Of a stretch of DNA of 64,000 nt, positions 1 through 64,000 are shown one piece after another. This DNA comes from Escherichia phage chee24: sequence record NC_047885.1, one strand, 5' to 3'. Below the pieces are notes generated by a model that was not told the DNA's origin, did no database searches, and saw only the letters and a program-made list of their open reading frames with translations. Every line of letters begins with the position of its first letter. Positions within the stretch are counted from its first letter, which is position 1. Position numbers and translations under genes: made by a program.

Positions 1-16
1 ATTTCAACTTTAATTA

Positions 17-751
17 TTACGCAACTTTTAATTTCTCAATATATTGTTGCGGGCTGCAACTATATTCTGCGCGTTCTTCTTCGGTCATACCTTCCCAACA
101 TAATTGCAGGCGGTCGGCTAGGAACTGATAATCATTATCATCCTCAAGAGATTCATCAATAAAGGTTTCACCTATCAATGTCACGCCGATTGATAGAATA
201 TCGTTAACGGCTTGTGCGTCCAGCGTTTTAAATCCGTATGACGCTGCCGCTGATAGCACGCCTTTATGATCATCAATCATTGTAAAATCAGCGTTCGGAT
301 ATAATTGTTTGAATAGCCCAAAATAGTAACTTTTATAAACTGCGTCTTTGCTGTGGTATATCTCGCTAACTTTATCAGCCTCAAAATATTTGTGTAGTGT
401 ATCGCGGGAAAATACACGGATATTACTATCACCACGACCGCGCAAGCCTTGTTTGCGCAAATAATAATAGTCCGACTTGCTCATCAGTCGAGCGGTGCAA
501 ATAATGTTTAATGTATTTGCGTCATTCATGCACTGGCGCATATATGTAACAAGGGGCAATAAAGTATCTTGCATTATTAAATCATGTTTGCAGGCTTCAT
601 TTTTATACTTATTTAAATCTAAATTGCCCTCGCTATCAAAGCAAGGCGCTACACGATGGAAAGAATTAATGATAGTGCCGTCCAGATCCCAAATCATGAC
701 GCGGGAAATATGCGGGAAATTACGGGTAATATTCATTTTAACTTGATTCAT
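17..751 (-). CDS. dmp: 5'-deoxyribonucleotidase (Dmp-like HAD-family phosphatase)
   Basis: 244 aa ORF; N-terminal HAD motif IWDLDGTI; first gene of a T5-type pre-early block; RBS-like GGAGAA upstream. Confidence 0.7.
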   Translation of the reverse strand: MNQVKMNITRNFPHISRVMIWDLDGTIINSFHRVAPCFDSEGNLDLNKYKNEACKHDLIMQDTLLPLVTYMRQCMNDANTLNIICTARLMSKSDYYYLRKQGLRGRGDSNIRVFSRDTLHKYFEADKVSEIYHSKDAVYKSYYFGLFKQLYPNADFTMIDDHKGVLSAAASYGFKTLDAQAVNDILSIGVTLIGETFIDESLEDDNDYQFLADRLQLCWEGMTEEERAEYSCSPQQYIEKLKVA

Positions 752-831
752 TTTGTTACGTTCTCCATTAAAGGGATTAGATTAATTCAGCATTACCCGC
801 TATTTATAAGCGGGTAATAATAAATTAACTA

Positions 832-1224
832 TTAAAGACCATACGCCAACGCATCAGCAATAAAACTAATATCTTCACCAGATACACCGGAACGAATCCC
901 CGCACAAGTATATACCTTTGCGCTGGTCAATTGATCATCGAGGCAAGCGGGGCAAGGTGCGACTACTGCGAAAGCTAAACCAGATTTTACCGCGTCAATA
1001 ATGATGGTTTCTTGTTTCACCGTATCAACATAAACGCCTGCGGCCTTAATGTAACTACTTGCGCGGCCTTGCGTATAGGCAAAGGTAGTAACCTGCAAAG
1101 CGTCATTGAAATCTAATAGGTCATCAATAACGTGCCCCGCCTCGACGTGGTAACGTTCGCCATTAGAATAAACCAGAACAATTGAGGATTGAGCGCGATC
1201 GAATGGAATATTTTGCTTTTTCAT
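832..1224 (-). CDS. hypothetical protein (130 aa; HxE and PCxxC motifs)
   Basis: ORF co-directional with pre-early block; HVEAGH and PCPAC motifs, spacing atypical for a deaminase. Confidence 0.5.
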   Translation of the reverse strand: MKKQNIPFDRAQSSIVLVYSNGERYHVEAGHVIDDLLDFNDALQVTTFAYTQGRASSYIKAAGVYVDTVKQETIIIDAVKSGLAFAVVAPCPACLDDQLTSAKVYTCAGIRSGVSGEDISFIADALAYGL

Positions 1225-1262
1225 ATTTATAAAACTCCAATTAGTTTAATAAGGGGTTTAAT

Positions 1263-1553
1263 TTACTTGATAATAATTTGCATTTGATACGGCGTTAATT
1301 CACCGTTTACGGGTAAATTATTATCGCTTAGCCACTCATAAAAAGCACCATCATCATCAAAAGGGACAATATCGTTATCACGGGAATCGACGGAAATAAT
1401 ACCATCCGTATTAGTTTTGGCGGCTAGGATAGGCCCGAAGCTGTAAACTTTATCAGATTCCATTTCATCCGGTGAAATGAATACTTTTTCGTCCAATGTT
1501 TTGGGTAATGTAACTTTCATTTTTTGACTCCTATAATAGCGGCTATATTTCAA
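1263..1553 (-). CDS. hypothetical protein (96 aa)
   Basis: ORF in pre-early block, tight spacing with neighbours. Confidence 0.45.
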   Translation of the reverse strand: MKYSRYYRSQKMKVTLPKTLDEKVFISPDEMESDKVYSFGPILAAKTNTDGIISVDSRDNDIVPFDDDGAFYEWLSDNNLPVNGELTPYQMQIIIK

Positions 1554-1573
1554 GCCGCTAGGGTATTAATTAT

Positions 1574-3238
1574 TTACGCGAAAAATTTACCGTTTTTAAA
1601 GTCGATCAAAGTGCGCTGACCGTTTGCATAGGTAATAACATGCGTTTGCGTCCAGCTTGACGCGCCAACGTTGTAACCCATGTCCAGACTACCAGACACG
1701 CCAGCGGTGTATACGCCGCCGTAAATGCTGGCGGTATGAGTGTGCCCCGTGTTTAATTTGCCCAATTTCTTAAACTGTTTCGGATTGCCACGGCTCCCGT
1801 TTATGCCATTGTGACCGTGTACGCCGCATTCAATACCTGCAATCTTGAAAGATTGATCAGTGGTCAGAAAAATGGCGTTAAATTCACAACCTGCAACCTT
1901 GCGCAGCGCATAATCTAGCACGTTGAAAGTATCGTCATGATCACCGATTGCCGCGTAAATTGCAGCATTTAGGCGGTGATATAGTTCCGCGTTTGCTGGA
2001 TCGTCTTTAATGTTAGCATTACGATCATCTAACCAGCGGGATAGCGCCAGATCATGATTAGACTCAACAATGATTGTTTGCGAAAAATCGCGCTCCATTG
2101 ACTCCAGCACGCGACCGGTATCGATAAGATCATCCAGAACTTTATCACGTCCGGCGGCATACTGTTTTGCTAGGAATACACCCGAAGCGCGGTTGTGATG
2201 GTTGCGTGATGTAAAGTCGTGAACGTCATGGATAAACTGATATTTTGGTTTAAGAATATCAAGCAAGCTATTTTCGCCAGCCCATGACGCAACGGCGCAA
2301 GCGTCATCCAATTTTTCGGCGTGTACGTCGCCATATTGTAAACCTAAAACGTGCCCCGTTGTTTCATAACATCCGGCGGGAGTGGCGCAAACATTCAGAT
2401 CATAAAACACCCCGCTTTCGTCCATTGTTTCAAGCTGGCGCACAAAAAACTCACCGTCTTCGTCGAACTCAACAATCAGCGCCCCGAAATTATGCAGTGC
2501 TTCCGCTTTCTGTCCTGCTTTCTGCTGAATGTAGTTTTTAAGCGTTGCCGTTCCGGTTGAATACATACGGCGCACAATTTCACCTTTTAAAGCTGGAACG
2601 CTTTCGGCGGTAATTTTTGCCGCTCCAATTGCCAGACCTTCGATATTTAAAGCCGTTGCAGTTTCTGCAAATCCAGAAAGCGGATAATCTGCGGTTGGCA
2701 AAACATTAATTTCAGCCATGAAAGCAAAGCGGCGGTTATTTAAAAACACGTTTTTGCTGCAAATATATTTATCGAACGCGGAATCATATTTGATTCCGTC
2801 GGCGCCCTCGCCATTTTGAAAACCGTTTTTATTATAAATATACTTGCTAACTAGCAAATCAGCACCAATAAATTGGGCGTATTGTTCAAGCGAGGCTAAA
2901 AAGTTTTTATGAGGGAACGTATTATTCTGAATCGATGTAATAATAAAGCGTTTACCCTGCTTTACTTCCCATTGTTCAACCGTGCTAGAAACAATCCCCG
3001 CCGCTTCTGGGCGCTCATCGTTTTTAATGGCTTTTGCTACTTTCGCCGCTTTCGGTTTCGCTGGTTTATTTGCTTCCAGCCAATCGCAAATTGCGGTGGA
3101 GTGTTTTGTTGTATCATAAACCGCTTTAGAAATATCGTCGCACACTTCCAGCTTAGTAGCGCGCAGGCGTTTACCGTAGAAATTGAAATCAGCGGCCATT
3201 TTCAGGATAACGGTTTGTTTTTCTGCGGAAATAACCAT
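1574..3238 (-). CDS. A1: A1-like pre-early protein with calcineurin-like metallophosphoesterase domain
   Basis: 554 aa; phosphoesterase motifs GDVHAE and GHTHT; size and position match T5 A1. Confidence 0.75.
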   Translation of the reverse strand: MVISAEKQTVILKMAADFNFYGKRLRATKLEVCDDISKAVYDTTKHSTAICDWLEANKPAKPKAAKVAKAIKNDERPEAAGIVSSTVEQWEVKQGKRFIITSIQNNTFPHKNFLASLEQYAQFIGADLLVSKYIYNKNGFQNGEGADGIKYDSAFDKYICSKNVFLNNRRFAFMAEINVLPTADYPLSGFAETATALNIEGLAIGAAKITAESVPALKGEIVRRMYSTGTATLKNYIQQKAGQKAEALHNFGALIVEFDEDGEFFVRQLETMDESGVFYDLNVCATPAGCYETTGHVLGLQYGDVHAEKLDDACAVASWAGENSLLDILKPKYQFIHDVHDFTSRNHHNRASGVFLAKQYAAGRDKVLDDLIDTGRVLESMERDFSQTIIVESNHDLALSRWLDDRNANIKDDPANAELYHRLNAAIYAAIGDHDDTFNVLDYALRKVAGCEFNAIFLTTDQSFKIAGIECGVHGHNGINGSRGNPKQFKKLGKLNTGHTHTASIYGGVYTAGVSGSLDMGYNVGASSWTQTHVITYANGQRTLIDFKNGKFFA

Positions 3239-3336
3239 AATAATAAAACTCCATTAAAGGGATTAAAAAACGTTTGTTATTGGCAAATATTGCCAAATAT
3301 AACGCCGCTCATTTACAGCGTTATAATTTGCAACAT

Positions 3337-3582
3337 TTAACTAATTGGCACTAGGCTAGAACTAACACCACAAACAACGGCAGCAATAAAACAAAGTAAG
3401 CCCAAACGCTTTGCTAATTTAGATTTACGTTTAAAATAATACGAATCTAAATCATTTTGAAAATAAGCGAACAATAGGGAGGCCGCTACAATAAATAAGC
3501 CTAAAATTAGCGATTCAGTGGGAAAGAAAACCATTTTAATAACTCCAGTCAAAGGGAAATTATAGTGGGGAATATTCCCCAC
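3337..3582 (-). CDS. small hydrophobic membrane protein (81 aa)
   Basis: ORF with two hydrophobic segments; in pre-early operon. Confidence 0.45.
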   Translation of the reverse strand: MGNIPHYNFPLTGVIKMVFFPTESLILGLFIVAASLLFAYFQNDLDSYYFKRKSKLAKRLGLLCFIAAVVCGVSSSLVPIS

Positions 3583-3591
3583 TAATTAAAT

Positions 3592-3999
3592 TTATTCGCC
3601 TGCGGCTTGTTTTACTTCATCGGCAACGCCTAACAGTTGCGCCACGGCGTCCAGCGTTTCTAATTTTGCGCTTTCCAGCGATGCCAGATCGTCGGCGTCT
3701 TTGATAATGCCGGAATCAATAGCATGTTTAGCGATAACGCGCACATAGTGAGCCTTACGAATTGAACTGCCGCCGCCAACTTTGCGCGGCTTATCGCTTT
3801 TCTGGTACGCTTTTGCGCTGGTCAATTTTGAGCGAACAGACACGGGAGAAGCCGCACCAACTGTTTTTGCGATCTCTTTCAGGCCGTCGCTGTTGGCGAA
3901 CTCCAAGCCGTTTTCATTGATCAACTGTTGATACATGGTAACAGCCTGCTGGGTGTTTTCTTCATTCCAAGAGAATTTTGCGGTTTTAGCGTTAGTCAT
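3592..3999 (-). CDS. A2: A2-like pre-early protein (135 aa)
   Basis: 135 aa ORF immediately downstream of A1 on same strand; size and position match T5 A2; no catalytic motif seen. Confidence 0.55.
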   Translation of the reverse strand: MTNAKTAKFSWNEENTQQAVTMYQQLINENGLEFANSDGLKEIAKTVGAASPVSVRSKLTSAKAYQKSDKPRKVGGGSSIRKAHYVRVIAKHAIDSGIIKDADDLASLESAKLETLDAVAQLLGVADEVKQAAGE

Positions 4000-4097
4000 G
4001 ATTATAACTCCTATTGATTTAATTTAAGGGATAAGATTAACATAATGTTAATCGTTATATACCCCGAACTACTGGGGTATATAAAGTTAACACTAAA

Positions 4098-4349
4098 TTA
4101 TAAAACAGCTTCCCATTTTTCGTTGCGCTGGGCAACCTTTACAACGTCGCCGGATTTAACCCGAACGCTATAAATAGTTTTCCCGTTGTTACTCCGTTCC
4201 GTTTCAGCGTATACCGCATCAATTACATCAAACGGCATAAGCGCCGCGCCTTTAATGCGTTCGGCCTTTCCGGTTAATTCGTCCGTTTTAGTAACGAAAG
4301 GAATAAAAACGGATTGACCAATTTTTGGCGCATTAGTAACGTTTTTCAT
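4098..4349 (-). CDS. hypothetical protein (83 aa)
   Basis: ORF in pre-early block. Confidence 0.45.
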   Translation of the reverse strand: MKNVTNAPKIGQSVFIPFVTKTDELTGKAERIKGAALMPFDVIDAVYAETERSNNGKTIYSVRVKSGDVVKVAQRNEKWEAVL

Positions 4350-4577
4350 GGTATAAACTCCAGTTTATTCAGTGGATTGTTCCGCATTACCTGCTAGAAA
4401 GTAGCAGGTAATAAGCAACAATCCGCTCGCCATTATAATCAATTTAAAGAACTCCACTCAGGCCGCTATATCCCAGTTAGGGGGCGGGACACATTATGGT
4501 AAGTGCCGACCGTCAAATTTTATCAAGTTATCGCTCTCATCGAACTGGGTACATCTTAAAGCCTATCGGCTAGGGTG

Positions 4578-4781
4578 TCAAACAGTTTTTTGCAGTTTTT
4601 TATGATTTTCTTTCAGGTCAATCATAATATTGCGCCAGATCATTTCCAAACCTTGCTGGCGGCCTTTCTTGTACTGCATGAATCTGAATTTTACGGATTG
4701 TTGAGCTATTGTCAACAGCTTTCTAGTATTGCCATCCAATTTTTTGGCGGGTTTACCAGTGATTAATAAAGTTTGTTTCAT
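4578..4781 (-). CDS. hypothetical basic protein (67 aa)
   Basis: ORF with GGAGGG RBS; start ATG overlaps stop of upstream small ORF (ATGA). Confidence 0.45.
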   Translation of the reverse strand: MKQTLLITGKPAKKLDGNTRKLLTIAQQSVKFRFMQYKKGRQQGLEMIWRNIMIDLKENHKKLQKTV

Positions 4782-4936
4782 TCCACGCCCTCCAGTGCAT
4801 ACAGACCTTTACCATCATTACAGAATACAACCGCTTCTGAATGGTTGGCGTGATATTCGTTTGCCGCTTTTACCCATTGCTCGATCTTTTCGATCGTGTC
4901 ATGGGTTGCTGGATGATCGTTATATATTGTTTGCAT
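4778..4936 (-). CDS. hypothetical small protein (52 aa)
   Basis: Hand-translated ORF (below track cutoff) with AAGGAA RBS; translationally coupled to 4578-4781. Confidence 0.35.
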   Translation of the reverse strand: MQTIYNDHPATHDTIEKIEQWVKAANEYHANHSEAVVFCNDGKGLYALEGVE

Positions 4937-5372
4937 ATCTGCGATTCCTTATAATGAATAAGTTTACCGCCGATAGACTTTAAGATATACCCAATTTTTA
5001 AAGAGCGCGGCGGTAAACTTCCCGCCGTGTAGTTCGTCATTGCCGCCCTACGTGATAAATAATAGGGTATTCCCGAAAATGGCGCAACCTTATTTTTGTA
5101 AAGAAACGTAAAGAAAGCAACACGTTCGGCGCTCACCTAAGTTTAAAGGAAACGGGCGCGCGAATACCATAAAACCAAGCAGATAGGCAAGTAATTTTTT
5201 CATTTATATTTGCCTTGCCCTACTTGACAAAATCTAAAAAGCTCGTGGTAGCGATAAACGGCTTATCCCCTTATGATGGGATGGCTAAAAACTTCATCGC
5301 GTTCTAGGACGTTTTAGGCGCATTCTAGCCTTGTTGATAACTTATCCCCAAAAGCAAAAATGAAATTTTCCT

Positions 5373-5410
5373 AGTTATCCACTTGACTTTTATTTTCCAG
5401 TGGATAACTA
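5373..5410. repeat. inverted repeat containing two facing DnaA-box-like sequences
   Basis: AGTTATCCAC ... GTGGATAACT, perfect 10-bp arms. Confidence 0.6.
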
Positions 5411-5720
5411 CTTATTTTATAAAATTAATTAATTGACTTTTATTTGTTAGTGTGTATCGGAAAGATAGCAGACTAATAATTGTTAGGATTATAATCATGC
5501 TGGTGGATTGTAACAGCCTGAACTATTAGCAGACTATTAATCTCGGAAAATCTCATTAGCCAACTAACTATTTCATATTATATAATATACATATAAATTA
5601 ATGAGAAATAATAATTATAAGAAATCGTAACCGATAGAAATAATAACTACAAAAATAATCACCGTTATAATAATAACGATAAGAAACTATCGGCCTAAGT
5701 GAGAACCACTATCATTTAAG

Positions 5721-5813
5721 TTATTCACAAAGTTATCCACAGCACAAAATGATTTGACACGATAGGCGGCGATATAAGGACTTATCCACAGACTTATCCA
5801 CATGTTATCCTAC
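5721..5813. promoter_or_regulatory. cluster of five DnaA-box-like 9-mers
   Basis: TTATTCACA, TTATCCACA (x3), TTATCCTAC within about 90 bp. Confidence 0.6.
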
Positions 5814-5828
5814 TGTATATTTATACAG
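5813..5828. repeat. 16-bp perfect palindrome CTGTATATTTATACAG (copy 1)
   Basis: Exact palindrome adjacent to DnaA-box cluster; identical copy at 9368-9383. Confidence 0.7.
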
Positions 5829-6094
5829 GGTAAAAAGGTAGTGTTAACAACTGCAATCAATTTTAAGCGGCCTAAAACGCTTTCTAACGAGCAAAACGCT
5901 ATAGGGTAATATTAAAGTAAAGCCTCAACGCGTCGCCCTGGTGACTTCGCCGTGTTTTGCTCTTTACTATACCGCTGCGCGTTTAACATAAAAATAAGCG
6001 TTAGGCAAGGAAAATAAAAAGGTAAAATAATATTTGCCCCTAGAAAGAAAATACCTTTATCATTCACTCACCGATTAACGAGGGAGGCCAACAA

Positions 6095-7087
6095 ATGCGG
6101 CTATATAAACCAGATAACGCAACCGTCTTAAAAGGTGCGTTGCGTAACCTGCTGGATGGTAGCAGAACAACCAGCATTAAACATTTTGTTTTCAATATTG
6201 AAACACTTCATCGTAATTTTCTTGATGATTACGATGCTTATAATATGAATAGTTTTCTACCGTTATATAATCAAGGGGCAACGCTTGTTTTATATAATCA
6301 GGAATCTCACTTGCTTACTAGTCGAGGGCCAGATACTGATTTTATTATAGTGAAAGGCAGTACAGTAAAAGCCTATGATGCGGGGGCGGGCTTAGAAGTT
6401 TTCACGATAGAAAATTATGAGCCTTATGATAAGGATCTTTATGACGTAGAAAATTTTCTCGATTCATTTTGGCGTTATTTATCAATTGGGTGGAATCGAT
6501 CAGATTATCACGGGTATCGTTTTGCGGCTATAATGGCTTTTGATGATAACGGTAATTTTTTGCTACCGTCGGAATTATACCCGTATGTATATAATGATTT
6601 AATAGAGGAGGCTGGTTTTACTTTCTGGAAAGATGAAGATCAGCCTATTGACAACACGGAAAAACATGCTGTAAATTCTAACACTCAAAGCGTTAACACT
6701 CAAATTACTGAAAACAAAGGAAAAAATACCATGACCAAGATCGCTAATATCGTTGCCGCCAATAAGTCTGCTGTTGTAAATGCTGCAAAACTGGAAGCGG
6801 GTAAAATTGCATTAACTCAAATCACGAAAGTAGCGGCTAAAAAAGCGCCGTTTATGATTAAAGGTTATATTGATACGCCGATTGGTCGGGTAGTTATTGC
6901 CAACCTGCTGAGCGTAGCGGTTGACCAGTACGCCCCAGCTAACCAGAAAGCGAAAGCGGTAGCAGGTGCAGCTATGGAAGCGGCTATGTTAGAAATGGTG
7001 CAAAGTTTTAACATCGCTGAAATGATCGATGAAATGGTGAAAGGTATTGATATTTCTACTTTTACCACTAGCACCGAAAGCGAGTAA
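6095..7087 (+). CDS. hypothetical protein (330 aa, Ala/Lys-rich C-terminal region)
   Basis: ORF with GAGGGAGG RBS; first gene of rightward cassette bounded by inverted DnaA-box/palindrome repeats. Confidence 0.6.
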   Translation: MRLYKPDNATVLKGALRNLLDGSRTTSIKHFVFNIETLHRNFLDDYDAYNMNSFLPLYNQGATLVLYNQESHLLTSRGPDTDFIIVKGSTVKAYDAGAGLEVFTIENYEPYDKDLYDVENFLDSFWRYLSIGWNRSDYHGYRFAAIMAFDDNGNFLLPSELYPYVYNDLIEEAGFTFWKDEDQPIDNTEKHAVNSNTQSVNTQITENKGKNTMTKIANIVAANKSAVVNAAKLEAGKIALTQITKVAAKKAPFMIKGYIDTPIGRVVIANLLSVAVDQYAPANQKAKAVAGAAMEAAMLEMVQSFNIAEMIDEMVKGIDISTFTTSTESE

Positions 7088-7151
7088 TAATATTAAGCGG
7101 GGATTGTTACCCCGCTTTACTATTCCCTTGTTAATTAATAGGAGGCTAATT

Positions 7152-7646
7152 ATGCCAGAAGAAAAATATGGCTTCTCACTGGGAGAAGTGAGTACGGCTA
7201 AACATGATATGATTGTTTTAGTCGATTGCCATACCGGTTATTGCGGGGAAGGGAATACTGAGGAATATTTTGTTCCTGCTGGTACGGATCTCGACGCTTT
7301 CGCCCATGAAATGGCTGTTGATAATGCTTCTCGTTTTGGTAGCGATGGTTACGAAGACGAAGAAACGGGCGATTGGTATGAGAATGATAATGTATATGCA
7401 AGCCTTTATCATTATCAATTAAGTAAATCCGGCACATATGTAAACGGCGGTGATCCTATTAATTCCGTCATGAAATTAATTATTAAATATGGCGGCGTCG
7501 AGATAGTCGATAACAAAGCGGTAATATATGCAAACCGATTAAAACAGCTTGTTTATATCCCTGATAGTACCCGATGGGAGGAATATGCTGTTTTGCATGA
7601 TGAATTAAAACGATGTTTCAATATTGAAACCTTACAAGTAGTTTAA
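7152..7646 (+). CDS. hypothetical protein (164 aa)
   Basis: In-frame ATG with GGAGG RBS inside track ORF 7047-7646; followed by hairpin plus T-run terminator. Confidence 0.6.
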   Translation: MPEEKYGFSLGEVSTAKHDMIVLVDCHTGYCGEGNTEEYFVPAGTDLDAFAHEMAVDNASRFGSDGYEDEETGDWYENDNVYASLYHYQLSKSGTYVNGGDPINSVMKLIIKYGGVEIVDNKAVIYANRLKQLVYIPDSTRWEEYAVLHDELKRCFNIETLQVV

Positions 7647-7661
7647 TGTAAAGTTTTGTAA

Positions 7662-7690
7662 AGGCCGCCTCTTATGGTGGCCTTTTTTGT
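7662..7690 (+). terminator. rho-independent terminator
   Basis: Hairpin AGGCCGCC..GGTGGCCT followed by TTTTTT. Confidence 0.65.
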
Positions 7691-7754
7691 TATAATGCCT
7701 TTACACCGTTTAAGGACGGTTGAAAATTTTCCCAAAAAATTTTGGAGGCTTATA

Positions 7755-7985
7755 ATGGTTGCTTATTCTTCTTCTGACGCTCTTTTCACTGGAAAAGGCT
7801 GGGTATCAAATCGCTGGATCATTCAAGAAATGGTGCAAGAATATGGCATTGCTAAAACTTACACTACCATTCAGGCGCTTTATGATAATGATCAAATTGA
7901 TCAGCAAACGGCGGGCTTTTTGCTGGATACCCTAAAAGCGGAACACTGCACCAAAAAACAAGCTGCAAAAATTGTTTTAATGTAA
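7755..7985 (+). CDS. hypothetical protein (76 aa)
   Basis: In-frame ATG with GGAGG RBS inside track ORF 7674-7985. Confidence 0.5.
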   Translation: MVAYSSSDALFTGKGWVSNRWIIQEMVQEYGIAKTYTTIQALYDNDQIDQQTAGFLLDTLKAEHCTKKQAAKIVLM

Positions 7986-8181
7986 TTAATAAAGGGGGAT
8001 ACTATATCCCCCACTAACTAGAGAGAATAAAAATGGTTATTTTTCGAGCTATTCTAGCAGGTATCTTGGGCGCTATTTTATCACTTTTTGCAATAGCTTT
8101 CGGCGTTCACGCGGTTATTATTGGCGCGGGGATTGCCGTTTTTTCTTATCTGCTGGGCTGCATGAATAAAGGAGAATAAAA

Positions 8182-8394
8182 ATGATCCGCAACGTTTCCC
8201 TTGCCCGCTCCAAAGGCTTTAAGCTGGTGGACGTTAACACGTTTGAGCGGGAGGATTGTAAAATCGAATATGTAGCACGCAACAAAAATGCCTTTCGTGT
8301 TACAGAAAAGAAATTTGACAAGCGCGGCAACGTGATCGCTGAAACGGTTAAACACTTTGCCACCTTTTACGCTGCGTTTCGTGGGGTGTTATAA
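8182..8394 (+). CDS. hypothetical protein (70 aa)
   Basis: ORF with AAGGAG RBS. Confidence 0.5.
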   Translation: MIRNVSLARSKGFKLVDVNTFEREDCKIEYVARNKNAFRVTEKKFDKRGNVIAETVKHFATFYAAFRGVL

Positions 8395-8395
8395 A

Positions 8396-8740
8396 ATGGT
8401 TATTTATGAGGGCAATCGTTTTGTTGCTAATTGCCGTCCGGCATTACTAGCAAACTATTTAAATCAGGTTTCACCTGAATATAAAGGCGTCATTAATATT
8501 TACGAGGGTAAGGCGCACTATAAAATTAATGCGGTCGTTGCCCGTGAATTAGCATTTCAATTTTTGACCTTTGCATCTTGTGACGTTCAGGTTATGGGTG
8601 AAGCATTAATTGCAGAAAATGAAGATGATTTTATTAATATTTTCCGCAAGATATGCACCGAGCGCCTGATCATGAAAGGCGCATATATTCAATCCACTGC
8701 GGATAGCATTGAAACAGCGTTTCGAAAGGTGGCGCAATGA
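8396..8740 (+). CDS. hypothetical protein (114 aa)
   Basis: In-frame ATG overlapping upstream stop (coupled); inside track ORF 8357-8740. Confidence 0.5.
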   Translation: MVIYEGNRFVANCRPALLANYLNQVSPEYKGVINIYEGKAHYKINAVVARELAFQFLTFASCDVQVMGEALIAENEDDFINIFRKICTERLIMKGAYIQSTADSIETAFRKVAQ

Positions 8741-8913
8741 AAAAGTTTTTAATAGCTGGTATGTTTCCTTTGTTGCCTTATGTAATTTGCTGGGCTTTAT
8801 ACGCTCATGGTGCTAGTGTTCCCGGTGTGGCCTCGTTTGGTGTATCGGCTGGTTTTCTAACCGGACTATTGGCAAGCGTATATCTGCGCAAATAATTAAT
8901 AACGGGAGTTATT

Positions 8914-9108
8914 ATGAGCAATAAAATTGTTGTAACCAAAATCAGTACAATGGTTGACGTTTTTTATGTGCCCGATACGCCGGAAAACCGGCAAGCGGTC
9001 GAGCGTGGCGAGTATGATAAAGTGATTTATGATCACGATGGTTACTATCAACATTTGGTGGATTCCTACGGGGAGGGGGAAAAAATCACGCATCGACTAC
9101 CAGACTAG
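8914..9108 (+). CDS. hypothetical protein (64 aa)
   Basis: ORF with GGGAG RBS; last gene of rightward cassette. Confidence 0.45.
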   Translation: MSNKIVVTKISTMVDVFYVPDTPENRQAVERGEYDKVIYDHDGYYQHLVDSYGEGEKITHRLPD

Positions 9109-9367
9109 TAATCACGGGGGCGCAACTACCAGGGAGTGCCCCCAATTCTCAAATGAGAATGATTCTCATTTGACCGCGCCCGCGATGGTTAGCCTGCTAA
9201 TGATTAGGGTGTTACGTGTCGCCTTGTGTGATCGTTAGCAGGCTAACTAATTTTTAAGCCTCCTCCAATTTTGCCCTTGTTTTAGTATCCCCATCAAAAT
9301 TAAACGCGTTAGAATGCGATTCAGGACGTTTTAGGCCTATATTAGAATTATTCACTACATAGGAGTA

Positions 9368-9383
9368 CTGTATATTTATACAG
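9368..9383. repeat. 16-bp perfect palindrome CTGTATATTTATACAG (copy 2)
   Basis: Identical to 5813-5828; followed by reverse-orientation DnaA boxes. Confidence 0.7.
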
Positions 9384-9405
9384 TAGAATAACCTGGGGAT
9401 AAGTC

Positions 9406-9475
9406 TGTGGATAACGCCTCAAAATGGCTAGGATTCTGTCAAGTCAAATCGTGCTGTTGATAAGTCTGTGGATAA
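9406..9475. promoter_or_regulatory. two DnaA-box-like sequences in reverse orientation (TGTGGATAA)
   Basis: Each within the motif GATAAGTCTGTGGATAAC, mirroring 5781-5803. Confidence 0.6.
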
Positions 9476-9500
9476 CTTAAATAACAGTGTTTCTCACTTC

Positions 9501-9680
9501 CATTTTTAAATGCGAATCATTATCATTTGCATTTCACTGTCTAACTGATAATCATTTCACTTTTTAAATGAGAATCATTTCACTTTTTGAATAGTTCTCA
9601 TTCCGCTTTTTAAATGAGAATAATTATCATTCGCATTTCACTTTTTAAATGAGATTGATTCTCATTATCATTCGCATTTA
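9501..9680. repeat. AT-rich repeat array (five copies of CACTTTTTAAATGAGAAT-like unit with palindromic AATGAGAATCATT cores)
   Basis: Visible repeated units at roughly 20-40 bp intervals. Confidence 0.6.
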
Positions 9681-9709
9681 GGCGAGCAGGGCAATTGCCC
9701 TGCGCTTTT

Positions 9710-9932
9710 GTGCAAATCCGACATTGCTCCACGGGTGTTACGTGCGGGCGTGTATGTGCGAATCCGACAATTTTTGGTAGTGTGCGAATCCGACCCGAAA
9801 AATTTTTATAGTGTGCAAATCCGACAATGAATTTTCCCAAAAACTCCAGCAATCTCGAACTGCGTTCGAATCCTGTGGAATTAGCTAGAATATGTGCAAA
9901 TCCGACATGTGTTGAGATGTGCGAATCCGACA
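9710..9932. repeat. iteron array: six direct copies of GTGC(A/G)AATCCGAC(A/C)
   Basis: Copies at 9710, 9756, 9782, 9813, 9894, 9919; irregular spacing. Confidence 0.75.
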
Positions 9933-10261
9933 AGATTTTTGTGACTTCGATTGGAGGGTGTGTGATTGTATGGGTTTGAGGAGAAGGTGAGAGAGCGAGA
10001 GAAATTTTGGTACTAGAAGGGTGTGGGCGCAGGATTGGTGCGGAGCACCTGATTTGCGGGGATTTTGGGGAAGATGTAAGATAATTTGGGAAGATTTGAG
10101 ATAGGTGCAGAAAAAGTGAAATTTTATTAGCAAAATGGGGCAAAATAGCTTGACAAGTGAAAATTCCTGTGGCTCTAAAAACTCAGGCAATCATGGGCCT
10201 TCGGCCCGAAATAATGCTGCTATTTTCAGGGGAGTAAAAGTTCCTAAAAACTTAGGCGTTT

Positions 10262-10310
10262 GTGCAAATCCGACCATAAATTTCTAGAAATGCAGTGTGC
10301 AAATCCGACA
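10262..10310. repeat. two further copies of the GTGCAAATCCGAC iteron
   Basis: Copies at 10262 and 10297, each followed by a TTCTAGAAA or TTCTGGAAA palindrome-like motif. Confidence 0.7.
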
Positions 10311-10339
10311 GTAATTTCTGGAAATGTGTTTTCAAAAAA

Positions 10340-10440
10340 TGTCTTCTAGAAATAACCGCCCTCCCTATAACCGCCCTGTATTAACCGCCTAGTATATGTT
10401 CCTAGAAACTTAGGAGAACCGCCCACTAGAAGTGTGATAT
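10340..10440. repeat. AACCGCC short direct repeats (four copies) interleaved with TTCTAGAA-type palindromes
   Basis: ATAACCGCC, ATAACCGCC, TTAACCGCC, GAACCGCC seen within 100 bp. Confidence 0.55.
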
Positions 10441-10787
10441 TTCGTGAGAACTCTGGAGTTTCTAGGAAAGTGTTATGCCATCCTAGCAGATGAGCGACAA
10501 CAGGTGTATCATCTTGAATGTAAATTATGTGGACAAAAGTTTTACCTTTTATTTAAATAAAAGATCCCCCAATCTCGTAAGTCTGCTGCTCTAGGCGTTC
10601 AAGATCTGTATGCTAATCCCGTGAAAACTGCTGCAGAATACATCCTAACGCCAGGGGCGCTGGTGTACTCTTCGAGTTGGGATAGCAATAATCTTGTTGC
10701 CTAGAGCTAAAAACAGAAGTTGTTTTTAATCTATGAGATTATTATAACATGTGCCTTAATGAGTTGTCAAGAAGATTTTGTTAACGT

Positions 10788-11519
10788 TTATTCCTTCCGC
10801 TTGTATTTGAGAACGATACCCTTCGAGACCATGAAGAGGAAAGTTGCAAGATAGGAATGTGGGGATTTTAGCGCATCATAATCTACAGTTCCGAAAGAAC
10901 CTTCGCCAAATACCTCAGAGTTCTCAAATGTAGGAAGTAAACGTGCCAATCCTACAGCTCCTATAATCTTAAAGAATTGATCCCAGTCATTTAACATTGC
11001 TTTATGTGCAGACTGTAAGATTAATGGCATCTCTAGGTTCTTTTCGAGACATAGATGAACCTGCGCAATCGTAGAAGCAATCCCTAGCAACACTTCATCT
11101 TTTGTATAAGGGAATCCAGTATCTTTTCTTTGGAGTCTAGGAAGATGATCATATTCACAACGTTTAGGTGGGATGAACTTTTCCTCGGGATATAATTCTA
11201 ATGCAACTCTAACGTTTCCTTCTTTAAATACTGGAAGTTCCTGATCTGCAAAGACATGATATGAATCTGCCTTGAACCCTACAATCTTATCACCAACAGA
11301 ATTGATGATCTTTCTCATTGCAATATAAGAAGGGGATAGAGTTACGAATTTTTCTTCTTTATTATATTTAACAATTCCAGCTTCTGTATAAGCTGCGGGA
11401 TGAAACTCAGAACAGAATGCTACTGCATGAGCTTCATCAGGAGTTAGTTCAGAAACACATTTGCCGTCAGCATTCTTAGCCAGCTTAATAATAGTCTTTA
11501 AATTCTCACTAATACTCAT
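10788..11519 (-). CDS. hypothetical early protein (243 aa)
   Basis: ORF; first in a run of tightly packed leftward ORFs. Confidence 0.6.
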   Translation of the reverse strand: MSISENLKTIIKLAKNADGKCVSELTPDEAHAVAFCSEFHPAAYTEAGIVKYNKEEKFVTLSPSYIAMRKIINSVGDKIVGFKADSYHVFADQELPVFKEGNVRVALELYPEEKFIPPKRCEYDHLPRLQRKDTGFPYTKDEVLLGIASTIAQVHLCLEKNLEMPLILQSAHKAMLNDWDQFFKIIGAVGLARLLPTFENSEVFGEGSFGTVDYDALKSPHSYLATFLFMVSKGIVLKYKRKE

Positions 11520-11875
11520 ATATCGCTCGCTTGTTCTTCTAATGGGTTGGTAGGGGAGGTTTTCTTCTGTTGACTAGGTTTCTTAATTGTACTTGGCTGT
11601 TTACCTCTAGAAGTTTCAGCGTTATAAACATCTGCACCTCTGTTTCTAAGAACACTAGCAATCCCTGCTAGTGTTGGCCAAGCATATTCTGGCATTTCAA
11701 CAATCTGAGAAACAATATCTTCCATAACTAGATCTTCTGTAAATACAATATATTGAGGCCAATCTATATCTATCTCATCCTCTTTCCAATATTTATTAAG
11801 CGTCCAGCCATTTTCAGAGAATCTCTCTATTTTGAACTTTCCTTCTTTAATATAGCTTGTTAACTTTTTATTCAT
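11516..11875 (-). CDS. hypothetical protein (119 aa)
   Basis: ORF overlapping neighbours by 1-4 nt (operon-like). Confidence 0.55.
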   Translation of the reverse strand: MNKKLTSYIKEGKFKIERFSENGWTLNKYWKEDEIDIDWPQYIVFTEDLVMEDIVSQIVEMPEYAWPTLAGIASVLRNRGADVYNAETSRGKQPSTIKKPSQQKKTSPTNPLEEQASDI

Positions 11876-12489
11876 TAACTACCTCTCTTATTCTCGTCAA
11901 TAACAGCTCCCAATGCCTCCATAATAGTATCTTCTAAGCTTCCATGTTTACTAGGATTATTAAAATGAATAGTATAAACAGAGTTCCTAGAAACTCCAGC
12001 ATCCGCAGGTGCTACGCTTCGCATATCAGATTCAAAAGCTTCTTGGGTATGTTGCAGCTGTACAGAAGGGCCGTAATCTTCACCAAACTTATATGACTTC
12101 GTACTACTTACCACACCCCCACAAGGAACATTGTGCATATCCGACATTAATCTTTTATCGGAGTTATTCAGCATTGAGATTGTCCCTGACTGCCACGGAT
12201 CTCTAATAGTCACTGGAGTACTAGGGCGGTTCACCTCAGTCTTCACAAGTTTGTATCCTGCATCGATCAGTGCATTAATCAGGTTATCCGCCGGGATGCG
12301 AGCCGTACCAAAAATCTTACGAGCGTCCTCGAGCTTACCTTCAAGATCTTTACATGCTCTAAGGTCAGTGTGTGCAAATGTTAGCTTCATAGATTTGAAT
12401 TGTACAGTAGCAGTCAAATCTTTAAAGCTATAATCCCATGTGTTCAGTTCATGGTCTGGTACTACTTGAATAGGTTGTTGTGTAAACAT
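11875..12489 (-). CDS. hypothetical protein (204 aa)
   Basis: ORF in leftward operon. Confidence 0.6.
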   Translation of the reverse strand: MFTQQPIQVVPDHELNTWDYSFKDLTATVQFKSMKLTFAHTDLRACKDLEGKLEDARKIFGTARIPADNLINALIDAGYKLVKTEVNRPSTPVTIRDPWQSGTISMLNNSDKRLMSDMHNVPCGGVVSSTKSYKFGEDYGPSVQLQHTQEAFESDMRSVAPADAGVSRNSVYTIHFNNPSKHGSLEDTIMEALGAVIDENKRGS

Positions 12490-12674
12490 TATTTATTCTC
12501 CAGTTTGTCTAATAGTTTATGGGCTGCTAGGTTATATTGCTCAAGTTCACGATTAAGGATTTGGTTTTCACACTTTAGCTCTAGATTCTTATTATTAAGA
12601 ATATTGCAGATCAGTAGAAGTGCTAATATAACTAGCAAGGAACCTACGAGCATTAAAATAAAAAGAGTTTCCAT
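12489..12674 (-). CDS. small membrane protein (61 aa)
   Basis: ORF with N-terminal hydrophobic helix. Confidence 0.45.
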   Translation of the reverse strand: METLFILMLVGSLLVILALLLICNILNNKNLELKCENQILNRELEQYNLAAHKLLDKLENK

Positions 12675-12907
12675 TATTTAATTCCCATATAACGTTTGAG
12701 ATATATGATGAAGTCTTCTGCTGTATGCTCTACGCTACCTTGAGCTACAAATAGCTTGAGGGCTTCACGTTGTAGTTTAAGAGCAGCCAACTCACCACGT
12801 AATTTTATTAGATCTTCTGCTAGTTCTCTAGCTCTACGCATAATAGCAAAAGATACAAGTACTACGATGAATAACATAACTACTAAAATAATTGCTATGA
12901 TTTCCAT
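12674..12907 (-). CDS. small membrane protein (77 aa)
   Basis: ORF with N-terminal hydrophobic helix. Confidence 0.45.
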   Translation of the reverse strand: MEIIAIILVVMLFIVVLVSFAIMRRARELAEDLIKLRGELAALKLQREALKLFVAQGSVEHTAEDFIIYLKRYMGIK

Positions 12908-13185
12908 ATTAACATCCAGCTTTTATCACACATTTGGGCATGATCTATCAGTTCATTCATTGATGTATTGTTATCATAAATGCACTCTAGTATATACCTT
13001 CTGTCAAATTCGTCAACCAAATATTCTACATTATTTATTACTACTTTATACAGATCTGGGACTAGAGAGCATGTATTTGGTATTGGTCGACTGCTTAAGT
13101 CTATTTCATTATAGCCCCATGTTGTTTTAAATAGTTTGTTACTAAGTGCTGCTAATGGATTTGACCATATAATATAGCTACTCAC
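12895..13185 (-). CDS. hypothetical protein (96 aa)
   Basis: ORF in leftward operon. Confidence 0.45.
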   Translation of the reverse strand: MSSYIIWSNPLAALSNKLFKTTWGYNEIDLSSRPIPNTCSLVPDLYKVVINNVEYLVDEFDRRYILECIYDNNTSMNELIDHAQMCDKSWMLIWKS

Positions 13186-13726
13186 TACTTATCTCCATTC
13201 TTAGCTTTGAAAACTTATTATACCAAACTATGTGATTATCGTCAATTACAAATTTATGGTAACATGCTGGTACGGTATAAGTTCCATAATCCGTGACACG
13301 CTGCACAACCTTGTGTGCACACAGTCGACAACCATGACCTTCTAAATGAGATCTAGCAGTTTGCCAGTAATAACCATTATGGTCTGGACAATAGATCTCG
13401 ACTTGCTGTTGCATTGTCTTATAATTTACACGCTCATACCCGAAGAAAGCTCCATGAGCTGCAACAGCTTTCTTGATAAATATAAGGTTTAGCGCTTCTT
13501 GCTGGAAGTCGGGATGTAGTTGCTTAATCTTAGTTCTATTAATAGACCCATCCGATTTTACGAATCTATTTATAGGGAAGTTGTTAGCTTCCTCGATTAA
13601 TAATTCATTTACTTTTTCTCTCATACTAAATAGTCTCACAGCTAAGGTGGAAACATTCGTAAGCATCTCCAGTAAACTCTTTATCTTGTAGTATACACTT
13701 AGCCTGGTCTTCCGGTACTCCAACAT
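13178..13726 (-). CDS. hypothetical protein with Cys/His cluster (possible HNH-type nuclease fold)
   Basis: 182 aa; CPDHNGYYW ... GHGCRLCAHK Cys/His motifs. Confidence 0.45.
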   Translation of the reverse strand: MLEYRKTRLSVYYKIKSLLEMLTNVSTLAVRLFSMREKVNELLIEEANNFPINRFVKSDGSINRTKIKQLHPDFQQEALNLIFIKKAVAAHGAFFGYERVNYKTMQQQVEIYCPDHNGYYWQTARSHLEGHGCRLCAHKVVQRVTDYGTYTVPACYHKFVIDDNHIVWYNKFSKLRMEISSE

Positions 13727-13850
13727 CTAATAATTGTTGTTTACTTGGCTTTTCAGCGAATACTTTTACAAAATACTCACCATCCTGATTATACTCATTT
13801 ATATCTCTAGTAAGAACATACACTTGCATTTGAAGTTCCTTGAAACACAA
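13626..13850 (-). CDS. hypothetical protein (74 aa)
   Basis: ORF; overlaps upstream gene end. Confidence 0.4.
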   Translation of the reverse strand: MCFKELQMQVYVLTRDINEYNQDGEYFVKVFAEKPSKQQLLDVGVPEDQAKCILQDKEFTGDAYECFHLSCETI

Positions 13851-13883
13851 AAGGCCAGAACAATTAAGTCCTGGCCTCTAGAA

Positions 13884-14255
13884 TTAATGAAGTTGTTTAC
13901 CACTTCTTAACATAGTGGCCGTTTCCATAAGACCTAGCGTAGCATCACGCTTATTGATCTGTTTACCAAGTTCATCAGTACGTTTACTGATGTAAGCATT
14001 AATAGCCATATTCATAGCTGTAGCGAGATCTTCTTTGGTTATCTCTTCATCGTCTAAAGCTAATTTAGCCAAAGAATCAAATGTGTTAGAGAGTCCTATA
14101 AGATCTGAGGTTTCTCCAGCCAAAATAGGATTAATATTATCTACTGTTACTTCTAGCATGGAGTTGACAATATCTTCACCGTCTATTAGACCAGTTTCAA
14201 TATTACTCTCCCACTCCTTCATCTGCTCCAATAATGGATTTTTCTTTTCTGTCAT
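13884..14255 (-). CDS. hypothetical acidic protein (about 123 aa)
   Basis: Track ORF 13884-14321; internal ATG (MTEKK) preferred because it avoids overlap with 14203-14664; printed text and track differ by one base near 14220. Confidence 0.5.
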   Translation of the reverse strand: MTEKKNPLLEQMKEWESNIETGLIDGEDIVNSMLEVTVDNINPILAGETSDLIGLSNTFDSLAKLALDDEEITKEDLATAMNMAINAYISKRTDELGKQINKRDATLGLMETATMLRSGKQLH

Positions 14256-14664
14256 GGTAGAGGTTTCCTGTGTCAGTCGGTAAGAAGGATGATTGCGTTT
14301 TAGGTGGATGTTGCTTAGCAATCCAGTTAAGAATCAGCACGCGACTAGGAACAATATCGGTGTTATACCAAAAATCGTGAACCCATTGACGAGCGTCTTC
14401 AAACTTACCAAATTTATATGCTTTCTTAAACAATTCAAATCCAAAACAATCTGGTGTAAAGTCTACTTCGCGATATTGAATTACTTTAGAACCAGTTAGG
14501 TCTTGGATCGCTGCATTAATTTCTGTATGTGAGAATTTTGTTTCATGAAACTTATTAAAGAATCGGTAGTTGAAGCGTCCGTTCGTTTCGACAAACAACT
14601 GGATGAAAAGATCGTTAAATTGGTTATCAAACCAGTAATTCTGTAGTTGTTGTAGTGCTGTCAT
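14203..14664 (-). CDS. hypothetical protein (153 aa)
   Basis: ORF in leftward operon. Confidence 0.55.
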   Translation of the reverse strand: MTALQQLQNYWFDNQFNDLFIQLFVETNGRFNYRFFNKFHETKFSHTEINAAIQDLTGSKVIQYREVDFTPDCFGFELFKKAYKFGKFEDARQWVHDFWYNTDIVPSRVLILNWIAKQHPPKTQSSFLPTDTGNLYHDRKEKSIIGADEGVGE

Positions 14665-14861
14665 TTACGAACCCCGTTAATTGCCATAATGATGCCTTCG
14701 TACATAAAAGGAAGTAACCCAGAAGTATAGAATATATTTTCCGTTATTCCTAGATGTCGAAAAAGTATATTAAATAATGCTGTTAGAAATACAATCTGAG
14801 GCAGTAATACAAAATACTCAGTTACAATCTTTGGTGCCTGATAAACAAGACGTTTTACCAT
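14661..14861 (-). CDS. small membrane protein (66 aa)
   Basis: ORF, hydrophobic. Confidence 0.4.
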   Translation of the reverse strand: MVKRLVYQAPKIVTEYFVLLPQIVFLTALFNILFRHLGITENIFYTSGLLPFMYEGIIMAINGVRK

Positions 14862-14960
14862 TGTTTTTAAGTCTCCTTATTACTTTGGCCTGCTCCACAA
14901 TAATGAAAACTGCGAGCACTAATAGTGCTATTAGTCCCGCAGTAACTGGTACTAGATCAA

Positions 14961-15338
14961 TCATGGTAGACGCCATACATAATTAGCTGTCTGTAGAACT
15001 TCGGAAACACCATCATGTTGCATCACTACAGACGTTGGAGAGTAACTATTCGCCAGTTCTGTACGAACCATCTCACGTTCTTCTCCAGTTTCAATATTTT
15101 TAACAACCACCTTCATTTTGAGAGGTGTCAGTTCAGAGAGCGGTTTCCAAGAGTCCTCAATTTCAATTCCTACCTTTTTCTCGATTACCATGAGAACTTC
15201 TAGTGTGTCATCTGGAATACTAATATTATTATTTACAAACTGTAACAGCTCATGCAAAGTATTTAATTCGTTAAAATTAAGTTTCATCTTTAAGAATATC
15301 CTCAACCATATCACAGGACTGTTGCAATTCGTCAGCAA
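14961..15338 (-). CDS. hypothetical protein (125 aa)
   Basis: ORF. Confidence 0.5.
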   Translation of the reverse strand: MLTNCNSPVIWLRIFLKMKLNFNELNTLHELLQFVNNNISIPDDTLEVLMVIEKKVGIEIEDSWKPLSELTPLKMKVVVKNIETGEEREMVRTELANSYSPTSVVMQHDGVSEVLQTANYVWRLP

Positions 15339-15522
15339 TGCGCTTAATATCGGTCTTCGTCACTTTACCGATTAACATCACCAGTAACATAGAAAGTATA
15401 ATAAGTGGGACTGGAATAACAAATAATGCTACCTTAGCTATATTCTTTGGTGTCCATGTGTGATACTTAGTAACTATAACTCCTACCACGATTAGGTAAA
15501 ATGCTAGAATAAACATCATCAT
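15277..15522 (-). CDS. small membrane protein (81 aa)
   Basis: ORF with two hydrophobic helices. Confidence 0.45.
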   Translation of the reverse strand: MMMFILAFYLIVVGVIVTKYHTWTPKNIAKVALFVIPVPLIILSMLLVMLIGKVTKTDIKRIADELQQSCDMVEDILKDET

Positions 15523-15800
15523 TTTTTAATCTCCGTGATTACCTGTGCACGCATTACTTTAGCAGGTAATTTATTATTCCCGACTATTGCTTCTATACTA
15601 TTTAGTTTTTTCTTAAGAATATCCGAGCGTCTTTGTGCTAATTCAATATCTTGCTCTTGCTCTAGTAAGCGGTGGTGTAGTCCATCATTAGTAATAAGCA
15701 TGCTTTCCATGTTTTTTCGTGCGTTTACAATCCCAATAACTCCACCAATCGCTACTAGCGTAGTAAGAATTAGTAACCCAATAAGAATTTCAATCAACAT
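15519..15800 (-). CDS. small membrane protein (93 aa)
   Basis: ORF with N-terminal TM helix then charged region. Confidence 0.45.
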   Translation of the reverse strand: MLIEILIGLLILTTLVAIGGVIGIVNARKNMESMLITNDGLHHRLLEQEQDIELAQRRSDILKKKLNSIEAIVGNNKLPAKVMRAQVITEIKK

Positions 15801-15963
15801 TAAATATCCTTACATTTTTCATTGTTTGGAACTAGGTTACATAACTCCACATTTAACTCGTGGATAGAATTGTCTAGTTCTGCTAAACGTGTGTGAAGAG
15901 AAACTATACTATATATTAACACTCCTAAAAGGAGTGACAACATAAAAATGGATAGTCTTTCCA

Positions 15964-16233
15964 TTATTTCTTACCTTTCAGTTGTTTAACTTCACGCTCA
16001 AAAGATGCCGCACGACGTTCGGCAGTTGCCTGATGCTCTTTAGCAAAACGTGCTTCTTGTTTTGCAAGGTTGAATGCCATAGCATTCTTGTTAAGAGAAT
16101 CGTACATCTTTTTCATTGCCGGAATAGACATCTTCATGAGCTGTCCTTCAAAACCCTGCATATCGAGGAGAATTGCCAGAACGTTAGCCATTTCATTTTT
16201 AGTCATGTTTTCCATTAGAATTTCCTCTCTCAT
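15964..16233 (-). CDS. hypothetical protein (89 aa)
   Basis: ORF preceded by T5-type promoter at 16248-16276. Confidence 0.5.
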   Translation of the reverse strand: MREEILMENMTKNEMANVLAILLDMQGFEGQLMKMSIPAMKKMYDSLNKNAMAFNLAKQEARFAKEHQATAERRAASFEREVKQLKGKK

Positions 16234-16247
16234 TAATTTATGAACTT

Positions 16248-16276
16248 ATTATACAGAATTTTAAGGCTTAAAGCAA
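16248..16276 (-). promoter_or_regulatory. sigma70-type early promoter (-35 TTGCTT, 17-nt spacer, -10 TATAAT)
   Basis: Reverse complement of ATTATA-N17-AAGCAA; A/T-rich upstream tract. Confidence 0.6.
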
Positions 16277-16293
16277 CTGAATTTTTTAATTAT

Positions 16294-16725
16294 TTACCAA
16301 TCGTTAACAACACCAGAGAACTCAGAAGCAAAAACTTTTTCAAATTTTTCTGCAATTTCAGGATGATCTTTACAGATCAACTCAATACATGCTTCTGGAG
16401 TCATTCCTTCGTCTTCAGGATCACCGTAATATTTGTCCCAAAGATCATCAGGGATGATGTGCTCTGCCAAATCTTGGAAAGAGATTAACTGATAACGTTC
16501 TGCTTCCTCGGCGATAAGGATTTCACAAAGATCTTTACCTATATCGCTACGGTAATCAGCAATTAGCAGGGCATTGCAAGCATGACATTCCCAGACCATC
16601 AAACGTTCAGAGATAGGATTAGACTTATCCTGAACGTAAGACTGGAACAAGGTTCGGAAAGTTGCCTTAACTTGTTCAAACTTATCTGCTGCTGCGAAAA
16701 CTAGAGCTTTATCAACTTTGTTCAT
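16294..16725 (-). CDS. hypothetical acidic protein (143 aa)
   Basis: ORF preceded by promoter at 16756-16784. Confidence 0.55.
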   Translation of the reverse strand: MNKVDKALVFAAADKFEQVKATFRTLFQSYVQDKSNPISERLMVWECHACNALLIADYRSDIGKDLCEILIAEEAERYQLISFQDLAEHIIPDDLWDKYYGDPEDEGMTPEACIELICKDHPEIAEKFEKVFASEFSGVVNDW

Positions 16726-16755
16726 TTTGATTCCTTCTCATCAATTTATAAAGTA

Positions 16756-16784
16756 ATTATACAGAAACTTAAGCATTTTAGCAA
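16756..16784 (-). promoter_or_regulatory. sigma70-type early promoter (-35 TTGCTA, -10 TATAAT)
   Basis: ATTATA-N17-TAGCAA on plus strand. Confidence 0.6.
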
Positions 16785-16892
16785 ATAAAACTTTCAATTA
16801 AAATGCCTAACCCTGTACCAACAGCAATACAAATAATTATAAGTATTGCAACTAATTGTACTACTCGTTTAATAATAGCCTCAGCTATATAC

Positions 16893-17414
16893 TTAGACAT
16901 TTAACATCCAGCTAGTTTTACCATGTGAAGTATACTTACCACTCATGATGTCTTCCAGTCGTACTGGTGATTTTGCATACTCAACACAAATGTTAATATA
17001 ACGAGGGTCTCCCATTAACTCAAAGTGAGTATGCCCATGTAAGTTCTTTTTACCCCTCAGCTCCTCTGGATGTACTGGAGCATGGGAAAGCCAAAAGTTT
17101 TTATATTTAACTAGTGATTGTATGTTATCTACAACTCCTACTAAGTCTTTGAAAGATAATCCTTCTCGCTCTAAGTCGTGGTTCCCCAAAACTAATGTAG
17201 TTCTAACATTGCTAAAGAGTTTTTCGAACTTCTCCAAGCCATTTCTAGATACAAATGCATCTCCTAAAATATAAAATACTGTACGCTTATCTTTCATGGA
17301 TGTAATAGTATCCATAATAAATTCATCATGCTCTTCCATAGTAGAGAAGATTGGTCTGAATTTAGTAATATTTGCATGTCCTAAGTGGAGATCACTCCAA
17401 AAGCAAACTTTCAT
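16893..17414 (-). CDS. metallophosphoesterase (calcineurin-like)
   Basis: 173 aa; motifs DLHLGH, GDAF, LGNHD, GHTH. Confidence 0.65.
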   Translation of the reverse strand: MKVCFWSDLHLGHANITKFRPIFSTMEEHDEFIMDTITSMKDKRTVFYILGDAFVSRNGLEKFEKLFSNVRTTLVLGNHDLEREGLSFKDLVGVVDNIQSLVKYKNFWLSHAPVHPEELRGKKNLHGHTHFELMGDPRYINICVEYAKSPVRLEDIMSGKYTSHGKTSWMLNV

Positions 17415-18289
17415 TAAAGAATCCTCTGTATGCCACAGCTATCTTCTCGAAGCGTGGTAAATGTTGTGATTTTCCCAGTTTCATCATTAACTTGCGCAAC
17501 CGTCAACTGCCCGTTGAAAACACCGCCAGTATCTAAGTAAACACGATTTTGGTGTAAAATAGGGTAAGGTACTCCAGTATGTCCATGAAACACAAAGTCT
17601 ACCCCACTAACTGGAGGTACTTCTACCATGTATTTTTCTTTAAACCCAGAATAACGCTGGAAATAGGGGTGTTCCTCACCATTTTTGGACAAATGGAAGC
17701 CTATTTCTTGTACTACATCTCGATCCCATAAATATGGCTCAACATGGTATCCAGGATGGTCATGTGGGTCTTCCTTAGCTGCTTCTACTTGTGCAATAAG
17801 GTTATCCCATACTGGAGTTTCTACTTCGTTACCACATTCTTTGTATGTAAAAGGTACACCACCATGAACAACACCATACTTCTTGCCACGATGCAGCACA
17901 GTCAGAAATACTGGAAGTTTTTCAGCCATGTCTTCGGCAATATTTTTAATGGTATCTGCGTCCAGCTCATTCATAGCCCACATACCACCATTATACATCC
18001 AGTTAGCCCAATCTCCTACAATCATAAACTGGTCATGATTTCCACGAACGCTACAAAAACGTGGATTATATAAGAATTTAGCTAAAACTTGTAGGTTCTG
18101 CGTGCCTCGATCAATTAAGTCACCAACACATACTACGCAATCTTTCTTGCCGTTATAGCCAGCTAATTGTAGGGCATCTTCTAGCAAATCATTGCATCCA
18201 TGAATATCGCCAACAAAGAATAAGTTAACATCATCAGGTACTACTAGTGTTTTATGCACATTAAATTCTTTTTTCATAATTATTCCCAA
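17414..18289 (-). CDS. serine/threonine protein phosphatase-like metallophosphatase
   Basis: 291 aa; motifs GDIHG, GDLIDRG, GNHD typical of PPP-family phosphatases. Confidence 0.7.
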   Translation of the reverse strand: MGIIMKKEFNVHKTLVVPDDVNLFFVGDIHGCNDLLEDALQLAGYNGKKDCVVCVGDLIDRGTQNLQVLAKFLYNPRFCSVRGNHDQFMIVGDWANWMYNGGMWAMNELDADTIKNIAEDMAEKLPVFLTVLHRGKKYGVVHGGVPFTYKECGNEVETPVWDNLIAQVEAAKEDPHDHPGYHVEPYLWDRDVVQEIGFHLSKNGEEHPYFQRYSGFKEKYMVEVPPVSGVDFVFHGHTGVPYPILHQNRVYLDTGGVFNGQLTVAQVNDETGKITTFTTLREDSCGIQRIL

Positions 18290-18525
18290 ATAACATTTAA
18301 AATAGTTGTGCCATATTCATTAGATAGTTGGAGAGTATAACCCTCTTTATAGAGGGTTTTTATAGCTTCATAACTAATTTCGTCACGATTAAGCTGTACA
18401 AAAGAACCTCCAATCTCTACAGAAGATACTATCCTCCGCTTAACCCATCTATACGTTTTCTTTCGGCTCTTAAGGGACGCGGCTCTATTTATCCTAGCTA
18501 AACGTTTTGCTTGTTCCGCTAACAT
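18280..18525 (-). CDS. hypothetical protein (81 aa)
   Basis: ORF. Confidence 0.45.
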   Translation of the reverse strand: MLAEQAKRLARINRAASLKSRKKTYRWVKRRIVSSVEIGGSFVQLNRDEISYEAIKTLYKEGYTLQLSNEYGTTILNVIWE

Positions 18526-18529
18526 TTAA

Positions 18530-18964
18530 TTATCTCCAATGGTTAGTATGTTTTTCAGCCTCTTCATCATTAGGCTCAAATACTACGTGGCAATCTACAG
18601 CTTCCCAAAAGGCTTCACGGATTAAGGAGTTTTTAGCTGAGATATCTAACTCTTCCCACTCCTCCAAAGTCTCTAAGTCTGTATCAACTTCGGTATCACA
18701 GCCAACCAAACCCAGAGACACAACAAGAGTAAGACGATCTTCACGTTCTTCGGGATAAACCTCAGCATACTCCCAAGCAGCTTCTTCAACATAATATTGT
18801 TGTTCCTTTTCTGGAAGTGACTTATACTTTTCCTCTGTAATACCCATCTCAACAGCGCGAGTACCACAAACTACGTTATTATTAATAATTAGATATGCAT
18901 AGTTCATTGGAATACTCCTATTTCTTGTAGTGCGTAGATAGCCCTTAGTATGACTAGAACCCAT
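18530..18964 (-). CDS. hypothetical acidic protein (144 aa)
   Basis: ORF preceded by promoter at 18998-19026. Confidence 0.5.
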   Translation of the reverse strand: MGSSHTKGYLRTTRNRSIPMNYAYLIINNNVVCGTRAVEMGITEEKYKSLPEKEQQYYVEEAAWEYAEVYPEEREDRLTLVVSLGLVGCDTEVDTDLETLEEWEELDISAKNSLIREAFWEAVDCHVVFEPNDEEAEKHTNHWR

Positions 18965-18997
18965 ACGAAGATAGCCTTCTCATCAATTTATACAAAT

Positions 18998-19026
18998 ATT
19001 ATACCAAAATTTTTAGCAAAAAGCAA
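18998..19026 (-). promoter_or_regulatory. sigma70-type early promoter (-35 TTGCTT, -10 TATAAT)
   Basis: ATTATA-N17-AAGCAA on plus strand. Confidence 0.55.
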
Positions 19027-19067
19027 GTAAAATAAAAGCCTGATCCGCTAAGATCAGGCTTGGTTTA

Positions 19068-19358
19068 TTAATCCTCTGGATTATCATCCAGGAAATTTTT
19101 AATAGCTTCGTGCATAGTTTCTTTACGAAGCTGACGTCCAATCAAAATATGATTAGCTTCTACTCGACCATTAGGTAAGCGATCCGCTAGAACTACTACA
19201 GGAACTTGGCGTACGCCAAATTTCTGCATTAATTCTGTATTATCAGTCTCTTTATGGACTTCCAAATTATACTCATTGACTACTTTATCAAATACTGGCT
19301 CAAACATTTTGCAAGGATTGCAAGTAGAACCTTTCAATAGATATACTAATTTACTCAT
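19068..19358 (-). CDS. thioredoxin/glutaredoxin-like protein
   Basis: 96 aa; CxxC redox motif (CNPC); thioredoxin-fold size. Confidence 0.6.
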   Translation of the reverse strand: MSKLVYLLKGSTCNPCKMFEPVFDKVVNEYNLEVHKETDNTELMQKFGVRQVPVVVLADRLPNGRVEANHILIGRQLRKETMHEAIKNFLDDNPED

Positions 19359-19782
19359 AATTATTAATGGCCTCTAAGAAGTTTTTCATAGTTTTTACGG
19401 TTGCGGTGCTCAGATCAAGATTTACACCCAAACACTCGGTTAATGCTTTCTGATAAGGAGCCTTTAATCTGCCTTCTGGGACTTCTACCTTCTTATATTC
19501 TTTATTTTTGACCTTTTTAATCATAGTCTCTAGTACAAGAAGTGGTAATTTAGCACCTTCAATATCAGTACCCAAAAGTTCAGTTAAAATTTTATTAAGA
19601 TCAAGACGAGTTAACTTTTTGCCCTTAGACATAGATGCACCTACCTTTGTATCAATAGATTTTTCCGCTTTCTTTTCGAGCTTTTTGTACTCAGGAGAGT
19701 CATGATCACGGAGTGCAATGTTTAGCTCGTAATGTGGTATACGAAAATGTTCCGCCATTTGAGTGTAGAAACGATCAGACAT
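19351..19782 (-). CDS. hypothetical protein (143 aa)
   Basis: ORF. Confidence 0.5.
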   Translation of the reverse strand: MSDRFYTQMAEHFRIPHYELNIALRDHDSPEYKKLEKKAEKSIDTKVGASMSKGKKLTRLDLNKILTELLGTDIEGAKLPLLVLETMIKKVKNKEYKKVEVPEGRLKAPYQKALTECLGVNLDLSTATVKTMKNFLEAINNYE

Positions 19783-19857
19783 AATATATACCTCTCTTAA
19801 CTAATTTATGTATATATTATATAATAACTAGGGCTAAAAGTCAACTACTTTTTTATC

Positions 19858-20274
19858 TTAATCTACTGCATGTATAAATCTTTTCCTAACTAGATACATA
19901 GTTATTGGGTAAATTGAGTACATAAGTATCGGGGAGAAAAGGGTGAAATACGCTGTAACTCCCCCAGCTAACATCAAAGGTATTAATGCTAGAGTAAGGG
20001 CCATAAGAATCATACCGAATGAAACAGCCAAAGCTATGGATATAGGATTCTCTAGTTCCATCCATAACCAACAATATTTCGTATCTCTATGGCAATTGCA
20101 TTTACAAACGCCGAATGAACCCATAATTATATACTCTAGTCCGTGAATAACCTTTATTAATAAGCTATTTCGGGTAGTTAATGCAACGATAGTAAAGACT
20201 ATCATTAAAACGAATACTACTAGACTTATTTTCCAGATACCTAGTAGCATCATAGTGAATAGTTCTGCAAACAT
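19858..20274 (-). CDS. multi-pass membrane protein (138 aa)
   Basis: ORF with 3-4 hydrophobic helices; directly downstream of endolysin. Confidence 0.5.
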   Translation of the reverse strand: MFAELFTMMLLGIWKISLVVFVLMIVFTIVALTTRNSLLIKVIHGLEYIIMGSFGVCKCNCHRDTKYCWLWMELENPISIALAVSFGMILMALTLALIPLMLAGGVTAYFTLFSPILMYSIYPITMYLVRKRFIHAVD

Positions 20275-20351
20275 GGCTTTCTCCTATCTTCAAAAGTTAT
20301 TAAAGCCCCCTTTGCCTAAAAAGGCGGGAATATTCCCGCCTAAGTTATTAA

Positions 20352-20765
20352 TTAAACTAGTTCGACATGACCGCCATCATAGGTACCACGTTTTATTTCA
20401 TCGTGATAATCTCCCGAAGCATTCCAATCAGCACCAAAACGAAGTTTAATGCCTAGTTCTTTACCTGCTTGTTCAAAAGCCTTTTTAACTGCCCAAAATG
20501 CTTCTAAATCATTCCAATCAATCTTACCATTAATGTATGGAGCAAAATCAAGAGCATCCCCAGTAATATGCTTGCTTTTACTAGGATCTTTTAAGAATGA
20601 AGTACCATTAGCAATATTCTGGGCACTTTGTGCTACTGTACGAATACCCTGTACGATCGTGAAATCATAAGGAGATAATTCTAAAGCTCTACGAGCTACT
20701 TTTTGTAGCTCTGGCTTAACGGTAGCTAATTGTTTTTCGCTATTTTTACCAAATTTAAAACTCAT
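20352..20765 (-). CDS. lys: endolysin, L-alanyl-D-glutamate peptidase
   Basis: 137 aa; peptidase M15-like residues (H..D..H); size matches T5 endolysin; adjacent holin-like gene. Confidence 0.75.
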   Translation of the reverse strand: MSFKFGKNSEKQLATVKPELQKVARRALELSPYDFTIVQGIRTVAQSAQNIANGTSFLKDPSKSKHITGDALDFAPYINGKIDWNDLEAFWAVKKAFEQAGKELGIKLRFGADWNASGDYHDEIKRGTYDGGHVELV

Positions 20766-21418
20766 ATTGATCTACCTAAAGATCTCTGTTGTGGGGAACA
20801 GAGCTTTGTTAAATACTCGTTAAATTTCTCAGAATCGGCTGCATCTACAGGATTATCTTTCCAAGCAATACCAATATATCCAGCATAGATATTGTTTAGA
20901 TTGAAGTACGGACAAGTGTATATGTAATTAAAAGTAACGTTCTTAAACGCAGGTATATTTAACCCCATGTATTTATTTACTTTTACACTTAAATCCGATG
21001 CGTAGTTAAAGCCGTCTAAGTGACGTCTATATAGCTCAGACGTCTTATTTACCGCTTTATCGGCCAAGTCAGCCCTATCTAATTGCGCATTGCTTTCCCA
21101 TGCAATAATGTTAGAATAATCATTAATGGCATCGGGTTTATACTTGACTACAAAAACAGCATCCGCACCCGTTTGGGAAAAAAGCACCATGCTCTTTTCT
21201 CTAGCTACGTTAGGAAAATTACTTATCCTTTGAGTTTGAACATCCTGTAGAACCGCAGACGTGGAGAAAGTCTTTAAGAACGACATCACCTCACTAGTAT
21301 TACTAACAAATAAGAAAATAATGACAGCAACTAAGATAGTTAGCAGACGTTTAAGAAGCGATGCTGGATCTTTCGCTTCTTGGAGCAGTACCGTTAATAA
21401 TTGTAAGAACTTTTCCAA
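20762..21418 (-). CDS. putative holin (single-TM membrane protein)
   Basis: 218 aa; N-terminal TM helix; overlaps endolysin start by 4 nt. Confidence 0.5.
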   Translation of the reverse strand: MEKFLQLLTVLLQEAKDPASLLKRLLTILVAVIIFLFVSNTSEVMSFLKTFSTSAVLQDVQTQRISNFPNVAREKSMVLFSQTGADAVFVVKYKPDAINDYSNIIAWESNAQLDRADLADKAVNKTSELYRRHLDGFNYASDLSVKVNKYMGLNIPAFKNVTFNYIYTCPYFNLNNIYAGYIGIAWKDNPVDAADSEKFNEYLTKLCSPQQRSLGRSI

Positions 21419-21574
21419 TTGTAACCTCCTCTAACCAGTACCATTATACTAATTTTGGAGGAAAATTACAATGTGTTTTTAAAGATCACTTCTGGAGCAT
21501 AAAATTTTGTCGTTGTCAAGAAGAATTTTAGATAAAAGAAAAGCCAGGGTCGTTAAACCCTGGCTTAAAATTAC

Positions 21575-22174
21575 TTACTCTTCGTTATGCTCCTCGGATT
21601 GAGGTAACTGGGCTTTATTATATTGCTCAGATCGATATTTTGCCAAGATTTCAATACGCTTATGGATTTCTTTGCTATCTAGATAGATATTTTTGTTGTC
21701 TTTTACCATCTCGTCGATTTCGTCTATAGAGAAGAACGGATAGTAGACATCTAGCATCATATCTTCTACGAACTTGTTGTAAGATTCATAAGCTTTCTTG
21801 ATTTCTTGACCCTTCTCACAGAATCCGCCAGAGAACGTGTGTCCCATTAGCGTAGCATGTGGATGTACTACCCATCCATGACAGGATAGGAAAATTGTGC
21901 AGTAAGCAGAAGCACTAGGACCAATCAGGTGTCCTATAACTGTTCCACGGCAATTAGCAATTAAGTTAGATAACTGTGCAGCAGTATCAACATAACCACC
22001 AGGGCCATTAATCATCAGATTAATTTCGTCGTCCTCATTTGCTTGCATAAGTACCATTGATAAATCACGGTATTCATCCGGCGGGCCTAATTCTTCATCA
22101 AAGAAAAAGGTATACTCATTAGATTGGCGAATGGAGTGAAACAGGTTAGTCTTTTCTTCTTTTTTATTAGTCAT
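21575..22174 (-). CDS. ClpP-like serine peptidase
   Basis: 199 aa; ClpP-family motif INGPGG plus Ser/His region. Confidence 0.6.
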   Translation of the reverse strand: MTNKKEEKTNLFHSIRQSNEYTFFFDEELGPPDEYRDLSMVLMQANEDDEINLMINGPGGYVDTAAQLSNLIANCRGTVIGHLIGPSASAYCTIFLSCHGWVVHPHATLMGHTFSGGFCEKGQEIKKAYESYNKFVEDMMLDVYYPFFSIDEIDEMVKDNKNIYLDSKEIHKRIEILAKYRSEQYNKAQLPQSEEHNEE

Positions 22175-22186
22175 AGCGATCCTTGA

Positions 22187-22939
22187 TTATCCAACTAGTG
22201 GTTCTAGCTCTAAGTCACAGAAGTTATAAACTTCTAGTTTAAGGTTATTGATACCATCGAATTTATTAACTAATTCGTGAGTAATATATTTTGCAGGAAT
22301 ACCACTTTCAGATGGATGATCTGATTTAATAGTGAACTTCTGCTCAGCGGGTACTACATTTACTATCAAAGAATCCATATCTAAATGATTTGTTTCTCTG
22401 AGTAACTCTCCTTCATTGGGGAATCTAACATCTGTTATTACGGCGACATCTGGGTCGTCTTTAGCGATGGATTGCTCCAGAATTATGAGCCAAATGCGTT
22501 CATGCACCAGCTGCCTTCCTAGCTCTGTTCCTACGAGCTGTAACATTTTTCTCGGAGAAATAAATAAACTATAAAGTCCGTCTTTTTTATTCTCTGAGAT
22601 AAGTTGTTGAGGATTAAGATATTTTTCCTCAAAAATAGGCCAAACGTACGAGAAGTCTTCAAACTTATCGATACCGTACTTAAACCACACATCTCTGGCT
22701 CGCTCCAGTTGAGATTGTGTGACCGTAAACCATTGGTCAATCTCTTTTCCCCTGCGCTCTCCTAGAAACTCTGGAGTTACACCGAGGATTACGGATGCAA
22801 GTTCATAAACGGGCTTAGCAAAACTATAACGACGGGATAAACACGTTGGATACGTGTCATTACACCAATCGATAATTAATTTTGCAACGGTATCTTTTCC
22901 CGAACCAGCTTCACCATGTAAACCGACTAATACTGACAT
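22187..22939 (-). CDS. deoxynucleoside monophosphate kinase
   Basis: 250 aa; P-loop GEAGSGKDT at N-terminus. Confidence 0.65.
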   Translation of the reverse strand: MSVLVGLHGEAGSGKDTVAKLIIDWCNDTYPTCLSRRYSFAKPVYELASVILGVTPEFLGERRGKEIDQWFTVTQSQLERARDVWFKYGIDKFEDFSYVWPIFEEKYLNPQQLISENKKDGLYSLFISPRKMLQLVGTELGRQLVHERIWLIILEQSIAKDDPDVAVITDVRFPNEGELLRETNHLDMDSLIVNVVPAEQKFTIKSDHPSESGIPAKYITHELVNKFDGINNLKLEVYNFCDLELEPLVG

Positions 22940-23292
22940 TAATCTTTCCTATTGTTAATTGGTGGATAATATACTAAACAACGTTTTTCATGCAAATCTT
23001 GGCGGTAGAAGCAAACCATACTTGTCAGTCGTGAGATATATGAATATTCTGCCTCACGGCATTTTGCCAACATATTCCAATCTTTATATGGTACGACTAC
23101 TACTACGCCATCTTCCCCATCTGTAGCTAATTTCTTTTCAAACTTAAAGTCAAAGCTACAAGGTTGAAGTCCTTTAGGCCAATCTACGTGAGCTGTTGGT
23201 AGCTCATGTGTAGGTTCTGGCTTTATTTCTTGTGCACAGCCTGTGATTGTGATTGCGGCTGCGAGCAGTATTCCAAGTTTCCAGTTAAACAT
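22939..23292 (-). CDS. lipoprotein, candidate o-spanin
   Basis: 117 aa; signal peptide with lipobox ITGC; start embedded in end of upstream TM/coiled-coil gene. Confidence 0.4.
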   Translation of the reverse strand: MFNWKLGILLAAAITITGCAQEIKPEPTHELPTAHVDWPKGLQPCSFDFKFEKKLATDGEDGVVVVVPYKDWNMLAKCREAEYSYISRLTSMVCFYRQDLHEKRCLVYYPPINNRKD

Positions 23293-23672
23293 GCTAATCT
23301 TTCCTCGAACTCCTTACTCTGCTTTTTAGCAATTAATGTAACCAATCCAGGCTTTGCAGCTATAATATCTTGACGACTAAGTGCTTTATCAAGCTGATTA
23401 ATTTTCTTGTCTAGATCTGCTTGCGAAACATTATTCATTGTGAAATACTGATTCATTCTAGTCTCACGAAGTTCGCTTTCAGCTTTCACCTTATTGAGGG
23501 AAGTCTCTAGAGAAGAAATCTTTTTAGTAGCTACCGCAAGATCTCCTGCTAAAGTCTCCACTTTATCTACTAAGTGATAAGCACCGAACCCGATGCCTAT
23601 CGCTAGACCTGCTCCCAGGATATACCACTTACCGTGCCATATTCCTGAAAGAAGTTTTTGTATCAAATCCAT
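23223..23672 (-). CDS. TM plus coiled-coil protein, candidate i-spanin
   Basis: 149 aa; N-terminal TM helix then predicted coiled coil; 70-nt overlap with lipoprotein gene. Confidence 0.4.
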   Translation of the reverse strand: MDLIQKLLSGIWHGKWYILGAGLAIGIGFGAYHLVDKVETLAGDLAVATKKISSLETSLNKVKAESELRETRMNQYFTMNNVSQADLDKKINQLDKALSRQDIIAAKPGLVTLIAKKQSKEFEERLACLTGNLEYCSQPQSQSQAVHKK

Positions 23673-24327
23673 GCGCTGCTAACCTGTCTTTATCTGATAC
23701 TTTAATCATATCAGGCTCACCAGTTCCTAGTACACCGAAGATATACTGTTCGAGAACTTGGTGTAAACGGTATAAGTTACTTTCAATTTCCTGCCACGGA
23801 ATACCGGACTGATGGAAACGAATGTTAGTCTGAATTACGAAGTTACGAACATCATCGTTATCGTTCTTCTTAATACCTTTCACATATGCAATTGGTACAC
23901 GCAGTTCGGATAAGATACGTTCTGCTTTAGGTTTTGCTTCAGCGAGCAAATCACGCATTGTTTCACGAACATCTCCGCGACTCTTATCCATTAAGTAAGA
24001 GCGAGCATGTAATCCCATCTCTTCCATTTTATCGAACATAGTGTCGAGGTTGAACGTTTTGAAGCTAAATGCTGGATGCCAGCAGTATAGCTCGTGTAAC
24101 CAGTAAACTTCACCTGCAACAAATAGTGGGTTTACAAAATATTCGAAATCACCACGGAAAGATAGCGAACCATCACGAAATACCTGGCGACTATGCACGA
24201 TGTTCTTTTCTGCATCATCAGTTACTTTAACTAGTAGCTCTTCAGTTTTACGCTCCCAAACACGATCTGGGTCGAACAAACTGTTCTGCAAATCATACAC
24301 ATCGGCGAACTTAGAAATAATCCTCAT
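23629..24327 (-). CDS. hypothetical protein (232 aa)
   Basis: ORF. Confidence 0.55.
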   Translation of the reverse strand: MRIISKFADVYDLQNSLFDPDRVWERKTEELLVKVTDDAEKNIVHSRQVFRDGSLSFRGDFEYFVNPLFVAGEVYWLHELYCWHPAFSFKTFNLDTMFDKMEEMGLHARSYLMDKSRGDVRETMRDLLAEAKPKAERILSELRVPIAYVKGIKKNDNDDVRNFVIQTNIRFHQSGIPWQEIESNLYRLHQVLEQYIFGVLGTGEPDMIKVSDKDRLAAHGFDTKTSFRNMAR

Positions 24328-24481
24328 ATTTAATCCTCTTGCCTCAATCTATAAACATATTATACAAAAGTTTGGGCATCTAAGCAACTAAAATTTTATT
24401 ATAAAAATAGCCCAGTCGCAAAAGTGCAGGCTGGGCTTTGTCATTATTTGCTTTTGCTAGTAAGCTGACTTAGTGTCAATC

Positions 24482-24862
24482 TTATGTAATATTAGTTTTT
24501 CTAGCTTTGTGCAGTACCCCTGCATTTCTCCATAACTTAATATCGTCTACTGTTTCTTTATAAGGAGCTATGGTAAAACCTAGTGGGCCAGCACTAAATA
24601 ATCCTAAGAATCCTATTGCACGCATATAGAATACGCATTCTTCGCCTGTCATTTCTTCAACTGCTTTTCTTTGTTTTTCGTTTTCAAACTCGTGCTCCTT
24701 GTTGTCTATACGAAGGTGTTTAATGAACCATTCAGCAGAATATTCATCTAAATGTCTAAGTATAGCTACTGCATACCCAGCGCCGATTAAAAACCAAGTG
24801 GTAACAAGAATTAGTACTATAGTCATATAATCTCCAGTTAAGGTCAGCGACCAACTCACCAC
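24482..24862 (-). CDS. membrane protein (126 aa)
   Basis: ORF with hydrophobic helices. Confidence 0.5.
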   Translation of the reverse strand: MVSWSLTLTGDYMTIVLILVTTWFLIGAGYAVAILRHLDEYSAEWFIKHLRIDNKEHEFENEKQRKAVEEMTGEECVFYMRAIGFLGLFSAGPLGFTIAPYKETVDDIKLWRNAGVLHKARKTNIT

Positions 24863-24936
24863 TTACCGCACTAAGGGGCACGACTCCCTTATCCGTAACA
24901 GTTGCAGGTGACGCAACTCGGTCCTACGCGAGTTCT

Positions 24937-25221
24937 TTAATTATTCTGCATTTCTGCTTTAAATTTTTTCATATTACGAGTTTTTCGGTAATAGAAAAAT
25001 ACAGATGCTGGTCCTAGCAGAATATCCATAATAAATATCACAGACATACCACATCTTAATAGTGTTTTATCATCAAGAGGTGCTAGATCTAGTGGACGTG
25101 TTTTATGTATAACATATAAAAGTACATCTTTGTTCTTAGAGATATACAGATCATCAATCAAGCTGTAAATAGCAACTATAGACCCAATGACGAACCAAAG
25201 AGCAAATGGAGAGATAATCAT
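24937..25221 (-). CDS. membrane protein (94 aa)
   Basis: ORF with hydrophobic helices. Confidence 0.45.
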   Translation of the reverse strand: MIISPFALWFVIGSIVAIYSLIDDLYISKNKDVLLYVIHKTRPLDLAPLDDKTLLRCGMSVIFIMDILLGPASVFFYYRKTRNMKKFKAEMQNN

Positions 25222-25514
25222 TTCAGATCCTTTTCATTAACTAGAATATTTGTAAATAATGGAGTATTTCCTAAGCACATGGTAGGCCCAAAGGTTTGCA
25301 TAGCTATCCACAACTGCATAGTAATCATACCATCCTTAATCTCTGGATCTTTATACTCCTCAATACGTTTTTTGGCAAAGGCAACTACATCTGGATTATT
25401 TTTATTTTCCTGAATATAGTCATGCCAAAATTGTGTATTCTCACTACGCAGGAATGTTAAGACATCCTTAGTTGCTGGAATCTGCACTGTGCTATTGATG
25501 TTTAGCTTTTTCAC
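25218..25514 (-). CDS. hypothetical protein (98 aa)
   Basis: ORF. Confidence 0.45.
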   Translation of the reverse strand: MKKLNINSTVQIPATKDVLTFLRSENTQFWHDYIQENKNNPDVVAFAKKRIEEYKDPEIKDGMITMQLWIAMQTFGPTMCLGNTPLFTNILVNEKDLK

Positions 25515-25911
25515 GTTCTTCTCTCCGACGTTTGCATTCTTTCATCATATGAGCTGCTACAACTTCATGGTAGTAGTCATTAATGTTATCTTCTGGCAAG
25601 AAATGCTTAATAGTCTCTAGCTGACAAATAACTCGATGAAGATGGTTATTTGGTAGACACAATTTTATACCTGCAACAAATCCAGAGAAGCCTGGAACAC
25701 TGAACATGGGTTGGGCTTCTACTCTACCTTCAGAGTTGATATTAAGCTCAATTGAGATACCCATTTTCATGCTATAAAGCTGGCAATATTCTCCATTACC
25801 AGACCTTGACCAAACGGTGAAGTCCTCATCAATTTGATCTTGGATTTCTGTAATTGCAAATTTAATTCTAGGATCTAAATTATTCATCTTCACCTTCAAA
25901 GTCGCAATCAT
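25492..25911 (-). CDS. hypothetical protein (139 aa)
   Basis: ORF. Confidence 0.5.
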   Translation of the reverse strand: MIATLKVKMNNLDPRIKFAITEIQDQIDEDFTVWSRSGNGEYCQLYSMKMGISIELNINSEGRVEAQPMFSVPGFSGFVAGIKLCLPNNHLHRVICQLETIKHFLPEDNINDYYHEVVAAHMMKECKRRREEREKAKHQ

Positions 25912-26290
25912 AACGACAAGTAAAAGAACTAGAGCTATTAGTACGTTGAGTAGTTATCTCACCACGTTTGCTAACAGTAACAGCCGGAGTAGAGAAGTTT
26001 TTATTAGTATATATTTCTACTTTGCCGTTACGTTCCTTAACATCACGCACTTTACCATACTCAGTAATGATGCCGTTTTGTTGGACTTTAACATTGCCGT
26101 TTTTCATAAAAACTTTGGTAGATGCTAGAGAACCGAAACTAACTGCCGAAACCATCAGTGCAATAATAAACTTATTCATCATGATCTTCCTCATTACAGT
26201 CACGGCATACATCATAATCGTTGAAGGAATGTTCGTGAGCTTCACACCACCAAGAACAAGAATCACAGAGGAATATTTCGGTTTTCTCAA
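25880..26290 (-). CDS. secreted/periplasmic protein (136 aa)
   Basis: ORF with signal-peptide-like hydrophobic N-terminus. Confidence 0.45.
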   Translation of the reverse strand: MRKPKYSSVILVLGGVKLTNIPSTIMMYAVTVMRKIMMNKFIIALMVSAVSFGSLASTKVFMKNGNVKVQQNGIITEYGKVRDVKERNGKVEIYTNKNFSTPAVTVSKRGEITTQRTNSSSSFTCRYDCDFEGEDE

Positions 26291-26453
26291 GTGCTTGGCC
26301 TAAAAGATCATCAGCTTCCTCAGCAGTAATCTTCAATCCACACACATCTGCCACACGTTCTTTAATTAAGCGACCTGCTTCATGGTAAGACATACAGGTT
26401 CCAACAACACTATGCTCGACAACGTGAATAGCACAGTCTAGACGAGTTTTCAT
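26172..26453 (-). CDS. Cys-rich zinc-finger-like protein (93 aa)
   Basis: ORF with CxxC..CxxC arrangement; promoter at 26484-26512. Confidence 0.45.
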   Translation of the reverse strand: MKTRLDCAIHVVEHSVVGTCMSYHEAGRLIKERVADVCGLKITAEEADDLLGQALEKTEIFLCDSCSWWCEAHEHSFNDYDVCRDCNEEDHDE

Positions 26454-26483
26454 TTCAAACCTCTCTCATCAATTTATATAAAT

Positions 26484-26512
26484 ATTATAACAAGAAAAGA
26501 GAGGTTTAGCAA
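26484..26512 (-). promoter_or_regulatory. sigma70-type early promoter (-35 TTGCTA, -10 TATAAT)
   Basis: ATTATA-N17-TAGCAA; shares 27-nt core AATTTATATAAATATTATAACAAGAAA with two other sites. Confidence 0.6.
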
Positions 26513-26529
26513 ATGAATTATTTCAGAAA

Positions 26530-26877
26530 TTAGTCATAGCACCACCATAATCCACGCTTACGCATGTCATGATCGCGATTATAGTCGTAATTTTCTGGAT
26601 CTTTCATCACGCGGTGGAGTTCTTGACGATTTCCTTGACGAACCATTTTATTAGAATGCCACTTAACATTCTTACTAATGGAATTCCAGTTATAACCATC
26701 CTTTTTCTCATTACGAATGGTTGCTTCCTTCATTTCTTTTTTGATGTCGTCCCAGGATTTAGCATAAGTAACACGAATCCAGTAGCCATTTTCTTTGAGG
26801 AAAGAATATTCTTGAGAGAATTGTTCTTTAGACTTCCACCACTGATCACCAGATTGTTTACGATAAGTACGGCTCAT
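26530..26877 (-). CDS. hypothetical protein (115 aa)
   Basis: ORF. Confidence 0.5.
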   Translation of the reverse strand: MSRTYRKQSGDQWWKSKEQFSQEYSFLKENGYWIRVTYAKSWDDIKKEMKEATIRNEKKDGYNWNSISKNVKWHSNKMVRQGNRQELHRVMKDPENYDYNRDHDMRKRGLWWCYD

Positions 26878-26998
26878 ATTACCTCCATTAAGTCTTTTAA
26901 ATTAACCTAATGTGGATGAATTTTATTATACATAAATTATTTACCTGTATATAGAAAAACCCCAGACTACTTATTCAATAGCTGGGGTTTGTTGTTAA

Positions 26999-27313
26999 TT
27001 ACAGATCGGGGTGGTCATCTTCGAAACAGCCTGAGCTAATTCCTTCTCCGAATCCTACGAAGCCATCAAATTCATCATTTGAAATATCCGTAATCATTGC
27101 TTCCATTTTCCTAATCTCCGAGGTTTTCATCCCTGCTTTACTATTCTTAAAGTGTTTGCGAGGATTCCCGCACATCCAACAAGAACAGATACAAGGAGTA
27201 GTAGTGATAATACCTAACCGTTTAGGGCTTTCTTCATGTGGGAAGACTGTCCAATACTTCTTGCGGTTGTTCTTTACACGTTGCCGGTGATGACGTCTTA
27301 ATGCTCGATCCAC
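26999..27313 (-). CDS. Cys-rich protein (104 aa)
   Basis: ORF with CICSCWMC Cys cluster. Confidence 0.45.
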   Translation of the reverse strand: MDRALRRHHRQRVKNNRKKYWTVFPHEESPKRLGIITTTPCICSCWMCGNPRKHFKNSKAGMKTSEIRKMEAMITDISNDEFDGFVGFGEGISSGCFEDDHPDL

Positions 27314-27394
27314 ACATTTCTCCTAAAACTTGGGAGATAAATGGAGTTTGCTCGACTACCTTACGTAGTTCGTAGAAACCGTATCCAAGCCCCA

Positions 27395-27763
27395 TTACAT
27401 CGCCTGAGTAAATGTACGACTAATAACGTCGTTCTGCTGTTCACGCGTCAGTGAGTTAAAACGTACAGCATACCCTGAAACACGGATAGTTAATTGAGGG
27501 TATTTTTCAGGATGTTTCTGTGCATCCAAAAGCTGATCACGACTTAACACATTGACATTTAGGTGCTGACCTCCCTCGATTTGAGGAACTACTTCCACCT
27601 TGACTTCACGGAAGGATTCGGGGTCAAAATGTGGTGTGATACCTTCTAGATCCTCAACTAGAACTTTTTGTTTAAGTTCACCATCTTTAGAGTACAGTTG
27701 AATAATCTGATTATCATGAACAAGATTAATTACGCCAGACTTAAGATTTTGATATGCTTTCAT
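27395..27763 (-). CDS. grcA: autonomous glycyl radical cofactor (GrcA/YfiD-like)
   Basis: 122 aa; C-terminus [11 protein letters not shown]...[32 protein letters not shown] closely matches GrcA as recalled, including the RVSGYA glycyl-radical motif. Confidence 0.8.
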
Positions 27764-27805
27764 TAGCTCTCCCCGATGTTAGAAATTGGCTCAGCTCTTT
27801 ATTCT

Positions 27806-28000
27806 TTATAGTTTACCACGATATACAGAAACTGTCTTACCAGTTTGGTTCATAACGTATGCTACTTCATCTTCTTTTAAGAAGATTGCTTGATCTATTC
27901 CAGAAATAGCTATGCTTTTATTTCTGGGATTAAACCCTACGCTTTTACCAACATGAATCTGCTCACCACCATCAGTGGACATTATTTTAACTGTTAACAT
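27806..28000 (-). CDS. hypothetical protein (64 aa)
   Basis: ORF. Confidence 0.4.
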   Translation of the reverse strand: MLTVKIMSTDGGEQIHVGKSVGFNPRNKSIAISGIDQAIFLKEDEVAYVMNQTGKTVSVYRGKL

Positions 28001-28027
28001 AATTGCTCCTATATTTAGCTATCTCTA

Positions 28028-28104
28028 GCTCTTTTAATGGTAGTTAGTAGTGGATTTGAACCACTATAGTCGCTCCGTATGAAGGAGGTGCATAACCACT
28101 CTGC
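28028..28104 (-). tRNA. tRNA-Met (anticodon CAT; could be fMet, Met or Ile2-type)
   Basis: Hand-folded cloverleaf: 7-bp acceptor, T-loop GGTTCAAATCC, anticodon loop TTCATAC, encoded CCA. Confidence 0.7.
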
Positions 28105-28209
28105 CAACTAACTATTATGTTTTACTAGACTAAGTAAGTATTCTTTGTACTCTTTAGGCCAATTAGCTTTTTTAAACTTTCCTGGACGCATAGTCTTAAT
28201 TCCTAAATT

Positions 28210-28286
28210 TGGTACTCCGGGAGGGATTTAAACCCCCGATCTCTCGGTTATCAGCCGAGTGCTTTAGATCGCTAAGCTACCGAAGC
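28210..28286 (-). tRNA. tRNA-Ile (GAT)
   Basis: Hand-folded; anticodon loop CTGATAA; acceptor with G-U pairs; CCA encoded. Confidence 0.65.
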
Positions 28287-28287
28287 A

Positions 28288-28494
28288 TTAATATTTGGTT
28301 GCAGAACGTTTACCATTTCTAGGCGCACCGGGAAGTCGGGCACATTCCGCCATTTTTCTTTTTATTTTGCGGATGTTTTCAGGTGTTTGATCTTCTGGTT
28401 TTAGGCCAGATACATTACACCATAGTTTACCCTCCCATGCTGTAATGATCATTACGCCGTTACACATAATCTTTTCTGTAAAAGAAATTCTCAT
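28288..28494 (-). CDS. hypothetical protein (68 aa)
   Basis: ORF between tRNA genes. Confidence 0.4.
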   Translation of the reverse strand: MRISFTEKIMCNGVMIITAWEGKLWCNVSGLKPEDQTPENIRKIKRKMAECARLPGAPRNGKRSATKY

Positions 28495-28787
28495 TATCGT
28501 ATCTCGTTTAGGTAAGAAGTATAATGGAATTTAGCTTCTCCAGTCTTATCTATTTCTACCTCAGTTCGTGGTACTTGACGAACTACATCATGAATCATCT
28601 TATAGCGAATGCCTTTAGCTGGTTCATGATCTTTTGGAAATACCTGTTTAACCGTTACTACTTTATACTCTTCACGCGGTGTTAACACAACTACTTGATC
28701 ACCTTCTTTGATTTTCCAAGAAGATGGAAATTCATAGGTATATCTTTGGCCACCAGTTTGGAATACTACAGAAAGATAACGCTTCAT
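28494..28787 (-). CDS. hypothetical protein (97 aa)
   Basis: ORF preceded by promoter at 28818-28846. Confidence 0.5.
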   Translation of the reverse strand: MKRYLSVVFQTGGQRYTYEFPSSWKIKEGDQVVVLTPREEYKVVTVKQVFPKDHEPAKGIRYKMIHDVVRQVPRTEVEIDKTGEAKFHYTSYLNEIR

Positions 28788-28817
28788 TTGGTTTCCCTCC
28801 CATTAATTTATATAAAT

Positions 28818-28846
28818 ATTATAACAAGAAATAAGAGAGAAGGCAA
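28818..28846 (-). promoter_or_regulatory. sigma70-type early promoter (-35 TTGCCT, -10 TATAAT)
   Basis: ATTATA-N17-AGGCAA; same 27-nt conserved core. Confidence 0.55.
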
Positions 28847-28861
28847 ATGAATTTTTAAATT

Positions 28862-28936
28862 TGGTGCTCCCACCAGGAATCGAACCCGGTTCAGATGCTT
28901 ACAAGGCAACTGCATCGCCAGCAATGCTTTAGGAGC
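28862..28936 (-). tRNA. tRNA-Thr (TGT)
   Basis: Hand-folded; T-loop GGTTCGATTCC; anticodon loop CTTGTAA. Confidence 0.65.
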
Positions 28937-29103
28937 GATAATCCCATTATTTCAATGGGATTTCTTTTTCAAATACAGGGGATTTATCTGACATTACTGT
29001 CATTGCCAACTGCTGAAGAAACTCGAAAGTTAGCTTTAAACGTTCTTCGCCTAATTCAATCTCAACGTATTTCTTTTGTTTGTCAACCTTTAATTTTAGG
29101 TTA

Positions 29104-29325
29104 TCAGCCATCTTCGGATTCTCGTTGCTTGGCTACTGCTAGCCAGTCTGGTAAAAGAAACTTAGTACGAAACTCTTCATACGTTTCTTCTGGGTAAAAG
29201 CTAAAACCTCCTTTCTCATCATTCAAGATAACAGAGCCGTCAGTTTGTTCATAAGCTCGGTATGTTTCCCCAATAATGATAACTCGTTTATCGGTACTTT
29301 TATTACGAAACTCAAAAACGTGCAT
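29104..29325 (-). CDS. hypothetical protein (73 aa)
   Basis: ORF between tRNA genes. Confidence 0.4.
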   Translation of the reverse strand: MHVFEFRNKSTDKRVIIIGETYRAYEQTDGSVILNDEKGGFSFYPEETYEEFRTKFLLPDWLAVAKQRESEDG

Positions 29326-29339
29326 AGAGATTCCTTATT

Positions 29340-29414
29340 TGGTGCGGGATACGAGAGTCGAACTCGTGTCTACTGGTTGGAAGCCAGTTATTCTAACCAC
29401 TGAACTAATCACGC
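29340..29414 (-). tRNA. tRNA-Gly (TCC)
   Basis: Hand-folded; anticodon arm ACTGG-CTTCCAA-CCAGT; T-loop TTCGACT. Confidence 0.65.
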
Positions 29415-29421
29415 ATTAATT

Positions 29422-29497
29422 TGGCTGGAGAAGGAGGAATCGAACCTACCATTAACGGAGTCAAAGGCCGTTGTGCTAACCGTTACACTACTCTCCA
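29422..29497 (-). tRNA. tRNA-Gln (TTG)
   Basis: Hand-folded; anticodon loop CTTTGAC; T-loop TTCGATT. Confidence 0.6.
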
Positions 29498-29503
29498 ATA
29501 ATT

Positions 29504-29579
29504 TGGCTGGGATGCCACGGATCGAACGTGGAACCTTCGGAGTCAGAGGCCGACGATCTGCCAATTGATCTACATCCCA
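29504..29579 (-). tRNA. tRNA-Gln (CTG)
   Basis: Hand-folded; anticodon loop CTCTGAC; perfect T-stem CCACG/CGTGG. Confidence 0.65.
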
Positions 29580-29592
29580 ATAATTCTTTACT

Positions 29593-29787
29593 CTACGGAA
29601 GTGGAGTAGTTGGCTCAGGTTCTTCAAGGCGCTTACCTTCATGATCTACTCGAATGACTCCGCATCCTTCGCAAACCACAACTGCACCATAACCTTCTTT
29701 GACTTCGGCTTCTGTAATCAGACCAGATAAGTCACCAGTATCTCTGCCCCACATATCAAGGGAGCATTGCTTGCAGAAATCAGCCAT
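29593..29787 (-). CDS. Cys-rich small protein (64 aa)
   Basis: ORF with CxxC..CxxC; between tRNA genes. Confidence 0.4.
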   Translation of the reverse strand: MADFCKQCSLDMWGRDTGDLSGLITEAEVKEGYGAVVVCEGCGVIRVDHEGKRLEEPEPTTPLP

Positions 29788-29811
29788 ATTTTATTTCCTA
29801 TTTAAGTTAAT

Positions 29812-29889
29812 TTGGGGTGGCTAGTGGAATTCGAATCCACATAGGCCTGATTCACAATCAGGATCATTAACCAATTATGATATAGCCAC
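29812..29889 (-). tRNA. tRNA-His (GTG)
   Basis: Hand-folded; anticodon arm CCTGA-TTGTGAA-TCAGG; extra 5' G typical of tRNA-His. Confidence 0.7.
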
Positions 29890-30117
29890 AATTGAAAACT
29901 CGCAGGGTTAGCGAAACCATCCTCAATTAGCATGTTCTAGAATACTAATCAAGTTATCTCCTATTGCACGCAGCTCAAGACGAGTACGAATTTTCAATTG
30001 TGGCGGCTCTCAGAAACTCTTCTATTCTAGCCCCAGAAGCTTACCCCCGAACGCATGTCGGGAAAGTCTTTCCAAGCGCATCAAATAGCACCGTTACACT
30101 TTGAGCCATTGATATAT

Positions 30118-30203
30118 CAAGGAACAGAAGGAGTTGAACCTTCACGAGATAGACCATTTATCTCAACCGCTTTTAAGGTATATTTCTAGGAGTGGATGTT
30201 CCT
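30118..30203 (-). other. tRNA-like element (perfect acceptor and T-arm, non-canonical D/anticodon region)
   Basis: Acceptor AGGAACA/TGTTCCT, T-arm GAAGG-TTCAACT-CCTTC, internal hairpin GAGATA..TATCTC; no standard anticodon loop found. Confidence 0.35.
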
Positions 30204-30257
30204 AGTAAACCTATTCGGCAGTCCCGTCTACCAATTCCGGCATATTCCAAGAATTTT

Positions 30258-30431
30258 TTATAAACCAGCAGAAGCCTCATTTAAAGCATCAACAATAGCT
30301 TCACGCTGGGTCATTCCGTACCCGGTGGAATCTAGGTGCGGCAAATAAGCCATCCACCCCTTATCTGTTTCATGAAGACATGCTTTAAATTTTTTACCAT
30401 CCTTCATTGTTACAGTAACTGTTTTGCTCAT
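30258..30431 (-). CDS. hypothetical small protein (57 aa)
   Basis: Hand-translated ORF with AAGGAAG RBS. Confidence 0.35.
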   Translation of the reverse strand: MSKTVTVTMKDGKKFKACLHETDKGWMAYLPHLDSTGYGMTQREAIVDALNEASAGL

Positions 30432-30451
30432 AAGACTTCCTTATAGTTAAT

Positions 30452-30541
30452 TGGCAGAAGATAATGGAGTCGAACCATCACCGTATCACTACAGCGGGCT
30501 GGTTTTCAAGACCAGTTACGTACCACTACGTCCTATCTTCT
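30452..30541 (-). tRNA. tRNA-Ser (TGA), class II
   Basis: 90 nt; anticodon arm CTGGT-CTTGAAA-ACCAG; long variable arm. Confidence 0.65.
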
Positions 30542-30554
30542 AGTATTTATTATA

Positions 30555-30902
30555 CTAATAGTCACTCGTACTAGTGAAATCTTCTACTTTTCCACAAATT
30601 TTACAAGTCCTACGATGATAGTAGGTAATTTTTACTTTAGACCAGCCATCGTGATCATTACCTAGGTTTTCTGTTACTCCCCAAGTATGGGAACACTCAT
30701 TTTCAATTTGCTTAGTAAGAGCGTTATAGCGAGTATAAAACTCCTCCTGGGCAATAGCAAACTCTTTCTGTAGTTTATCACGAGCAATAATAGCACGTTC
30801 CAGATATGTTAAATCGGGCATTCCAGCTTTTTCAGCAGCATCTATAACCTTATCTTCATCTAAAGATGCTAAAAACTCTAGAGCTTTATCTTTTGCTAAC
30901 AT
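30555..30902 (-). CDS. hypothetical protein (115 aa)
   Basis: ORF. Confidence 0.5.
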   Translation of the reverse strand: MLAKDKALEFLASLDEDKVIDAAEKAGMPDLTYLERAIIARDKLQKEFAIAQEEFYTRYNALTKQIENECSHTWGVTENLGNDHDGWSKVKITYYHRRTCKICGKVEDFTSTSDY

Positions 30903-30924
30903 TATTATTATTACCTCAAGTGTT

Positions 30925-31015
30925 TGGCGGAAGAGGAGAGATTTGAACTCTCAAGCCGTTTTACCAGTCAGCCACTTTCCAAGCGGTTTTCGTCGCCAAT
31001 TCGATTTGCTCTTCC
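30925..31015 (-). tRNA. tRNA-Ser (GGA), class II
   Basis: 91 nt; perfect T-arm GAGAG-TTCAAAT-CTCTC; anticodon loop TTGGAAA; long variable arm; resembles E. coli tRNA-Ser architecture. Confidence 0.55.
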
Positions 31016-31127
31016 AATAATAAGATGATGCCTCTATCACGCCAGACAGTTACGCCTCGCTGGGATTCGAACCCATTAAAACAGCTCAACCGAGATAGTA
31101 GGTTTAATTTACTCTGACCATCAAATT

Positions 31128-31204
31128 TGGTGCGTGACAAGGGATTCGAACCCTCAAAACCCGACTTCTAAGGACGGTATGTATGCCAATTCCATCAATC
31201 ACGC
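31128..31204 (-). tRNA. tRNA with anticodon TAG (Leu-type anticodon, class I shape)
   Basis: 77 nt; 7-bp acceptor, T-loop TTCGAAT, anticodon loop CTTAGAA, discriminator A; short variable arm. Confidence 0.5.
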
Positions 31205-31209
31205 GTATT

Positions 31210-31288
31210 TGGTGGAGGATAACGAATTCGAATCGTTCTGATGTCCTCGGTGCAAGCGAGGTGTCCACTCCCAGCAGACCCATCCCCC
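31210..31288 (-). tRNA. tRNA-Ala (TGC)
   Basis: Hand-folded; anticodon arm CCTCG-CTTGCAC-CGAGG; G3-U70 pair in acceptor stem. Confidence 0.65.
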
Positions 31289-31546
31289 AAAATCTTTAGT
31301 TTACTAAGGCTATTAGCTCGGCGTAACTACAGCACCTTCGCTTCGAGCGGAAGGAACTGCGTCATCTCGCAAACCCGATACACTATTCAGTTGCCATGAA
31401 TCTAGTGGACTAATCTAGAACTTCTCCCAAATCGTAGGGATCGTGCTTTTTGGCAGCCAGTCCTAGGTCGAGCTAATACCTTAGTGAACTATGATGAGGA
31501 TTTCTCCCCATCAATTTATATAAATATTATAACAAGAAATTAAGCA

Positions 31547-31906
31547 TTAAGCAAGTACATTTTTGCAGATTTCTTGTAATTCCTTTACATCACGAACGTA
31601 AAGGTAGTCTGAACTTCCAGAGTGCATACTTTGCATAAACACACCCTCATCTGGCGCAGTATCCTTCAGAGTAATTCCTAACCAAAAAGCGGCAAAACGA
31701 GGTGTTACCTCACCTTGACTTGCCTTGAATACATCGGCTTCTGTGATCTCCTGACCAGTAGAAAGTCCCATATACGGTACGTTCAGATCAATATCTTTGT
31801 AGAATTCAGCTAGGTCTTGTTCGAAGTCCCAACCTTTAGAGATAGCGAACTCTATTGTTACATGACCGAAATAGCCTTGAACCTTGCTTGATAATTGCAT
31901 TTGCAA
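31547..31906 (-). CDS. hypothetical protein (119 aa)
   Basis: ORF. Confidence 0.5.
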   Translation of the reverse strand: MQMQLSSKVQGYFGHVTIEFAISKGWDFEQDLAEFYKDIDLNVPYMGLSTGQEITEADVFKASQGEVTPRFAAFWLGITLKDTAPDEGVFMQSMHSGSSDYLYVRDVKELQEICKNVLA

Positions 31907-31925
31907 TTCCTTATTTTGAGTTAAT

Positions 31926-31999
31926 TGGTACTCGGTGATAGAATCGAACTATCGCAACCGCCGTGTAAAGACGGGGTTCTCCCATTAAACTAACCGAGC
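31926..31999 (-). tRNA. tRNA-Val (TAC)
   Basis: Hand-folded; perfect T-arm GATAG-TTCGATT-CTATC; anticodon loop TTTACAC. Confidence 0.6.
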
Positions 32000-32132
32000 A
32001 AAAGATTTGCTACTAAAAATGCTTCGAACAGAAATTCACAAAATCCCGCTAAAAACATACCTATTGTAAAATCGGCAGAAAATACATAGGAATCTTTTAT
32101 TTTCTGCTTCATTAAGTAAAACCAGATAGTCA

Positions 32133-32450
32133 TTAAAATCTCTCCATTCTAAAGCCAATGAAGTAAGGTGCATTACACGGAACATGCTTAAGATCTTTAA
32201 GAGTAATTTTACGTCCTAAGCGTCGTTCCATACAAGTGAAACATAGAACAATATCTTTGGGCTGCTCTTTTCTTATCTGATCCCAGACCCAATCTTCAAC
32301 CATACACATTTCATGGTATTGTTCACAGTCTCGACAATAATGACACTGATGTTCTGGTACTTTTTGATTTTTAATACACAGTTCAGTAAAGCGTTTTCCG
32401 GCTCTGCCAGACATTTCTGATATTGTTTCTAGAACTTTGTTAATATTCAT
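32133..32450 (-). CDS. Cys/His-rich protein (105 aa)
   Basis: ORF with several Cys/His clusters. Confidence 0.45.
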   Translation of the reverse strand: MNINKVLETISEMSGRAGKRFTELCIKNQKVPEHQCHYCRDCEQYHEMCMVEDWVWDQIRKEQPKDIVLCFTCMERRLGRKITLKDLKHVPCNAPYFIGFRMERF

Positions 32451-32467
32451 AACAAATTCCTTTAAAT

Positions 32468-32546
32468 TGGTAGATCGCCTGGGACTCGAACCCAGAACCT
32501 TCCGATTAAAAGTCGGATGCTACTAAACCTATTGAGCTAGCGACCT
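32468..32546 (-). tRNA. tRNA-Lys (TTT)
   Basis: Hand-folded; anticodon arm TCCGA-CTTTTAA-TCGGA; T-arm CTGGG-TTCGAGT-CCCAG. Confidence 0.7.
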
Positions 32547-32739
32547 ATTAGTAGCCATTATATACTTCTTTAATAGAATAGACTTTTAGGTAAGAATGAT
32601 TAATCCCAAACTCCGCCATTACTTCTTTTTCATTTTTTCCATAATGTGCAAGTAAGAATCTTGAGGTATTATTACCTAAACGTTTGTCACTTACTACTAA
32701 TCGAAATACTTTCATTTCGAAATCCTCTATTAAAAGGGA

Positions 32740-32813
32740 AGCGGGTGCAGGAATCGAACCTACCTCTTTCTAGCTTATGAGACTAGCGATCTCTACCAGA
32801 GATCTAACCCGCA
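32740..32813 (-). tRNA. tRNA-Met/Ile2 (CAT)
   Basis: Hand-folded; anticodon arm CTAGT-CTCATAA-GCTAG; CCA not encoded; acceptor register uncertain. Confidence 0.55.
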
Positions 32814-32819
32814 ATTGTT

Positions 32820-32895
32820 TGGTCAGTGCGGCAGGACTCGAACCTGCGACCCGAAGCATCCAAGGCTCCCACGCTACCAACTGCGCTACGCACTG
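32820..32895 (-). tRNA. tRNA-Pro (TGG)
   Basis: Hand-folded; perfect acceptor; D-arm GCGC-AGTTGGTA-GCGT; anticodon loop CTTGGAT. Confidence 0.7.
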
Positions 32896-33347
32896 TTAAT
32901 TTTGTTAACTCACTTTATAAGATATATTATACAGAGAATTAAGTAAAATAGCAAATGAATTTTTAATAAATTTACTTATTATGTAGGCCGCCTGGAGGCT
33001 ACCAACCCCACGGCTGACAAAGAAGTTTGCGAGACTTCTCTTAAAAGCCAGAATAGACCCGCCGGTCTATCGGAACCTACATAATAAGTAAACTTTATAG
33101 TGTCATTCTAGGCAGGACTCGAACCTGCTATCACTTGTGCGGACTTACGAGAACCATTCTTTCACTCGAATCGAACGAGCTTCTGCCCTCGCCAAGCTGG
33201 TTTCCCCCATCAACCACGCTAGAATGTTAGATTGTTTTCAGTGCAAGAGTCCGAGTCTTGGACACGACCGCTTCGCAAGTACATAGGCAGCTTATCATGA
33301 GTCAGCACTTCCGAATTGCTAGCTCCGTGTTCTGCACTGAAATTTTA

Positions 33348-33695
33348 TTAGTTTAATCGTAAAGTATTATCTACTTCACCATTAATTGTTCGGCATTCCT
33401 CTGGAATTGCCGGGGTGGCCTTGTATTCCCACCATTCAGCACCGTCATATTCCCCACGTTCTAGCCAAGTTCCATCGGCAAACCATACATTACCATAAAG
33501 TAATTGTCCGCCGTATCCAGAATCATATTCAAAGTCTAGGTTATTAAGAAAATCCTCAATATCTTCTTCTGTATAGCCTAAAGGTAATACCCAGACTTTT
33601 TTGTCCCCATAATACCCAAATTCTATTTTAATACACTTAACTTCAGAATTAGTATTTTTTAAGGCAAGTAACAGCTCTTCTTTAGCATTACGCAT
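33348..33695 (-). CDS. hypothetical protein (115 aa)
   Basis: ORF. Confidence 0.5.
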   Translation of the reverse strand: MRNAKEELLLALKNTNSEVKCIKIEFGYYGDKKVWVLPLGYTEEDIEDFLNNLDFEYDSGYGGQLLYGNVWFADGTWLERGEYDGAEWWEYKATPAIPEECRTINGEVDNTLRLN

Positions 33696-33720
33696 AATAT
33701 ATTCTCATACTGAATTAATT

Positions 33721-33797
33721 TGGCGCGACCGATGGGATTTGAACCCACATTCTCTCCCGTGACAGGGGAGTACCATTACCAAGCCAGCCCCGGTCGC
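33721..33797 (-). tRNA. tRNA-Asp (GTC)
   Basis: Hand-folded; anticodon arm CTCCC-CTGTCAC-GGGAG; T-loop TTCAAAT. Confidence 0.7.
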
Positions 33798-33806
33798 ATA
33801 ATTTAT

Positions 33807-33992
33807 TTACTCAGCTTTGAGTTTTTCAATAGCTGCATTAAGTTCTTTAAGAAACTCTTTTCGTACATTAAGACGATTGAGACTTACTAGTATATCATGT
33901 TTAAGTTCTTCGATGTATTTCTTCTCAACTTCAATATTGTTGATAGTACTATCACGATGAACTTCTAGCTGCGCAATCACATTCTTGGACAT
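33807..33992 (-). CDS. hypothetical protein (61 aa)
   Basis: ORF. Confidence 0.4.
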   Translation of the reverse strand: MSKNVIAQLEVHRDSTINNIEVEKKYIEELKHDILVSLNRLNVRKEFLKELNAAIEKLKAE

Positions 33993-34094
33993 GCTTGTTT
34001 CCTCAGTTATTAATGAAAATGGTATCTGTGGCTGAATTCGATGTCAGCAATGATAGCTGGTTGGCTACCGGTTTACTTAACTCTACACAGAATT

Positions 34095-34172
34095 TGGCGG
34101 TTCCTGCTGGATTCGAACCAGCAACCCTCAACTTAACAAGATGCCGCTCTAACCAATTAGAGCTAAGGAACC
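34095..34172 (-). tRNA. tRNA-Asn (GTT)
   Basis: Hand-folded; perfect T-arm GCTGG-TTCGAAT-CCAGC; anticodon loop TTGTTAA; anticodon stem imperfect. Confidence 0.55.
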
Positions 34173-34667
34173 ATATAAGTCAGAACTAGAGTTAATACGT
34201 CCTAGATATTTACTAAGATCCCTAGAATTTATACTAAACCACTCATGTTCTTTTAAATCTTTGAAATACTGGTGAATTAGTTTTTCACCTTTTCGTTTGT
34301 CAAACCAAAAAGACCAATGCTCTAACTTATAATCCCTATAGGGGGAATAAGTCTGATATTGAGCTAATCTCTCTTTTGGATTTTGACTCATACCTATTTT
34401 ATACTGATTTTTCCATGCAGGATTACTAATACAGTATACAAAACCTTCGGAAATAGGAAGTTTATTTTCCTGCTTAAACTTTATAAAGGAAAGTGCAGCA
34501 AGTTTTCTTGAATACATAGTATTCGTATTCTTTTTGGTATTACCATTGGTTCCTGAAAGATTTATATATTCTTCTATAAATCTCTGGATTAGTTCTGCGG
34601 TTATATAGAAGGGCTCATTAGTAACAACGCCTTTCTTTACCAAACTATCAAAAACTTTTGTATGCAC
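34149..34667 (-). CDS. T5orf172-domain (GIY-YIG-like) protein
   Basis: 172 aa; the Pfam T5orf172 family is named after a 172-aa ORF of phage T5; 3' end overlaps tRNA-Asn call by about 24 nt. Confidence 0.6.
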   Translation of the reverse strand: MHTKVFDSLVKKGVVTNEPFYITAELIQRFIEEYINLSGTNGNTKKNTNTMYSRKLAALSFIKFKQENKLPISEGFVYCISNPAWKNQYKIGMSQNPKERLAQYQTYSPYRDYKLEHWSFWFDKRKGEKLIHQYFKDLKEHEWFSINSRDLSKYLGRINSSSDLYGSLALIG

Positions 34668-34688
34668 TACTTCTTTCCTTTAGTAATT

Positions 34689-34764
34689 TGGACGACCGCA
34701 TGAGATTTGAACTCACATAAAAAGGATTTGCAATCCTTCGCCTAAGCCATTCAGCCAACGGTCG
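34689..34764 (-). tRNA. tRNA-Cys (GCA)
   Basis: Hand-folded; anticodon arm AAGGA-TTGCAAA-TCCTT; T-loop TTCAAAT. Confidence 0.7.
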
Positions 34765-34942
34765 ATTTATCTTGTTTTTCGAGATCTTCAAATTCTAAAT
34801 CATTGAAGTTCCCTAGAGTACGGGAGTAGAACCCGTCTCCTACGTCATAGCCTGATTTACCACAATCACACATTTTAAACTCTCTATAACGAGTGAAAAT
34901 ATGTTCAGAACCACAACACTTAAATTTAACTAACATTTTCAT
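34751..34942 (-). CDS. Cys-containing small protein (63 aa)
   Basis: ORF. Confidence 0.4.
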   Translation of the reverse strand: MKMLVKFKCCGSEHIFTRYREFKMCDCGKSGYDVGDGFYSRTLGNFNDLEFEDLEKQDKSTVG

Positions 34943-35181
34943 TTAACACGCTCCGGTAAATCTTCGAGTTTATATTGGGTAGCCACATTAGCAGCATCTA
35001 GTAACAAACCCATATGTTTAAGAATCCTGGTGATAGCCTCGCCTTCTGCTTCTTCTACAAAGCAACGTAGATTAACGAAGTCAATACCACCATCCATACC
35101 AGAGAAAATGTTTAGTAAGCGAAACATTACCAGCTTACGTTCTTTCAATTCTTGTTCTGTCATGTTGCTTCTCCAGTTCAA
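34939..35181 (-). CDS. hypothetical protein (80 aa)
   Basis: ORF. Confidence 0.45.
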   Translation of the reverse strand: MNWRSNMTEQELKERKLVMFRLLNIFSGMDGGIDFVNLRCFVEEAEGEAITRILKHMGLLLDAANVATQYKLEDLPERVK

Positions 35182-35213
35182 TTTATGTAATTATTATATA
35201 GAACTTTTGGAAA

Positions 35214-35501
35214 CTAAGCAACTACATTTTTTAGGAATTTGATCCCTTTCTTTTTCTTCTTATATTTCCACGTTAATGGATTCTGTCGATTATGAACGCT
35301 TGAGATCTTTGTCTCGTCAAAGTTCTTCAATATCATGTAATCACAGGATAATTGTTCTAGTGGAATGTGATCACCGTCAAAAGCGTATACATAAGGCTGT
35401 TGACTAGCACGATAATGATAGACTTTGTTAATTCTACGTTTCAGCGACTTATCCGCGCAGTAAATAAAGAAGTTTTCAGGATGCATCAGCATCTCCTTCA
35501 A
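35214..35501 (-). CDS. hypothetical protein (95 aa)
   Basis: ORF. Confidence 0.45.
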   Translation of the reverse strand: MKEMLMHPENFFIYCADKSLKRRINKVYHYRASQQPYVYAFDGDHIPLEQLSCDYMILKNFDETKISSVHNRQNPLTWKYKKKKKGIKFLKNVVA

Positions 35502-35503
35502 TT

Positions 35504-35578
35504 TGGTGCACCCTGTTCGTATCGAACGAACCTCTCAAGCTCTTCAGGCAAGCGCTAATCCATCTCAGCTAAAGGTGC
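35504..35578 (-). tRNA. tRNA-Phe (GAA)
   Basis: Hand-folded; anticodon loop CTGAAGA; T-arm GTTCG-TTCGATA-CGAAC; anticodon stem has mismatches. Confidence 0.5.
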
Positions 35579-35584
35579 AAATTT

Positions 35585-35660
35585 TGGCAAACCCACTAGG
35601 ACTCGAACCTAGACCGTACGGTTTTGGAGACCGACATGCTGTCCAGTAACACTCTAGGAA
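35585..35660 (-). other. tRNA-Trp-like 3' portion (anticodon CCA) lacking a pairing 5' acceptor strand
   Basis: T-arm CTAGG-TTCGAGT-CCTAG, CCA end and CGGTCTCCAAAACCG anticodon region resembling tRNA-Trp; no complementary 5' acceptor found. Confidence 0.35.
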
Positions 35661-35669
35661 TGCAGAAAT

Positions 35670-35763
35670 TGGTACACCCACGGAGAATTGAACTCCGATT
35701 CTCAGATTGAACTCCGATTCTCAGATTGAAATCCTGATGTCCTAGCCATTAGACGATAGGTGT
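35670..35763 (-). tRNA. tRNA-Glu (TTC) carrying a 19-nt tandem duplication
   Basis: 94 nt; acceptor, D-arm and anticodon arm TCAGG-ATTTCAA-TCTGA intact; unit ATTGAACTCCGATTCTCAG repeated at 35687-35705 and 35706-35724. Confidence 0.5.
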
Positions 35764-35771
35764 ATTAAATT

Positions 35772-35859
35772 TGGTGGGCGTTAATGGAGTCGAACCACTC
35801 GAGTCGCAATGACCAGGGATTTACAATCCCCTCCGCTACCACTTACGGAATAAACGCCC
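35772..35859 (-). tRNA. tRNA-Tyr (GTA), class II
   Basis: 88 nt; anticodon arm GGGGA-TTGTAAA-TCCCT; long variable arm; perfect acceptor. Confidence 0.65.
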
Positions 35860-35987
35860 ATATTTAGAAGCATTCAAATACTTGTTTAAACACTTTTAAA
35901 TATGTTTCCGAATTAGATAACTATTATACCAAGTTTTAAGGCACTGAGCAAGTCAAATTTTAAAGAACTTGCTCAGTGCTGTATTAG

Positions 35988-36263
35988 TTAGTCGAACTTA
36001 GGAGTGATAGTTAAGGAGAACGGAAGTTCGAAAACTTCTTCGCCCTCATTACTAACGGTAACTACACGACCTTTAAGTTCAGACATTAAAATATCAATAT
36101 CAGCTTTTGCATCTGGAGCCATGCCAGCTTCAATACATTTAGCTTTAACTTCCGGTAAAAGCTCTACGTTATAGAGATAGAGCCACTCAATCTCACCTTC
36201 CCAGTCTTCCCAGGATTTGCAGATTGCACTTTCAATACCAGTTGCTACAACACGATTTTGCAT
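35988..36263 (-). CDS. hypothetical protein (91 aa)
   Basis: ORF. Confidence 0.5.
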   Translation of the reverse strand: MQNRVVATGIESAICKSWEDWEGEIEWLYLYNVELLPEVKAKCIEAGMAPDAKADIDILMSELKGRVVTVSNEGEEVFELPFSLTITPKFD

Positions 36264-36353
36264 TAATTAACTCCTTCATCAATTTATATAACTATTATAC
36301 CAGAAATTTAAAGTAAAAGGCAAGTACATTTTTAAAAATTCTGTTTGGAGGAG

Positions 36354-36560
36354 CTAAACTCCAGATTTTTCGGCCAAGTCTAGACTAATAAGAGTTATAG
36401 CCATAATTGCTGCACCGTGTTCTTTTTCTCCGGTGTTTTTAGCAGAGTCTATAATATCCTTAATCTGTTCGTAATAACTTTTTACTTCTTGTTCAATGCC
36501 TGCCTCGGCTATCATGCCTTTAGCCATGAATCGTTGCATGGTAATTTCAGGATTAGCCAT
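36354..36560 (-). CDS. hypothetical protein (68 aa)
   Basis: ORF. Confidence 0.4.
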   Translation of the reverse strand: MANPEITMQRFMAKGMIAEAGIEQEVKSYYEQIKDIIDSAKNTGEKEHGAAIMAITLISLDLAEKSGV

Positions 36561-36735
36561 GTTGTTTCTCCAGTTTCATTTTTAATAGTTTACAGATGAA
36601 ATCAACGTCTTCATCTGTGCCTAAGTCTCTATCCTCAAGGGTCGCCTTGAAGTTTTTCGTCAATTCCATGAGGATGACTTCCCTAGAACGACGTGTTGGC
36701 GGAGGTGGATGTCTATACATCTTATTTCCTTAATT

Positions 36736-36812
36736 TGGTAGGGGTGGTGGGATTCGAACCCACAAAACCTGAATTTTAAGTCCAGTACCTATGCCAATTC
36801 GATTACACCCCC
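36736..36812 (-). tRNA. tRNA with anticodon TAA (Leu-type anticodon, class I shape)
   Basis: Hand-folded; acceptor GGGGGTG/CACCCCT, T-arm GTGGG-TTCGAAT-CCCAC, anticodon arm CTGGA-CTTAAAA-TTCAG, discriminator A. Confidence 0.5.
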
Positions 36813-37107
36813 ATGTAATCAGTTTATTAGTTGATACATATTATAGCCTAAAGAAAACCCTACTACTAATCCTACGAACCAACCAATATAATAATCTTTT
36901 AATTTCACGGGTGTCAACCTCGTTCAATATCTAGAGAAATACCACAGGTAGGATTAATGCCTGTGCCTTTGCACGTCGGACAAACCCAGATATTACAGAA
37001 TGTATCCCCTGCTTCTGCATCAGAACTTTTCCAACTCCTAGACAGTTAGGACAGGCACATTCTTCTAGCTCTTGCTTGAGTTCTTGAAACTTAGACATAT
37101 AGTTTCC

Positions 37108-37296
37108 TTATTCAATTACTTTTGAGGCTTCAAGGGAGTCGATATAGTGTACGTTTTCTACCATGATCATATAATCTGCCACTTTATCCATAGCCTGAGC
37201 TTCAGAGGTAGCCCTGGCTAACCTATATCCTTTTTTATATTCATCCGGGTATTCCCTATCTGGAATAAACACAACACAAACTAGGTATAGTTCCAC
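37108..37296 (-). CDS. hypothetical protein (62 aa)
   Basis: ORF. Confidence 0.4.
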   Translation of the reverse strand: MELYLVCVVFIPDREYPDEYKKGYRLARATSEAQAMDKVADYMIMVENVHYIDSLEASKVIE

Positions 37297-37317
37297 TTGT
37301 AACCTCTCTAATCAAGA

Positions 37318-37395
37318 TGGTGGCTCCCCGAGGATTCGAACCTACGTACCTTCCGGTTATGAGCCGGATGCTCATACCATATGAGCTTGAGAACC
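37318..37395 (-). tRNA. tRNA-Met/Ile2 (CAT)
   Basis: Hand-folded; perfect anticodon arm TCCGG-CTCATAA-CCGGA; D-arm GCTC..GAGC; T-stem weak. Confidence 0.6.
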
Positions 37396-37401
37396 AGAAT
37401 T

Positions 37402-37490
37402 TGGCGGAAGAAGTGGGAATCGAACCCACAAGGCTATATTTCAAACCGACAGATTAGCAATCTGCTGCAATACCGTTATGCTATTCTTCC
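37402..37490 (-). tRNA. tRNA-Ser (GCT), class II
   Basis: 89 nt; perfect acceptor GGAAGAA/TTCTTCC; anticodon arm GCAGA-TTGCTAA-TCTGT; long variable arm. Confidence 0.65.
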
Positions 37491-37511
37491 GAATTTATAA
37501 GATATATTATA

Positions 37512-38030
37512 TTAGAAATTTAGCTTCATAGCAAGAAAATTTTTCAAGTTTTCGGTAGACATCTCATCCACATCTACAGGAGAAACAAATCCATTTAATT
37601 GTCTAGCAAATTTTTCACCAGCAGGATCATTATCCCCAACAGCTACCAATTTAAAAGGTAGTAATTTCAATTGCTTTAACAACGCTTTTCCTGGAGAAGA
37701 ACCCAACATTGCCAGGGCTGGATAACCAGCGTTATGTAATGCTACGGCCTTAAATACAGATTCCGCAACCAATACTACTTTTTCATCCCCATTGAGAGTT
37801 TCCAGCCCCCATACACACTGTGTAGTAGAATAAGTAAAATACTTAGCTTCAAAAGGAGATTTACCATGACCTTTTGGAGCAGAAGGATTATAAGTCTGAT
37901 AGCCTCTCAACATCCCAGAGAAGTCATACAATGGGACTGTTAGCCATCCTTCCGGACTTAACCAGCAATGATATTTATCTGTATCAAACCCTCTAGATAA
38001 GAGATGTTCTGTTAGTTCATCAACAGTCAT
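37512..38030 (-). CDS. Toprim-like domain protein
   Basis: 172 aa; VVLVAES ... VAVGDNDPAGEKFARQL resembles Toprim acidic motifs; promoter at 38059-38087. Confidence 0.5.
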   Translation of the reverse strand: MTVDELTEHLLSRGFDTDKYHCWLSPEGWLTVPLYDFSGMLRGYQTYNPSAPKGHGKSPFEAKYFTYSTTQCVWGLETLNGDEKVVLVAESVFKAVALHNAGYPALAMLGSSPGKALLKQLKLLPFKLVAVGDNDPAGEKFARQLNGFVSPVDVDEMSTENLKNFLAMKLNF

Positions 38031-38058
38031 ATTAGATTCCTCTCAAATTTATAAATAT

Positions 38059-38087
38059 ATTATACAGAGGATTTAGCATTCAAGCAA
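38059..38087 (-). promoter_or_regulatory. sigma70-type early promoter (-35 TTGCTT, -10 TATAAT)
   Basis: ATTATA-N17-AAGCAA; drives 37512-38030. Confidence 0.6.
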
Positions 38088-38203
38088 TTGAATTTTTTAA
38101 CTTTTTAGAGGAAAATCACAGGATGCTTACGGGTAGCAGGTAAGTGGTCAGGACCGAAATTTGTGACCCCACTAAAAATCTGGGGTCAATTTTTAAAGAC
38201 CCC

Positions 38204-38232
38204 TTGACATTTTTGCCGGGGTAGTGTAAAGT
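38204..38232 (+). promoter_or_regulatory. sigma70 promoter (-35 TTGACA, 17-nt spacer, -10 TAAAGT)
   Basis: Consensus -35; preceded by overlapping GACCCC/GGGGTC hairpins. Confidence 0.55.
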
Positions 38233-38294
38233 ATATGTTATGGATGAGTGATCAAAGAGACACACATTTTCTATATACTAGGAGGTGTCAAAAA

Positions 38295-39275
38295 ATGACA
38301 GAAGAAGTAGCTAAGAGTCCTGAAACCGTCGCTAGCGTAGCAGCAGAACTGCATCGTCACGAGGAATCAGATAAGAAAAAGTGGGAGAAAGTCAAAGCCT
38401 ACGAAGAAGAACATCGTGAACACGATGATAAAGATGAAGAAGATGACGATGATGAACATTGTCATAAATATGGAAAACATAAAATGCAAGAACCAGTAAA
38501 CGTATTTACTAATGGCTTCCCTGGCATGGGTGCATTCCCAGCTAACGCAAGTGCTTTCGGTGGAGAAGGTATGGGTCTATTCGGAGCTATCCTAATCGGT
38601 GCTCTATTAACAGGCGGATTTGGTGGTTTTGGTGGTTTTGGCCGTGGTGCTGGCGTTGCCGCTGAAGGGACTGCTGTGGACGCGATCCTTTCTAACCAAG
38701 ATACTGCAAGTATTCTAGCTGCAATCAATACTACTCGTACAGAAGCTAACCAGGGCACTGGGGCTGTTCTAAGCGCAGTAAACGGTGTGGGAGCTGCTCA
38801 AGCTGCTAGCACTCAGCAAGTTCTGACTACTATCTACGGTACAGGTGCTAATCTGTCAAACCAGATCTGTGCTGAAACTCGTAACGTTATTCAGGGTCAG
38901 TTCGATCTTTCTCGTCAGATGGATCAATCTTTCGCTGCTAACCAGATCGCACGTGCTCAAGATAAGTTTGACTCTGCTCAGATTGCTTTCCAGCAGTCTA
39001 TTCAGACCAATAACCAGTTTGCCGCTGTTCAGGCTCAGATGTGTGCTAACCAGAATGCTATAGAGCGTCAGCTTGCTGAATGTTGCTGTGAACTTCAGAC
39101 TGCGATCGCTGGTGTAACTACTGCGCGTATCCAGGACGAACTGAATGAATGCCGTCTGCGTGAAGCAATCGCTCAAGGTAGTGGTGCTAACGGTCAGGTA
39201 ATTAACCAAATCGCTGTAAGTCTTGGTGCTATCACTCAGACTCTGGCTGGTCTGCAGGCTAAACTGCCGGCTTAA
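38295..39275 (+). CDS. low-complexity protein: acidic N-terminus, Gly-rich hydrophobic segment, Gln/Ala-rich C-terminus
   Basis: 326 aa from ATG with AGGAGG RBS inside track ORF 38235-39275; consensus promoter at 38204-38232. Confidence 0.6.
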   Translation: MTEEVAKSPETVASVAAELHRHEESDKKKWEKVKAYEEEHREHDDKDEEDDDDEHCHKYGKHKMQEPVNVFTNGFPGMGAFPANASAFGGEGMGLFGAILIGALLTGGFGGFGGFGRGAGVAAEGTAVDAILSNQDTASILAAINTTRTEANQGTGAVLSAVNGVGAAQAASTQQVLTTIYGTGANLSNQICAETRNVIQGQFDLSRQMDQSFAANQIARAQDKFDSAQIAFQQSIQTNNQFAAVQAQMCANQNAIERQLAECCCELQTAIAGVTTARIQDELNECRLREAIAQGSGANGQVINQIAVSLGAITQTLAGLQAKLPA

Positions 39276-39296
39276 AATTAAGGGGAGGAGCCCATT

Positions 39297-39713
39297 ATGA
39301 GTAAATATGGTTTTGTAAACAACGGATTTAATCAACAAATGGGCTCCCAGCAGCCCGTTCCGGGTCTGGATAATCCTTACCTACAACAGTTGCAACAGCG
39401 TTTAGCAGAAGCGCAACAGATGCAGCAACAACTCCAGCAAAACCCTGGAAGTGTGAGTCCTATGCAAATGATGCAGCAAATGAGCGGGCAGTCGCAAATG
39501 CCTCAACAAATGCAGCAACAGGTGCCTCAGCAGCAAGTTCAGCAACAAACCCAACAACCGCAGGTTTCTGCGGAAGGACAGGCAGTACTAGCTCTTTTCG
39601 AAGATTTCGCAAAGACAGAGGATGGGAAACAGCTTGTATCACTTATGGGTAAGTTTAATAGCTTCTGCCAAAGCCAGGTTGCAAAAGCTCAAAATGGTGA
39701 TAATAACTCCTAA
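39297..39713 (+). CDS. glutamine-rich protein (138 aa)
   Basis: ORF with GGGGAGGAG RBS; second gene of rightward operon. Confidence 0.55.
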   Translation: MSKYGFVNNGFNQQMGSQQPVPGLDNPYLQQLQQRLAEAQQMQQQLQQNPGSVSPMQMMQQMSGQSQMPQQMQQQVPQQQVQQQTQQPQVSAEGQAVLALFEDFAKTEDGKQLVSLMGKFNSFCQSQVAKAQNGDNNS

Positions 39714-39722
39714 GGAGGAATT

Positions 39723-39917
39723 ATGTGTTGCAGAAAATCTGTTTCGTGCTGCCCAATGCCTGTAGCACGTTGTTGCTCTCCAGCAATGTTTACACAAATA
39801 CCGGCGTTCAATCCCTTTGCCTTTAAGCCTACTCTTATCCTGCCCCCTAGAGTAGATTTTCAGTCAAGATTGGCCTCCCGTATGGGTGGTTGCTGTAACA
39901 AGAGTATATGGTTCTAA
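39723..39917 (+). CDS. Cys-rich small protein (64 aa)
   Basis: ORF with AAGGAGG RBS; contains 8 Cys including CC pairs; followed by hairpin terminators. Confidence 0.5.
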   Translation: MCCRKSVSCCPMPVARCCSPAMFTQIPAFNPFAFKPTLILPPRVDFQSRLASRMGGCCNKSIWF

Positions 39918-39933
39918 AGAACCAATAATAAAA

Positions 39934-39968
39934 AGCCCCTAGTCGAAAGACTTAGGGGCTTTTCTCTT
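39934..39968 (+). terminator. rho-independent terminator (possibly bidirectional)
   Basis: Hairpin AGCCCCTAGTC..GACTTAGGGGCT flanked by AAAA upstream and TTTT downstream. Confidence 0.65.
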
Positions 39969-39984
39969 ATCTTAAATACAGAAA

Positions 39985-40016
39985 AGCCCTGCGCTCTCCA
40001 GGGAACGCAGGGCTTA
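39985..40016 (-). terminator. rho-independent terminator for leftward SPFH gene
   Basis: Hairpin AGCCCTGCG..CGCAGGGCT with T-run on minus strand. Confidence 0.6.
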
Positions 40017-40038
40017 CTTCGAATATTACGTGTGGGTA

Positions 40039-40986
40039 TTACTTGTTACGCATATCCATAATCATCTGGCCATCATAACCAGTGCCAACCACAGTCTGCG
40101 GTACACCACCTTGATACTTCTGAGCACGAATCATTTCAACTTCTAGTTGCTTCCAGCGAATCATCTCAGGAGTAATGGTACGTTGCAGAGCAGCGTTAGC
40201 TTCAGCTTCTTTCTTAGCTGCATACAGTTTAGCATCTGCATCACGTTCGTTTGCAATAGCTTGGTTGTTACGAGCTTCACGATCTGCTTCTGCTTGTTTA
40301 ACCTTCTGCTGTGCTTCTTGTTCAACGCGAGCTAATTCAGCTTTCGCAGCATTAACTTGTTCTTCGCGAACTTTGGTATTCTGTACCTGTTCCATAATTA
40401 CCGGTGGCAATGTAATATCCTGAAGGAACACTTGCTTAACTGTGTAACCATAGGGGCGTGCATACTCTTCAACTTCCTGTTGAATTGCAGTTTGCAATTG
40501 TGCTTGAATTTTAGCATCAAACAAATCTTGTGCTTTAGGTACAGACTTACCAAACTCACGAATAGTAGACAGTAATTTTTCAGTTACATACTTATCTAGA
40601 GCCTGATCTTGAGTACCCGCATTAATACGGTTGATCGGTGCCTTAGAACCATCAAACTGCAACATAACAGTCAGGTCAACAGTGGATTTAAACTTATCCT
40701 GGCTAGGAACCTGAAGTTTATCTAATTTTACAGCAATATCTTTTGTACTAAAAGTATCGAAAGATGCAAATGGGTTTACAAGATGGAAACCAGGTAATAC
40801 TGGGTTAGGATCTACTTTACCTAGAAATGTTTGGGTTTTAACCGTACCATCAGAAACAATAGTATATGAATTAAAAGCTAGGATTAAACCTGCTAAACCA
40901 ACTACAGCACCAATACTCCAACGTTTAATAGTGCGAATTACTTTTTGCTCAGAAGTCAGTTCTTTCATATTTTTAGTATTAGACAT
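40039..40986 (-). CDS. SPFH/band-7 (prohibitin/HflC-like) membrane protein
   Basis: 315 aa; N-terminal TM helix, SPFH-like core, charged coiled-coil C-terminus. Confidence 0.6.
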   Translation of the reverse strand: MSNTKNMKELTSEQKVIRTIKRWSIGAVVGLAGLILAFNSYTIVSDGTVKTQTFLGKVDPNPVLPGFHLVNPFASFDTFSTKDIAVKLDKLQVPSQDKFKSTVDLTVMLQFDGSKAPINRINAGTQDQALDKYVTEKLLSTIREFGKSVPKAQDLFDAKIQAQLQTAIQQEVEEYARPYGYTVKQVFLQDITLPPVIMEQVQNTKVREEQVNAAKAELARVEQEAQQKVKQAEADREARNNQAIANERDADAKLYAAKKEAEANAALQRTITPEMIRWKQLEVEMIRAQKYQGGVPQTVVGTGYDGQMIMDMRNK

Positions 40987-41020
40987 ATATTTCCTTTGTT
41001 TTAGTTACAGTTAATAAAAT

Positions 41021-41095
41021 TGGCCGAGGTGACAGGATTCGAACCTGCATAAAGGAATTTAGAAGACTCCTGCCTCTCCCTTAGACTACACCCCG
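41021..41095 (-). tRNA. tRNA-Arg (TCT)
   Basis: Hand-folded; anticodon arm GGAGT-CTTCTAA-ATTCC; T-arm GCAGG-TTCGAAT-CCTGT. Confidence 0.65.
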
Positions 41096-41597
41096 TTTAA
41101 GTATTTTTAAGAACTCTCGTAAAAACTCTTAAAAATACAGACGATACCGGGAGAGTCATAAGTCTCACTCATTAAGTATTTCAAGACAAAATACAGTAAC
41201 GTCTATTATTTTCCAGTTTAAGTCAAGGTGACTTAGTGGTTATGTCCTGCGGTATACTGAGGACTAGGTTAGGTTAGGGTCATGACTCCCCACCTTTTTG
41301 CTGCTACTCAACAGGAGTTATCGCGAATTACCTGTGCTATTGTGCACCATTAGTGGCATCTCTCATGCCAGCATTTCCCACTTTGTGGATAGTTTGAAAA
41401 ACTACTCCGATATGGAGAAAGAACTTCACTATCCTAGAATACCTTCTAAAGTTCTTCTTTAGCCTGGACATAGTTAAATCGTAATAAAACTATTCAGCAG
41501 ACTGGTTGGTTAGTCTGGAACCAACTACCGCGTGGTTTAGGCAGTGCGCAACTAACCTCGGAAGCTTTTACATTAAAAGCACCAGTTATCCAGTTCT

Positions 41598-41670
41598 TAC
41601 CGACCGTAGGATTCGAACCTACATCTTCCACCAGTTACGGCTTGATAATACCGTTTTATACTAGATCGGC
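41598..41670 (-). other. tRNA-like element (acceptor and perfect T-arm; anticodon arm unresolved)
   Basis: T-arm GTAGG-TTCGAAT-CCTAC and acceptor GCCGATC/GGTCGGT; CCA not encoded. Confidence 0.35.
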
Positions 41671-41893
41671 AGTGTTACTACATAAGTGATTTCCACACCC
41701 CACTATCAGTAAATTAGAGAAGAGTTTAGGGGAGAGGTTTCAGACGCCCCATTTTACACGTTCTAGCCACTAACCGGGATTGCCGCCCCCTGTGTACTAG
41801 TTTTCCAACTAACCCACCGACTCTATTCAATGCGCTCCGGTTGGGATTCTGCACTCAGCGTAATCGGCTCGCTGTTCTCTAATTTATGAATAT

Positions 41894-41922
41894 ATTATAC
41901 AGAATTTATAAGCATTTAGCAA
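41894..41922 (-). promoter_or_regulatory. sigma70-type early promoter (-35 TTGCTA, -10 TATAAT) facing an ORF-free region
   Basis: ATTATA-N17-TAGCAA; downstream leftward region 41100-41880 has no ORF of 60 aa or more. Confidence 0.6.
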
Positions 41923-41930
41923 ATAAATTT

Positions 41931-42374
41931 TTAATTAAATTCGCCAGCAATCTGAGCAGCAGTACCACCATCATAACGCCCAGGAAATTCTTCCTTAATC
42001 GCTTTCATCAGCATACCTTTTGTAATTCCAGGGTTTAGCTTAACTAATTCTGCAAAGTATTTACGAATCTCAGTATCAGATAACTGAGGAGGCAGATACT
42101 CCTGCAACCACTTATTTAGAATGTATTCATACTGAGTGGACTGCAAGCTATAACTATCAAGATCTTGACCATGAAGTTTAGCTTTCATCTGGTTAATGCT
42201 TTTTAGTTGAGCTTTGAGATAAGACACAAATTGTTCAGAAGTGATGAAATCTTTATCAATACGCTGAAGATCCCCGATTATGGTCTGATAGCTTTTAGCG
42301 ACTTCTTTATCAGAACCATTAAACTTAGAATCCTGCAAAGCTCTACGCAAAACATCTAAAATATTCTCTTCCAT
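41931..42374 (-). CDS. hypothetical protein (147 aa)
   Basis: ORF; T5-type promoter motif upstream near 42560-42600. Confidence 0.5.
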   Translation of the reverse strand: MEENILDVLRRALQDSKFNGSDKEVAKSYQTIIGDLQRIDKDFITSEQFVSYLKAQLKSINQMKAKLHGQDLDSYSLQSTQYEYILNKWLQEYLPPQLSDTEIRKYFAELVKLNPGITKGMLMKAIKEEFPGRYDGGTAAQIAGEFN

Positions 42375-42612
42375 TATTTCATTCCTAACGCTTGGTTAAA
42401 AGATTGTTCTGTCATAACTGCTGAGACTTTGGCGAAATCAAACTTTTTAGGGTTCGTAGTGATCTCAGCAACGTTGGAAGTTTTAACAGTTTTCGTAGTA
42501 CGAATACCGCGAGTATTAACACCAATAATTACAACTGATTTCATATTTCGCTTCCTCTCATTAATTTATGAAAGTATTATACAGAAGTTTAAGTATTTAA
42601 GCAAATAAATTT

Positions 42613-43080
42613 TTAAGTTTTAGTGACAACAGGCTTATAAAATGTATGTCCCTTAATCTTAGTTGTTTTCTTAAACTTCTTTGTCCAGTATGGTTTATCT
42701 TTACCACTATGGAAGTATAAAGCTCCATGTGTAGGATCTTGTGGTAAATCAACGTAGTATATCACTCTAGCTAAATTCTTGGCGGTTTGCCAAGCCTCAT
42801 CAGTTTTATCAACTTTTGGTCTCTTAGATACCCAAGAGAACTGGTTAGACTGATATACTACTTTACAGTAGGAATCTGGGAATTTACCGGAGTTTACACG
42901 GTTTTTAGTAACATGTGCAATCGCCGTCATTCCCTTTATGCCCTCACCACGACTTTCGAAATAGATATTTTTAGCAATGCAATCTATTTCTTTTGCATCG
43001 TGCGATGCCTGACTACTAAAGCTGAAGGTAAGGGCAGCTACTAAAAGCAAAGCTGCCTTCATTCTTTTTACTCCTGCCAA
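42613..43080 (-). CDS. secreted cell-wall hydrolase (SleB-like)
   Basis: 155 aa; signal peptide; SleB-like hydrolase signature. Confidence 0.6.
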   Translation of the reverse strand: MAGVKRMKAALLLVAALTFSFSSQASHDAKEIDCIAKNIYFESRGEGIKGMTAIAHVTKNRVNSGKFPDSYCKVVYQSNQFSWVSKRPKVDKTDEAWQTAKNLARVIYYVDLPQDPTHGALYFHSGKDKPYWTKKFKKTTKIKGHTFYKPVVTKT

Positions 43081-43385
43081 TCATATTCAACACGATTGGG
43101 ATTTTCTTTATACCCTAAGTCAAGCAAATCATTACGCATAGTTTGCTTAGCTACGGGATTCGAGGTTACTAGTACCACTTTCTTTGGTCTCTGCCCAAAT
43201 TCTAAGAGTAAACGAAGAATTTGATAACCTTCCATACCATCTACAGCCAAGTCATTATCCATATAAACAAAGTGGCCTGTGGTATCAGTTTTATTCAGAA
43301 ACTCGACAGCGGCTTCTGGGGTTCGAATGATAATGTCCATTCCATGAAGATTACGCACATCATCAATCAAAATATGAAAAGTCAT
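43068..43385 (-). CDS. receiver-like domain protein (105 aa)
   Basis: ORF; ILIDDV ... DGMEGYQIL resembles CheY-like receiver fold. Confidence 0.45.
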   Translation of the reverse strand: MTFHILIDDVRNLHGMDIIIRTPEAAVEFLNKTDTTGHFVYMDNDLAVDGMEGYQILRLLLEFGQRPKKVVLVTSNPVAKQTMRNDLLDLGYKENPNRVEYDWQE

Positions 43386-43827
43386 AATAGCCTCGTTTCA
43401 TCAATTTAAAAATATATTATACAGAAAACTTAATAAATTAGCAAATACATTTTTAAATTGTGAAACTAGTAAACCGATAAACAGCCTAGAGGCGCCACAG
43501 GCCATATCTTACGAGCCATGTACCTTTGATCTAGGGTTTGAATCATCAACGAATACTTTGCATCTTTTAGCTTTAGAAGTTTAGAAGTTTGAGTTCTTTA
43601 AACTTTTCAGCTTTCATACTTAAATGTTGATCTTTGAAGTTGTGTCGGTAATATCAACGACGCTTTGTTTTTACGTGTCAGATTAAATGTCTGATGTAAT
43701 AAACATAATCTCCAATAGATTATACTTTATAGTATGGTCAGCGGTCTTATTTAACCTCGTATTTCAACCGCTGCTGCGAGGTAAGATGCTTGGGCTTTCG
43801 TCTACCGATTTACTAGCTTTTAAATTA

Positions 43828-44466
43828 TTACTCTACTTCAATGAAGGTAGAGGCGTTAGACTCGGACAGAACAAAGTCAACATTTGTTGCAAAGTCCTGA
43901 TATTCCTCGTCATGCTGCTTAATCAGCTTCTCCAGTTCCAGCGGATCAATCAAGAATGGAGTATTCTTGAGTTCCAGCAGGTTGAGCTGCATTTTAACTT
44001 CATCTTCGGAAGTTTTCTTATCGCGGGTAGCCATGCTATCCTGCAAACGCTCATATTTAGCATCAAACTGTGCTTTCTGCGTATTAAACTTAACCGTAGC
44101 GGCATGGAACTGCTTACGCATGTTAGCCAGCAGCTGAGCTTTAAGCTCCATAGAACGCTTAGCTTCAATTGCTTCCGCAACAGTCATCTTACGAGAACCA
44201 ATCTCAACTACTGTTTCCGCATTGCTCTTAATCAGAGCAGCTTTGATACGATCACGCTTGGACATCATATCCATGAGAGATTGGAAATCTGCCTTAATAC
44301 GTGCAGACAGATCGTCTACTTCGATTGCAGCGCCAACTACAACCTTATTTTTATCCTTACCTTCACCAACAGCGATCAGAAGCTGTTGTTCAGTAGCTTT
44401 ACGGATTTTAGCTTCCAGAGATTTGATAGTTGCCAGAGCGCGAGTTTTAGAGATACGAGTAGTCAT
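43828..44466 (-). CDS. hypothetical coiled-coil protein (212 aa)
   Basis: ORF with protein-like composition; antisense ORF 43687-44499 rejected. Confidence 0.55.
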   Translation of the reverse strand: MTTRISKTRALATIKSLEAKIRKATEQQLLIAVGEGKDKNKVVVGAAIEVDDLSARIKADFQSLMDMMSKRDRIKAALIKSNAETVVEIGSRKMTVAEAIEAKRSMELKAQLLANMRKQFHAATVKFNTQKAQFDAKYERLQDSMATRDKKTSEDEVKMQLNLLELKNTPFLIDPLELEKLIKQHDEEYQDFATNVDFVLSESNASTFIEVE

Positions 44467-44519
44467 TATTTGCTTCCTTATATGAAGTTTGAGATTTGAA
44501 TTTGTTTAAATTTGGTATA

Positions 44520-44702
44520 TTACAGACCAATTGCCAGCAGAGTGCGCAGAACAGTATCATTACTGTTATCAATTTTAGGATTAGCACGATTTAACAGATC
44601 AAAGATTTTCTGGATACCTGATTGACGTTCAGCCATACGACGTATACCAAGATTACGAGTAGCTTTCTTACCATTTTTACGAACATTTTTAGATACTGGC
44701 AT
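44520..44702 (-). CDS. hypothetical basic protein (60 aa)
   Basis: ORF; promoter at 44743-44771. Confidence 0.4.
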   Translation of the reverse strand: MPVSKNVRKNGKKATRNLGIRRMAERQSGIQKIFDLLNRANPKIDNSNDTVLRTLLAIGL

Positions 44703-44742
44703 ATTTGTTTTCCTTTTATTGTTTTCTCAAATTTATGAATAT

Positions 44743-44771
44743 ATTATACAGAATTTTGGAGCCGGAAGCAA
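44743..44771 (-). promoter_or_regulatory. sigma70-type early promoter (-35 TTGCTT, -10 TATAAT)
   Basis: ATTATA-N17-AAGCAA. Confidence 0.6.
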
Positions 44772-44772
44772 A

Positions 44773-45474
44773 TCAAATTTTCATTTTTTCGATCATAGCT
44801 GCAACACAATAGCTTTCAACTAAGGCATCAAATGCAGGATCATGCTTAACCGGATATATCCCATAACGAATGGTGTCCATCTTCTCCATTTTAGCTATTG
44901 CCCAGCTAACACCTTCGGTCTCTAGAGCCTTATAACTGTATCCAGCTTGCATCCAGAGATTACGAAGAGATCGAACATTACCCAAATTCCAGAATTTCCA
45001 CGGAACTACCTCTTCATTGGTTCCAGCATGGAACGTGTTTGCAGAGTAGATAGTCATATCAAACTCTGGGCCATTGCCATAATACAAAGCATTTTCGCCT
45101 AGAGCCAACTCCATAATATTTTGGGCCATAGAGAAGGCAGCATAGTTTGAGCCTAATTTATTAGTGCAATGATGTTTACCATTTTGGAAGGCAATCAGTT
45201 TTGGATTACGTTCCTTCATAGCTTCCATAATATGTAGAGCTGATGGGCTATTCTTAGCTTGATCCATCCAGAATGCTAGAGTAGATGCCGTAACTTTAGC
45301 TCCAGAATTAAGCTGATCCTGCACATCCAAAGTAACAAATACTAAGTCAGGGTCTTTATCAATCCCATGCATAGCCACAAAAGCGAAAGAAGGCATTGCG
45401 ATATGAGTAGTACCACAATCTCCTGGAGTTCCTAGAGATTCAATATCTAGCATACCAAATGGTTTTACTTTCAT
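44773..45474 (-). CDS. DEDD-type 3'-5' exonuclease-like protein
   Basis: 233 aa; N-terminal MLDIESLG resembles DnaQ-like Exo I motif. Confidence 0.5.
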   Translation of the reverse strand: MKVKPFGMLDIESLGTPGDCGTTHIAMPSFAFVAMHGIDKDPDLVFVTLDVQDQLNSGAKVTASTLAFWMDQAKNSPSALHIMEAMKERNPKLIAFQNGKHHCTNKLGSNYAAFSMAQNIMELALGENALYYGNGPEFDMTIYSANTFHAGTNEEVVPWKFWNLGNVRSLRNLWMQAGYSYKALETEGVSWAIAKMEKMDTIRYGIYPVKHDPAFDALVESYCVAAMIEKMKI

Positions 45475-45502
45475 AACTTATCCTTTATTGTGTAGAAAAC
45501 TA

Positions 45503-45739
45503 TTAAAGAGCTGTCTCTTTAATAGACTCCCACTTCTTGGGGTCTTTAAAACCAGGAAGCATATCCTCACTGACATCCCAGTTCTCTTCCATAGAGAAGT
45601 CGGGCCATTCATTCCAGCTACCTTCCAGCTCTTCATAACAGGTATCCATTACCTCATGACTAGAAAGTCGTGTATAATCCCTAGCTGACTTATGGGTGCT
45701 AGCACGGTTAAAATCATTCTTTGCTACAAAATTACGCAT
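45503..45739 (-). CDS. hypothetical protein (78 aa)
   Basis: ORF. Confidence 0.45.
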   Translation of the reverse strand: MRNFVAKNDFNRASTHKSARDYTRLSSHEVMDTCYEELEGSWNEWPDFSMEENWDVSEDMLPGFKDPKKWESIKETAL

Positions 45740-45780
45740 AGTTTCTCCAAATAAGAGGGGCTTTCGCCCCCTGATTTAAA

Positions 45781-45996
45781 TTACTTGCCCAGCAGTTTAA
45801 GGATATTTTCCATAATAGTTTGGGCAGATTTTTCACTCTTGTTGGTTTCAGCCAACTTTAAAGCGAGTTCTTCCTGCTGTTTCTGAATATCCGCAGCAAT
45901 TTTTTGATCAGCCTCAATACGAGCTTGAAGCTCATCAGTGATAGTGGTAAAGGAAGCAACGATTTCAGTAACGGAACGTGGTTTCTTAGAGAACAT
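45781..45996 (-). CDS. hypothetical protein (71 aa)
   Basis: ORF. Confidence 0.45.
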   Translation of the reverse strand: MFSKKPRSVTEIVASFTTITDELQARIEADQKIAADIQKQQEELALKLAETNKSEKSAQTIMENILKLLGK

Positions 45997-46060
45997 AAAA
46001 AATATCCTTGATTAGTTAGAGAATCAGTAGATTCTAGGGGCTCTCGCCCCTATTTATCTA

Positions 46061-46576
46061 TTACTTCGCTTTACGCTTGCGAGCTGGTTTAGCAGATTTA
46101 CGAGCAGAATCACCCGTGAACTTAATGCCTACACCGTAACACAGAGCACGAACATTATCTTTACTATACTCTACGCCAAAGATATTTGGCTTAACAGAAC
46201 CAAACTGTCCACGAGTATCACGCAATACATCTGCTGTTGGTTTACGCTTCTGGTTAACTGCCTTCTCATAGTCTTTCATAGACATACCATTACGAGAGAA
46301 CAATTCAGCCCCAGCGTTGAAGCTCAGGGAAACTGGGACAGATTTGTGGCCGTAATTTTCTACATACATAACCATTTTGTAGGATTTACGGGTAGCATTT
46401 TTAGCTTTAGGCTTCTGACGAATCGGAGCCGGATTATTCAGTGCTTGCGCAGCCTGAGCATCGGTAGGATGCTTACGCAGGTGACGTTCCAGGCGAGCTT
46501 TGCGATTAGCCTCAGTCTTCGGGAAAGTTTTAACTGCCGGAGCTGCTTGAGTTTTTGCGTTTTTCTGCTTAGCCAT
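46061..46576 (-). CDS. hypothetical basic protein (171 aa), possible nucleic-acid binding
   Basis: ORF with Lys/Arg-rich termini. Confidence 0.5.
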   Translation of the reverse strand: MAKQKNAKTQAAPAVKTFPKTEANRKARLERHLRKHPTDAQAAQALNNPAPIRQKPKAKNATRKSYKMVMYVENYGHKSVPVSLSFNAGAELFSRNGMSMKDYEKAVNQKRKPTADVLRDTRGQFGSVKPNIFGVEYSKDNVRALCYGVGIKFTGDSARKSAKPARKRKAK

Positions 46577-46659
46577 TATTTATTTTCCTTTTTGTTTATC
46601 AATTTATGAAGTATATTATACGAGAATTTGAAGCGTTTAGCAACTGAATTTTTTAAAAA

Positions 46660-46938
46660 TTATCTACCAACCATCTTGGCTTGTTCTGCATCGGAAACAT
46701 ATTGATACGCTCCTTTATTATACGCTGGAGCAGTACACATTTTCTTACGCTCAATCTCTTCTTGAGCTTTTCTTTCGCGTTCAGCTAATTCTTCATCCAG
46801 ATAAACTAAACGTTGTTCTGGAGGAGGTGGAAGACGTGTTTCTGGCTCACCAATATTAGCCTTTCTTATTTGACGAGGTGATTGTGCACGTTTTCTCAAC
46901 GGTTTAAATCCTAATGAATTTGAGTTATAAATTCGCAT
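46660..46938 (-). CDS. hypothetical protein (92 aa)
   Basis: ORF. Confidence 0.45.
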   Translation of the reverse strand: MRIYNSNSLGFKPLRKRAQSPRQIRKANIGEPETRLPPPPEQRLVYLDEELAERERKAQEEIERKKMCTAPAYNKGAYQYVSDAEQAKMVGR

Positions 46939-47014
46939 AAAGCCCTCCTCACTTTCAATACGAATATTATACTAAATTAGAGGGCTTTAAGCAAGAAGAT
47001 TTTTAATTTATTTA

Positions 47015-47503
47015 TCACATCTCGGCCATTTCAGCTTCAGTAATAACTGTGTTACACAGTGCATCTACAGCTTCATTACCACTAATACCAGAATGTCCTT
47101 TAACCTTAATAAAGGTAGGATTAGTATTATGAAAGTTGATATACTTCTGTGTTAATTTAAATGCTTCCTGCCAAAGTTCTAGATTAAGAGGAACTTCACC
47201 ATCTGCTTTCTTCCAGCCTTTCCTTTGCCAAGAAAACATCCAACTTTCCATACCATTTTTGCAATAAGCAGAGTCAGTATAGATAATAATTGGTCTATTA
47301 TCTTTTTTAACGGACCAACGTAGAGCTTCTACAATAGCTGTGAGTTCCATCTCATTATTTGTAGTTTTAGGACTATAACCAGATTTAGAGCCTAAACGAT
47401 CATCGTTATCATCATAGACAATAAAGCCCCAAGCACCCGGGCCAGGGTTGGACTTACAAGCACCATCTGTGTAAATGTGGAAAACCGACATTATACCTCC
47501 CAA
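47015..47503 (-). CDS. rnhA: ribonuclease H
   Basis: 162 aa; RNase HI motifs YTDGAC, ELTAI, YTDS, GHSG. Confidence 0.8.
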   Translation of the reverse strand: MGGIMSVFHIYTDGACKSNPGPGAWGFIVYDDNDDRLGSKSGYSPKTTNNEMELTAIVEALRWSVKKDNRPIIIYTDSAYCKNGMESWMFSWQRKGWKKADGEVPLNLELWQEAFKLTQKYINFHNTNPTFIKVKGHSGISGNEAVDALCNTVITEAEMAEM

Positions 47504-47772
47504 CTAATTTTAAGACCCATGTCTACAAAGGCGGCTTCTCGGTAGTATTGTGAGAGATGATACCCCTTATCCGATAAGGTTTTTAGTACCGATTTAGCGG
47601 CTCCTGGCATTTCTCTAGGATTATATAGCCACCTAGCGTAAGGATTATCTCGAATAATTACTTCTGTATTTCCAGACTTAGCAGCTTCTACAATCTTTTC
47701 TTCTATAAACTTTAGAAATGCGGGTACTTCTGTTAATCCTGCAAGTTCTTGGGCTTCTTTGGCTGAAATCAT
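47491..47772 (-). CDS. hypothetical protein (93 aa)
   Basis: ORF. Confidence 0.45.
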   Translation of the reverse strand: MISAKEAQELAGLTEVPAFLKFIEEKIVEAAKSGNTEVIIRDNPYARWLYNPREMPGAAKSVLKTLSDKGYHLSQYYREAAFVDMGLKISWEV

Positions 47773-47865
47773 TGTATACCTCCAATTTATAAAATATATT
47801 ATATTTAAATTTCACTAAATAAGCAAATGAAATTTAAATATAATAGCCCCGAAGGGCTATTTAAG

Positions 47866-48705
47866 TTAAGAGGACATTTTAGCTTTAAGAGCTGGATGAG
47901 GATCGTACCCCTCTAAATGGAATGACCATGCTGCCGTATTATTTTCTAGTAAGTCGTAAAGATCTACAAACTCTGGCATTACTAGAGTTGGCAGAGGGCG
48001 TGGCTTGCGTTTTACCTGTTCTTCTACCTGTTCCATGTGGTCATTATAGATATGAGTATCACCGCCACTAAAGATAAGATAACGAGGTTTTAATCCTGTC
48101 AGTTTTGCTAATATATGCGTTAATAAAGCATAACTAGCAATATTGAAAGGTAAACCGAGGAAACAATCCACAGAGCGTTGTGTCCATTTAAGATCTAGGT
48201 ATCCATCGTTACTTACATAGCACTGGAAGCCATAGTGACACGGTGGTAGTGCCATTTTATCAAGTTCAGCTACGTTCCACGCAGAAACTAGGTGTCTACG
48301 ACCATGTGGATTATTCTTGAGTCCCTCAATGAGTTCTAAAATCTGATCTCGTCCGCCAAAGTTGCGCCATTGTTTACCATATACTGGTCCTAGATTACCA
48401 TTGTCATAACCCATGCTTATAGCTTGGTCTTCATAATTTGGGGTCCAGATAGTCCACTGTCCTTCGTCACGCCCAAATGTGAATATACGCAGATCATGGA
48501 GATTTGTAGACCCAGATAGGAACCATAAGAGTTCTCCAACTACCGATTTCCAAGCTAGACGTTTAGTGGTTACGGCAGGGAATCCCTCACGTAGATCGAA
48601 CTTAGCATAGGAATCAAAAATTGAAACTGTGCCTGTTCCTGTACGGTCATTACGGGGTTCACCTAGTAAAATTACATCTGTCAAAATTTTTAAGTATTGT
48701 TGCAT
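47866..48705 (-). CDS. thyA: thymidylate synthase
   Basis: 279 aa; ThyA N-terminal signature NDRTGTGT and conserved core. Confidence 0.9.
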   Translation of the reverse strand: MQQYLKILTDVILLGEPRNDRTGTGTVSIFDSYAKFDLREGFPAVTTKRLAWKSVVGELLWFLSGSTNLHDLRIFTFGRDEGQWTIWTPNYEDQAISMGYDNGNLGPVYGKQWRNFGGRDQILELIEGLKNNPHGRRHLVSAWNVAELDKMALPPCHYGFQCYVSNDGYLDLKWTQRSVDCFLGLPFNIASYALLTHILAKLTGLKPRYLIFSGGDTHIYNDHMEQVEEQVKRKPRPLPTLVMPEFVDLYDLLENNTAAWSFHLEGYDPHPALKAKMSS

Positions 48706-49238
48706 TAATAAGTAACCAATTCCTGTACAAATCGCAGGCTGTTATCACTGTTTGCGCCAACTGCATAGACTAATCGAGTGGATTCATAGTTATAATCCAG
48801 TATCATACTATCTAGGTATGTATCTGCCTCTAGCTTCTGTTCGCTAAAGATTGTAGATACAAAAGCACTTTCAATATGCCCATGTTGGTACATTTCTAGA
48901 AGAAGATTAGCTCCACCTAGAACTACTGTTTGCTGATCTTTTAGAAAAGTAGGTAATGTATCACCTATCATTGATATGGGAGTGTAAATATCGTGTGTAA
49001 TATCATCTGGCAGTGGACGATCAGCACGAATAAATAGGTCAGAAGCTCCAATCATACGTTCCCTAACGGCGTATGGAAGAGCTAAATAAGTACCTGCCCC
49101 AATAATAATATTATCAGGATTTAGTACATCTAATTGTGAATAAAAAGCATCTAGTTCTTCTTTAAAAGAACCCCAGGGAAGCTTACCTCGGAGGCCGAAC
49201 TCCCCATTCGGCCCAACTGCATACATTGCTGTAATCAT
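48705..49238 (-). CDS. dihydrofolate reductase
   Basis: 177 aa; DHFR-like GKLPW and VLGGANLL motifs; between thyA and nrdB. Confidence 0.7.
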   Translation of the reverse strand: MITAMYAVGPNGEFGLRGKLPWGSFKEELDAFYSQLDVLNPDNIIIGAGTYLALPYAVRERMIGASDLFIRADRPLPDDITHDIYTPISMIGDTLPTFLKDQQTVVLGGANLLLEMYQHGHIESAFVSTIFSEQKLEADTYLDSMILDYNYESTRLVYAVGANSDNSLRFVQELVTY

Positions 49239-50380
49239 AGGAAATCTCCAAATTCATTGCCCAGATCTTTCAGAGTATCAGTAGAGGTCTCAGTTACCTG
49301 ACCTACACGGTAAGCTGCACCAATCTGGATTTCTTGTGGAGCAGGCTGTAGAGAAGTAGTATCCAACCAGTTCATGATCCACGGAATAGGGTTTTTGGTG
49401 ATTACTGGTAAGTGACTAGGCCATTCTACACCAATGTGCATAAATGCGTTACGTCCCACAAAGTACAAGTATTCTTCTAGAAGTTCTGCATTCAAACCAA
49501 TCAGACTACGACCTTTGAAGATGAAATGACCCCATTCAATTTCAGTTTTCAGAGTTTTCAGGAGCTGTGCTGGTGCTTTAGCCACTGCTTCATCTACCAG
49601 ATCTTTGTCAAACTGCTGGAACATAATCTGGATGATTGTTTTAGACATCTGAGTATGTAGGGCTTCATCTTTAGCAATCAATTGCAGATTTTTAGCAATA
49701 CCTTGCAGAATATCGTTCTCTGCTAACGCAAAGGTACATGCAAAGGATGCGTAGAACTGCATTGCTTCCAGACCGTAGATTGCAAAATAAGCATCTAACA
49801 GTTTAGCCTGAGTTTCACGCTTAACTTCAGGGAACTCAGTTTCTGGATATGTATTGTCACCACGATGATCACGTACTGCAATGAAATACTGACCTAACTG
49901 GTACAGTTCATCAAACAGTTCAACAGAATCTGCGATACGTGCAAATGCTTCTTGGTTTTTAGTTACAGAATCAATAAATTCTGCCGGATCAGTCAGCACA
50001 TTACGGATAATGTTGCTATACGCACGGCTATGCAGGTCTTCGAAGTAGCTCCACTGTTTTAGCATTCCTTCCAGTTCAGGGCGGCTTACAAGCGGCATAA
50101 TAGCTGCTTCAGGCGCTCGACTGATAAAGGAATCAGTTTGAGTCTGCCATGCTAAGTTCAGGAGTGTAATTTCCTGAATTTCACGTGGGAGGTTAGGCCA
50201 TTGTTTCTTATCTGCTTCCAGACTGATTTCAGTTTCAGTCCAAAATTGAGAGCGTTGCAGAAGTGCCAGACGCTCTAATTCTGGATGTGCTACACGTACA
50301 TAATCTGCGATACCTAGAGAATCGCCCAGGAAAAGATCAGCGTTAGTATGATCCCAATTCAGGTTTAGTAAAGTAGTCAT
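49235..50380 (-). CDS. nrdB: ribonucleotide reductase class Ia small subunit
   Basis: 381 aa; ferritin-like R2 fold; adjacent to nrdA. Confidence 0.85.
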   Translation of the reverse strand: MTTLLNLNWDHTNADLFLGDSLGIADYVRVAHPELERLALLQRSQFWTETEISLEADKKQWPNLPREIQEITLLNLAWQTQTDSFISRAPEAAIMPLVSRPELEGMLKQWSYFEDLHSRAYSNIIRNVLTDPAEFIDSVTKNQEAFARIADSVELFDELYQLGQYFIAVRDHRGDNTYPETEFPEVKRETQAKLLDAYFAIYGLEAMQFYASFACTFALAENDILQGIAKNLQLIAKDEALHTQMSKTIIQIMFQQFDKDLVDEAVAKAPAQLLKTLKTEIEWGHFIFKGRSLIGLNAELLEEYLYFVGRNAFMHIGVEWPSHLPVITKNPIPWIMNWLDTTSLQPAPQEIQIGAAYRVGQVTETSTDTLKDLGNEFGDFL

Positions 50381-50487
50381 TGATTTTCCTCTTTCTCACT
50401 ATTTCAGGAATATTATAGCAAATCAGGTAGCGATTAGCAAGTAAAATTTCAAAGAAAAAGGAGACCCGAAGATCTCCTTGTTTTTTA

Positions 50488-52818
50488 TTATAACTGGCAA
50501 CCACCAGAAGCACAACCCGCTGCTTCTTCACCAGCTCCTCCACCATTCGCAGTGTTAAAGTTAGCATAATACCAAGTTTTTATACCGTACTTAACAGCAG
50601 TCATGAAATCACGAACTACTACTGGGCCAGGGATGATTTCATTCTCGAATTTAGAGTAATCATAATACATCTGGAAACTTGATGACTGATTCAAGAATTT
50701 TTGGTAAACGGCGTTCCACTTGATCCACTCAGTGCGATCAATATCATAGGCCAGTTTATAGCTCATGAGAGTATCCCAATCGGTTGCACCTGGAGCAATT
50801 GCAATTACTTTATTCACTGCACTACCCTTGATAGATACAATCTTACGAGGTGGCTCAATTGAGTTGGTAACACCCAATAGTACAGAAGAGCTTTCTCCCG
50901 GCATCTGCGCAGTCAGAACAGAGTTACGCATACCGTATTTCAGAATATCTGCACGCAGAGATTCCCAGTCCATTTCTAGACCTACGGATACCAGTTCATC
51001 AACAGTTTTCTTGTACGTGTCGATTACCAGAGTTCCTTTAGATGGTTTAGTACGATCGAACCATTCACATGCACCTTGCTCTTTGGCTAGACGTACAGAG
51101 GCTTTATGCAGGAAGTAAGACAGTTTTTCAGCCTCACGATGAATCCAGTTACGTGCTTCAACACCTTCGTAGGCCAAACCTTCCGCCGCCATTGCACCTG
51201 CTGCGTTCATCAGACCAATACCAACATTACGACGTTTCTTAGCCGTATATTCCATAGTTGGGAACGGATAATCCTGAATTTCAATGATGGTATCAACGAA
51301 TTTCAGAAGAATATAGCAAGTCTTTTCCCACTCAGCCAGAGATTCCATGCGTCCTAGTACAACACCACCTAAGTTACACAGAGATACTTCCCCAATATCC
51401 TCCGGCTTCATTTGATCAAGTTGTTCTTTTGTTTTATACAGCTCTGTAATGTGGTGGAATGGGCGTGTAGGCTGAGTAATTTCAACACAAAGGTTTGTCA
51501 TACGGATTGGATCAAGGAAGTTACCGTGACGATTAGATTCCCCGATGTGGTGCGCATACATACGTCCTGTTTCCATTCGGATACGTAGCCAGGTATCTAG
51601 GATTTCTTTTGCAGAGACTTTAGGAGCTGCTGGAACTGTTTTTCCTTCGTGGTCGATCTTTGTAAGAGATGCCACACGTTTCTCCGCTGCCACATAAATT
51701 TCTTCAAATTTAGCCTCGTCATCACTATAAAACGCTTCATGAACTTCTGGAGCATAGAAGTATGACATTAGCGTAATATCTTCATTTTTCAGATAACGTT
51801 TTAACAAAAGATTGTTGAAGCTCAGAGAATAATCCATCTTATCGATTTTATTCTCGTCTGTAGCACGTTGTTGCTTAACCTGCATCAACTGGATGATTTC
51901 AGGGTCAAAGTAAGGATAGGATACAGTAGCAGAACCACCACGAGTTTGCTGAGTATTAGCCTTTACTGATCGGTCAATGTGTCGATAATATGGCAGTTTT
52001 CCGGAATGCGGGAATGCCCCATTTCGCACCGGATCAGCAATTGATCGGCTTTCAAGATGATACCCGATTCCCGCTCTGGCTGCGACCATTTTAAAAACGA
52101 TGTGCTCGGCTGTGTCGATTGAATCCAATGTGTCAGTGGAATCAACGAGGCAACAACTAGCAAATCCACGATCACTAGAGCGCAAGCCAACCAATGGCGG
52201 CGTAGGAACGTTGATCTTGTGGAGCGACATTGCATTGTAGAGATCGATTGCATCTAGAATTGTCCAGTTAGGTTGAGATAACATCGCCATTGCCATACCC
52301 ATATAGGCGAATTGCGGAGTTTCGTAAATTTCTCCAGTTGCTATATTACGGCGAGAATACTTATCAAAGAATTGTTTCAGTCCTCCACTAGTGAAAAGAC
52401 GGTCACGATCATGGTCAATAACCTGATTCAAAGCCTCAAACTGCTCATCGGTAATCCATGCACTCATGTCTTCCCATGCACCTACACTAACCATATGATC
52501 ATGGAAGAAGCGTAGAGAAGGTGGTTCAAAGGAATCATAAAGGCGTTTACGCATCTGCGCAAGACGTAATTCCTTTGCTGGCACGTCGTATGCTGGATTA
52601 TCTTTGATAAGACTTTCAGCAGCCTTAATTAAAGCATCCATCAGAGTGTCGGAATCTACAACCCCTTTGGGCAGAGTTTTTTGAGCAGCCATAGTAATGG
52701 CTGACCAACTTACATCAACTGTTTTGCAACCATACTCCGCCCAACCATTGAGTTTTTCAGGAGCAAAGTCTTCTACAGTACCGTCACGTTTAATTACTTT
52801 TTCAATGCGATGGCTCAT
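50488..52818 (-). CDS. nrdA: ribonucleotide reductase class Ia large subunit
   Basis: Start at internal ATG (MSHRIEKVIKRDG, ATP-cone) with AAGGAAA RBS; track ORF extends to 52923; C-terminal Cys pair. Confidence 0.9.
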   Translation of the reverse strand: MSHRIEKVIKRDGTVEDFAPEKLNGWAEYGCKTVDVSWSAITMAAQKTLPKGVVDSDTLMDALIKAAESLIKDNPAYDVPAKELRLAQMRKRLYDSFEPPSLRFFHDHMVSVGAWEDMSAWITDEQFEALNQVIDHDRDRLFTSGGLKQFFDKYSRRNIATGEIYETPQFAYMGMAMAMLSQPNWTILDAIDLYNAMSLHKINVPTPPLVGLRSSDRGFASCCLVDSTDTLDSIDTAEHIVFKMVAARAGIGYHLESRSIADPVRNGAFPHSGKLPYYRHIDRSVKANTQQTRGGSATVSYPYFDPEIIQLMQVKQQRATDENKIDKMDYSLSFNNLLLKRYLKNEDITLMSYFYAPEVHEAFYSDDEAKFEEIYVAAEKRVASLTKIDHEGKTVPAAPKVSAKEILDTWLRIRMETGRMYAHHIGESNRHGNFLDPIRMTNLCVEITQPTRPFHHITELYKTKEQLDQMKPEDIGEVSLCNLGGVVLGRMESLAEWEKTCYILLKFVDTIIEIQDYPFPTMEYTAKKRRNVGIGLMNAAGAMAAEGLAYEGVEARNWIHREAEKLSYFLHKASVRLAKEQGACEWFDRTKPSKGTLVIDTYKKTVDELVSVGLEMDWESLRADILKYGMRNSVLTAQMPGESSSVLLGVTNSIEPPRKIVSIKGSAVNKVIAIAPGATDWDTLMSYKLAYDIDRTEWIKWNAVYQKFLNQSSSFQMYYDYSKFENEIIPGPVVVRDFMTAVKYGIKTWYYANFNTANGGGAGEEAAGCASGGCQL

Positions 52819-53161
52819 TTGGCTTTCCTTTTTATGGTTATCAGGATTTAAGGAATATTCTACTTTATTATTGGTCATTAGGCAAATAAAATTTTCTGAT
52901 AGAAAAGGCCCGAGTATTTTCATACCCAGGCCTTCTGTGTTGTCAGTCTAGTTTTTGGCCACTTAAGTTCTCAGCAGAATATCTATTGAGGTACTTAGTT
53001 CATTATAATTGAAGGGCCGATTTGGATTTGAGGTTACAATTTTCCACGCTAGGGTAGTCTTAGGACTTTCTTCCCCTTCCTTACGTGTAATCATATTAGC
53101 AGCACTCAGTGAAGTACGATGTATTTTAGTTTTACGGTGTAGATGTACAACGTCTCCCATA

Positions 53162-53923
53162 TTACACCTTCCCCATGTCTTTAAAAATATCGTAGAATGC
53201 TTTAGACTCAACAGAACGAACGTTATCAATCAATTCGATCATTGAGAATGGAGCATTTTCATATTTCTCATAAACTTCCATAAGAAGTGCTAGACCTGAG
53301 TCACCTTTAATGTCTTTCTGAGCTATATCCCCGCAGATAATTAAACGGCAGTCTTGTCCTACACGAGTTAGGAGACAAATCATTGCCTCAACGGAAATAT
53401 TCTGAGCTTCATCGACAATTACATAGGAGTTGTTGAAAGTTCTGCCACGAGCATGTTCTATAGCCAAAAATTTAATTTTCTGACGTTCGACATACCCCTT
53501 ATAGGCATGATCACCGATGGCCCATTTCATACCATCAGCTATTGGCTCTAACCAAGGCTCTAGCTTTTCTGCTAGATCACCAGGAAGCATACCAAGAGAC
53601 TTACCTAGAGGTTCATTAGGACGTACGAGGATCACTTGCTCAATATCTGAGTGAATGTCTACGAGTTCCTGAGCTGCAAGAACAGACGGGATAAAGGTTT
53701 TACCAGTACCTGGCTCACCAATACCCACAGTCACTGTGTTGTTCTTGATCATATTGATATATGATTTTTGCTCTCGGTTTTTACCTACTAGGGATTTAGC
53801 AACTGGGTTAGCGTAATCATTAGAAAAATCAGCCTGAATTACGTTATTCTCATATTTGTTGCCACGCTTTCTTGAACCATTGCGGTTCTCTCTTTTTTGA
53901 CGTGCTTTTCCCATAAATAACAC
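53162..53923 (-). CDS. phoH: PhoH-like ATPase
   Basis: 253 aa; Walker A GEPGTGKT and PhoH-like core. Confidence 0.8.
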   Translation of the reverse strand: MLFMGKARQKRENRNGSRKRGNKYENNVIQADFSNDYANPVAKSLVGKNREQKSYINMIKNNTVTVGIGEPGTGKTFIPSVLAAQELVDIHSDIEQVILVRPNEPLGKSLGMLPGDLAEKLEPWLEPIADGMKWAIGDHAYKGYVERQKIKFLAIEHARGRTFNNSYVIVDEAQNISVEAMICLLTRVGQDCRLIICGDIAQKDIKGDSGLALLMEVYEKYENAPFSMIELIDNVRSVESKAFYDIFKDMGKV

Positions 53924-54226
53924 TCCTATAGTGTACTTCGCTAACAGAGGATCAACAAAAAGATCTTGTTTATCAACTTACAAATATATTATACCAGTAT
54001 ATGCAGTAAAAAGCAACTACAATTTTAAATAAGCCTATGATATTGCATTTAAATAAAAAATTTGCTTGCTTTTAACGGGAAATGTATGGTATTAGATAAT
54101 CATTTTATACCGCGTACATAGGCGCGTGATTATACTATTTTAAGTACAAAATAGCAAATAAATTTTTTAACAATTTGCTAACCTTTTAGCACAGATCAAA
54201 ATACAATATCTAAGAGAAAAATTATA

Positions 54227-54255
54227 TTGACATTTGCCCTTGAATAAGCTATAAT
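54227..54255 (+). promoter_or_regulatory. consensus sigma70 promoter (TTGACA-N17-TATAAT) for nrdD
   Basis: Perfect -35 and -10 hexamers with 17-nt spacer, about 30 nt upstream of nrdD ATG. Confidence 0.75.
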
Positions 54256-54284
54256 AGTAGTCTTAGTTAGAGAAGGAGAGTATA

Positions 54285-56159
54285 ATGAATCGTAATGAAG
54301 AACTAAAGTATAAAGAAATGCAGGCGTTAATTAGAAACTGCAAAGAGATTATCGAAGGATCAGCAGATGAAGAGCTGCTGTTTAATAATGCCAATAAACC
54401 CTCAGAACGTTTCCCTACACAAAGGGATATGCTTGCAGGTGAATTGAGTAAGTATCTGATTCTAGAAGAAATGCCAATTCAGATTCGAAATGCTCATATG
54501 ATTGGGGATATTCATTTCCATGATGCTGATTATGCCGCGTTAGGCATGACTAACTGTTGTCTGGTAGCTCTGGAAGATATGTTGAAGAATGGTATGAAGG
54601 TTGGTAATGCTGAAATTAGCACTCCAAACTCTATCACTACTGCTGCTGCTATTACAGCTCAGATTATCACACAGGTTAGCTCCCATCAGTATGGTGGTAC
54701 TTCTGTAGACCGATTAGATGAAGTATTAGCCCCTTATGTTCGTAAGTCCTATGATAAAAATCATGCGTTTGCAAAACGTTGGACTAAGGATGAAGCCAAA
54801 GCATCCGTAATGGCTACGGAGATGACTGAAAAAGAAGTCTATGACGCTTGTCAGGGTTTAGAATATGAAATCAATACCATGTTCAACTCTAATGGTCAGA
54901 GTCCATTTATTACCTTTGGTTTTGGTCTAGGAACTTCTTGGGAAGCACGTCTAGTACAGAGGGCAATACTGAAAGTACGCATGGATGGTTTAGGTATCAA
55001 TAAACGTACAGCTATCTTTCCTAAACTGGTATTTGTACTTCGTGATGGCGTAAATATGAAACCAGGAGATGTTAATTATGACATCAAGAAGTTAGCTATG
55101 AAATGTACTGCTGAACGTATGTATCCAGATTATATCAGCTATGACAAAGTTGTAGAAGTTACTGGAGACTACAAAGTTTCTATGGGCTGCCGTTCATTCC
55201 TAGCTGCTGCAGAAGATGGTGAAACTGCTGGCCGTAATAACTTAGGTGTTGTTTCTGTAAACTTGCCTAGAATTGCTATCGAAGCTGAAGGAAATATTGA
55301 TCTATTCTTTGATTTGCTTGAGCTACGTGTGGATACAGCGTTAAAAGCATTGGAGTGGAGAGTTGATCGCTTAAAATACATCCAAGCTAAAGCTGCACCC
55401 ATCCTCTATATGTCAGGAGCCTTTGGGTTACGCTTGGAGCCTGATGAATATGTATTTGATCATTTTTATAACCGTGCTTCTGTATCTCTGGGGTATATTG
55501 GTTGCCATGAAATGCTACAGTTCATGTTTGGCAAAGATGTAGACACAATGTCCGAGACCTGCATCAAGTTTGTTCAGCGTGTATTGCAGTACATGCGGGA
55601 TAGAGTCGATCAGAAGAAGGAAGAAACTAAGTTAGGTTATAGCCTGTATGCTACACCATCAGAATCCCTATGTGACCGTTTTTGTCGTCTAGACCGTGAA
55701 TATTTCCCGGAGCATGAAGATATTCTGTCCAAAGGATACTACACTAACTCTCACCACCTTGATGTGGAACGTAAAGTTGCTCCTAACGTGAAATTTGATT
55801 ATGAATCTAATTTTACTCCAATTGCATCTGGTGGGTGTATTTCCTACGTGGAATTACCAGACATGAAACGATTCCCGGATGCACTGGAATGGGTTATTAA
55901 CTATGCTGCTAGTAAGGTTCATTACTTTGGTATTAATACTCCAGTGGATTCTTGTGGTAAATGTGGATTCTTGGGTGAGACAGTAGCATCCGAAGATGGA
56001 TTTAAGTGCCCTATCTGTGGTAATCATGACCCTGAAACTCTTGAAGTAACTCGTCGAGTTTGTGGGTATCTTGGAAATCCAGGCGCTCGTCCGTTTAACC
56101 CAGGCAAACAACATGAGGTTATGGGCAGGGTGAAACATCAGGATATTCGAGCTAAATAA
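54285..56159 (+). CDS. nrdD: anaerobic ribonucleoside-triphosphate reductase (class III)
   Basis: 624 aa; C-terminal Cys cluster and glycyl-radical motif RRVCGY; consensus promoter and RBS upstream. Confidence 0.85.
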   Translation: MNRNEELKYKEMQALIRNCKEIIEGSADEELLFNNANKPSERFPTQRDMLAGELSKYLILEEMPIQIRNAHMIGDIHFHDADYAALGMTNCCLVALEDMLKNGMKVGNAEISTPNSITTAAAITAQIITQVSSHQYGGTSVDRLDEVLAPYVRKSYDKNHAFAKRWTKDEAKASVMATEMTEKEVYDACQGLEYEINTMFNSNGQSPFITFGFGLGTSWEARLVQRAILKVRMDGLGINKRTAIFPKLVFVLRDGVNMKPGDVNYDIKKLAMKCTAERMYPDYISYDKVVEVTGDYKVSMGCRSFLAAAEDGETAGRNNLGVVSVNLPRIAIEAEGNIDLFFDLLELRVDTALKALEWRVDRLKYIQAKAAPILYMSGAFGLRLEPDEYVFDHFYNRASVSLGYIGCHEMLQFMFGKDVDTMSETCIKFVQRVLQYMRDRVDQKKEETKLGYSLYATPSESLCDRFCRLDREYFPEHEDILSKGYYTNSHHLDVERKVAPNVKFDYESNFTPIASGGCISYVELPDMKRFPDALEWVINYAASKVHYFGINTPVDSCGKCGFLGETVASEDGFKCPICGNHDPETLEVTRRVCGYLGNPGARPFNPGKQHEVMGRVKHQDIRAK

Positions 56160-56166
56160 GCTAATC

Positions 56167-56200
56167 AGCCGGGTTGCTAGTCGACCTGGCTTTTATTTTA
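56167..56200 (+). terminator. rho-independent terminator after nrdD
   Basis: Hairpin AGCCGGG..CCTGGCT followed by TTTTATTTTA. Confidence 0.55.
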
Positions 56201-56201
56201 T

Positions 56202-56230
56202 TTGCTTTCAGCTAAAAATATATGTATAAT
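56202..56230 (+). promoter_or_regulatory. sigma70 promoter (TTGCTT-N17-TATAAT)
   Basis: Upstream of 56258 ORF; preceded by A/T tract. Confidence 0.6.
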
Positions 56231-56257
56231 AGATTTATAAATTTGAGAGGAGGGTAT

Positions 56258-56617
56258 ATGGAACTAAAACCATTTATTGTTGTATCTAAGTTAGGACATT
56301 ATCACTTAGGAGTAGATACTATTCAGGAAGCTATTTTTGCTGCTACAGGTGATTACTCATTACTAGAAGGTATTGGATATCCTACATTACTAGGTGACTT
56401 TGTAGAGCAAGAATTAGATATTACTGTCTATAATCCTATATATGAAGAACCTGAAGACTTAAAAGAGACTCTAGAATTTGTATATTGGAACCACTTACAA
56501 GTATTTAATGTTACCACCAATGGCACAGAGGATTTCTCTTCTGCTATTAAATATCATATTAAGCAAGTTTACTACGATTACTTCTATGAGGATATTGGAG
56601 CGGAGCTAAAAGTATGA
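56258..56617 (+). CDS. hypothetical acidic protein (119 aa)
   Basis: ATG (MELKPF) with GAGAGGAGGG RBS inside track ORF 56222-56617; promoter at 56202-56230. Confidence 0.55.
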   Translation: MELKPFIVVSKLGHYHLGVDTIQEAIFAATGDYSLLEGIGYPTLLGDFVEQELDITVYNPIYEEPEDLKETLEFVYWNHLQVFNVTTNGTEDFSSAIKYHIKQVYYDYFYEDIGAELKV

Positions 56618-56844
56618 AAAACGTAAAACATCTTAAATATCGCTTAATCTATAACGGACGTATGGAAACTGAAGAGCTAGCTCAATTAGCTATTAACTCT
56701 AATGAGGTTATGGTGCGTGCGCTGGCAATTGAAAAGTTGCGGGCTTCTTATGAAAGCCGTATTATGCGGCTGGAGGAAACCCTTTATGGACTTCTTGAAT
56801 CAGAAGCTAAAAGCAACCCAGAGGACAGGCCTACTAAGCAATAG
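56614..56844 (+). CDS. hypothetical protein (76 aa)
   Basis: ORF overlapping upstream stop by 4 nt. Confidence 0.45.
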   Translation: MKNVKHLKYRLIYNGRMETEELAQLAINSNEVMVRALAIEKLRASYESRIMRLEETLYGLLESEAKSNPEDRPTKQ

Positions 56845-56898
56845 AAGGTATGCATATAGGGAATAATTTTACTCCCAAAACATTATCGAAGGATTTAA

Positions 56899-57738
56899 GT
56901 GAGGAATTGTACAGTGCGTAGATTAATTATTATCAGTGGTGCAGGTTTGAGTGTTGAAAGTGGTGTACGAGCCTTCCGTACTGATACTGCTAGTGGTAAA
57001 GCATTGTGGGATGATTATGACTTAGAAGAGGTATGTAATATTCATGCCTTTCGTGGTAACTTTTATCATAAAACCCATATGTTTTACAACAAGCGACGTG
57101 AAGAGCTAGAAACTGTTGAACCTAACCTTGCGCATCTTCGTATTGGTGAGTGGTATAAGAAATATCCGGGTCAAGTAGTAAATTTGACTACTAACGTTGA
57201 TGACCTTATTGAGCGTGCTGGTGTTCCCCATAATGATATTCTCCACATTCATGGATACTTAAAGGAGGTTGTTGTAGCTGATAGCTATAATAGTAGCAAT
57301 AAACGAGTTATTGATGTTGGGTATAGCTCTATTGACCCAGATGATTATAAATGGGTTAAACCTAATGTAATCTTCTTTGGTGAGCATGCTCCAGCGTACG
57401 CAGAAATGTACAATATTTTTGATGGTATTACTAGTCAAGATATGATCGTTGTAGTTGGTTGCTCTAACCAAGTAATTAATTTCTACTGGGAATTATTTCC
57501 TATTCTTAACCGTACTGCTGCGAAACTTATGGTGGTTAACTACTACGATAGTGCCCTAGCGGCAGAACCAGGCTATCAAGGTATGACTCGTAGTGATATG
57601 TACCAGTTGGAAGATCGTGGTATTCCTTACTGGAGTAAAGGTGCGGTAGATGCTTTCAGTGATCCTGGTTTTATTGCTCGTGTAGAAGCTCATCTAGAGG
57701 GTAGACCTTATATGCCGGGAAAACAAATATGTCCATAG
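56899..57738 (+). CDS. Sir2-family NAD-dependent deacetylase/ADP-ribosyltransferase-like protein
   Basis: 279 aa; N-terminal Rossmann motif GAGLSVESGVRAFR matches sirtuin GAGIS.ESG..FR; true start may be GTG at 56914 (RBS GAGGAA). Confidence 0.7.
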   Translation: MRNCTVRRLIIISGAGLSVESGVRAFRTDTASGKALWDDYDLEEVCNIHAFRGNFYHKTHMFYNKRREELETVEPNLAHLRIGEWYKKYPGQVVNLTTNVDDLIERAGVPHNDILHIHGYLKEVVVADSYNSSNKRVIDVGYSSIDPDDYKWVKPNVIFFGEHAPAYAEMYNIFDGITSQDMIVVVGCSNQVINFYWELFPILNRTAAKLMVVNYYDSALAAEPGYQGMTRSDMYQLEDRGIPYWSKGAVDAFSDPGFIARVEAHLEGRPYMPGKQICP

Positions 57739-57897
57739 TTAAATCTGTATATACACATCCCGATGATATATTTGTATGGGCGGATGGTAGTTGGTGCTAT
57801 CGATGTGAGCTATGGGAAATGGACTATAAATCCGATGACTATGGTGTCATATATGTTGATACGGTTGAGTATGATACGTTCTTAGAAAGGGACAAAA

Positions 57898-58404
57898 ATG
57901 GAAATAAGTAATACTCCAATTATTTTTCTAGATATTGATGGGGTGCTCAACTCTAGCATCTCCCATCACCATGCACCTGATGATGAGAAGATTTTCTTCG
58001 GAAGTGACTGGGTTTTTAAGCCGCTTCTCAAGGCTTTTCAGGACTTTATTCGTCCTTCTCCAATAATGATTGTTGGGGTATCTTCATGGTTCTCTGTCAG
58101 GAATGAGATGGAGAACGTTCAGATTATGACCGGATTAGATCTTATCGATCGTTTTCTTGGTACAACGGATTTTACTGGTGGTGGGCTATCTAGGGGTAAT
58201 TCTGTTCTTCGCTTCGTTGAAAAGCATAAGCTCAAACATTGGTGTGTGCTGGATGACGCTGGTGCTATGATGTATCAGTATCCAACGGTTATAGTCAACG
58301 GTAGAACTGGAATAAATCTTCAAGATTTAAGAGCTGTTAGCTATATGTTAGAATTTAGTCCAGATCTTGAAATGTGTAAAGCCCTACAACAATTTAAGGT
58401 GTAA
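57898..58404 (+). CDS. HAD-superfamily phosphatase-like protein
   Basis: 168 aa; N-terminal motif IIFLDIDGVLN (DxDG) and C-terminal WCVLDD. Confidence 0.6.
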   Translation: MEISNTPIIFLDIDGVLNSSISHHHAPDDEKIFFGSDWVFKPLLKAFQDFIRPSPIMIVGVSSWFSVRNEMENVQIMTGLDLIDRFLGTTDFTGGGLSRGNSVLRFVEKHKLKHWCVLDDAGAMMYQYPTVIVNGRTGINLQDLRAVSYMLEFSPDLEMCKALQQFKV

Positions 58405-58406
58405 AT

Positions 58407-58835
58407 ATGTTCAATAATGTATTTTCTAAAGAAGCTAACCCAATATTGGTTAATTTTTGGCGTACTCTTCCAGCCAATCTGTACAATGAGGCTATTAACT
58501 CCTTGAAAATATGGTGTGAGAATAACGAAATCTCCTTTGCTTTTAAAGATGATATTGATGAGGCTCCCTGTATTGGTTTAATTGTTCAGGTAGAGGAGGG
58601 TCTTGAAGAAATTGTCGGTTGGAAAGAGTTAGATGAAATGGGCTTAGTTTTTGCGTTAAACTATAAGCTGTTTATGCCTGCTAAGCATCGCCTCGTTGTT
58701 AACTATAAAACTAGTGAATCTCCTGGTTTTCAGGTTAATGAACGTTATGGTTGGTCTTACTCACCGGAAGAAGTAAATGAGGGGATTCAGAAACTTCGAC
58801 ATTTCGGGTATATGATCCCAGGTTTAACTGCTTAA
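58407..58835 (+). CDS. hypothetical protein, paralog A (142 aa)
   Basis: ORF; shares DDxPCIG, ELxxMGLxxALN, YxPGL motifs with the next ORF. Confidence 0.55.
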   Translation: MFNNVFSKEANPILVNFWRTLPANLYNEAINSLKIWCENNEISFAFKDDIDEAPCIGLIVQVEEGLEEIVGWKELDEMGLVFALNYKLFMPAKHRLVVNYKTSESPGFQVNERYGWSYSPEEVNEGIQKLRHFGYMIPGLTA

Positions 58836-58844
58836 GGAGGCAGA

Positions 58845-59237
58845 ATGGAACAAGTATATTGGCGTCAGATTGACCCTAGTTTGGTGAAACGTGCGGAGAA
58901 GCTGCTACAACGTTGGTTGGGGGTAAGACAAGTCTCCTTCACTTTTCCGGAGCAGCAAACGGATGATCCATGCATTGGCGTTTTCCTGTCTGGATATGCC
59001 GGGGAATGGGAATTGGATTGGAATGAATTGTCTGCTATGGGCTTGATTGTTGCCCTAAACTTCTCTTTGTTCCATCCACGTGGTTTGGCCATATGTCGTG
59101 TGCCTGATGATGGTTGTTCGCCCCATCTTTTACAGGTGGAAGATGATATTTGGGAGTACACTCCAGATATTCTCACAGAAGCTAAAGAACAATTAAATCG
59201 TGTTGGGATTTATGTTCCGGGCTTAAATGATGAATGA
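58845..59237 (+). CDS. hypothetical protein, paralog B (130 aa)
   Basis: ORF with AAGGAGG RBS; paralog of 58407-58835. Confidence 0.55.
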   Translation: MEQVYWRQIDPSLVKRAEKLLQRWLGVRQVSFTFPEQQTDDPCIGVFLSGYAGEWELDWNELSAMGLIVALNFSLFHPRGLAICRVPDDGCSPHLLQVEDDIWEYTPDILTEAKEQLNRVGIYVPGLNDE

Positions 59238-59328
59238 TTTTTATTAGCTGAACTCTGATTACCGAGTCATTTTGGCTCGGTTTTATCCGTACTCAAGACC
59301 AATGATAGCACCATCCGGAAAATTTTAC

Positions 59329-59357
59329 TTGCATGATGCCCAAAATCTTGATATAAT
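59329..59357 (+). promoter_or_regulatory. sigma70 promoter (TTGCAT-N17-TATAAT)
   Basis: Starts a 500-nt ORF-poor leader upstream of the helicase-like gene. Confidence 0.55.
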
Positions 59358-59856
59358 ATTTATATTGAATTGAGAGACATTAGTAAAAATTGATTTTGCT
59401 AATTTTTCTTGTTTACAATCCGCGATACGGAACAGTTAGGCTGCCCCATTAAGGGTTGTTTTAACTGTTACGTGTTAGTTTTTAAACAAATAGTTAATAG
59501 AATACTTAGCGATCTGCGTCCCGTAGGAACCCTGGTAAGGCCTCGAAGCAACCTAGATAGAGGTGGTTGTGAAGTGAGACGGGAGGAGTGAAAAACTCCG
59601 AGACGTGATTCTGTAAGTTATATTGCATCTAGTATGAGCTAGTATATGAAGCATTAGGTGAGCAAATCTGGCTTAGCGGCCATCCTCAAGGATTTGTGCG
59701 GTATAGCAAAGCAGCAGCGCAGCGTGAAAGTGGAAGTTGCCACCCCACTTCAGTATTTGCGATTAATTTGTTGAGAAATTGACAGTAACAGTTGTTCTAT
59801 TCTTTCTGAATAGTCCTAAAGAAAACTTATTTCATTTCCAACACAGGAGTATTGTT

Positions 59857-62646
59857 GTGTTTTCAATCCTACAAGGTCATGCAGGATTTCATCGCGATTT
59901 AGCCACAGGCAATTGGCGAGAAGTTAAAGCAGAAGATTATCTTTTTGCTAAAAGATTTTCCTCAAAGCATCCTGAAGGTAAACCAGCTTCAATGCCCTTC
60001 AAGTTTGATGTAATTGACGAAGTTGATCCTCAAACCCTAGTAGAAATGCTTCCTCTTATGAGACGTTTAACGTCTGACCCTCATATCGTTGCGGTACGAG
60101 GTCGATGTCTTGCACCTAAAAATAATGTGCGACGTAAGAAGGGCAACTTTAATGTATCTAATCCAAGTCATATAATCGCAATGGATGTGGATGGTATTGT
60201 AGATACAGGAGGTTGTAACAAGTTTGATCTTGTTGGCATGGCGCGTCATATTATTAGGATGTTGAATAGTATTAGTGAGGATATGTTTCCTCTTGATGCA
60301 GGGTTTATTGCTCATGCATCATCTTCGGCTGGACTAAAACCAGGTATCCGAATGCACTTAATACTAGAATCTAATGTTAAAGTTACACAGGGCCAGATCA
60401 AGTTCTTATTTACATCTATCAACGAAAGTAGTAGACAAAAGTATGGTTTTGATATTGCCGACTTAGCTTATTACTCTTCCGTACAGCTCCACTATTTTGC
60501 AGATCCTTTATTTACTGATGGTATAGTTGATCCGTTTAAAGCGGAGAGTGCTTCACGTCTGGTATTTGTTAAAGGCTCAAAAGTAAATTTACCTAATAAT
60601 CTAGTTGACTATGAAACAACTAGAGGAGAGTTTAAAGAGGAATTCTACTCTTTACTCGATCAAATTAAAGGTAAAAAAGCTGCCTCTGATAAAGTAGAGG
60701 AAACTATCAGTGAGCTAGAAGAGGCTGATGATGGGGTATACTTACGTATTATTCCAAAGCTATATCACCGAGCGTTAGAGGATGGGGTAGATTTTGGTTG
60801 GCTAGAGAAAGAAATCCGCCCAGCTTTATCAGAATATATTGCAACTAAAGATAATAGCCGTAATATTCAGGATTATTTCAATAACGGACGGAAGCAGGCA
60901 TTAAAAGCCTTTGTGAATAACTCTAAGCGTGAGATCCCTGAAGTATTAAAAGGTATCCCCCTTAAAAAGCTAGAAACTAACTCACTAGAGACCGACAACT
61001 TCTTGAAATTAAATACTGTACCACCAGAAGGCTATATGACTTTTGTAAAAGCAAGTCTAGGTACAGGTAAAACCACGGCTGTTGTTCGTTGGCTGGATTC
61101 AGGGGTTATTAAAGGTAATTTCTTAGCAATTACCAATACTAGGGCACTAGTGTCTTCAAATGCTAAGAAATTTAGCGCAGGTCAATATGATAAATCTGTA
61201 GATATGCTCAACTTTAAACGTGGGGCTATTGATCGTATGTCCACAACCATTCACTCTTTGCATAAGTTTAAGAGTTTTATTGGTCAAATTGATGCAATCT
61301 TTATAGATGAATGTGATGCAGTAATGAATGACCTATTATTCGCCCCGGTTGTTAAGCAACGTCGCGAGTGTATTCAGGTTCTTCGAGATATTCTTGCAAC
61401 TGCAAAAATAATTATATTATCTGATGGAGATATTAGTGCAGAAACAATTGAAGCATATGGTTCTTTGATTGAGTTTGATAAACCAGTTGCATTTTACAAT
61501 CACCACCGTAAAATGTTATCAAAGGCTCATGCTTATGAGTTTCCTGATGAATCCAGTATTTGGGTTGCACTTCAAACATCACTAGAGATGGGTGAGAAAT
61601 CTATTCTAGTATCTGATTGTGGCCCTGATGAGCTGAATGAGAAGGGTATGGCACTACGTCGTAATACTGGTGCGTTAGTTAAGGAAATCCATTCAAACTC
61701 TACCTCAGATGTGGATATTCGACGTATTCTGGATTATACAACTAATGAGCTAATTGATCAACAAATTGATTGCTTATTATGTAGTCCATCCGTAACGAGT
61801 GGTGTTGACTTCAACTATTTTGATAACGTATTCGTTATTACTAGAACCAGTAATCAAGCGCCAAACATGCGTTTTCAAGCAATCAGGCGCGACCGTGGTG
61901 CTCAGAACATCTATTATTTTATTGATAAATCCACTAGTGGATTCTCCGCAGGTTCTGAACAATATAATATTGATGAAGGTTGGCTGGAGTTAGCACAGCA
62001 ATTATACGCACGTCGCAGGGAGCTGGAATCTAGAAACTATACTAGTACCTTACGTTATTACTTGCTTGATCAGGGTGCAACTATTGATATTTTCAGCGAA
62101 AGCTGGGGAACTATTGAAGGTGCTGGTAAAGAGTACACAGAAGAGCGAATCAAAGCTATTCTACATTCAACCCCGGATTATTGTGCTCCACGTCATGCGG
62201 ATGCGTATGAAGCTAAACTACTTCTTGTTCGCTATTATCATCTTGAGTCTATTAAAGATGTAACAGTTGAGCATGTTGAACAATATATCAAAGATAAACC
62301 GAATGATCGAGCTGCATTCTTCCATAAGATGCACGAGATGTTCTGGGAAGATATTAAGAAGTGTTCAAATATAACCATTAAACCATTCATAGAAGCTCTA
62401 AAAGGTAAGAAAAAGGACTTCTTCCTTAAAACAGGTCAGAGTGCTAACCCAAAATATGCTAGAATGTATCTTGGTATGATGGGTATCGGTAAGGATATGA
62501 ACACTGAAAATATCGTAGACTGGTATAGAACCTACTGCAAAATCGAGTGTATGCCAATTCCTTATAAGTTCATGACTGATGAGGAAAAACATATGCACGA
62601 TGAAGCAATGTCAGAACTAGGTGCTAGAAATGACAGTGAAGAATAA
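59857..62646 (+). CDS. P-loop NTPase/helicase-like protein (candidate replication origin-binding helicase)
   Basis: GTG start with AGGAG RBS inside track ORF 59779-62646; Walker A GTGKTT and Walker B FIDECD in central region. Confidence 0.65.
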   Translation: MFSILQGHAGFHRDLATGNWREVKAEDYLFAKRFSSKHPEGKPASMPFKFDVIDEVDPQTLVEMLPLMRRLTSDPHIVAVRGRCLAPKNNVRRKKGNFNVSNPSHIIAMDVDGIVDTGGCNKFDLVGMARHIIRMLNSISEDMFPLDAGFIAHASSSAGLKPGIRMHLILESNVKVTQGQIKFLFTSINESSRQKYGFDIADLAYYSSVQLHYFADPLFTDGIVDPFKAESASRLVFVKGSKVNLPNNLVDYETTRGEFKEEFYSLLDQIKGKKAASDKVEETISELEEADDGVYLRIIPKLYHRALEDGVDFGWLEKEIRPALSEYIATKDNSRNIQDYFNNGRKQALKAFVNNSKREIPEVLKGIPLKKLETNSLETDNFLKLNTVPPEGYMTFVKASLGTGKTTAVVRWLDSGVIKGNFLAITNTRALVSSNAKKFSAGQYDKSVDMLNFKRGAIDRMSTTIHSLHKFKSFIGQIDAIFIDECDAVMNDLLFAPVVKQRRECIQVLRDILATAKIIILSDGDISAETIEAYGSLIEFDKPVAFYNHHRKMLSKAHAYEFPDESSIWVALQTSLEMGEKSILVSDCGPDELNEKGMALRRNTGALVKEIHSNSTSDVDIRRILDYTTNELIDQQIDCLLCSPSVTSGVDFNYFDNVFVITRTSNQAPNMRFQAIRRDRGAQNIYYFIDKSTSGFSAGSEQYNIDEGWLELAQQLYARRRELESRNYTSTLRYYLLDQGATIDIFSESWGTIEGAGKEYTEERIKAILHSTPDYCAPRHADAYEAKLLLVRYYHLESIKDVTVEHVEQYIKDKPNDRAAFFHKMHEMFWEDIKKCSNITIKPFIEALKGKKKDFFLKTGQSANPKYARMYLGMMGIGKDMNTENIVDWYRTYCKIECMPIPYKFMTDEEKHMHDEAMSELGARNDSEE

Positions 62647-62863
62647 AAAATGGGAAACAAGGAAGTTTCCAGTGAAAGAGCGTAAAGTTCCTGTTTATGA
62701 TACTTCGGAAAAGCTATGTAGGGTGGTACCACATAGATTAGCTGGTATCCCTAACATATCCGAGTGGTTACTTAAACAACGGAGGACTAACGTATCTCTT
62801 CGCATAGGGTTTGAGTTAGATAAAGTATATGCTGAACTTTCTTCTTTGCTCAAGGAATCGTAA
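62621..62863 (+). CDS. hypothetical protein (80 aa)
   Basis: ORF overlapping end of helicase-like gene. Confidence 0.4.
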   Translation: MLEMTVKNKKWETRKFPVKERKVPVYDTSEKLCRVVPHRLAGIPNISEWLLKQRRTNVSLRIGFELDKVYAELSSLLKES

Positions 62864-62871
62864 AAATTTAT

Positions 62872-62900
62872 TTGCTTTCAGGAAAATTTTTCTGTATAAT
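62872..62900 (+). promoter_or_regulatory. sigma70 promoter (TTGCTT-N17-TATAAT)
   Basis: Near-identical to promoter at 56202-56230 including flanking AAAATTTATTTGCTTTCAG. Confidence 0.6.
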
Positions 62901-62931
62901 AGATTCATAAATTTGAGAGAGGAGTTTAAAT

Positions 62932-63636
62932 ATGGCTGGTTCTCGCAGAAAGAAACATATCCATGAAATCCCTGATGAAGTCTTTAAAAAAGTTATAGAG
63001 CATCTGGAGAACGGTGGTACCAAGAAAGCAGCTTGTGAAATGCTCGGCGTATCATCCAATCCAACTATGGAAAGGATGATTGAAGAATGGCAAGATCGCC
63101 AAATTCAAGTTGCCGAGATGAAGAAAAAGAAACGTGGTACACTCATTGAAGGTATTGAGTTGGCCAACGTTATTGAACAGTATCTATCTGGCGATTCTTT
63201 TGAAGAGATTGCCGATCGTAATTACCGCTCTGTAGCAATGGTTAAATCTGTTCTGGAACGATATGGTGCTCTACTTCGTTTGAACGATATTGTAGACCCA
63301 TTGAATCCTCCAATTATCCCTGACGATGCTGTAGCAGAAGAATTTGAAGTTGGAGAACTAGTTTGGGTTCCTGGATACCAGTGTATCGGTGAAATCAAAA
63401 AAGCAATGGATAATCCTGTTGGTTGTTATCGAGTCTGGTTACTATCGGAAGGAAAACAACAGAACGTTCATTATATGAATTACGAGCTGGCTTCTGTTAA
63501 ACATCTGGAAAAGTTAGGGGTTGACGTAAAATCTCTGGGGTACAAGTGGACTCGTGAAGAAGTTATTACGTTGATTAATGAAGCTGTTAAGGCTGCCTTG
63601 AAACTTGATAAAGAAAAAGGAAAACGCCGTGAGTAG
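62932..63636 (+). CDS. putative DNA-binding protein with helix-turn-helix (234 aa)
   Basis: ORF with GAGAGGAG RBS; HTH-like segment KKAACEMLGVSSNPTMERMI; promoter at 62872-62900. Confidence 0.55.
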   Translation: MAGSRRKKHIHEIPDEVFKKVIEHLENGGTKKAACEMLGVSSNPTMERMIEEWQDRQIQVAEMKKKKRGTLIEGIELANVIEQYLSGDSFEEIADRNYRSVAMVKSVLERYGALLRLNDIVDPLNPPIIPDDAVAEEFEVGELVWVPGYQCIGEIKKAMDNPVGCYRVWLLSEGKQQNVHYMNYELASVKHLEKLGVDVKSLGYKWTREEVITLINEAVKAALKLDKEKGKRRE

Positions 63637-63880
63637 ACTAACTGATTTACTTAAAGATGGAGAAGTAAAAACTCTGTATCGTAGAAGCTGGGATAATGAT
63701 AATAATGGCTTAGTGTTACTAACTTTAGATGCTGACTCGGATGTAGCTACTCAGCATACCTGGGTAGCCGGTAACTATCCATATAGCGAGGTTGTTTCAT
63801 TAACAGTATGCGAAGCTATTGCAGACGATTGGGAGGTTGCCAGCATCGAGGATATGCTCGCTGTTGGCCTGGTGGAGTAA
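63605..63880 (+). CDS. hypothetical protein (91 aa)
   Basis: ORF overlapping upstream gene end. Confidence 0.45.
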   Translation: MIKKKENAVSRLTDLLKDGEVKTLYRRSWDNDNNGLVLLTLDADSDVATQHTWVAGNYPYSEVVSLTVCEAIADDWEVASIEDMLAVGLVE

Positions 63881-63897
63881 CTACTTAAAAATTTCAG

Positions 63898-63926
63898 TTG
63901 CTTAATCCTATAATTCTTGATATAAT
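63898..63926 (+). promoter_or_regulatory. sigma70 promoter (TTGCTT-N17-TATAAT)
   Basis: Upstream of ATG at about 63984, start of a gene running off the window. Confidence 0.55.
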
Positions 63927-64000
63927 ATTCTCATAGTTTGAAAGAACTATTCTGTTTAATTCTTAATTAAGGAAATATAAAATATGACTACTCCAACTCA

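What the first reader, a model, noticed from the sequence alone, without database searches (positions are those of the whole stretch)
41100..41900. 800-bp ORF-free, structure-rich region transcribed from a strong promoter
A consensus early promoter (41894-41922) points leftward into about 800 bp lacking any ORF of 60 aa or more. The region contains a tRNA-like element (41598-41670), a long perfect hairpin (GTATTTTTAAGA..TCTTAAAAATAC, about 41100-41140) and several other inverted repeats, then tRNA-Arg. This is a candidate non-coding RNA locus or precursor transcript.
Basis: partly seen in the sequence, partly recalled or inferred. Interest (0 to 1): 0.55.

Follow-up and report, generated by a model that had tools for sequence, protein, structure and literature searches.

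The report
T5 phage stable RNA "RNAX"
This 0.8-kb gene-free stretch is the already-annotated but never-explained "RNAX" stable RNA of T5-like phages, and comparing related phages shows it is a genuinely folded, three-domain non-coding RNA with a tRNA-shaped arm, sitting at the edge of the phage's tRNA gene cluster.

Summary
The window is a T5-like phage, 100% identical to 'T5-like pork27'. The region 41096-41887 (minus strand) is the ortholog of T5 rnaX, annotated in GenBank as 'stable RNA with unknown functions' and driven by the annotated promoter P16-17. So the locus is already known, but its function is not.

New here:
- RNAX is a conserved structured RNA found across enterobacterial Demerecviridae: Tequinta-, Epseptima-, Sugarland-, Hongcheon-, Myuna-, Novosib- and Priunavirus.
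- It is built from three independently closed domains.
- Covariation is strong. In the universal central domain 91.8% of cells pair, against 29-43% when partners are slid; 22 of 35 pairs show two-sided changes; 0 of 500 shuffles reach this.
- The 5' domain has a covarying pseudoknot.
- No ORF is conserved.
- The 'tRNA-Ser(ACT)' is a tRNA-shaped arm on a long stalk. Some relatives carry a plain hairpin there.
- Rfam gives only tRNA hits; GOLLD and ROOL do not match.
- The core motif is absent from 185,579 bacterial and archaeal genomes.

The most likely mechanism is inferred, not shown. RNAX would be released from an RNAX-tRNA-Arg-mRNA early transcript by tRNA processing and would act as a folded RNA or RNP in tRNA-related phage-host biology. 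The closest analogues in kind are GOLLD and ROOL.

The parts
41894..41922 (-). Sigma-70 early promoter, the ortholog of T5 'P16-17': -35 TTGCTA at 41917-41922, 17-nt spacer, -10 TATAAT at 41894-41899, ATATT discriminator. The predicted +1 is near 41887.
   Evidence: 10 of 12 match. T5 and phage 5 annotation. Early-class discriminator, PMC7472727. The -10 and +1 region is conserved in all lineages aligned. The +1 position is inferred, not mapped.
41096..41887 (-). RNAX, a non-coding RNA of about 790 nt. The T5 record starts rnaX at the equivalent of 41880 and ends it at the base before tRNA-Arg.
   Evidence: 92-99% identical to T5 rnaX over shared parts. Annotated misc_RNA in T5 and phage 5. 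No conserved ORF.
41706..41887 (-). 5' domain. Closing helix P1 pairs 41875-41887 with 41710-41722. P2 hairpin is at 41856-41874. A variable hairpin lies at 41830-41854. The P2 loop (41863-41867) forms a pseudoknot with motif AGUCGG (41817-41822).
   Evidence: P1 core 97.6% paired, P2 100%, pseudoknot 94%, each with two-sided changes. A third pseudoknot state, CAUA/UAUG, occurs in Providencia phage PR1. The domain is missing in T5, SHSML-45, SP01, SP3 and AKFV33. In SB9 an HNH gene replaces it.
41527..41709 (-). Central domain, the universal core. Closing helix P5 pairs 41700-41703 with 41532-41535. The three-part stalk P6 pairs 41677-41690 with 41581-41594. Hairpin P7 is at 41564-41580 and hairpin P8 at 41539-41559.
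   Evidence: Covariance model R1 scores 192.6 bits here; 91-92% paired against 29-43% when slid. P6 is 99% paired, with 7 of 12 pairs changed on both sides.
41598..41670 (-). tRNA-like arm at the tip of P6. It has an acceptor stem, a perfect T arm (GUAGG-UUCGAAU-CCUAC) and GG in the D loop. Its anticodon arm is aberrant and no CCA is encoded.
   Evidence: T-stem and acceptor covary. The arm is replaced by other hairpins in PSa2, L020, L074, PM135, L072 and PR1.
41386..41526 (-). Variable linker of local hairpins between the central and 3' domains. Its sequence and length differ between genera.
   Evidence: Alignment and single-sequence folds.
41236..41385 (-). 3' domain, closed by GUGG (within 41374-41385) pairing with CCAC (within 41236-41244). 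It holds covarying hairpins at 41354-41370, 41311-41335 and 41244-41264. A further hairpin at 41271-41295 carries the invariant loop GAGUCAUGA.
   Evidence: RNAalifold on 9 sequences: 57 pairs, 16 with two-sided changes. Motif invariance.
41221..41233 (-). Nearly invariant small hairpin AGUCA-CCU-UGACU, followed by motif UAAACUGGAA (41207-41220). T5 and L112 carry this pair twice, flanking an ~85-nt insert.
41101..41138 (-). Terminal 17-bp A/U-rich hairpin marking the 3' end of RNAX. There is no U-tract, so it is not an intrinsic terminator.
   Evidence: The right arm is near-invariant even in Pectobacterium phage DU_PP_V. Eos shows a swapped pair of base pairs. In Klebsiella phages it precedes ORFs rather than tRNA-Arg. 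No terminator called.
41021..41095 (-). tRNA-Arg(UCU) with encoded CCA. Its 5' maturation would define the RNAX 3' end.
   Evidence: T5 annotation. RNase P cleavage is inferred from general tRNA biology.
39984..40986 (-). Rest of the predicted transcription unit: an SPFH/Band 7 gene (40039-40986) and the first intrinsic terminator downstream of the promoter (39984-40015).
   Evidence: Pfam Band_7, E = 2e-17. Terminator scan. T5 annotates an 'efficient bidirectional terminator' at this position.
41931..42374 (-). Upstream neighbour, a YqeY-like protein (GatB/YqeY tRNA-binding-type domain). It is context only, not part of the RNA.
   Evidence: Pfam YqeY, 25.3 bits, just under the cut-off of 27. 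It lies adjacent to RNAX in Markadamsvirinae, PM135, PR1 and DU_PP_V, but not in Sugarlandvirus.

Best explanation
The region is the ortholog of bacteriophage T5 rnaX.

Expression and processing. Host RNA polymerase starts at the strong early promoter P16-17 (41894-41922). It would transcribe leftward through about 790 nt of non-coding sequence, then tRNA-Arg and an SPFH-family gene, up to the terminator at about 40000. Maturation of tRNA-Arg, by RNase P at its 5' end, would free RNAX. The 17-bp terminal hairpin of RNAX would protect its new 3' end, which fits the 'stable RNA' label.

Architecture. RNAX is not a spacer. It folds into three independently closed domains:
- a 5' domain with a pseudoknot;
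- a universal central domain whose long stalk carries a tRNA-shaped arm;
- a 3' domain with invariant loop motifs.

Proposed action (inferred). RNAX works in trans as a folded RNA or RNA-protein particle during early infection, in the tRNA- and translation-related contest between phage and host. It may present a tRNA elbow and acceptor mimic to tRNA-binding factors. It belongs to the same kind of element as the large tRNA-island-associated phage RNAs GOLLD and ROOL.

Shown: identity with rnaX, promoter, structure, conservation, non-coding nature and distribution. Inferred: release by RNase P, stabilisation by the hairpin, trans action and any link to tRNA biology. The confidence of 0.7 combines about 0.9 for 'ortholog of rnaX and a genuine structured non-coding RNA' with about 0.3 for the specific mode of action.
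For: Identity:
- The window is 100% identical to T5-like phages, and the region is 92-99% identical to T5 rnaX over shared parts.
- T5 and phage 5 annotate rnaX as 'stable RNA with unknown functions', with promoter P16-17.

Structure:
- Central domain: 91.0% (21 sequences) and 91.8% (38 sequences) of cells pair, against 29-43% when partners are slid.
- 21-22 of 35 pairs change on both sides, and 0 of 500 shuffles reach the observed values.
- 5' domain: P1, P2 and the pseudoknot are supported. PR1, which was not used to define the structure, adds a third pseudoknot state.
- 3' domain: an independent RNAalifold prediction gives 16 of 57 pairs with two-sided changes.

Model test: the covariance model found an unseen homolog in Providencia phage PR1 (90.6 bits, E about 5e-21).

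Strand: 67 G-U cells favour the promoter-sense strand, 91.8% paired against 86.4% on the antisense strand.

Non-coding: no ORF is shared between lineages, and T5 is frameshifted in the 44-aa ORF of the window.

Constraint: the RNA motifs persist where the neighbouring YqeY protein is only 32% identical.

Retention: blastn finds the region in 536 phage records, which include the Salmonella, Escherichia and Klebsiella T5-like phages.

Context:
- RNAX lies at the edge of a cluster of more than 20 tRNA genes.
- T5 tRNAs are known to counter tRNA-cleaving defence systems (PMC11464382).
- GOLLD and ROOL are phage RNAs near tRNA islands, and GOLLD sometimes carries embedded tRNAs (PMC12286853).
Against: - No expression, processing or phenotype data were available here. 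'Stable RNA' rests on a GenBank note.
- No paper in the searchable library mentions RNAX.
- The T5 tRNA region is a known hotspot of non-essential deletions, so any function is conditional.
- The 5' domain is naturally absent or replaced in several phages. The 3' domain appears absent in PM135 and PR1. Only the central domain is universal, which may mean the three domains are separate functional units rather than one machine.
- There is no sequence or structure match to GOLLD or ROOL, so the analogy is by context only.
- Covariation comes from few independent lineages, about 7 genera, so counts of sequences overstate the number of events.
Confidence: 0.7

Rival explanations
1. Precursor cassette. 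RNAX is cut by RNase P and RNase Z/E at the internal tRNA-like element. This would yield a 5' RNA of about 215 nt, a 73-nt tRNA-like RNA and a 3' RNA of about 500 nt. The released tRNA-like RNA, with its non-standard anticodon arm, would act as a decoy or inhibitor for anticodon nucleases or other tRNA-targeting defences.
For: - The element scores above the Rfam tRNA cut-off and keeps acceptor and T arms with covariation.
- Its anticodon arm is the most variable part, with three different versions among relatives, as expected in an arms race.
- T5 also carries other annotated 'tRNA-like stable RNAs'.
- T5 tRNAs neutralise PARIS and retron Eco7.
Against: - The arm is replaced by ordinary hairpins in PSa2, L020, L074, PM135, L072 and PR1, while the flanking junction nucleotides (AACACUG and AAGA) and the stalk stay conserved. 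The conserved unit is therefore the surrounding fold, not the tRNA mimic.
- The acceptor stem often has a U-U mismatch and an unpaired first pair.
- No CCA is encoded.
- The T5 annotators list one 719-nt RNA, not fragments.
Confidence: 0.15
2. Cis-acting leader. The structured region only serves tRNA-Arg and the downstream mRNA, for example as a processing platform, a stability element or a regulator of the SPFH gene.
For: It is co-transcribed with tRNA-Arg and the SPFH gene, with no terminator in between. tRNA-Arg(UCU) follows RNAX in most lineages.
Against: - In Sugarlandvirus, PM135 and PR1, ORFs lie between RNAX and tRNA-Arg, and the downstream genes differ. Yet the RNA and its terminal hairpin or core are kept.
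- 0.7-1.3 kb with three closed domains and a pseudoknot is far more than known leaders need.
Confidence: 0.08
3. Decayed tRNA genes or neutral spacer. The region is the remains of old tRNA genes at the edge of the cluster, with one recognisable pseudo-tRNA.
For: It lies in a tRNA cluster and holds one degenerate tRNA-like element. Annotation pipelines call that element tRNA-Ser, tRNA-Sec or tRNA-OTHER.
Against: - Only one tRNA-like hit exists at E up to 10.
- Helices unrelated to tRNA show compensatory changes.
- Short motifs are invariant across genera whose neighbouring proteins are 32-59% identical.
Confidence: 0.03
4. DNA-level element or small-protein genes. The conserved palindromes, GTCATGAC and AGTCA-N3-TGACT, would be protein-binding sites on DNA. 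Alternatively, short ORFs are translated.
For: Several invariant motifs are palindromic at the DNA level. Many GenBank records annotate small 'hypothetical proteins' here.
Against: - Pairing tolerates G-U on the sense strand only.
- Covariation preserves pairing rather than sequence.
- None of the ORFs is conserved between lineages.
Confidence: 0.04

Closest known systems
Bacteriophage T5 rnaX (RNAX; locus T5s08, NC_005859 40848-41566) and Salmonella phage 5 rnaX (AJ604531)
   Same: Same genomic position: YqeY-like gene, promoter P16-17, RNAX, tRNA-Arg, SPFH gene. Same strand. 92-99% nucleotide identity over shared parts.
   Different: The window's copy, like phage 5, keeps the ~150-nt 5' domain that T5 lacks. 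It lacks T5's ~85-nt insert with a duplicated AGUCACCUUGAC-UAAACUGGAA motif.
GOLLD RNA (Rfam RF01998)
   Same: A large (about 800 nt or more), elaborately folded RNA encoded by phages and prophages, often beside tRNA islands. tRNAs sometimes lie inside its variable linker. One part is conserved and another less so. Function unknown (PMC12286853).
   Different: No match to the Rfam model, even at E up to 10, in the window or in six homologous loci. Different hosts and phage family. Oligomeric cage formation is unknown for RNAX.
ROOL RNA (Rfam RF03087)
   Same: A phage or prophage RNA near tRNA islands, with multiple pseudoknots, no known protein partner and unknown function (PMC12286853).
   Different: No Rfam match. 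ROOL is shorter, about 580 nt (from memory), and has no tRNA-like arm.
Other T5 stable RNAs (RNAI, RNAIII, RNAIV, RNA1, RNA2, RNA2H, RNA3) and, from memory, the T4 tRNA-cluster 'species 1/2' RNAs (rnaC, rnaD)
   Same: Stable phage RNAs of unknown function, co-transcribed with tRNA genes and presumably released by tRNA-processing enzymes. Some are described as tRNA-like. All seven T5 ones are also present in this window.
   Different: They are 70-170 nt. RNAX is 4-10 times larger and multi-domain.
tRNA-like processing or mimicry modules: bacterial Y RNA-like YrlA, MALAT1 mascRNA (both from memory)
   Same: A tRNA-shaped module attached to a longer structured RNA.
   Different: No Rfam hit to any such family. 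Here the module is optional across relatives. E. coli K-12 has no Ro/Rsr partner (from memory).

Membership tests
T5 rnaX (RNAX) orthologous group | Sequence homology to the annotated T5 and phage 5 rnaX | tested here: met
   blastn gives 92.3% identity over 517 nt and 99.3% over 138 nt to T5 rnaX, and 96.9% over the full length to phage 5.
T5 rnaX (RNAX) orthologous group | Synteny and strand: downstream of promoter P16-17 and the YqeY-like gene, immediately upstream of tRNA-Arg(UCU) | tested here: met
T5 rnaX (RNAX) orthologous group | Accumulates as a stable RNA in infected cells | not testable with these tools
   Only the GenBank note 'stable RNA with unknown functions'. No paper in the library mentions RNAX.
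Structured non-coding RNA (general criterion) | Base pairs maintained by compensatory changes beyond controls | tested here: met
   For example, 22 of 35 pairs have two-sided changes and 0 of 500 shuffles reach the observed values. Slid controls pair at 29-43% against 91.8% observed.
Structured non-coding RNA (general criterion) | No conserved reading frame | tested here: met
   ORF sets differ between Tequinta-, Epseptima-, Sugarland- and Hongcheonvirus copies.
tRNA (for 41598-41670) | Match to the tRNA covariance model above the curated cut-off | tested here: met
   34.5 bits against a cut-off of 29, near the low end among the window's 23 tRNA hits.
tRNA (for 41598-41670) | Canonical 5-bp anticodon stem with 7-nt loop, and for Ser identity a long variable arm | tested here: not met
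   The 18-nt anticodon region is left unaligned by the tRNA model. The minimum-energy fold pairs D-loop residues with the anticodon region. There is no long variable arm. This is a tRNA-like arm, not a decoding tRNA.
tRNA (for 41598-41670) | Conserved as a gene among relatives | tested here: not met
   Replaced by unrelated hairpins in PSa2, L020, L074, PM135, L072 and PR1.
GOLLD RNA | Match to the Rfam covariance model (conserved 3' region) | tested here: not met
   No hit at E up to 10 in the window region, nor at E up to 5 in six homologous loci.
GOLLD RNA | Phage-encoded, beside a tRNA island, with a tRNA inside a variable part | tested here: met
   Description of GOLLD in PMC12286853. This is resemblance in context only.
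GOLLD / ROOL RNA | Homo-oligomeric cage assembly | not testable with these tools
   Needs cryo-EM or native gels. The only hint is an invariant hairpin loop containing the palindrome UCAUGA.
ROOL RNA | Match to the Rfam covariance model | tested here: not met
Intrinsic terminator (for hairpin 41101-41138) | G+C-rich stem followed by a U-tract | tested here: not met
   The stem is A/U-rich and is followed by UUAAA. The terminator scan does not call it.
T5 early promoter | Near-consensus -35 and -10 hexamers with a 17-nt spacer and an ATATT discriminator | tested here: met
   Sequence read. Criterion from PMC7472727.

The most novel reading that the evidence does not exclude
RNAX would be a third, independent family of large ornate phage RNAs tied to tRNA islands, after GOLLD and ROOL. 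Unlike those, it sits in a classical, genetically tractable E. coli phage.

Its universal central domain would display a tRNA-shaped or hairpin arm on a rigid stalk. Its invariant palindromic loop (GAGUCAUGA) would mediate RNA-RNA contacts or self-assembly. The particle would bind or sequester tRNA-handling factors or tRNA-targeting defence nucleases.

If so, T5 could become the experimental system that finally assigns a function to this class of RNAs.
Probability: 0.25. Interest if true: 0.75.

Novelty: already known. Interest (0 to 1): 0.5.

Why it matters
T5 is a textbook phage. Its tRNA region has recently been shown to be an anti-defence arsenal, against PARIS and retron Eco7. Yet the largest RNA of that region has carried the label 'unknown functions' for about two decades, and no paper in the searchable literature discusses it.

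This analysis shows that RNAX is a deeply conserved, multi-domain folded RNA with a covarying pseudoknot and an optional tRNA-shaped arm. It is retained across Escherichia, Salmonella and Klebsiella T5-like phages and is found in Pectobacterium, Proteus and Providencia ones too. That turns a GenBank footnote into a defined target.

It also offers a tractable E. coli system for a long-standing open question: why do phages place giant structured RNAs next to their tRNA genes? The same question stands for GOLLD and ROOL.

Practical consequences:
- Many deposited genomes mis-annotate this locus as hypothetical proteins or as tRNA-Ser, tRNA-Sec or tRNA-OTHER.
- No Rfam family covers it.

Tried and rejected
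- Rfam at permissive thresholds, on the window region and six homologous loci: only tRNA hits plus noise such as mir-3167, SpF41 and Hrs13, all far below their cut-offs.
- IMG/VR scan for the hairpin's right arm: the six metagenomic hits outside T5-like genomes had no left arm and no tRNA, so they are chance matches.
- Metagenome scan with the P2 motif: 93 stretches, but only 8 metagenomic ones also carry the second motif, and all are T5- or Klebsiella-phage-like. The rest are chance.
- Finding relatives through the YqeY protein in IMG/VR, with a single sequence and then with an alignment: no new lineages.
- A naive all-against-all helix search on a whole-length MAFFT alignment was dominated by noise, because G-U pairs inflate the number of pair types. 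I abandoned it for domain-wise analysis.
- Small-ORF hypothesis: rejected.
- Reading the hairpin as a terminator or a promoter: rejected.
- Literature: no paper mentions RNAX. The T5 deletion-mutant paper (PMID 29512629) is not held. The DRT9 supplement search for deletion coordinates found nothing. No T5 transcriptome paper describing this locus was found.
- Vibrio T5-like phages pVp-1 and Gary: no RNAX core or 5' motif within 7 kb around their YqeY genes. Whole genomes were not scanned.
- Technical note: a name clash between alignment rows and locus ids briefly corrupted one script. It was fixed and did not affect any reported result.
Full report
**What the window is.** The 1.1 kb around the finding is 100% identical to five 'T5-like' phages from meat (for example MF431731, at nearly the same coordinates). 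It is 93-99% identical to about 190 other Tequintavirus genomes. The window carries 26 ARAGORN tRNA calls, all on the minus strand between 28 and 41.7 kb. This is the classical T5 tRNA region.

**Checking the observation.** All features are on the minus strand.
- TTGCTA-17 nt-TATAAT lies at 41922-41894, matching 10 of 12 positions, the best promoter-like site in 39.9-42.5 kb.
- An ATATT discriminator follows the -10. The literature describes this as common to all known T5 early promoters (PMC7472727).
- Between the stop of the YqeY-like gene (41931) and tRNA-Arg (41095) the longest ORF on either strand is 54 aa.
- A tRNA-like element lies at 41598-41670 (ARAGORN 'tRNA-Ser(act)'; Rfam tRNA 34.5 bits, cut-off 29).
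- The hairpin GUAUUUUUAAGAGUUUU-UACG-AGAGUUCUUAAAAAUAC is at 41101-41138 (-12.5 kcal/mol, z = -3.4).
- tRNA-Arg(UCU) is at 41021-41095.

So the description is accurate. Taken alone, several items are weak. 42% of shuffles also lack an ORF of 60 aa or more. Promoter-like sites are no more frequent than in shuffles. The whole-transcript folding z-score is -2.3. The decisive evidence is comparative.

**Identity.** The T5 reference record annotates the orthologous stretch as misc_RNA rnaX, 'RNAX, stable RNA with unknown functions' (locus T5s08, 40848-41566, 719 nt). It lies directly after 'promoter P 16-17' and directly before tRNA-Arg. Downstream come an SPFH-type 'lipoprotein' gene and an 'efficient bidirectional rho-independent terminator'. 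The tRNA-region record of Salmonella phage 5 carries the same annotation, with a 785-nt rnaX. T5 rnaX aligns to window 41726-41211 at 92.3% and to 41233-41096 at 99.3%. The finding therefore rediscovers a locus that is already annotated, but only as 'unknown functions'. No paper in the searchable library mentions RNAX.

**Transcription unit.** The first intrinsic terminator downstream of the promoter on the minus strand is at 40015-39984, after the SPFH/Band 7 gene (40039-40986; Pfam E = 2e-17). The predicted primary transcript is therefore RNAX, then tRNA-Arg, then the SPFH mRNA. The terminal hairpin of RNAX has no U-tract and is not called as a terminator. Release of RNAX by 5' maturation of tRNA-Arg is an inference from general tRNA biology. 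It matches the T5 annotators' choice of the RNAX 3' end.

**Distribution.**
- blastn finds the region in 536 phage records from Salmonella, Escherichia, Klebsiella, Shigella, Citrobacter, Yersinia and other hosts.
- Syntenic, ORF-poor homologs of 0.65-1.3 kb were recovered from Tequintavirus, Epseptimavirus, Sugarlandvirus, phage Eos and Pectobacterium phages DU_PP_V and My1.
- A homolog in Proteus phage PM135 was recognised by shared motifs.
- A covariance model built from the central domain then found a homolog in Providencia phage PR1. PR1 was not used to build the model (L197 4765-4942, 90.6 bits, E about 5e-21).
- Two Vibrio T5-like phages showed nothing within 7 kb of their YqeY genes.
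- A 20-base core motif (GTGTSGAA-N4-CTTATG-N4-AAC-N-CTG) has 0 matches in one genome each of 185,579 bacterial and archaeal species.
- The same motif has 33 matches in IMG/VR, 32 of them on contigs of 104-123 kb and one on the 14.5-kb BF23 tRNA-region record.

RNAX is thus a family-specific RNA of the enterobacterial Demerecviridae.

**Architecture.** The alignments show short invariant or near-invariant motifs separated by hairpins that vary in sequence and length.

*(i) 5' domain (41887-41706).*
- A closing helix P1 joins the first nucleotides of the transcript to UUCUCUAAUUUA.
- P2 is a hairpin, CAGCG[AGCCGAUUA]CGCUG. A variable hairpin follows.
- The P2 loop forms a pseudoknot with the downstream motif AAUAGAGUCGGUGRGUU.
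- On 14 sequences the P1 core is 97.6% paired, P2 100% and the pseudoknot 94.3%, each with two-sided changes. Slid controls give 37-52%.
- The pseudoknot occurs in three compensating states: CCGA/UCGG in T5-like and Klebsiella phages; CAGA/UCUG in DU_PP_V, My1 and PM135; CAUA/UAUG in PR1.

*(ii) Central domain (41709-41527).*
- Helix P5 (GUGG/CCAC; ACGG/CCGU in Pectobacterium phages; UGGG/CCCA in Proteus and Providencia phages) closes a junction.
- From the junction rise a three-part 12-bp stalk P6, hairpin P7 and hairpin or insert P8.
- The tRNA-like element sits at the tip of P6, between the conserved junction strands AACACUG and AAGA.
- On 21 hand-chosen sequences, 91.0% of 719 cells pair, against 30-42% when slid. 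21 of 35 pairs change on both sides, and 0 of 500 shuffles reach the observed values.
- On the model-derived alignment of 38 sequences the figures are 91.8% paired, 22 of 35 pairs, and P6 99.3% paired. That alignment is fitted to the structure, so one search is the fairer test.

*(iii) 3' domain.*
- After a variable linker, the 3' domain (41385-41236) is again closed by GUGG/CCAC.
- It contains three covarying hairpins, plus a hairpin whose 9-nt loop GAGUCAUGA is invariant.
- It is followed by the near-invariant hairpin AGUCA-CCU-UGACU, the motif UAAACUGGAA, more variable hairpins and the terminal hairpin.
- RNAalifold, run without my input on 9 sequences, predicted these helices. 16 of 57 pairs have two-sided changes.

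G-U pairs favour the promoter-sense strand: 91.8% paired against 86.4% for the antisense strand.

**Not coding, not junk.** The ORFs of 30 aa or more differ completely between lineages. The 44-aa ATG ORF of the window is frameshifted in T5. Only one tRNA-like hit exists in the region at E up to 10. The RNA motifs persist between phages whose adjacent YqeY proteins are 32% identical.

**Modularity.**
- The 5' domain is absent from T5, SHSML-45, SP01, SP3 and AKFV33. The deletion falls exactly between the two P1 strands.
- In Salmonella phage SB9 an HNH_3 homing-endonuclease gene occupies its place.
- Epseptima- and Sugarlandviruses carry an extra insert of about 200 nt between the 5' and central domains.
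- PM135 and PR1 have a different middle segment and appear to end after the central domain. An ORF with a ribosome-binding site follows.
- T5 and one metagenomic relative duplicate the AGUCACCUUGAC-UAAACUGGAA motif around an 85-nt insert.

Only the central domain is universal.

**The tRNA-like arm.**
- Its T arm and acceptor stem are conserved and covary.
- The anticodon region is not canonical. The tRNA model leaves 18 nt unaligned, and the minimum-energy fold is not a cloverleaf.
- It exists in at least three versions, one with a 14-nt longer arm.
- The acceptor stem commonly has a U-U mismatch, and no CCA is encoded (sequence).
- In PSa2, L020 and L074 a different hairpin replaces it. In PM135, L072 and PR1 a plain hairpin replaces it. 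The flanking junction and stalk are unchanged in all of these.

It is therefore a peripheral arm of RNAX, not a tRNA gene. GenBank labels such as tRNA-Ser, tRNA-Sec or tRNA-OTHER are pipeline artefacts. Whether RNase P cuts there cannot be decided computationally.

**Comparison with known families.** Rfam 15 gives no hit other than tRNA, at E up to 10 in the window region and at E up to 5 in six homologous loci. Membership in GOLLD, ROOL, YrlA, tmRNA, RNase P RNA, introns or riboswitch families was therefore tested and not met. In kind, the nearest analogues are GOLLD and ROOL. [quoted passage not shown] RNAX shares that context and complexity but no detectable homology.

**Mechanism.**
- Shown: early-type promoter, co-linear tRNA-Arg, conserved three-domain fold, terminal hairpin, non-coding nature, and retention across hundreds of natural isolates.
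- Inferred: release by tRNA processing, protection by the hairpin, and action in trans as a folded RNA or RNP.

The surrounding tRNA cluster has been shown experimentally to counter tRNA-cleaving defence. T5 tRNA-Lys neutralises PARIS and T5 tRNA-Tyr counters retron Eco7 (PMC11464382). The region is a hotspot of non-essential deletions in the laboratory (PMC12483538). That pattern, dispensable in the lab yet retained in nature, is typical of accessory functions in host-phage conflict. I therefore place a tRNA-related accessory or anti-defence role first. I stress that this step is inference.

**Verdict.** The locus itself is already known (T5 rnaX). What is not in the accessible literature is its conserved architecture and distribution, and its function remains open.

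Noticed in passing
window 29891-29996, 30001-30107, 30108-30251, 31308-31478, 32982-33082, 33101-33226, 34020-34092 (all minus strand): Orthologs, 96-100% identical, of the seven other T5 'stable RNAs with unknown functions': RNAIII, RNAI, RNA1, RNA2H, RNAIV, RNA2 and RNA3. They lie between the tRNA genes, and none matched an Rfam family other than tRNA in the whole-window scan.
   Followed up: partly
L001 (T5) 1551-1560 versus window 41727-41875; also SHSML-45, SP01, SP3, AKFV33: T5 itself and four other Tequintaviruses lack the whole ~150-nt 5' domain of RNAX. The deletion falls between the two strands of helix P1, so the reference phage carries a truncated version of the RNA.
   Followed up: yes
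L027 (Salmonella phage SB9) 1044-1523; also Salmonella phage 2-3 and mar003J3: An HNH_3 homing-endonuclease gene sits between the RNAX promoter and the central domain, in place of the 5' domain. The RNAX locus is a landing site for mobile endonuclease genes, like other parts of the T5 tRNA region.
   Followed up: partly
L032 (T5) rnaX and L112, 3' part: An ~85-nt insert is flanked by a direct duplication of the near-invariant motif AGUCACCUUGAC(U/A)UAAACUGGAA. This gives two copies of the small hairpin in these phages.
   Followed up: no
window 41700-41703/41532-41535 and 41374-41385/41236-41244: The central and 3' domains are both closed by the same helix, GUGG/CCAC, within similar motifs (AGUGGGG and AAACCAC versus AGUGGGAAA and AUAACCAC). 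Domain-swapped or alternative pairings are therefore possible. The invariant GUCAUGAC loop and the AGUCA...UGACU hairpin also share half-sites.
   Followed up: no
GenBank records under the match: Many deposited T5-like genomes annotate 1-4 'hypothetical proteins' on either strand across RNAX, and label the tRNA-like arm tRNA-Ser, tRNA-Sec or tRNA-OTHER. The YqeY-like neighbour is often labelled 'recombination-related exonuclease'. These look like annotation artefacts.
   Followed up: partly
window 41931-42374 versus L001 1066-1500: The YqeY-like protein of this phage is only 49% identical to that of T5, though 93% identical to that of Epseptimavirus bastian. The divergence is mainly in the N-terminal two thirds, which suggests mosaic exchange right next to RNAX.
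   Followed up: no
window ~4951-6235, ~10001-10985, ~36401-37700, ~59051-59935: These are other 835-nt windows without any stop-free stretch of 70 codons. The one near 10 kb probably corresponds to the known long non-coding, repeat-rich region at the border of the first-step-transfer DNA described for T5 and BF23 (PMC10644984).
   Followed up: no
window 20269-20382 (minus strand): A weak full-length hit of the RNAX central-domain model (14.9 bits, E about 0.05). It is probably noise.
   Followed up: no

What the first reader, a model, noticed from the sequence alone, without database searches (positions are those of the whole stretch)
56899..59237. Sir2-like protein, HAD phosphatase and a tandem paralog pair downstream of nrdD
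A Sir2-family Rossmann protein (GAGLSVESGV) is followed by a HAD phosphatase (IIFLDIDGVLN) and two paralogous 130-140-aa proteins sharing DDxPCIG and YxPGL motifs. Sir2 domains occur both in bacterial NAD-depleting defence systems and in phage counter-defence or NAD-salvage functions. This cluster could be an NAD/ADP-ribose metabolism or anti-defence module.
Basis: partly seen in the sequence, partly recalled or inferred. Interest (0 to 1): 0.6.

Follow-up and report, generated by a model that had tools for sequence, protein, structure and literature searches.

The report
T5 phage sirtuin–phosphatase early operon
This is the already-annotated early-gene cluster of T5-like phages, encoding a zinc-less sirtuin, a small HAD phosphatase and two duplicated proteins of unknown function. 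The domain calls are right, but the sirtuin–phosphatase pairing has been published with an untested prediction of NAD-dependent RNA-end repair, so it is not a new system.

Summary
The window is 100% identical to T5-like phage pork27, and the region is the T5.102–T5.107 part of an early operon downstream of nrdD. The four proteins are:
- a true sirtuin (Pfam SIR2, E 2e-24), with the NAD-binding motif, Asn99/Asp101, catalytic His118 and the class-III YxxR motif intact, but no zinc-binding cysteines;
- a HAD_SAK_2 phosphatase (E 2e-20) with all four HAD motifs and a confident model whose best structural match is MDP-1;
- two paralogs (31% identical), each holding two DUF7415 domains, with a confident model and no solved structural relative.

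No anti-phage defence model matches any of them. The sirtuin–HAD neighbourhood in T5-like phages was described by Iyer, Burroughs and Aravind (2022), who predicted NAD-dependent RNA repair with the sirtuin as a Tpt1/KptA analogue. I verified the supporting contexts in rV5, Mydo and CBB. I also found a cREC gene elsewhere in this window.

This genome has no RNA ligase, polynucleotide kinase or NARP1 genes, and I found no experiments on these genes. DUF7415 is fused elsewhere to nucleotide-metabolism enzymes and is probably an accessory module.

Verdict: already known genes, function still only predicted, moderate-to-low interest.

The parts
56167..56191 (+). Intrinsic terminator after nrdD, marking the upstream boundary of the operon
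   Evidence: Terminator scan found a 10-bp stem followed by a T-run. T5 annotates a terminator and then a promoter at the homologous place.
56222..56617 (+). T5.100-like ORF of unknown function. The likely start is the ATG at 56258, which has GAGGAGG upstream.
   Evidence: ORF list; phrog_11748, E 1e-64; no Pfam hit; ribosome-binding-site check.
56614..56844 (+). T5.101-like 76-aa ORF of unknown function, conserved upstream of the sirtuin in T5, Sealy and My1
   Evidence: phrog_5236; alignment A4; local hmmsearch.
56899..57738 (+). Sirtuin (T5.102 orthologue). It is derived from class III and has no zinc site. The likely start is 56914.
   Evidence: Pfam SIR2, E 2e-24. Best solved relative is E. 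coli CobB 1s5p, E 1.7e-17. GAGLS14, Y63/R66, N99, D101, H118 and FGE160 are present, and the only cysteines are C4, C46, C188 and C278. These residues are invariant across the phage clade.
57729..57911 (+). T5.104-like 60-aa ORF (motif HPDDIFxWxDGSWCYR), overlapping the Sir2 stop by 10 nt and the HAD start by 14 nt
   Evidence: ORF list; phrog_5116; 40% identical to the Klebsiella phage Sealy counterpart and paralogous to T5.103.
57898..58404 (+). HAD_SAK_2 phosphatase (T5.105 orthologue)
58407..58835 (+). DUF7415 paralog A (T5.106 orthologue), with two DUF7415 domains
58845..59237 (+). DUF7415 paralog B (T5.107 orthologue), with two DUF7415 domains
   Evidence: Pfam, E 2.7e-32, two stretches. 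31% identical to paralog A.
59261..59286 (+). Hairpin (ACCGAG...CTCGGT) followed by a T-run; the likely operon terminator
   Evidence: Read from the sequence. T5 annotates a terminator 25 nt after T5.107 at the homologous place. The consensus scan did not flag it.
43068..43385 (-). cREC protein (T5.084 orthologue), 13.5 kb away. It is a possible third component, because the same family sits beside the orthologous sirtuin in rV5, Mydo and CBB.
   Evidence: Pfam cREC_REC, E 1.4e-14; rV5 and Mydo cREC; CBB Nudix-cREC fusion.

Best explanation
This is an early-expressed operon of a T5-like phage. Its two enzymes most likely form an NAD-dependent pathway that removes phosphates from damaged RNA ends and cleans up the resulting ADP-ribose phosphates.

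Proposed steps (all inferred):
1. Host metal-independent RNases cut tRNA or mRNA and leave 2',3'-cyclic phosphate ends.
2. A cyclic-phosphate opener, either the phage cREC protein or a host enzyme, produces 2'- or 3'-phosphates.
3. The sirtuin uses NAD+ to take off a 2'-phosphate, in the way Tpt1/KptA does. The phosphate oxygen attacks C1'' of NAD+ and releases nicotinamide. His118 then activates the ribose 2''-OH to release ADP-ribose 1'',2''-cyclic phosphate.
4. The capless HAD phosphatase removes 3'-phosphates, or the phosphate of ADP-ribose-1''-P.

The class-III YxxR pocket, which normally holds the carboxylate of succinyl-lysine, would hold the phosphate.

The two DUF7415 proteins are non-catalytic pseudo-dimeric accessory or adaptor proteins and are not core parts of the pathway.

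Shown here: domain identities, intact catalytic residues, loss of the zinc site, operon structure and conserved neighbourhoods. Inferred: the substrates and every reaction step.
For: - The sirtuin is catalytically intact: GAGxS, N99, D101, H118 and FGE align with CobB and are invariant in eight phage orthologues. Y63-x-x-R66 is kept.
- The same sirtuin clade, 38-64% identical in alignment A5, lies beside RNA-end enzymes in three other lineages:
  - rV5: RnlA, cREC, Sir2, MazG.
  - Mydo: RnlA, cREC, AAA_33 kinase, Sir2.
  - CBB: 2H phosphoesterase, Sir2, Nudix-cREC fusion, PIN-PhoH.
- Sir2 and HAD_SAK_2 stay adjacent in T5-like phages, My1 and Pantoea phage AAS21, even though their order is inverted in AAS21.
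- The genome also encodes cREC.
- The HAD is minimal (168 aa). Its best structural match is MDP-1, and the capless protein phosphatases Scp1, UBLCP1 and Fcp1 are among its stronger matches. All its motifs are intact.
- The HAD homologue in Aeromonas phage Ah1 lies within 2 kb of rnlA, with cca about 4 kb away.
- The phage carries 26 tRNA genes.
- The model matches the published prediction for T5-like phage SP15. SP15 carries near-identical genes.
Against: - I found no experiment on any of these genes.
- This genome has no RnlA-type RNA ligase, polynucleotide kinase, MazG, 2H or Nudix homologue by tblastn, so a full heal-and-seal route is missing.
- Klebsiella T5-like phages keep Sir2 and DUF7415 but lack the HAD.
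- All the T5-like cases share one syntenic slot, so the Sir2-HAD adjacency may be partly inherited rather than selected.
- The retained FGE loop, His and YxxR fit an ordinary lysine deacylase equally well.
- HAD_SAK_2 homologues also sit beside td, frd and nrdA.1, and beside Prs-like/NAMPT-like (NARP1-type) genes. Small-molecule substrates are therefore possible.
Confidence: 0.4

Rival explanations
1. The sirtuin is an ordinary NAD-dependent protein lysine deacylase, of the desuccinylase/demalonylase type like CobB and SIRT5. It resets acylation of host or phage proteins early in infection. The HAD, the small ORFs and the DUF7415 proteins are unrelated neighbours in a crowded early operon.
For: The closest relatives by sequence are CobB, Sir2Af and SIRT5. 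The catalytic His, the FGE substrate loop and the class-III YxxR motif are all kept. In Vibrio phage K566 the orthologue has no RNA-repair neighbours. This is the standing database annotation.
Against: The zinc-binding Cys4 module of the substrate-binding small domain is lost in the whole phage clade. Scores fall far below every CobB equivalog cutoff, for example 91.7 against 320 bits. Repeated adjacency to RnlA, cREC, 2H, Nudix and HAD genes in four lineages would go unexplained.
Confidence: 0.25
2. This is a counter-defence or NAD-metabolite module. The sirtuin, HAD and cREC would degrade or recycle NAD-derived molecules made by host immunity, such as cyclic ADP-ribose signals, ADP-ribose-1''-phosphate from RES-type NAD+ phosphorylases, or ADP-ribose cyclic phosphate.
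For: In ChuuTotoro-, ABPH49- and L019-type phages, HAD_SAK_2 sits directly upstream of a Prs-like/NAMPT-like pair. That pair is of the type shown to be the NARP1 NAD+ rebuilding pathway in Felixounavirus. NARP1 operons are known to recruit an ADPR-1''-P phosphatase, although that one is a Macro-domain protein. The 2H enzyme next to the CBB sirtuin matches the anti-CBASS Acb1 family (58 bits against a cutoff of 27). cREC was proposed to open cyclic ADP-ribose or cyclic phosphates.
Against: This genome has no Adps/Namat homologue to feed. No known sirtuin hydrolyses such signals. No PADLOC match exists (anti-defence libraries were not available). A sirtuin consumes NAD+, which works against NAD+ conservation when the phage ligase needs NAD+.
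Confidence: 0.2
3. The cluster supports the deoxynucleotide supply. The HAD would be a nucleotide phosphatase, and the DUF7415 proteins would be adaptors or regulators of ribonucleotide reduction and dNTP enzymes. Under this reading, the sirtuin regulates those enzymes.
For: The operon sits between the thy-frd-nrdB-nrdA-phoH-nrdD block and the replication genes. A single-domain DUF7415 gene overlaps both nrdD and nrdG in Klebsiella T4-like phages. DUF7415 is fused to dATP/dGTP pyrophosphohydrolase (3 cases) and thymidylate kinase (1 case). HAD_SAK_2 lies next to td/nrdA.1 or near DHFR in other phages. AAS21 lacks both nrdD and DUF7415.
Against: DUF7415 also occurs in P2-like prophages that have no nrd genes and in arrays of anonymous early genes. 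Fifteen of the 20 long DUF7415 proteins tested show no second domain. The adjacency could simply reflect T4-like and T5-like early-region packing.
Confidence: 0.1
4. The sirtuin is a bulk NADase, like the defence Sir2 effectors, used for host shut-off or superinfection exclusion.
For: The sirtuin fold and NAD+ binding site are intact.
Against: No PADLOC defence Sir2 model matches. The protein groups with deacylase-type sirtuins. The phage's own DNA ligase is NAD-dependent, so depleting NAD+ early would harm replication.
Confidence: 0.03

Closest known systems
Phage sirtuin-centred predicted RNA-repair neighbourhoods (Iyer, Burroughs & Aravind 2022, Viruses 14:1977, section 3.7.3; type 3, 'Escherichia phage SP15')
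   Same: The same genes. SP15 is a T5-like phage whose DUF7415 protein is 92% identical to ours. The sirtuin is joined by a 'Swiss-army-knife' HAD phosphatase.
   Different: That paper does not discuss the DUF7415 pair, the T5.104-like ORF, or the unlinked cREC gene found here. The prediction has not been tested. This genome lacks the ligase and kinase seen in the type 1 and type 2 neighbourhoods.
E. coli CobB / human SIRT5 (class III sirtuin deacylases)
   Same: Best sequence matches (E 1.7e-17 to 1s5p). Shared GAGxS, xNxD, HG, FGE and YxxR motifs.
   Different: No Zn(Cys)4 module. Gln is replaced by Thr in the TQNxD motif. There is a clade-specific EVCNI motif and a GY...KP segment. Scores are well below the CobB equivalog cutoffs.
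Tpt1/KptA RNA 2'-phosphotransferase, with Cpd1 and Poa1 (yeast tRNA-splicing clean-up)
   Same: A proposed functional analogue. The chemistry would be NAD+-dependent removal of a 2'-phosphate via an ADP-ribosyl intermediate, then opening and removal of the phosphate on ADP-ribose. The phage counterparts would be Sir2, then cREC, then HAD (chemistry from established knowledge).
   Different: Unrelated folds: Tpt1 has an ART fold, Cpd1 a 2H fold and Poa1 a Macro fold. No activity data exist for the phage proteins.
T4 polynucleotide kinase-phosphatase (HAD-type 3'-phosphatase domain) and MDP-1 / Scp1-type capless HAD phosphatases
Defence-type Sir2 NADases (ThsA, DSR1/2, SIR2-HerA)
   Same: Sir2 superfamily fold and use of NAD+.
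   Different: No PADLOC hit. The protein is small, stands alone without a sensor domain, is phage-encoded and is of the deacylase type.

Membership tests
Sirtuin (Sir2 family, PF02146) | Profile match above the curated threshold | tested here: met
   86.9 bits against a cutoff of 24, covering profile positions 1-178 of 180.
Sirtuin (Sir2 family, PF02146) | NAD-binding GAGxS motif, catalytic Asn/Asp (xNxD) and catalytic His (HG) | tested here: met
   GAGLS14-18, N99, D101 and H118 align with CobB. They are invariant in the phage clade.
Sirtuin (Sir2 family, PF02146) | Zn(Cys)4 module in the small domain | tested here: not met
   There is no Cys between HG (119) and FGE (160). The only cysteines are C4, C46, C188 and C278. 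The same holds in all eight phage orthologues.
Sirtuin (Sir2 family, PF02146) | NAD-dependent deacylase or ADP-ribosyltransferase activity | not testable with these tools
   Needs enzyme assays.
Class III sirtuin / CobB equivalog | YxxR acyl-carboxylate motif, and the NCBIfam CobB model cutoffs | tested here: inconclusive
   Y63 and R66 are present. The best NCBIfam scores are 102 against 243 bits and 91.7 against 320 bits, below the cutoffs.
Defence-type Sir2 NADase (Thoeris ThsA, DSR, SIR2-HerA) | Match to a defence-system Sir2 model, with a fused or adjacent sensor | tested here: not met
   No PADLOC hit at E <= 0.1 other than noise. No sensor domain or partner gene.
HAD superfamily phosphatase, HAD_SAK_2 (PF18143) | Profile match above threshold, plus motifs I (DxD), II (S/T), III (K/R) and IV (DD) | tested here: met
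   74.2 bits against 27.5. D12, D14, S62, R99 and D119 are invariant in 43 sequences; D120 is nearly invariant.
HAD superfamily phosphatase, HAD_SAK_2 (PF18143) | Rossmannoid HAD fold | tested here: met
DUF7415 (PF24187) | Profile match above threshold | tested here: met
   121.5 and 111.2 bits against 27, with two stretches in each protein.
Sirtuin-centred phage RNA-repair system (Iyer et al. 2022) | Sirtuin of the phage clade adjacent to an RNA-end-processing enzyme (2H, cREC, HAD, Nudix or kinase) | tested here: met
   Sir2 and HAD_SAK_2 are separated by one 60-aa ORF. The sirtuin is 58-64% identical to the rV5 and Mydo sirtuins in alignment A5.
Sirtuin-centred phage RNA-repair system (Iyer et al. 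2022) | An RNA ligase to seal healed ends | tested here: not met
   tblastn with the rV5, Mydo, Ah1 and L019 RnlA proteins finds nothing at E < 1 in the window or in pork27 63000-112000. No ligase other than the NAD-dependent DNA ligase is annotated.
Sirtuin-centred phage RNA-repair system (Iyer et al. 2022) | RNA 2'-phosphate removal by the sirtuin | not testable with these tools
   A prediction only. No experimental paper was found.
NARP1 NAD+ reconstitution pathway (Adps + Namat) | Prs-like Adps and NAMPT-like Namat genes | tested here: not met
   tblastn with the ChuuTotoro Prs-like and NAMPT-like proteins gives no hit at E <= 0.1.

The most novel reading that the evidence does not exclude
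The zinc-less phage sirtuin clade is not a protein deacylase. It carries out Tpt1-like chemistry on phosphorylated ribose, removing 2'-phosphates from RNA ends or acting on ADP-ribose phosphates. cREC and the HAD would finish the pathway. The new-fold DUF7415 proteins would act as adaptors that tie this chemistry to the phage's ribonucleotide and dNTP machinery. That would be a new catalytic activity for the sirtuin fold and a new type of phage RNA-damage or NAD-metabolite counter-measure. The sirtuin part of the idea was already published as a prediction in 2022. The DUF7415 link is my own inference.
Probability: 0.3. Interest if true: 0.7.

Novelty: already known. Interest (0 to 1): 0.33.

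Why it matters
T5-like phages are model and therapeutic phages. This sirtuin is present in about a thousand sequenced phage genomes, yet nobody has shown what it does.

If it proves to be a nucleic-acid or ADP-ribose phosphotransferase, that would extend sirtuin chemistry beyond lysine deacylation. It would also add a layer to how phages cope with host RNases and NAD-centred immunity.

If it is an ordinary deacylase, the cluster is routine host-takeover metabolism.

As a scan finding it adds little. The genes, the domains and the neighbourhood are already in public annotation and in the literature.

Tried and rejected
- **Defence models.** PADLOC found nothing for any of the seven operon proteins.
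- **RNA families.** Rfam at E <= 1 over 55900-60300 found nothing.
- **Internal repeat in DUF7415.** Shuffled Smith-Waterman between the N and C halves was not significant (z < 1). Only the Pfam profile detects the second copy.
- **HAD against PDB sequences.** No hit even at E <= 10.
- **DUF7415 context.** One metagenomic single-domain DUF7415 sat among anonymous small early genes, which was uninformative.
- **Missing partners in this genome.** tblastn for RnlA, NrdG, MazG, the rV5 phosphoesterase and ATPase, Adps, Namat, 2H, Nudix and AAA_33 kinase was all negative. The one exception was a weak P-loop match inside the ORF that Pfam identifies as the dNMP kinase.
- **Linking DUF7415 to the rV5 neighbourhood.** The rV5 MazG showed no similarity to the PF04447-DUF7415 fusion proteins.
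- **A T4 homologue of DUF7415.** None was found that would give a studied gene name.
- **Literature.** Searches for DUF7415, T5.102-T5.107, Tequintavirus + Sir2 and sirtuin + Tpt1 + bacteriophage found no experimental work.
- **NARP3 (NadR + PnuC).** Reported in T5-like phage Bas30. The ORFs I scanned and the T5 annotation show no such genes, but I did not test this with query sequences.
Full report
**Identity of the window**

The 3.2-kb stretch around the finding is 100% identical to T5-like phages pork27, pork29, saus111K and poul124, and about 92% identical to phage T5. It matches 526 phage records in all. Window coordinates equal pork27 coordinates plus 1.

In T5 the genes are T5.100 to T5.107. 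They are preceded by the nrdD terminator and a promoter, and followed by a terminator. The same signals are visible here: a terminator at 56167-56191 and a hairpin with a T-run at about 59261-59286.

The genes are tightly packed. The 60-aa ORF at 57729-57911 overlaps the sirtuin stop and the HAD start. The HAD and paralog A are 2 nt apart, and A and B are 9 nt apart. The finding is therefore the distal two-thirds of one early transcription unit. That unit lies between the nucleotide-metabolism block (thy, frd, nrdB, nrdA, phoH, nrdD) and the replication genes.

**Check of the observation**

All four ORFs and the quoted motifs are present.
- Pfam gives SIR2 (E 2e-24), HAD_SAK_2 (E 1.8e-20) and DUF7415 for both paralogs (E 1.6e-35 and 2.7e-32). 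All are above the curated cutoffs.
- The paralogs are 31% identical, E 8e-21.
- The annotated start of the sirtuin, the GTG at 56914 with GAGGAA upstream, is likelier than the GTG at 56899.

**The sirtuin**

Its best solved relatives are E. coli CobB (1s5p, E 1.7e-17), archaeal Sir2Af and human SIRT5. NCBIfam places it nearest the CobB-type deacylase models, but far below their cutoffs.

In 279-aa numbering it keeps the following:
- GAGLS14-18 and F25-R26;
- Y63 and R66, the class-III YxxR motif;
- T98-N99-V100-D101;
- H118-G119;
- F160-G161-E162 (the FGE loop).

What is missing is the Zn(Cys)4 module. The protein has only C4, C46, C188 and C278, and none lies between HG and FGE. An alignment with T5, Klebsiella phage Sealy, Pectobacterium phage My1, rV5, Mydo, CBB and Vibrio phage K566 shows the same loss throughout. 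It also shows clade-specific invariant motifs, namely EVCNI, GY and KP. No PADLOC defence model matches.

The protein is a true sirtuin of a distinct phage clade derived from class III. It is not a defence-type NADase.

**The HAD**

Motif I (D12-x-D14-G-V-L-N), motif II (S62/S63), a basic residue (R99) and motif IV (D119/D120) are invariant or nearly so in 43 diverse homologues. The profile search found 1070 related proteins, mostly stand-alone phage proteins of 150-180 aa. UniRef names the T5-like ones 'RNA repair protein'.

Two public annotations are wrong. pork27 truncates the gene to its last 98 codons, which removes the catalytic DxD. RefSeq T5 calls T5.105 'Sir2', evidently through phrog_18062, which is a 92-aa family labelled Sir2 that matches residues 77-168 of the HAD.

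**The paralog pair**

Most family members are single-domain proteins of 60-80 aa in phages and P2-like prophages. An exhaustive profile search found 299 cluster representatives. I scanned the 20 longest, with these results:
- three are fused behind a dATP/dGTP pyrophosphohydrolase domain;
- one is fused in front of a thymidylate kinase domain;
- one is fused behind an Rv2179c-like 3'-5' exoribonuclease domain;
- fifteen show no second domain.

Other contexts:
- In Yersinia phage L-413C the DUF7415 match lies in the C-terminal part of orf91, which RefSeq annotates as a DUF3850-domain protein similar to phage P2 orf91.
- In Klebsiella T4-like phages a 77-aa DUF7415 gene overlaps the end of nrdD and the start of nrdG.
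- In Aeromonas phage Ah1 it abuts rnlA.

DUF7415 therefore looks like a mobile, probably non-catalytic accessory module that travels with nucleotide and nucleic-acid enzymes. Nothing links it specifically to NAD.

**Conservation of the cluster**

| Phage | Arrangement |
|---|---|
| My1 (another Demerecviridae subfamily) | nrdD, two small ORFs, Sir2, 62-aa ORF, HAD, 90-aa ORF, one DUF7415 protein |
| Klebsiella T5-like phages (Sealy) | nrdD, small ORF, Sir2, T5.104-like ORF, two DUF7415 proteins, no HAD |
| Pantoea phage AAS21 | phoH, HAD, 118-aa ORF, Sir2; no nrdD and no DUF7415 |

Sir2 and the HAD stay together even when their order is inverted, while DUF7415 and the HAD are each dispensable. 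All these phages share one syntenic slot, however, so this is weak evidence of functional coupling.

**Independent contexts of the sirtuin clade**

- In rV5 the orthologue lies in the run RnlA, cREC, Sir2, MazG.
- In Mydo the run is RnlA, cREC, AAA_33 kinase, a small ORF, Sir2, with Prs-like and NAMPT-like genes 5 kb away.
- In the jumbo phage CBB the run is NAMPT, then a 2H phosphoesterase, a zinc-binding ORF, Sir2, a Nudix-cREC fusion, then PIN-PhoH.

These are the neighbourhoods described by Iyer, Burroughs and Aravind (2022). They list the T5-like phage SP15 as a third type, in which the sirtuin is joined by a 'Swiss-army-knife' HAD. They predict that these sirtuins remove RNA 2'-phosphates in the manner of KptA/Tpt1 (background).

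I add one point. This genome also encodes a cREC protein at 43068-43385 on the minus strand (E 1.4e-14). It is the orthologue of T5.084, which RefSeq leaves as hypothetical.

**Mechanism**

The chemistry is plausible by analogy (inference). Both sirtuins and Tpt1 start with a substrate oxygen attacking C1'' of NAD+ and expelling nicotinamide. Both then use the ribose 2''-OH to resolve the adduct. In sirtuins that 2''-OH is activated by the conserved His. The class-III YxxR pocket binds an anionic group.

The trio Sir2, cREC and HAD would parallel yeast Tpt1, Cpd1 and Poa1. In yeast, that set of enzymes turns the 2'-phosphate into ADP-ribose 1'',2''-cyclic phosphate, then ADPR-1''-P, then ADP-ribose (for Poa1; the rest is established knowledge).

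**Evidence against the main model**

- The genome has no RNA ligase, polynucleotide kinase, MazG, 2H or Nudix homologue. T5-like phages could heal RNA ends but not seal them.
- HAD_SAK_2 also lies directly upstream of a Prs-like/NAMPT-like pair in ChuuTotoro-type phages. That pair is 39-43% identical to the Felixounavirus proteins shown to be the NARP1 NAD+ rebuilding pathway. NARP1 operons are known to recruit an ADPR-1''-P phosphatase, although of the Macro type.
- The CBB 2H enzyme matches the anti-CBASS Acb1 family.
- The intact FGE loop, His and YxxR fit a plain deacylase equally well.
- The phage's DNA ligase is NAD-dependent, which argues against a bulk NADase.

I therefore put the RNA-end and ADP-ribose-phosphate processing model at about 0.4. 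The other readings are a plain deacylase at 0.25, an NAD-metabolite counter-defence role at 0.2, support of dNTP supply at 0.1 and a NADase at 0.03.

**Novelty and verdict**

The Sir2-like gene is annotated in the public T5 and pork27 records. DUF7415 and HAD_SAK_2 are Pfam families. The sirtuin-HAD neighbourhood and its predicted role were published in 2022. I found no experimental study of any of these genes.

The finding is real, correctly described at the domain level and already known. Its function is still open but directly testable.
- the clade-wide loss of the zinc site alongside a retained YxxR motif;
- the unlinked cREC gene;
- the DUF7415 fusions and the nrdD-nrdG context;
- the HAD_SAK_2 link to NARP1-type operons;
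- two annotation errors.

Noticed in passing
window 43068-43385 (-): A 105-aa ORF is a cREC (cyclic-phosphate processing receiver) protein, Pfam E 1.4e-14. Its T5 orthologue T5.084 is annotated only as hypothetical. The same family sits beside the orthologous sirtuin in rV5, Mydo and CBB.
   Followed up: partly
window 57898-58404 (+); L002:5909-6205; L001:5863-6369: The HAD gene is mis-annotated in public records. pork27 truncates it to the last 98 codons, which removes the catalytic DxD. RefSeq T5 names T5.105 'Sir2 (NAD-dependent deacetylase)', apparently through phrog_18062.
   Followed up: yes
window 54285-56159 (+) and the whole pork27 genome: The phage has an intact NrdD with a glycine-radical domain, but no NrdG activase homologue by tblastn with a phage NrdG. 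It presumably relies on the host activase.
   Followed up: partly
L004:3980-4213 (Klebsiella T4-like phage): A 77-aa single-domain DUF7415 gene overlaps the end of nrdD and the start of nrdG. The same arrangement is seen in many related Klebsiella phages.
   Followed up: partly
proteins P0334, P0337, P0386, P0329, P0387; L025:2240-2692: DUF7415 is fused to dATP/dGTP pyrophosphohydrolase (3 cases), thymidylate kinase (1) and an Rv2179c-like exoribonuclease (1). In Yersinia phage L-413C the DUF7415 match lies in the C-terminal part of orf91, annotated as a DUF3850-domain protein similar to P2 orf91. This hints at a role as an accessory module of nucleotide enzymes.
   Followed up: partly
L021:6001-9217, L022:6001-9222, L019:6001-9489: In roughly 141-150-kb phages (Serratia ChuuTotoro, ABPH49 and a metagenomic contig), HAD_SAK_2 lies directly upstream of a Prs-like/NAMPT-like pair of the NARP1 type. 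This suggests a possible ADP-ribose-phosphate phosphatase role for this HAD family.
   Followed up: partly
L018:3270-3716 (phage CBB): The '2H/RNA ligase' gene two genes upstream of the CBB sirtuin scores above threshold for the anti-CBASS Acb1 family (58 bits against a cutoff of 27).
   Followed up: no
window 44773-45474 (-): An Rv2179c-like 3'-5' exoribonuclease (E 3e-8; the T5.087 'exonuclease'). The same family is fused to DUF7415 in a metagenomic protein.
   Followed up: no
window 59290-60180 (+): A long stretch lies after a good sigma-70-like promoter (TTGCAT...TATAAT at about 59330-59357) and before the annotated start of the origin-binding/primase gene. It is non-coding in the pork27 annotation, though an in-frame TTG at 59779 would extend that gene, and T5 annotates a longer 929-aa gene. 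No Rfam match.
   Followed up: partly
window 57729-57911 (+); L001:5518-5703 and 5694-5876: T5 carries two small tandem paralogs, T5.103 and T5.104 (motif WxDGxWCYR), between Sir2 and the HAD. This window has only one. A homologue follows Sir2 in Klebsiella phage Sealy.
   Followed up: partly
window 28038-41671 (-): ARAGORN tRNA genes, including an odd tRNA-Ser with anticodon ACT at 41597-41671. In T5 this region also holds several stable RNAs of unknown function.
   Followed up: no

What the first reader, a model, noticed from the sequence alone, without database searches (positions are those of the whole stretch)
59358..59856. 500-nt structured non-coding leader upstream of the helicase-like gene
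From the promoter at 59329-59357 to the GTG start at 59857 there is no convincing ORF (the 60-aa track ORF has no RBS). The region is comparatively GC-rich and contains multiple hairpins such as GGAGTGAAAAACTCC. It may be a replication origin next to its binding protein, a regulatory RNA, or a riboswitch-like leader.
Basis: inference. Interest (0 to 1): 0.5.

Follow-up and report, generated by a model that had tools for sequence, protein, structure and literature searches.

The report
Large structured RNA before D2 helicase
The 500-base "gap" in front of the D2 replication-helicase gene of this T5-like phage encodes a large, intricately folded RNA that compensating mutations keep intact across many T5-like phages; it matches no described RNA family, so it is a new candidate functional RNA, of unknown role, in a classic model phage.

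Summary
The window is a T5-like phage (Tequintavirus). A terminator (59261-59286) and a strong extended -10 promoter (59329-59357, T5 "P32") are followed by about 493 nt with no conserved ORF, up to the GTG of D2/obp (59857).

The stretch is a real structured RNA on the + strand. In near-identical genomes, 27 base pairs change on both sides and stay paired (shuffles 6.5±1.5; slid controls 2-6). A second allele group shows 7 such pairs (slid controls 0-1). Sixteen helices sit at the same positions in 6-8 lineages whose cores are only about 45-60% identical: Escherichia/Salmonella, Klebsiella, Pectobacterium, Pantoea, Providencia.

All about 442 E. coli/Salmonella T5-like genomes carry one of two very different core alleles (162-165 vs 277 records), each highly conserved. 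The allele tracks a D2 segment (aa 350-400).

No Rfam family matches and no paper was found. There are no iterons, no skew turn, no terminator and no conserved SD-sequestering helix.

Function is unproven. My best guess is an autonomous protein-binding RNA domain co-transcribed with D2. Rivals are a trans-acting RNA/RNP partner and an origin-priming transcript.

The parts
59261..59286 (+). Intrinsic terminator ending the upstream DUF7415 gene pair (ACCGAG...CUCGGU + U-run). It sets the RNA unit apart from upstream transcription.
   Evidence: Sequence; inverted repeat I14; annotated as a terminator in T5 and Lindwurm.
59329..59357 (+). Sigma-70 early promoter: TTGCAT, 17 nt, TG-a-TATAAT. The start is inferred near A59364.
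   Evidence: T5P32 annotation; equivalent promoters in T5, Epseptimavirus, Klebsiella, L063, My1 and PR1.
59372..59410 (+). P1, a 5' clamp hairpin. Outer stem GAGAGA/UUUCUU, 1x1 loop, inner stem UUAGUAAAA/UUUUGCUAA.
   Evidence: Starts 14-16 nt after the -10 box in 5 lineages, with entirely different stem sequences; RNAalifold.
59415..59459 (+). P2 domain. Stem ACAAUCC/GGGUUGU encloses the near-invariant hairpin ACGGAACAGUUAGGCUGCCCCA (59427-59448).
   Evidence: This segment is 98-100% identical even where flanking genes are 60-85% identical. Compensatory changes occur in Klebsiella and AAS21.
59463..59506 (+). P3 5' strand. A long-range, A+U-rich, imperfect helix of about 40 bp that closes the core (core part AACUGUUAC).
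   Evidence: Pairs with 59752-59793 (helices 5-6). Replaced by other complementary sequences in L063, My1, AAS21, Klebsiella and PR1.
59752..59793 (+). P3 3' strand (core part GUAACAGUU, 59785-59793).
   Evidence: As for the 5' strand.
59509..59518 (+). P4 5' strand: GCG-AU-CUGCG. It pairs with CGCAG-CGU at 59718-59725.
   Evidence: Two positions switch GC<->AU together inside the window-type group and UA<->CG in the T5 group. It reads CUACA/UGUAG in L063 and My1, and CUAGAA/UUCUAG in Klebsiella.
59718..59725 (+). P4 3' strand.
59520..59583 (+). P5 arm. CCCGU/ACGGG closes two hairpins: CCU-GGUA-AGG (59531-59540) and GCAACC...GGUUGU (59548-59570).
   Evidence: Compensatory changes in helices 8, 10 and 11. 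The stem reads GCCGU/ACGGC, UUCG/CGAA or UGCGG/CCGCG in other lineages.
59585..59599 (+).
   Evidence: GC<->AU<->CG at columns 253/268. It reads CCGU/ACGG, AGGG/CCCU or GGUC/GACC elsewhere.
59600..59607 (+). Conserved single-stranded junction GAGACGUG (GAGAAGUG in relatives).
   Evidence: Alignments.
59618..59706 (+). P7 three-way arm. It has a closing helix (59618-59626 with 59698-59706), a variable hairpin P7a (59627-59659) and P7b (59663-59668 with 59691-59696). P7b carries the invariant hairpin GGC-UUAGCG-GCC (59670-59681).
   Evidence: The arm is 92-99 nt and folds to the same three-way junction in 8 lineages. Covariation is seen. A model built from window-type sequences alone puts its best hit here in AAS21 (52 bits), PR1 (E 0.006), L063, T5, Epseptimavirus, Klebsiella and My1.
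59728..59750 (+). P8 hairpin AAGUGG-loop-CCACUU. The loop is AAGUUGCCACC.
   Evidence: UA<->GC switch at columns 401/417. Equivalent hairpins occur in 7 lineages.
59797..59813 (+). P9 hairpin CUAUUC-UUUCU-GAAUAG, just 3' of P3. No U-run follows it.
   Evidence: It is not terminator-like.
59845..59849 (+). Shine-Dalgarno sequence AGGAG of D2.
   Evidence: RBS annotated in Lindwurm and Stitch.
59857..62646 (+). D2/obp gene, an SF2 'replication origin binding' helicase. Its aa 350-400 segment tracks the RNA allele.
   Evidence: Pfam Herpes_ori_bp; PDB herpesvirus OBP; the T5 D2 bipolar helicase paper PMC3632103; allele association.

Best explanation
Host RNA polymerase starts at the strong early promoter (59329-59357) and makes a leader of about 493 nt. 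The leader folds into one defined RNA. It has a 5' clamp hairpin (P1) and an almost invariant hairpin domain (P2). It also has a core of about 330 nt closed by a long-range helix of about 40 bp (P3). The core is a multi-way junction with arms P4-P8, including the invariant hairpin GGC-UUAGCG-GCC. Selection acts on this RNA fold, not on a protein or on duplex DNA.

I propose that it is an autonomous RNA domain, made on the same transcript as the D2 helicase, that acts as a specific protein-binding platform. The partner would most likely be D2 itself or another early replication or host factor. Binding would set how much D2 is made or how the D2 message is processed. The long P3 duplex is a likely RNase III entry point that would separate the folded RNA from the D2 message.

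Shown: the promoter, the absence of an ORF, the fold, the covariation, the conservation, the two alleles and their association with a D2 segment. Inferred: protein binding, RNase III cleavage and the regulatory outcome.
For: - The promoter, the terminator and the D2 start are all real.
- No ORF is conserved.
- Covariation in the window-type alignment: 27 pairs change on both sides, against 6.5±1.5 in shuffles and 2-6 in slid controls, with 97.9% of cells paired.
- Covariation in the T5/Epseptimavirus alignment: 7 such pairs against 0-1 in slid controls, with 99.4% of cells paired.
- The + strand folds better than the - strand: -125.6 vs -90.3 and -110.7 vs -86.4 kcal/mol.
- Sixteen helices occur at the same positions in lineages whose cores are 43-62% identical.
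- The fold is registered to the transcription start. P1 begins 14-16 nt after the -10 box, the 5' motif lies at +66-71, and UUAGCGG lies at +304-316.
- In this locus the RNA always sits directly before D2 on the same strand, with no terminator between them.
- All about 442 E. coli/Salmonella T5-like records keep one of the two alleles.
- The leader is the best-conserved segment of the locus in a divergent genome: 92-99% identical against 56-86% in the flanks (L011).
- The core allele tracks D2 aa 350-400 in 30 of 30 loci, including recombinants.
Against: - In Proteus phage Stubb, D2 has its own perfect consensus promoter 36 nt before the ATG. A second perfect promoter drives the ~700-nt noncoding stretch upstream. 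D2 expression therefore need not depend on the RNA there.
- No SD-pairing partner is conserved. The SD pairs with different local sequences in each lineage.
- The helix predicted between 59406-59412 and the SD region shows no covariation (helix 1).
- In PR1 and PSTCR5, about 175 nt of poorly conserved spacer separates P3 from D2.
- The association between the allele and the D2 segment could be simple linkage, since the two lie only 1.1-1.3 kb apart and there are only two alleles.
- There are no transcript, binding or cleavage data.
Confidence: 0.4

Rival explanations
1. It is a stand-alone, trans-acting stable RNA. The core would be excised from the leader, or simply be long-lived, and work away from its own message. 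It could be an RNP partner of D2 or the replisome, or a decoy or inhibitor aimed at a host factor or defence. Co-transcription with D2 would only ensure early, strong expression.
For: - The architecture is compact and self-closing, sealed by a long helix. It has a 5' clamp and its own strong promoter.
- No expression platform is conserved.
- In Stubb there are separate promoters for the noncoding stretch and for D2.
- Two deeply diverged, individually conserved alleles exist, and arm P7a is hypervariable. This suggests a specificity or arms-race surface.
- In PR1 against PSTCR5 the core is conserved while the 3' spacer is not.
Against: - No terminator or other defined 3' end was found.
- The RNA lies immediately before D2 in every lineage examined, which a purely trans-acting RNA would not need.
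- No second copy is present in the window, and bacterial genomes gave only chance hits.
Confidence: 0.25
2. It is an origin-associated transcript. Transcription from the early promoter would activate or prime T5 DNA replication next to the initiator-like helicase. The RNA fold would be needed to form or position an RNA-DNA hybrid, as in ColE1 RNA II, T4 oriF/oriG or the T7 primary origin.
For: - The RNA is adjacent to D2, which is UL9-like and was proposed as a replication initiator (PMC3632103).
- A strong promoter directly precedes the site.
- The A+T-rich arms of P3 could act as an unwinding element.
- The site lies near the middle of the ~120-kb genome.
- The allele tracks a D2 segment.
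Against: - No iterons or repeated binding sites are present.
- The cumulative GC skew turns near 54 kb, not here.
- A recombitron study reports a strand bias in T5 that fits dominant replication from one genome end (PMC10055335).
- Sixteen covarying helices are more than a priming transcript is known to need.
- Nothing here tests hybrid formation.
Confidence: 0.15
3. It is a metabolite- or ion-sensing riboswitch, or a similar ligand-sensing leader, that tunes D2 translation or transcription.
For: It lies in a 5' leader, and some junction and loop nucleotides are conserved: the UUAGCG loop, the GAGAAGUG junction and the P2 hairpin.
Against: - No Rfam aptamer matches in any lineage, even at E<=10.
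- There is no terminator or antiterminator.
- No SD-sequestering helix is conserved.
- At about 440 nt it is far larger than known aptamers.
- The two alleles differ in most loops and junctions.
Confidence: 0.05
4. It is a DNA-level element only: a duplex origin or binding site for D2, or single-stranded DNA hairpins formed on unwinding (as proposed for herpesvirus OriS*). In that case the RNA would be incidental.
For: The site is adjacent to a UL9-like helicase. DNA hairpins would also produce covariation.
Against: - The structure is registered to the transcription start in all lineages.
- G-U pairs are frequent: 22-24 pair columns have G-U as the majority, and there are almost no A-C cells. 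The complementary strand folds markedly worse.
- The long-range helix spans about 240 nt and the junctions are multi-way, which is implausible for transient ssDNA.
- No repeated duplex motifs are present.
Confidence: 0.05
5. The region encodes a small protein, either the 60-aa or the 38-aa ORF.
For: ORFs exist at 59409-59591 and 59658-59774. Some automatic annotations call 'hypothetical proteins' here.
Against: - The starts are TTG or GTG with no SD, and there is no family match.
- The 60-aa ORF is cut to 21 codons in T5 and Epseptimavirus.
- No ORF is shared in position or frame between lineages, and every frame carries 8-25 stops.
- The substitutions are compensatory for base pairs rather than showing a codon pattern.
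Confidence: 0.02

Closest known systems
Lambda N-gene leader and T7 early mRNA RNase III sites (long structured phage leaders processed by RNase III)
   Same: It is an early phage transcript made by the host polymerase. A long imperfect duplex lies tens of nucleotides before the RBS of a key early gene. The leader could bind the gene's own product.
   Different: Those elements are single extended hairpins of about 50-200 nt. This one is a ~440-nt RNA with 16 helices and conserved junctions. No nut-like site is evident and cleavage is untested. There is no sequence or Rfam relationship.
ColE1 RNA II, and the T4 oriF/oriG and T7 primary-origin transcripts
   Same: A promoter fires into a region beside replication functions. 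In ColE1 the fold of a ~550-nt RNA matters, and its sequence types diverge with stem covariation.
   Different: No antisense partner, hybrid-forming G/C tract or mapped origin is known here. The GC-skew turn is elsewhere. No homology was found.
Large 'ornate' phage- and bacteria-associated RNAs of unknown function (GOLLD, ROOL, OLE, HEARO/omega RNA)
   Same: It is a large, multi-helix, covariation-supported RNA that is phage-borne and of unknown function.
   Different: No Rfam model of these families matches. This RNA is smaller and tied to one gene context (before D2). It lies about 18 kb from the tRNA cluster at 28-42 kb, so it does not share that context.
Retron msr/msd and DRT2 ncRNAs (a structured RNA encoded just upstream of, and co-transcribed with, the nucleic-acid enzyme that recognises it)
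   Same: The gene order is promoter, structured RNA, enzyme. RNA types are deeply diverged and appear to track a segment of the enzyme.
   Different: The enzyme is an SF2 helicase with an uncharacterised N-terminal domain, not a reverse transcriptase. No msd-like inverted repeats are present. Any RNA-protein contact is purely hypothetical.
phi29-family pRNA
   Same: It is a phage RNA whose secondary structure is kept while the sequence differs strongly between related phages.
   Different: pRNA is about 120-174 nt and acts in DNA packaging, in a different genome context. There is no similarity.

Membership tests
Any Rfam 15 family (4227 models, including riboswitches, RNase P, 6S, tmRNA, GOLLD/ROOL/OLE/HEARO and ribozymes) | A covariance-model match at or near the gathering score | tested here: not met
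   The window at gathering score gives only tRNAs. Positions 59200-59900 at E<=10 give only noise of 13-15 bits. Thirteen related loci at E<=0.1 give only one sub-threshold, unrelated hit outside the element.
Riboswitch | A match to a known aptamer class | tested here: not met
Riboswitch | An expression platform: a terminator/antiterminator or a conserved SD-sequestering helix | tested here: not met
   There is no terminator between the promoter and D2. The SD pairs with different partners in each of 8 lineages. The predicted helix between 59406-59412 and the SD shows no covariation (helix 1).
Riboswitch | Ligand-dependent conformational change | not testable with these tools
   This needs in-line or SHAPE probing.
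Iteron-type replication origin | Three or more direct repeats (initiator binding sites) | tested here: not met
   Only two-copy chance repeats of 9-17 nt were found in 59200-59900.
Iteron-type replication origin | An A+T-rich unwinding element next to the initiator gene | tested here: inconclusive
   The P3 arms are A+T-rich and D2 is adjacent. However, these arms covary as an RNA helix.
Replication origin (any kind) | A strand-composition (GC-skew) turn at the site | tested here: not met
   Cumulative skew rises steadily through 57-62 kb. The minimum is near 54 kb, where gene orientation switches.
Replication origin (any kind) | A mapped initiation of DNA synthesis | not testable with these tools
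   This needs marker-frequency or nascent-strand mapping. The papers I could read describe T5 replication as less well studied and cite only an electron-microscopy report of multiple origins.
Transcript-primed origin (ColE1 RNA II, T4 oriF) | A promoter firing into the region, and a folded transcript | tested here: met
Transcript-primed origin (ColE1 RNA II, T4 oriF) | A persistent RNA-DNA hybrid and a 3' end used as a primer | not testable with these tools
   This needs R-loop mapping and primer-end mapping.
RNase III-processed phage leader | A duplex of about 20 bp or more, upstream of the regulated RBS | tested here: met
   P3, 59463-59506 with 59752-59793, has about 38 pairs and small internal loops. 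It lies 63 nt before the start codon.
RNase III-processed phage leader | Cleavage by RNase III, with an effect on expression | not testable with these tools
   This needs 5'-end mapping in an rnc host and in vitro cleavage.
Protein-coding small gene | An ORF conserved in frame and position, with a translation start signal | tested here: not met
Bacterial RNase P RNA (considered because ACAGAAC...GGCU recalls its CR-V region) | A match to the RNase P covariance models and the conserved regions CR-I to CR-V | tested here: not met
   No RNase P hit appears even at E<=10. The resemblance was recalled from memory and covers about 15 nt only.

The most novel reading that the evidence does not exclude
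The RNA is an obligatory, type-specific partner of the D2 initiator helicase. It would form a ribonucleoprotein, or act as an RNA-primed or RNA-guided device, that decides where or how T5-like phages start DNA replication. The two deeply diverged RNA alleles and the matching D2 segment would then form two 'specificity groups'. This would be a new kind of RNA-dependent replication initiation in a double-stranded DNA phage.
Probability: 0.12. Interest if true: 0.9.

Novelty: categorically new. Interest (0 to 1): 0.66.

Why it matters
Even so, the sequence-level origin and the start of T5 DNA replication remain unresolved in the papers I could read.

This analysis shows that the unannotated gap before the D2 helicase gene holds a large RNA family under strong structural selection. 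The family is present in every one of the ~442 E. coli/Salmonella T5-like records that matched. It also occurs in phages of Klebsiella, Pectobacterium, Pantoea and Providencia.

This gives RNA biologists a new large structured RNA with abundant natural covariation. It also offers two natural alleles for swap experiments in a tractable system. For phage biologists it is a concrete, testable candidate for how D2 and early replication are controlled.

Automatic annotations that place 'hypothetical proteins' here should be corrected.

Tried and rejected
- **Pattern scan of metagenomes** with the 5' motif. Eight contigs are true T5-likes. Nine hits with TTAGCGG at +112 looked like a short version of the RNA. 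They proved to be copies of one bacterial coding sequence, identical over the stretch displayed, so they are chance matches.
- **The same scan of bacterial genomes** gave 14 hits in unrelated taxa, none of them enteric hosts of T5-like phages. I took them as chance matches and did not inspect them further.
- **Cross-lineage MAFFT alignments** misalign the helices, and MAFFT's structure-aware mode (Q-INS-i) could not be run. I therefore used within-allele alignments for statistics and checked cross-lineage helices by script.
- **Model R1** (arm P7, built from window-type sequences only) finds the right place in 8 lineages. Beyond AAS21, PR1 and L063 the scores are weak (E 0.1-2). It finds nothing in Proteus, Serratia, Vibrio or Aeromonas phages, and no paralogue in the window.
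- **Model R2** (P2 hairpin) finds nothing outside the lineages it was built from. Membership of the large noncoding stretches before obp in Stubb, Kamaji, JSF12 and TS3 stays open. The only link is a 30-nt, 80% match of TS3 to the P2 motif.
- **RNase P-like, tmRNA and tRNA-like readings** were rejected.
- **An SD-sequestration switch** is not conserved.
- **Iterons and a GC-skew origin signal** are absent.
- **The D2 N-terminal domain.** The word-indexed protein search returned only two fragments. The single-sequence AlphaFold model was unusable, with pLDDT 34. Profile searches of PDB and Pfam found nothing.
- **Literature.** Searches for a T5 leader RNA, transcriptome or mapped origin found nothing specific. 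The 1976 electron-microscopy paper on T5 origins is not held.

Full report
**What the window is.** The region 59200-59900 is 100% identical to 'T5-like pork27' and related Tequintavirus genomes, and 536 phage records match it. The gene that starts at 59857 is T5 D2/obp. It carries the Pfam Herpes_ori_bp domain and resembles solved herpesvirus origin-binding proteins. It has been characterised biochemically as an unusual bipolar SF2 helicase and proposed as a replication initiator (PMC3632103).

**Checking the observation.** The upstream DUF7415 gene ends at 59237 and is followed by an intrinsic terminator at 59261-59286. In T5 the terminator is annotated at the same place. Next comes TTGCAT, 17 nt, then TG-a-TATAAT at 59329-59357. 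This is the site annotated 'putative early promoter T5P32' in T5.

Equivalent promoters precede leaders of 474-619 nt in T5, Epseptimavirus, Klebsiella Sugarland-like phages, an unnamed lineage (L063), Pectobacterium My1 and Providencia PR1/PSTCR5. The GTG at 59857, with AGGAG at 59845-59849, is the true start. The same codon is ATG in three lineages, and protein conservation begins there. G+C is only modestly raised.

**The region is not coding.** The 60-aa ORF has a TTG start, no SD and no family match. In T5 and Epseptimavirus it stops after 21 codons. No ORF is shared between lineages, and all three frames carry 8-25 stops in every lineage.

**It is a structured RNA.** The single sequence folds better than its shuffles, with z = -2.8. 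The decisive evidence is comparative.

- *Window-type group.* I aligned 12 near-identical window-type leaders plus Pantoea phage AAS21, where the alignment is unambiguous. RNAalifold predicts 143 pairs.
  - 97.9% of cells are paired.
  - 27 pairs change on both sides while staying paired. Shuffles give 6.5±1.5 (0 of 500 reach 27). Sliding the partners by 1-3 columns gives 2-6.
  - Several of these switches occur among genomes that are 93-100% identical: CUGCG/CGCAG to CUACA/UGUAG, CCCGU/ACGGG to CCCAU/AUGGG, GGAG/CUCC to AGAG/CUCU, and GUGG/CCAC to GGGG/CCCC.
- *T5/Epseptimavirus group.* In 11 sequences, 99.4% of cells are paired and 7 pairs change on both sides. Slid controls give 0-1.
- *Strand.* The sense strand gives much lower consensus energies than its complement: -125.6 vs -90.3 and -110.7 vs -86.4 kcal/mol. 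G-U pairs are common and A-C cells almost absent. This fits an RNA made from the promoter.
- *Caveat.* The structures were predicted on the same alignments, so the 'percent paired' figures are flattered. The double substitutions are not affected by this.

**Architecture.** Coordinates are in the parts list. P1 is a 5' hairpin at 59372-59410. P2 (59415-59459) encloses the near-invariant hairpin ACGGAACAGUUAGGCUGCCCCA. P3 is a long-range, A+U-rich helix of about 40 bp (59463-59506 with 59752-59793) that closes the core.

Inside the core:
- P4: GCG-AU-CUGCG pairs with CGCAG-CGU.
- P5: an arm with two hairpins.
- A conserved junction, GAGAAGUG.
- P7: a three-way arm of 92-99 nt. Its inner branch carries the invariant GGC-UUAGCG-GCC hairpin (59670-59681).
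- P8: a hairpin.

P9, at 59797-59813, lies outside the core. About 30 nt then lead to the SD.

A script confirmed complementary strands for these helices. They sit at the same positions (within about 10 nt) in the window phage, AAS21, L063, My1 and the Klebsiella phage. Most of them are also present in T5 and Epseptimavirus, and a subset in PR1. The core sequences of these lineages are only 43-62% identical to one another.

The fold is registered to the transcription start. P1 begins 14-16 nt after the -10 box, the P2 motif lies at +66-71, and UUAGCGG lies at +304-316.

A covariance model of arm P7 built only from window-type sequences puts its best hit at the right place in seven other lineages. 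The scores are AAS21 52 bits, PR1 E = 0.006 and L063 E = 0.03, with weaker hits in the others.

**Two alleles.** Between the window phage and T5, flanking DNA is 76-100% identical, but 59457-59756 is only 33-59% identical. The central 300 nt has been replaced by a version of the same length.

In the phage collection, 162-165 records carry the window-type core and 277 carry the T5/Epseptimavirus type. Together these account for all about 442 records that match the leader, so I saw no E. coli/Salmonella T5-like genome without it.

The opposite pattern appears in L011. Its flanking genes are only 56-86% identical to the window, yet its leader is 92-99% identical. The first 100 nt (P1-P2) are 98-100% identical in all of them.

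The core allele coincides with the type of a short D2 segment, aa 350-400 just before the Walker A motif. That segment is at least 90% identical within an allele group and 60-68% identical between groups. This holds in 30 of 30 loci, including genomes recombinant elsewhere in D2. It could reflect co-adaptation or plain linkage.

**Testing the interpretations.**
- *Origin.* There are no iterons. There is no skew turn here; the turn lies near 54 kb, where gene orientation switches. The conserved property is RNA-type pairing. A transcript-dependent origin cannot be excluded and remains a rival. The papers I could read call T5 replication less well studied; they cite an old electron-microscopy report of multiple origins, and one of them reports a strand bias that fits dominant replication from one genome end.
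- *Riboswitch.* No aptamer matches. There is no terminator. No SD-sequestering partner is conserved in eight lineages. The two alleles share few loop or junction nucleotides.
- *Simple cis-regulatory leader.* The constant position before D2 speaks for it. Against it, Proteus phage Stubb has perfect consensus promoters both before its ~700-nt noncoding stretch and 36 nt before D2. In addition, PR1 and PSTCR5 have a poorly conserved 175-nt spacer after P3 while their core is almost invariant.

The core therefore behaves as an autonomous unit.

**Best explanation.** I commit, at 0.4, to an autonomous protein-binding RNA domain co-transcribed with D2 that controls D2 synthesis or processing, with P3 as a probable RNase III site. 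Close behind are a trans-acting RNA/RNP partner (0.25) and an origin-priming transcript (0.15).

**Comparison with known systems.** No Rfam 15 family matches any lineage. Seven full-text searches found no description of it.

It works most like long RNase III-processed phage leaders (lambda N, T7 early mRNAs). By gene order it resembles enzyme-associated ncRNAs such as retron or DRT2 RNAs. By size and unknown function it resembles the 'ornate' large RNAs. It fails every membership test that could be run (see the table).

I therefore rate it as a new RNA family with no known relatives. Its mechanism, and hence whether it is a new kind of system, is open.

**Limits.**
- All evidence is computational.
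- The covariation statistics rest on two allele groups whose members are related by descent.
- Cross-lineage helices were assigned by eye and verified only for complementarity and position.
- Homology of the P5/P6 half between the two alleles is not established.
- Models R1 and R2 did not detect the element in Proteus, Serratia, Vibrio or Aeromonas T5-like phages, although those phages also have large ORF-poor stretches before obp.

Noticed in passing
window 59857-61020 (D2 aa 1-388): The N-terminal ~390 aa of D2 has no Pfam or PDB match. Even so, it keeps family-wide invariant residues D110-x-D112, A154-S-x-S-x-G...R165-x-H167 and D202, from E. coli to Vibrio and Aeromonas phages. From memory only, this recalls motifs I-III of archaeo-eukaryotic primase/PrimPol enzymes. 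The single-sequence AlphaFold model was unusable (pLDDT 34).
   Followed up: partly
window 60907-61056 (D2 aa 350-400): This short D2 segment, just before the Walker A motif, exists in two forms about 66-68% identical to each other. The form coincides with the RNA core allele in 30 of 30 loci. This may be co-adaptation or linkage.
   Followed up: partly
L031 1457-1553 (also L010, L022): Some genomes carry an insertion of about 97 nt, with its own hairpin (AUUUACGG/CCGUAAAU), between P1 and P2 of the RNA. The P1-P2 spacing is therefore tolerant.
   Followed up: partly
L012 1300-1505 (also L008, L098, L025): Another gene is inserted upstream of the leader. Read by eye from the DNA, its C-terminus looked like a homing endonuclease, but it was not tested against any family library. 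It brings a different promoter (TTGCAAGGGAGTATTATTTTATAGTATAAT) in front of the same RNA. L025 carries both promoters in tandem.
   Followed up: no
L135 1681-2500 (Proteus phage Stubb): An 820-nt 'low gene density' stretch lies before obp. A perfect 12/12 sigma-70 promoter with TG sits at its start, and a second perfect promoter sits 36 nt before obp. The stretch holds a CCUUAGCGGG hairpin and a PR1-like 5' motif, but neither covariance model detects it.
   Followed up: partly
L074 19-1608 (Aeromonas phage TS3); L071 1-1041 (Vibrio phage JSF12); L070 1368-1800 (Serratia phage Kamaji): Distant T5-like phages also have large stretches before obp: 1.6 kb in TS3, over 1 kb in JSF12 and 0.43 kb in Kamaji. 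None has an annotated gene. Only the TS3 stretch was checked for ORFs; its longest is 55 aa. TS3 has three TTAGCGG and a 30-nt, 80% match to the P2 motif.
   Followed up: partly
L029/L030 columns 297-327 of alignment A12: PR1 and PSTCR5 leaders are almost identical through the core, apart from one hypervariable patch at the position of arm P7a. By eye it still forms a helix in both. The spacer 3' of P3 is rich in indels.
   Followed up: no
window about 52000-56000: The GC skew changes sign and cumulative skew reaches its minimum near 54 kb, where gene orientation appears to switch from - to +. If skew marks anything replication-related in this phage, it points here rather than at the D2 leader.
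   Followed up: no
window 41597-41671 (- strand): ARAGORN calls a tRNA-Ser with the unusual anticodon ACT. Its Rfam tRNA score is among the weakest of the 26-gene tRNA cluster, at 34.5 bits.
   Followed up: no
window 58407-59237: Two adjacent paralogous DUF7415 genes lie directly upstream of the RNA unit, preceded by a Sir2-like gene at 56899-57738.
   Followed up: no
phage collection records MG065692 and others: Records labelled 'Campylobacter phage C13' and 'Listeria phage' carry this T5-like locus at 88-99% identity. Host labels or assemblies in the collection may be wrong.
   Followed up: no
window 3262-3345 (- strand): This is the best off-target hit of the P7-arm model in the window, at 17.1 bits and E 0.04. 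It is A+T-rich and probably chance.
   Followed up: no
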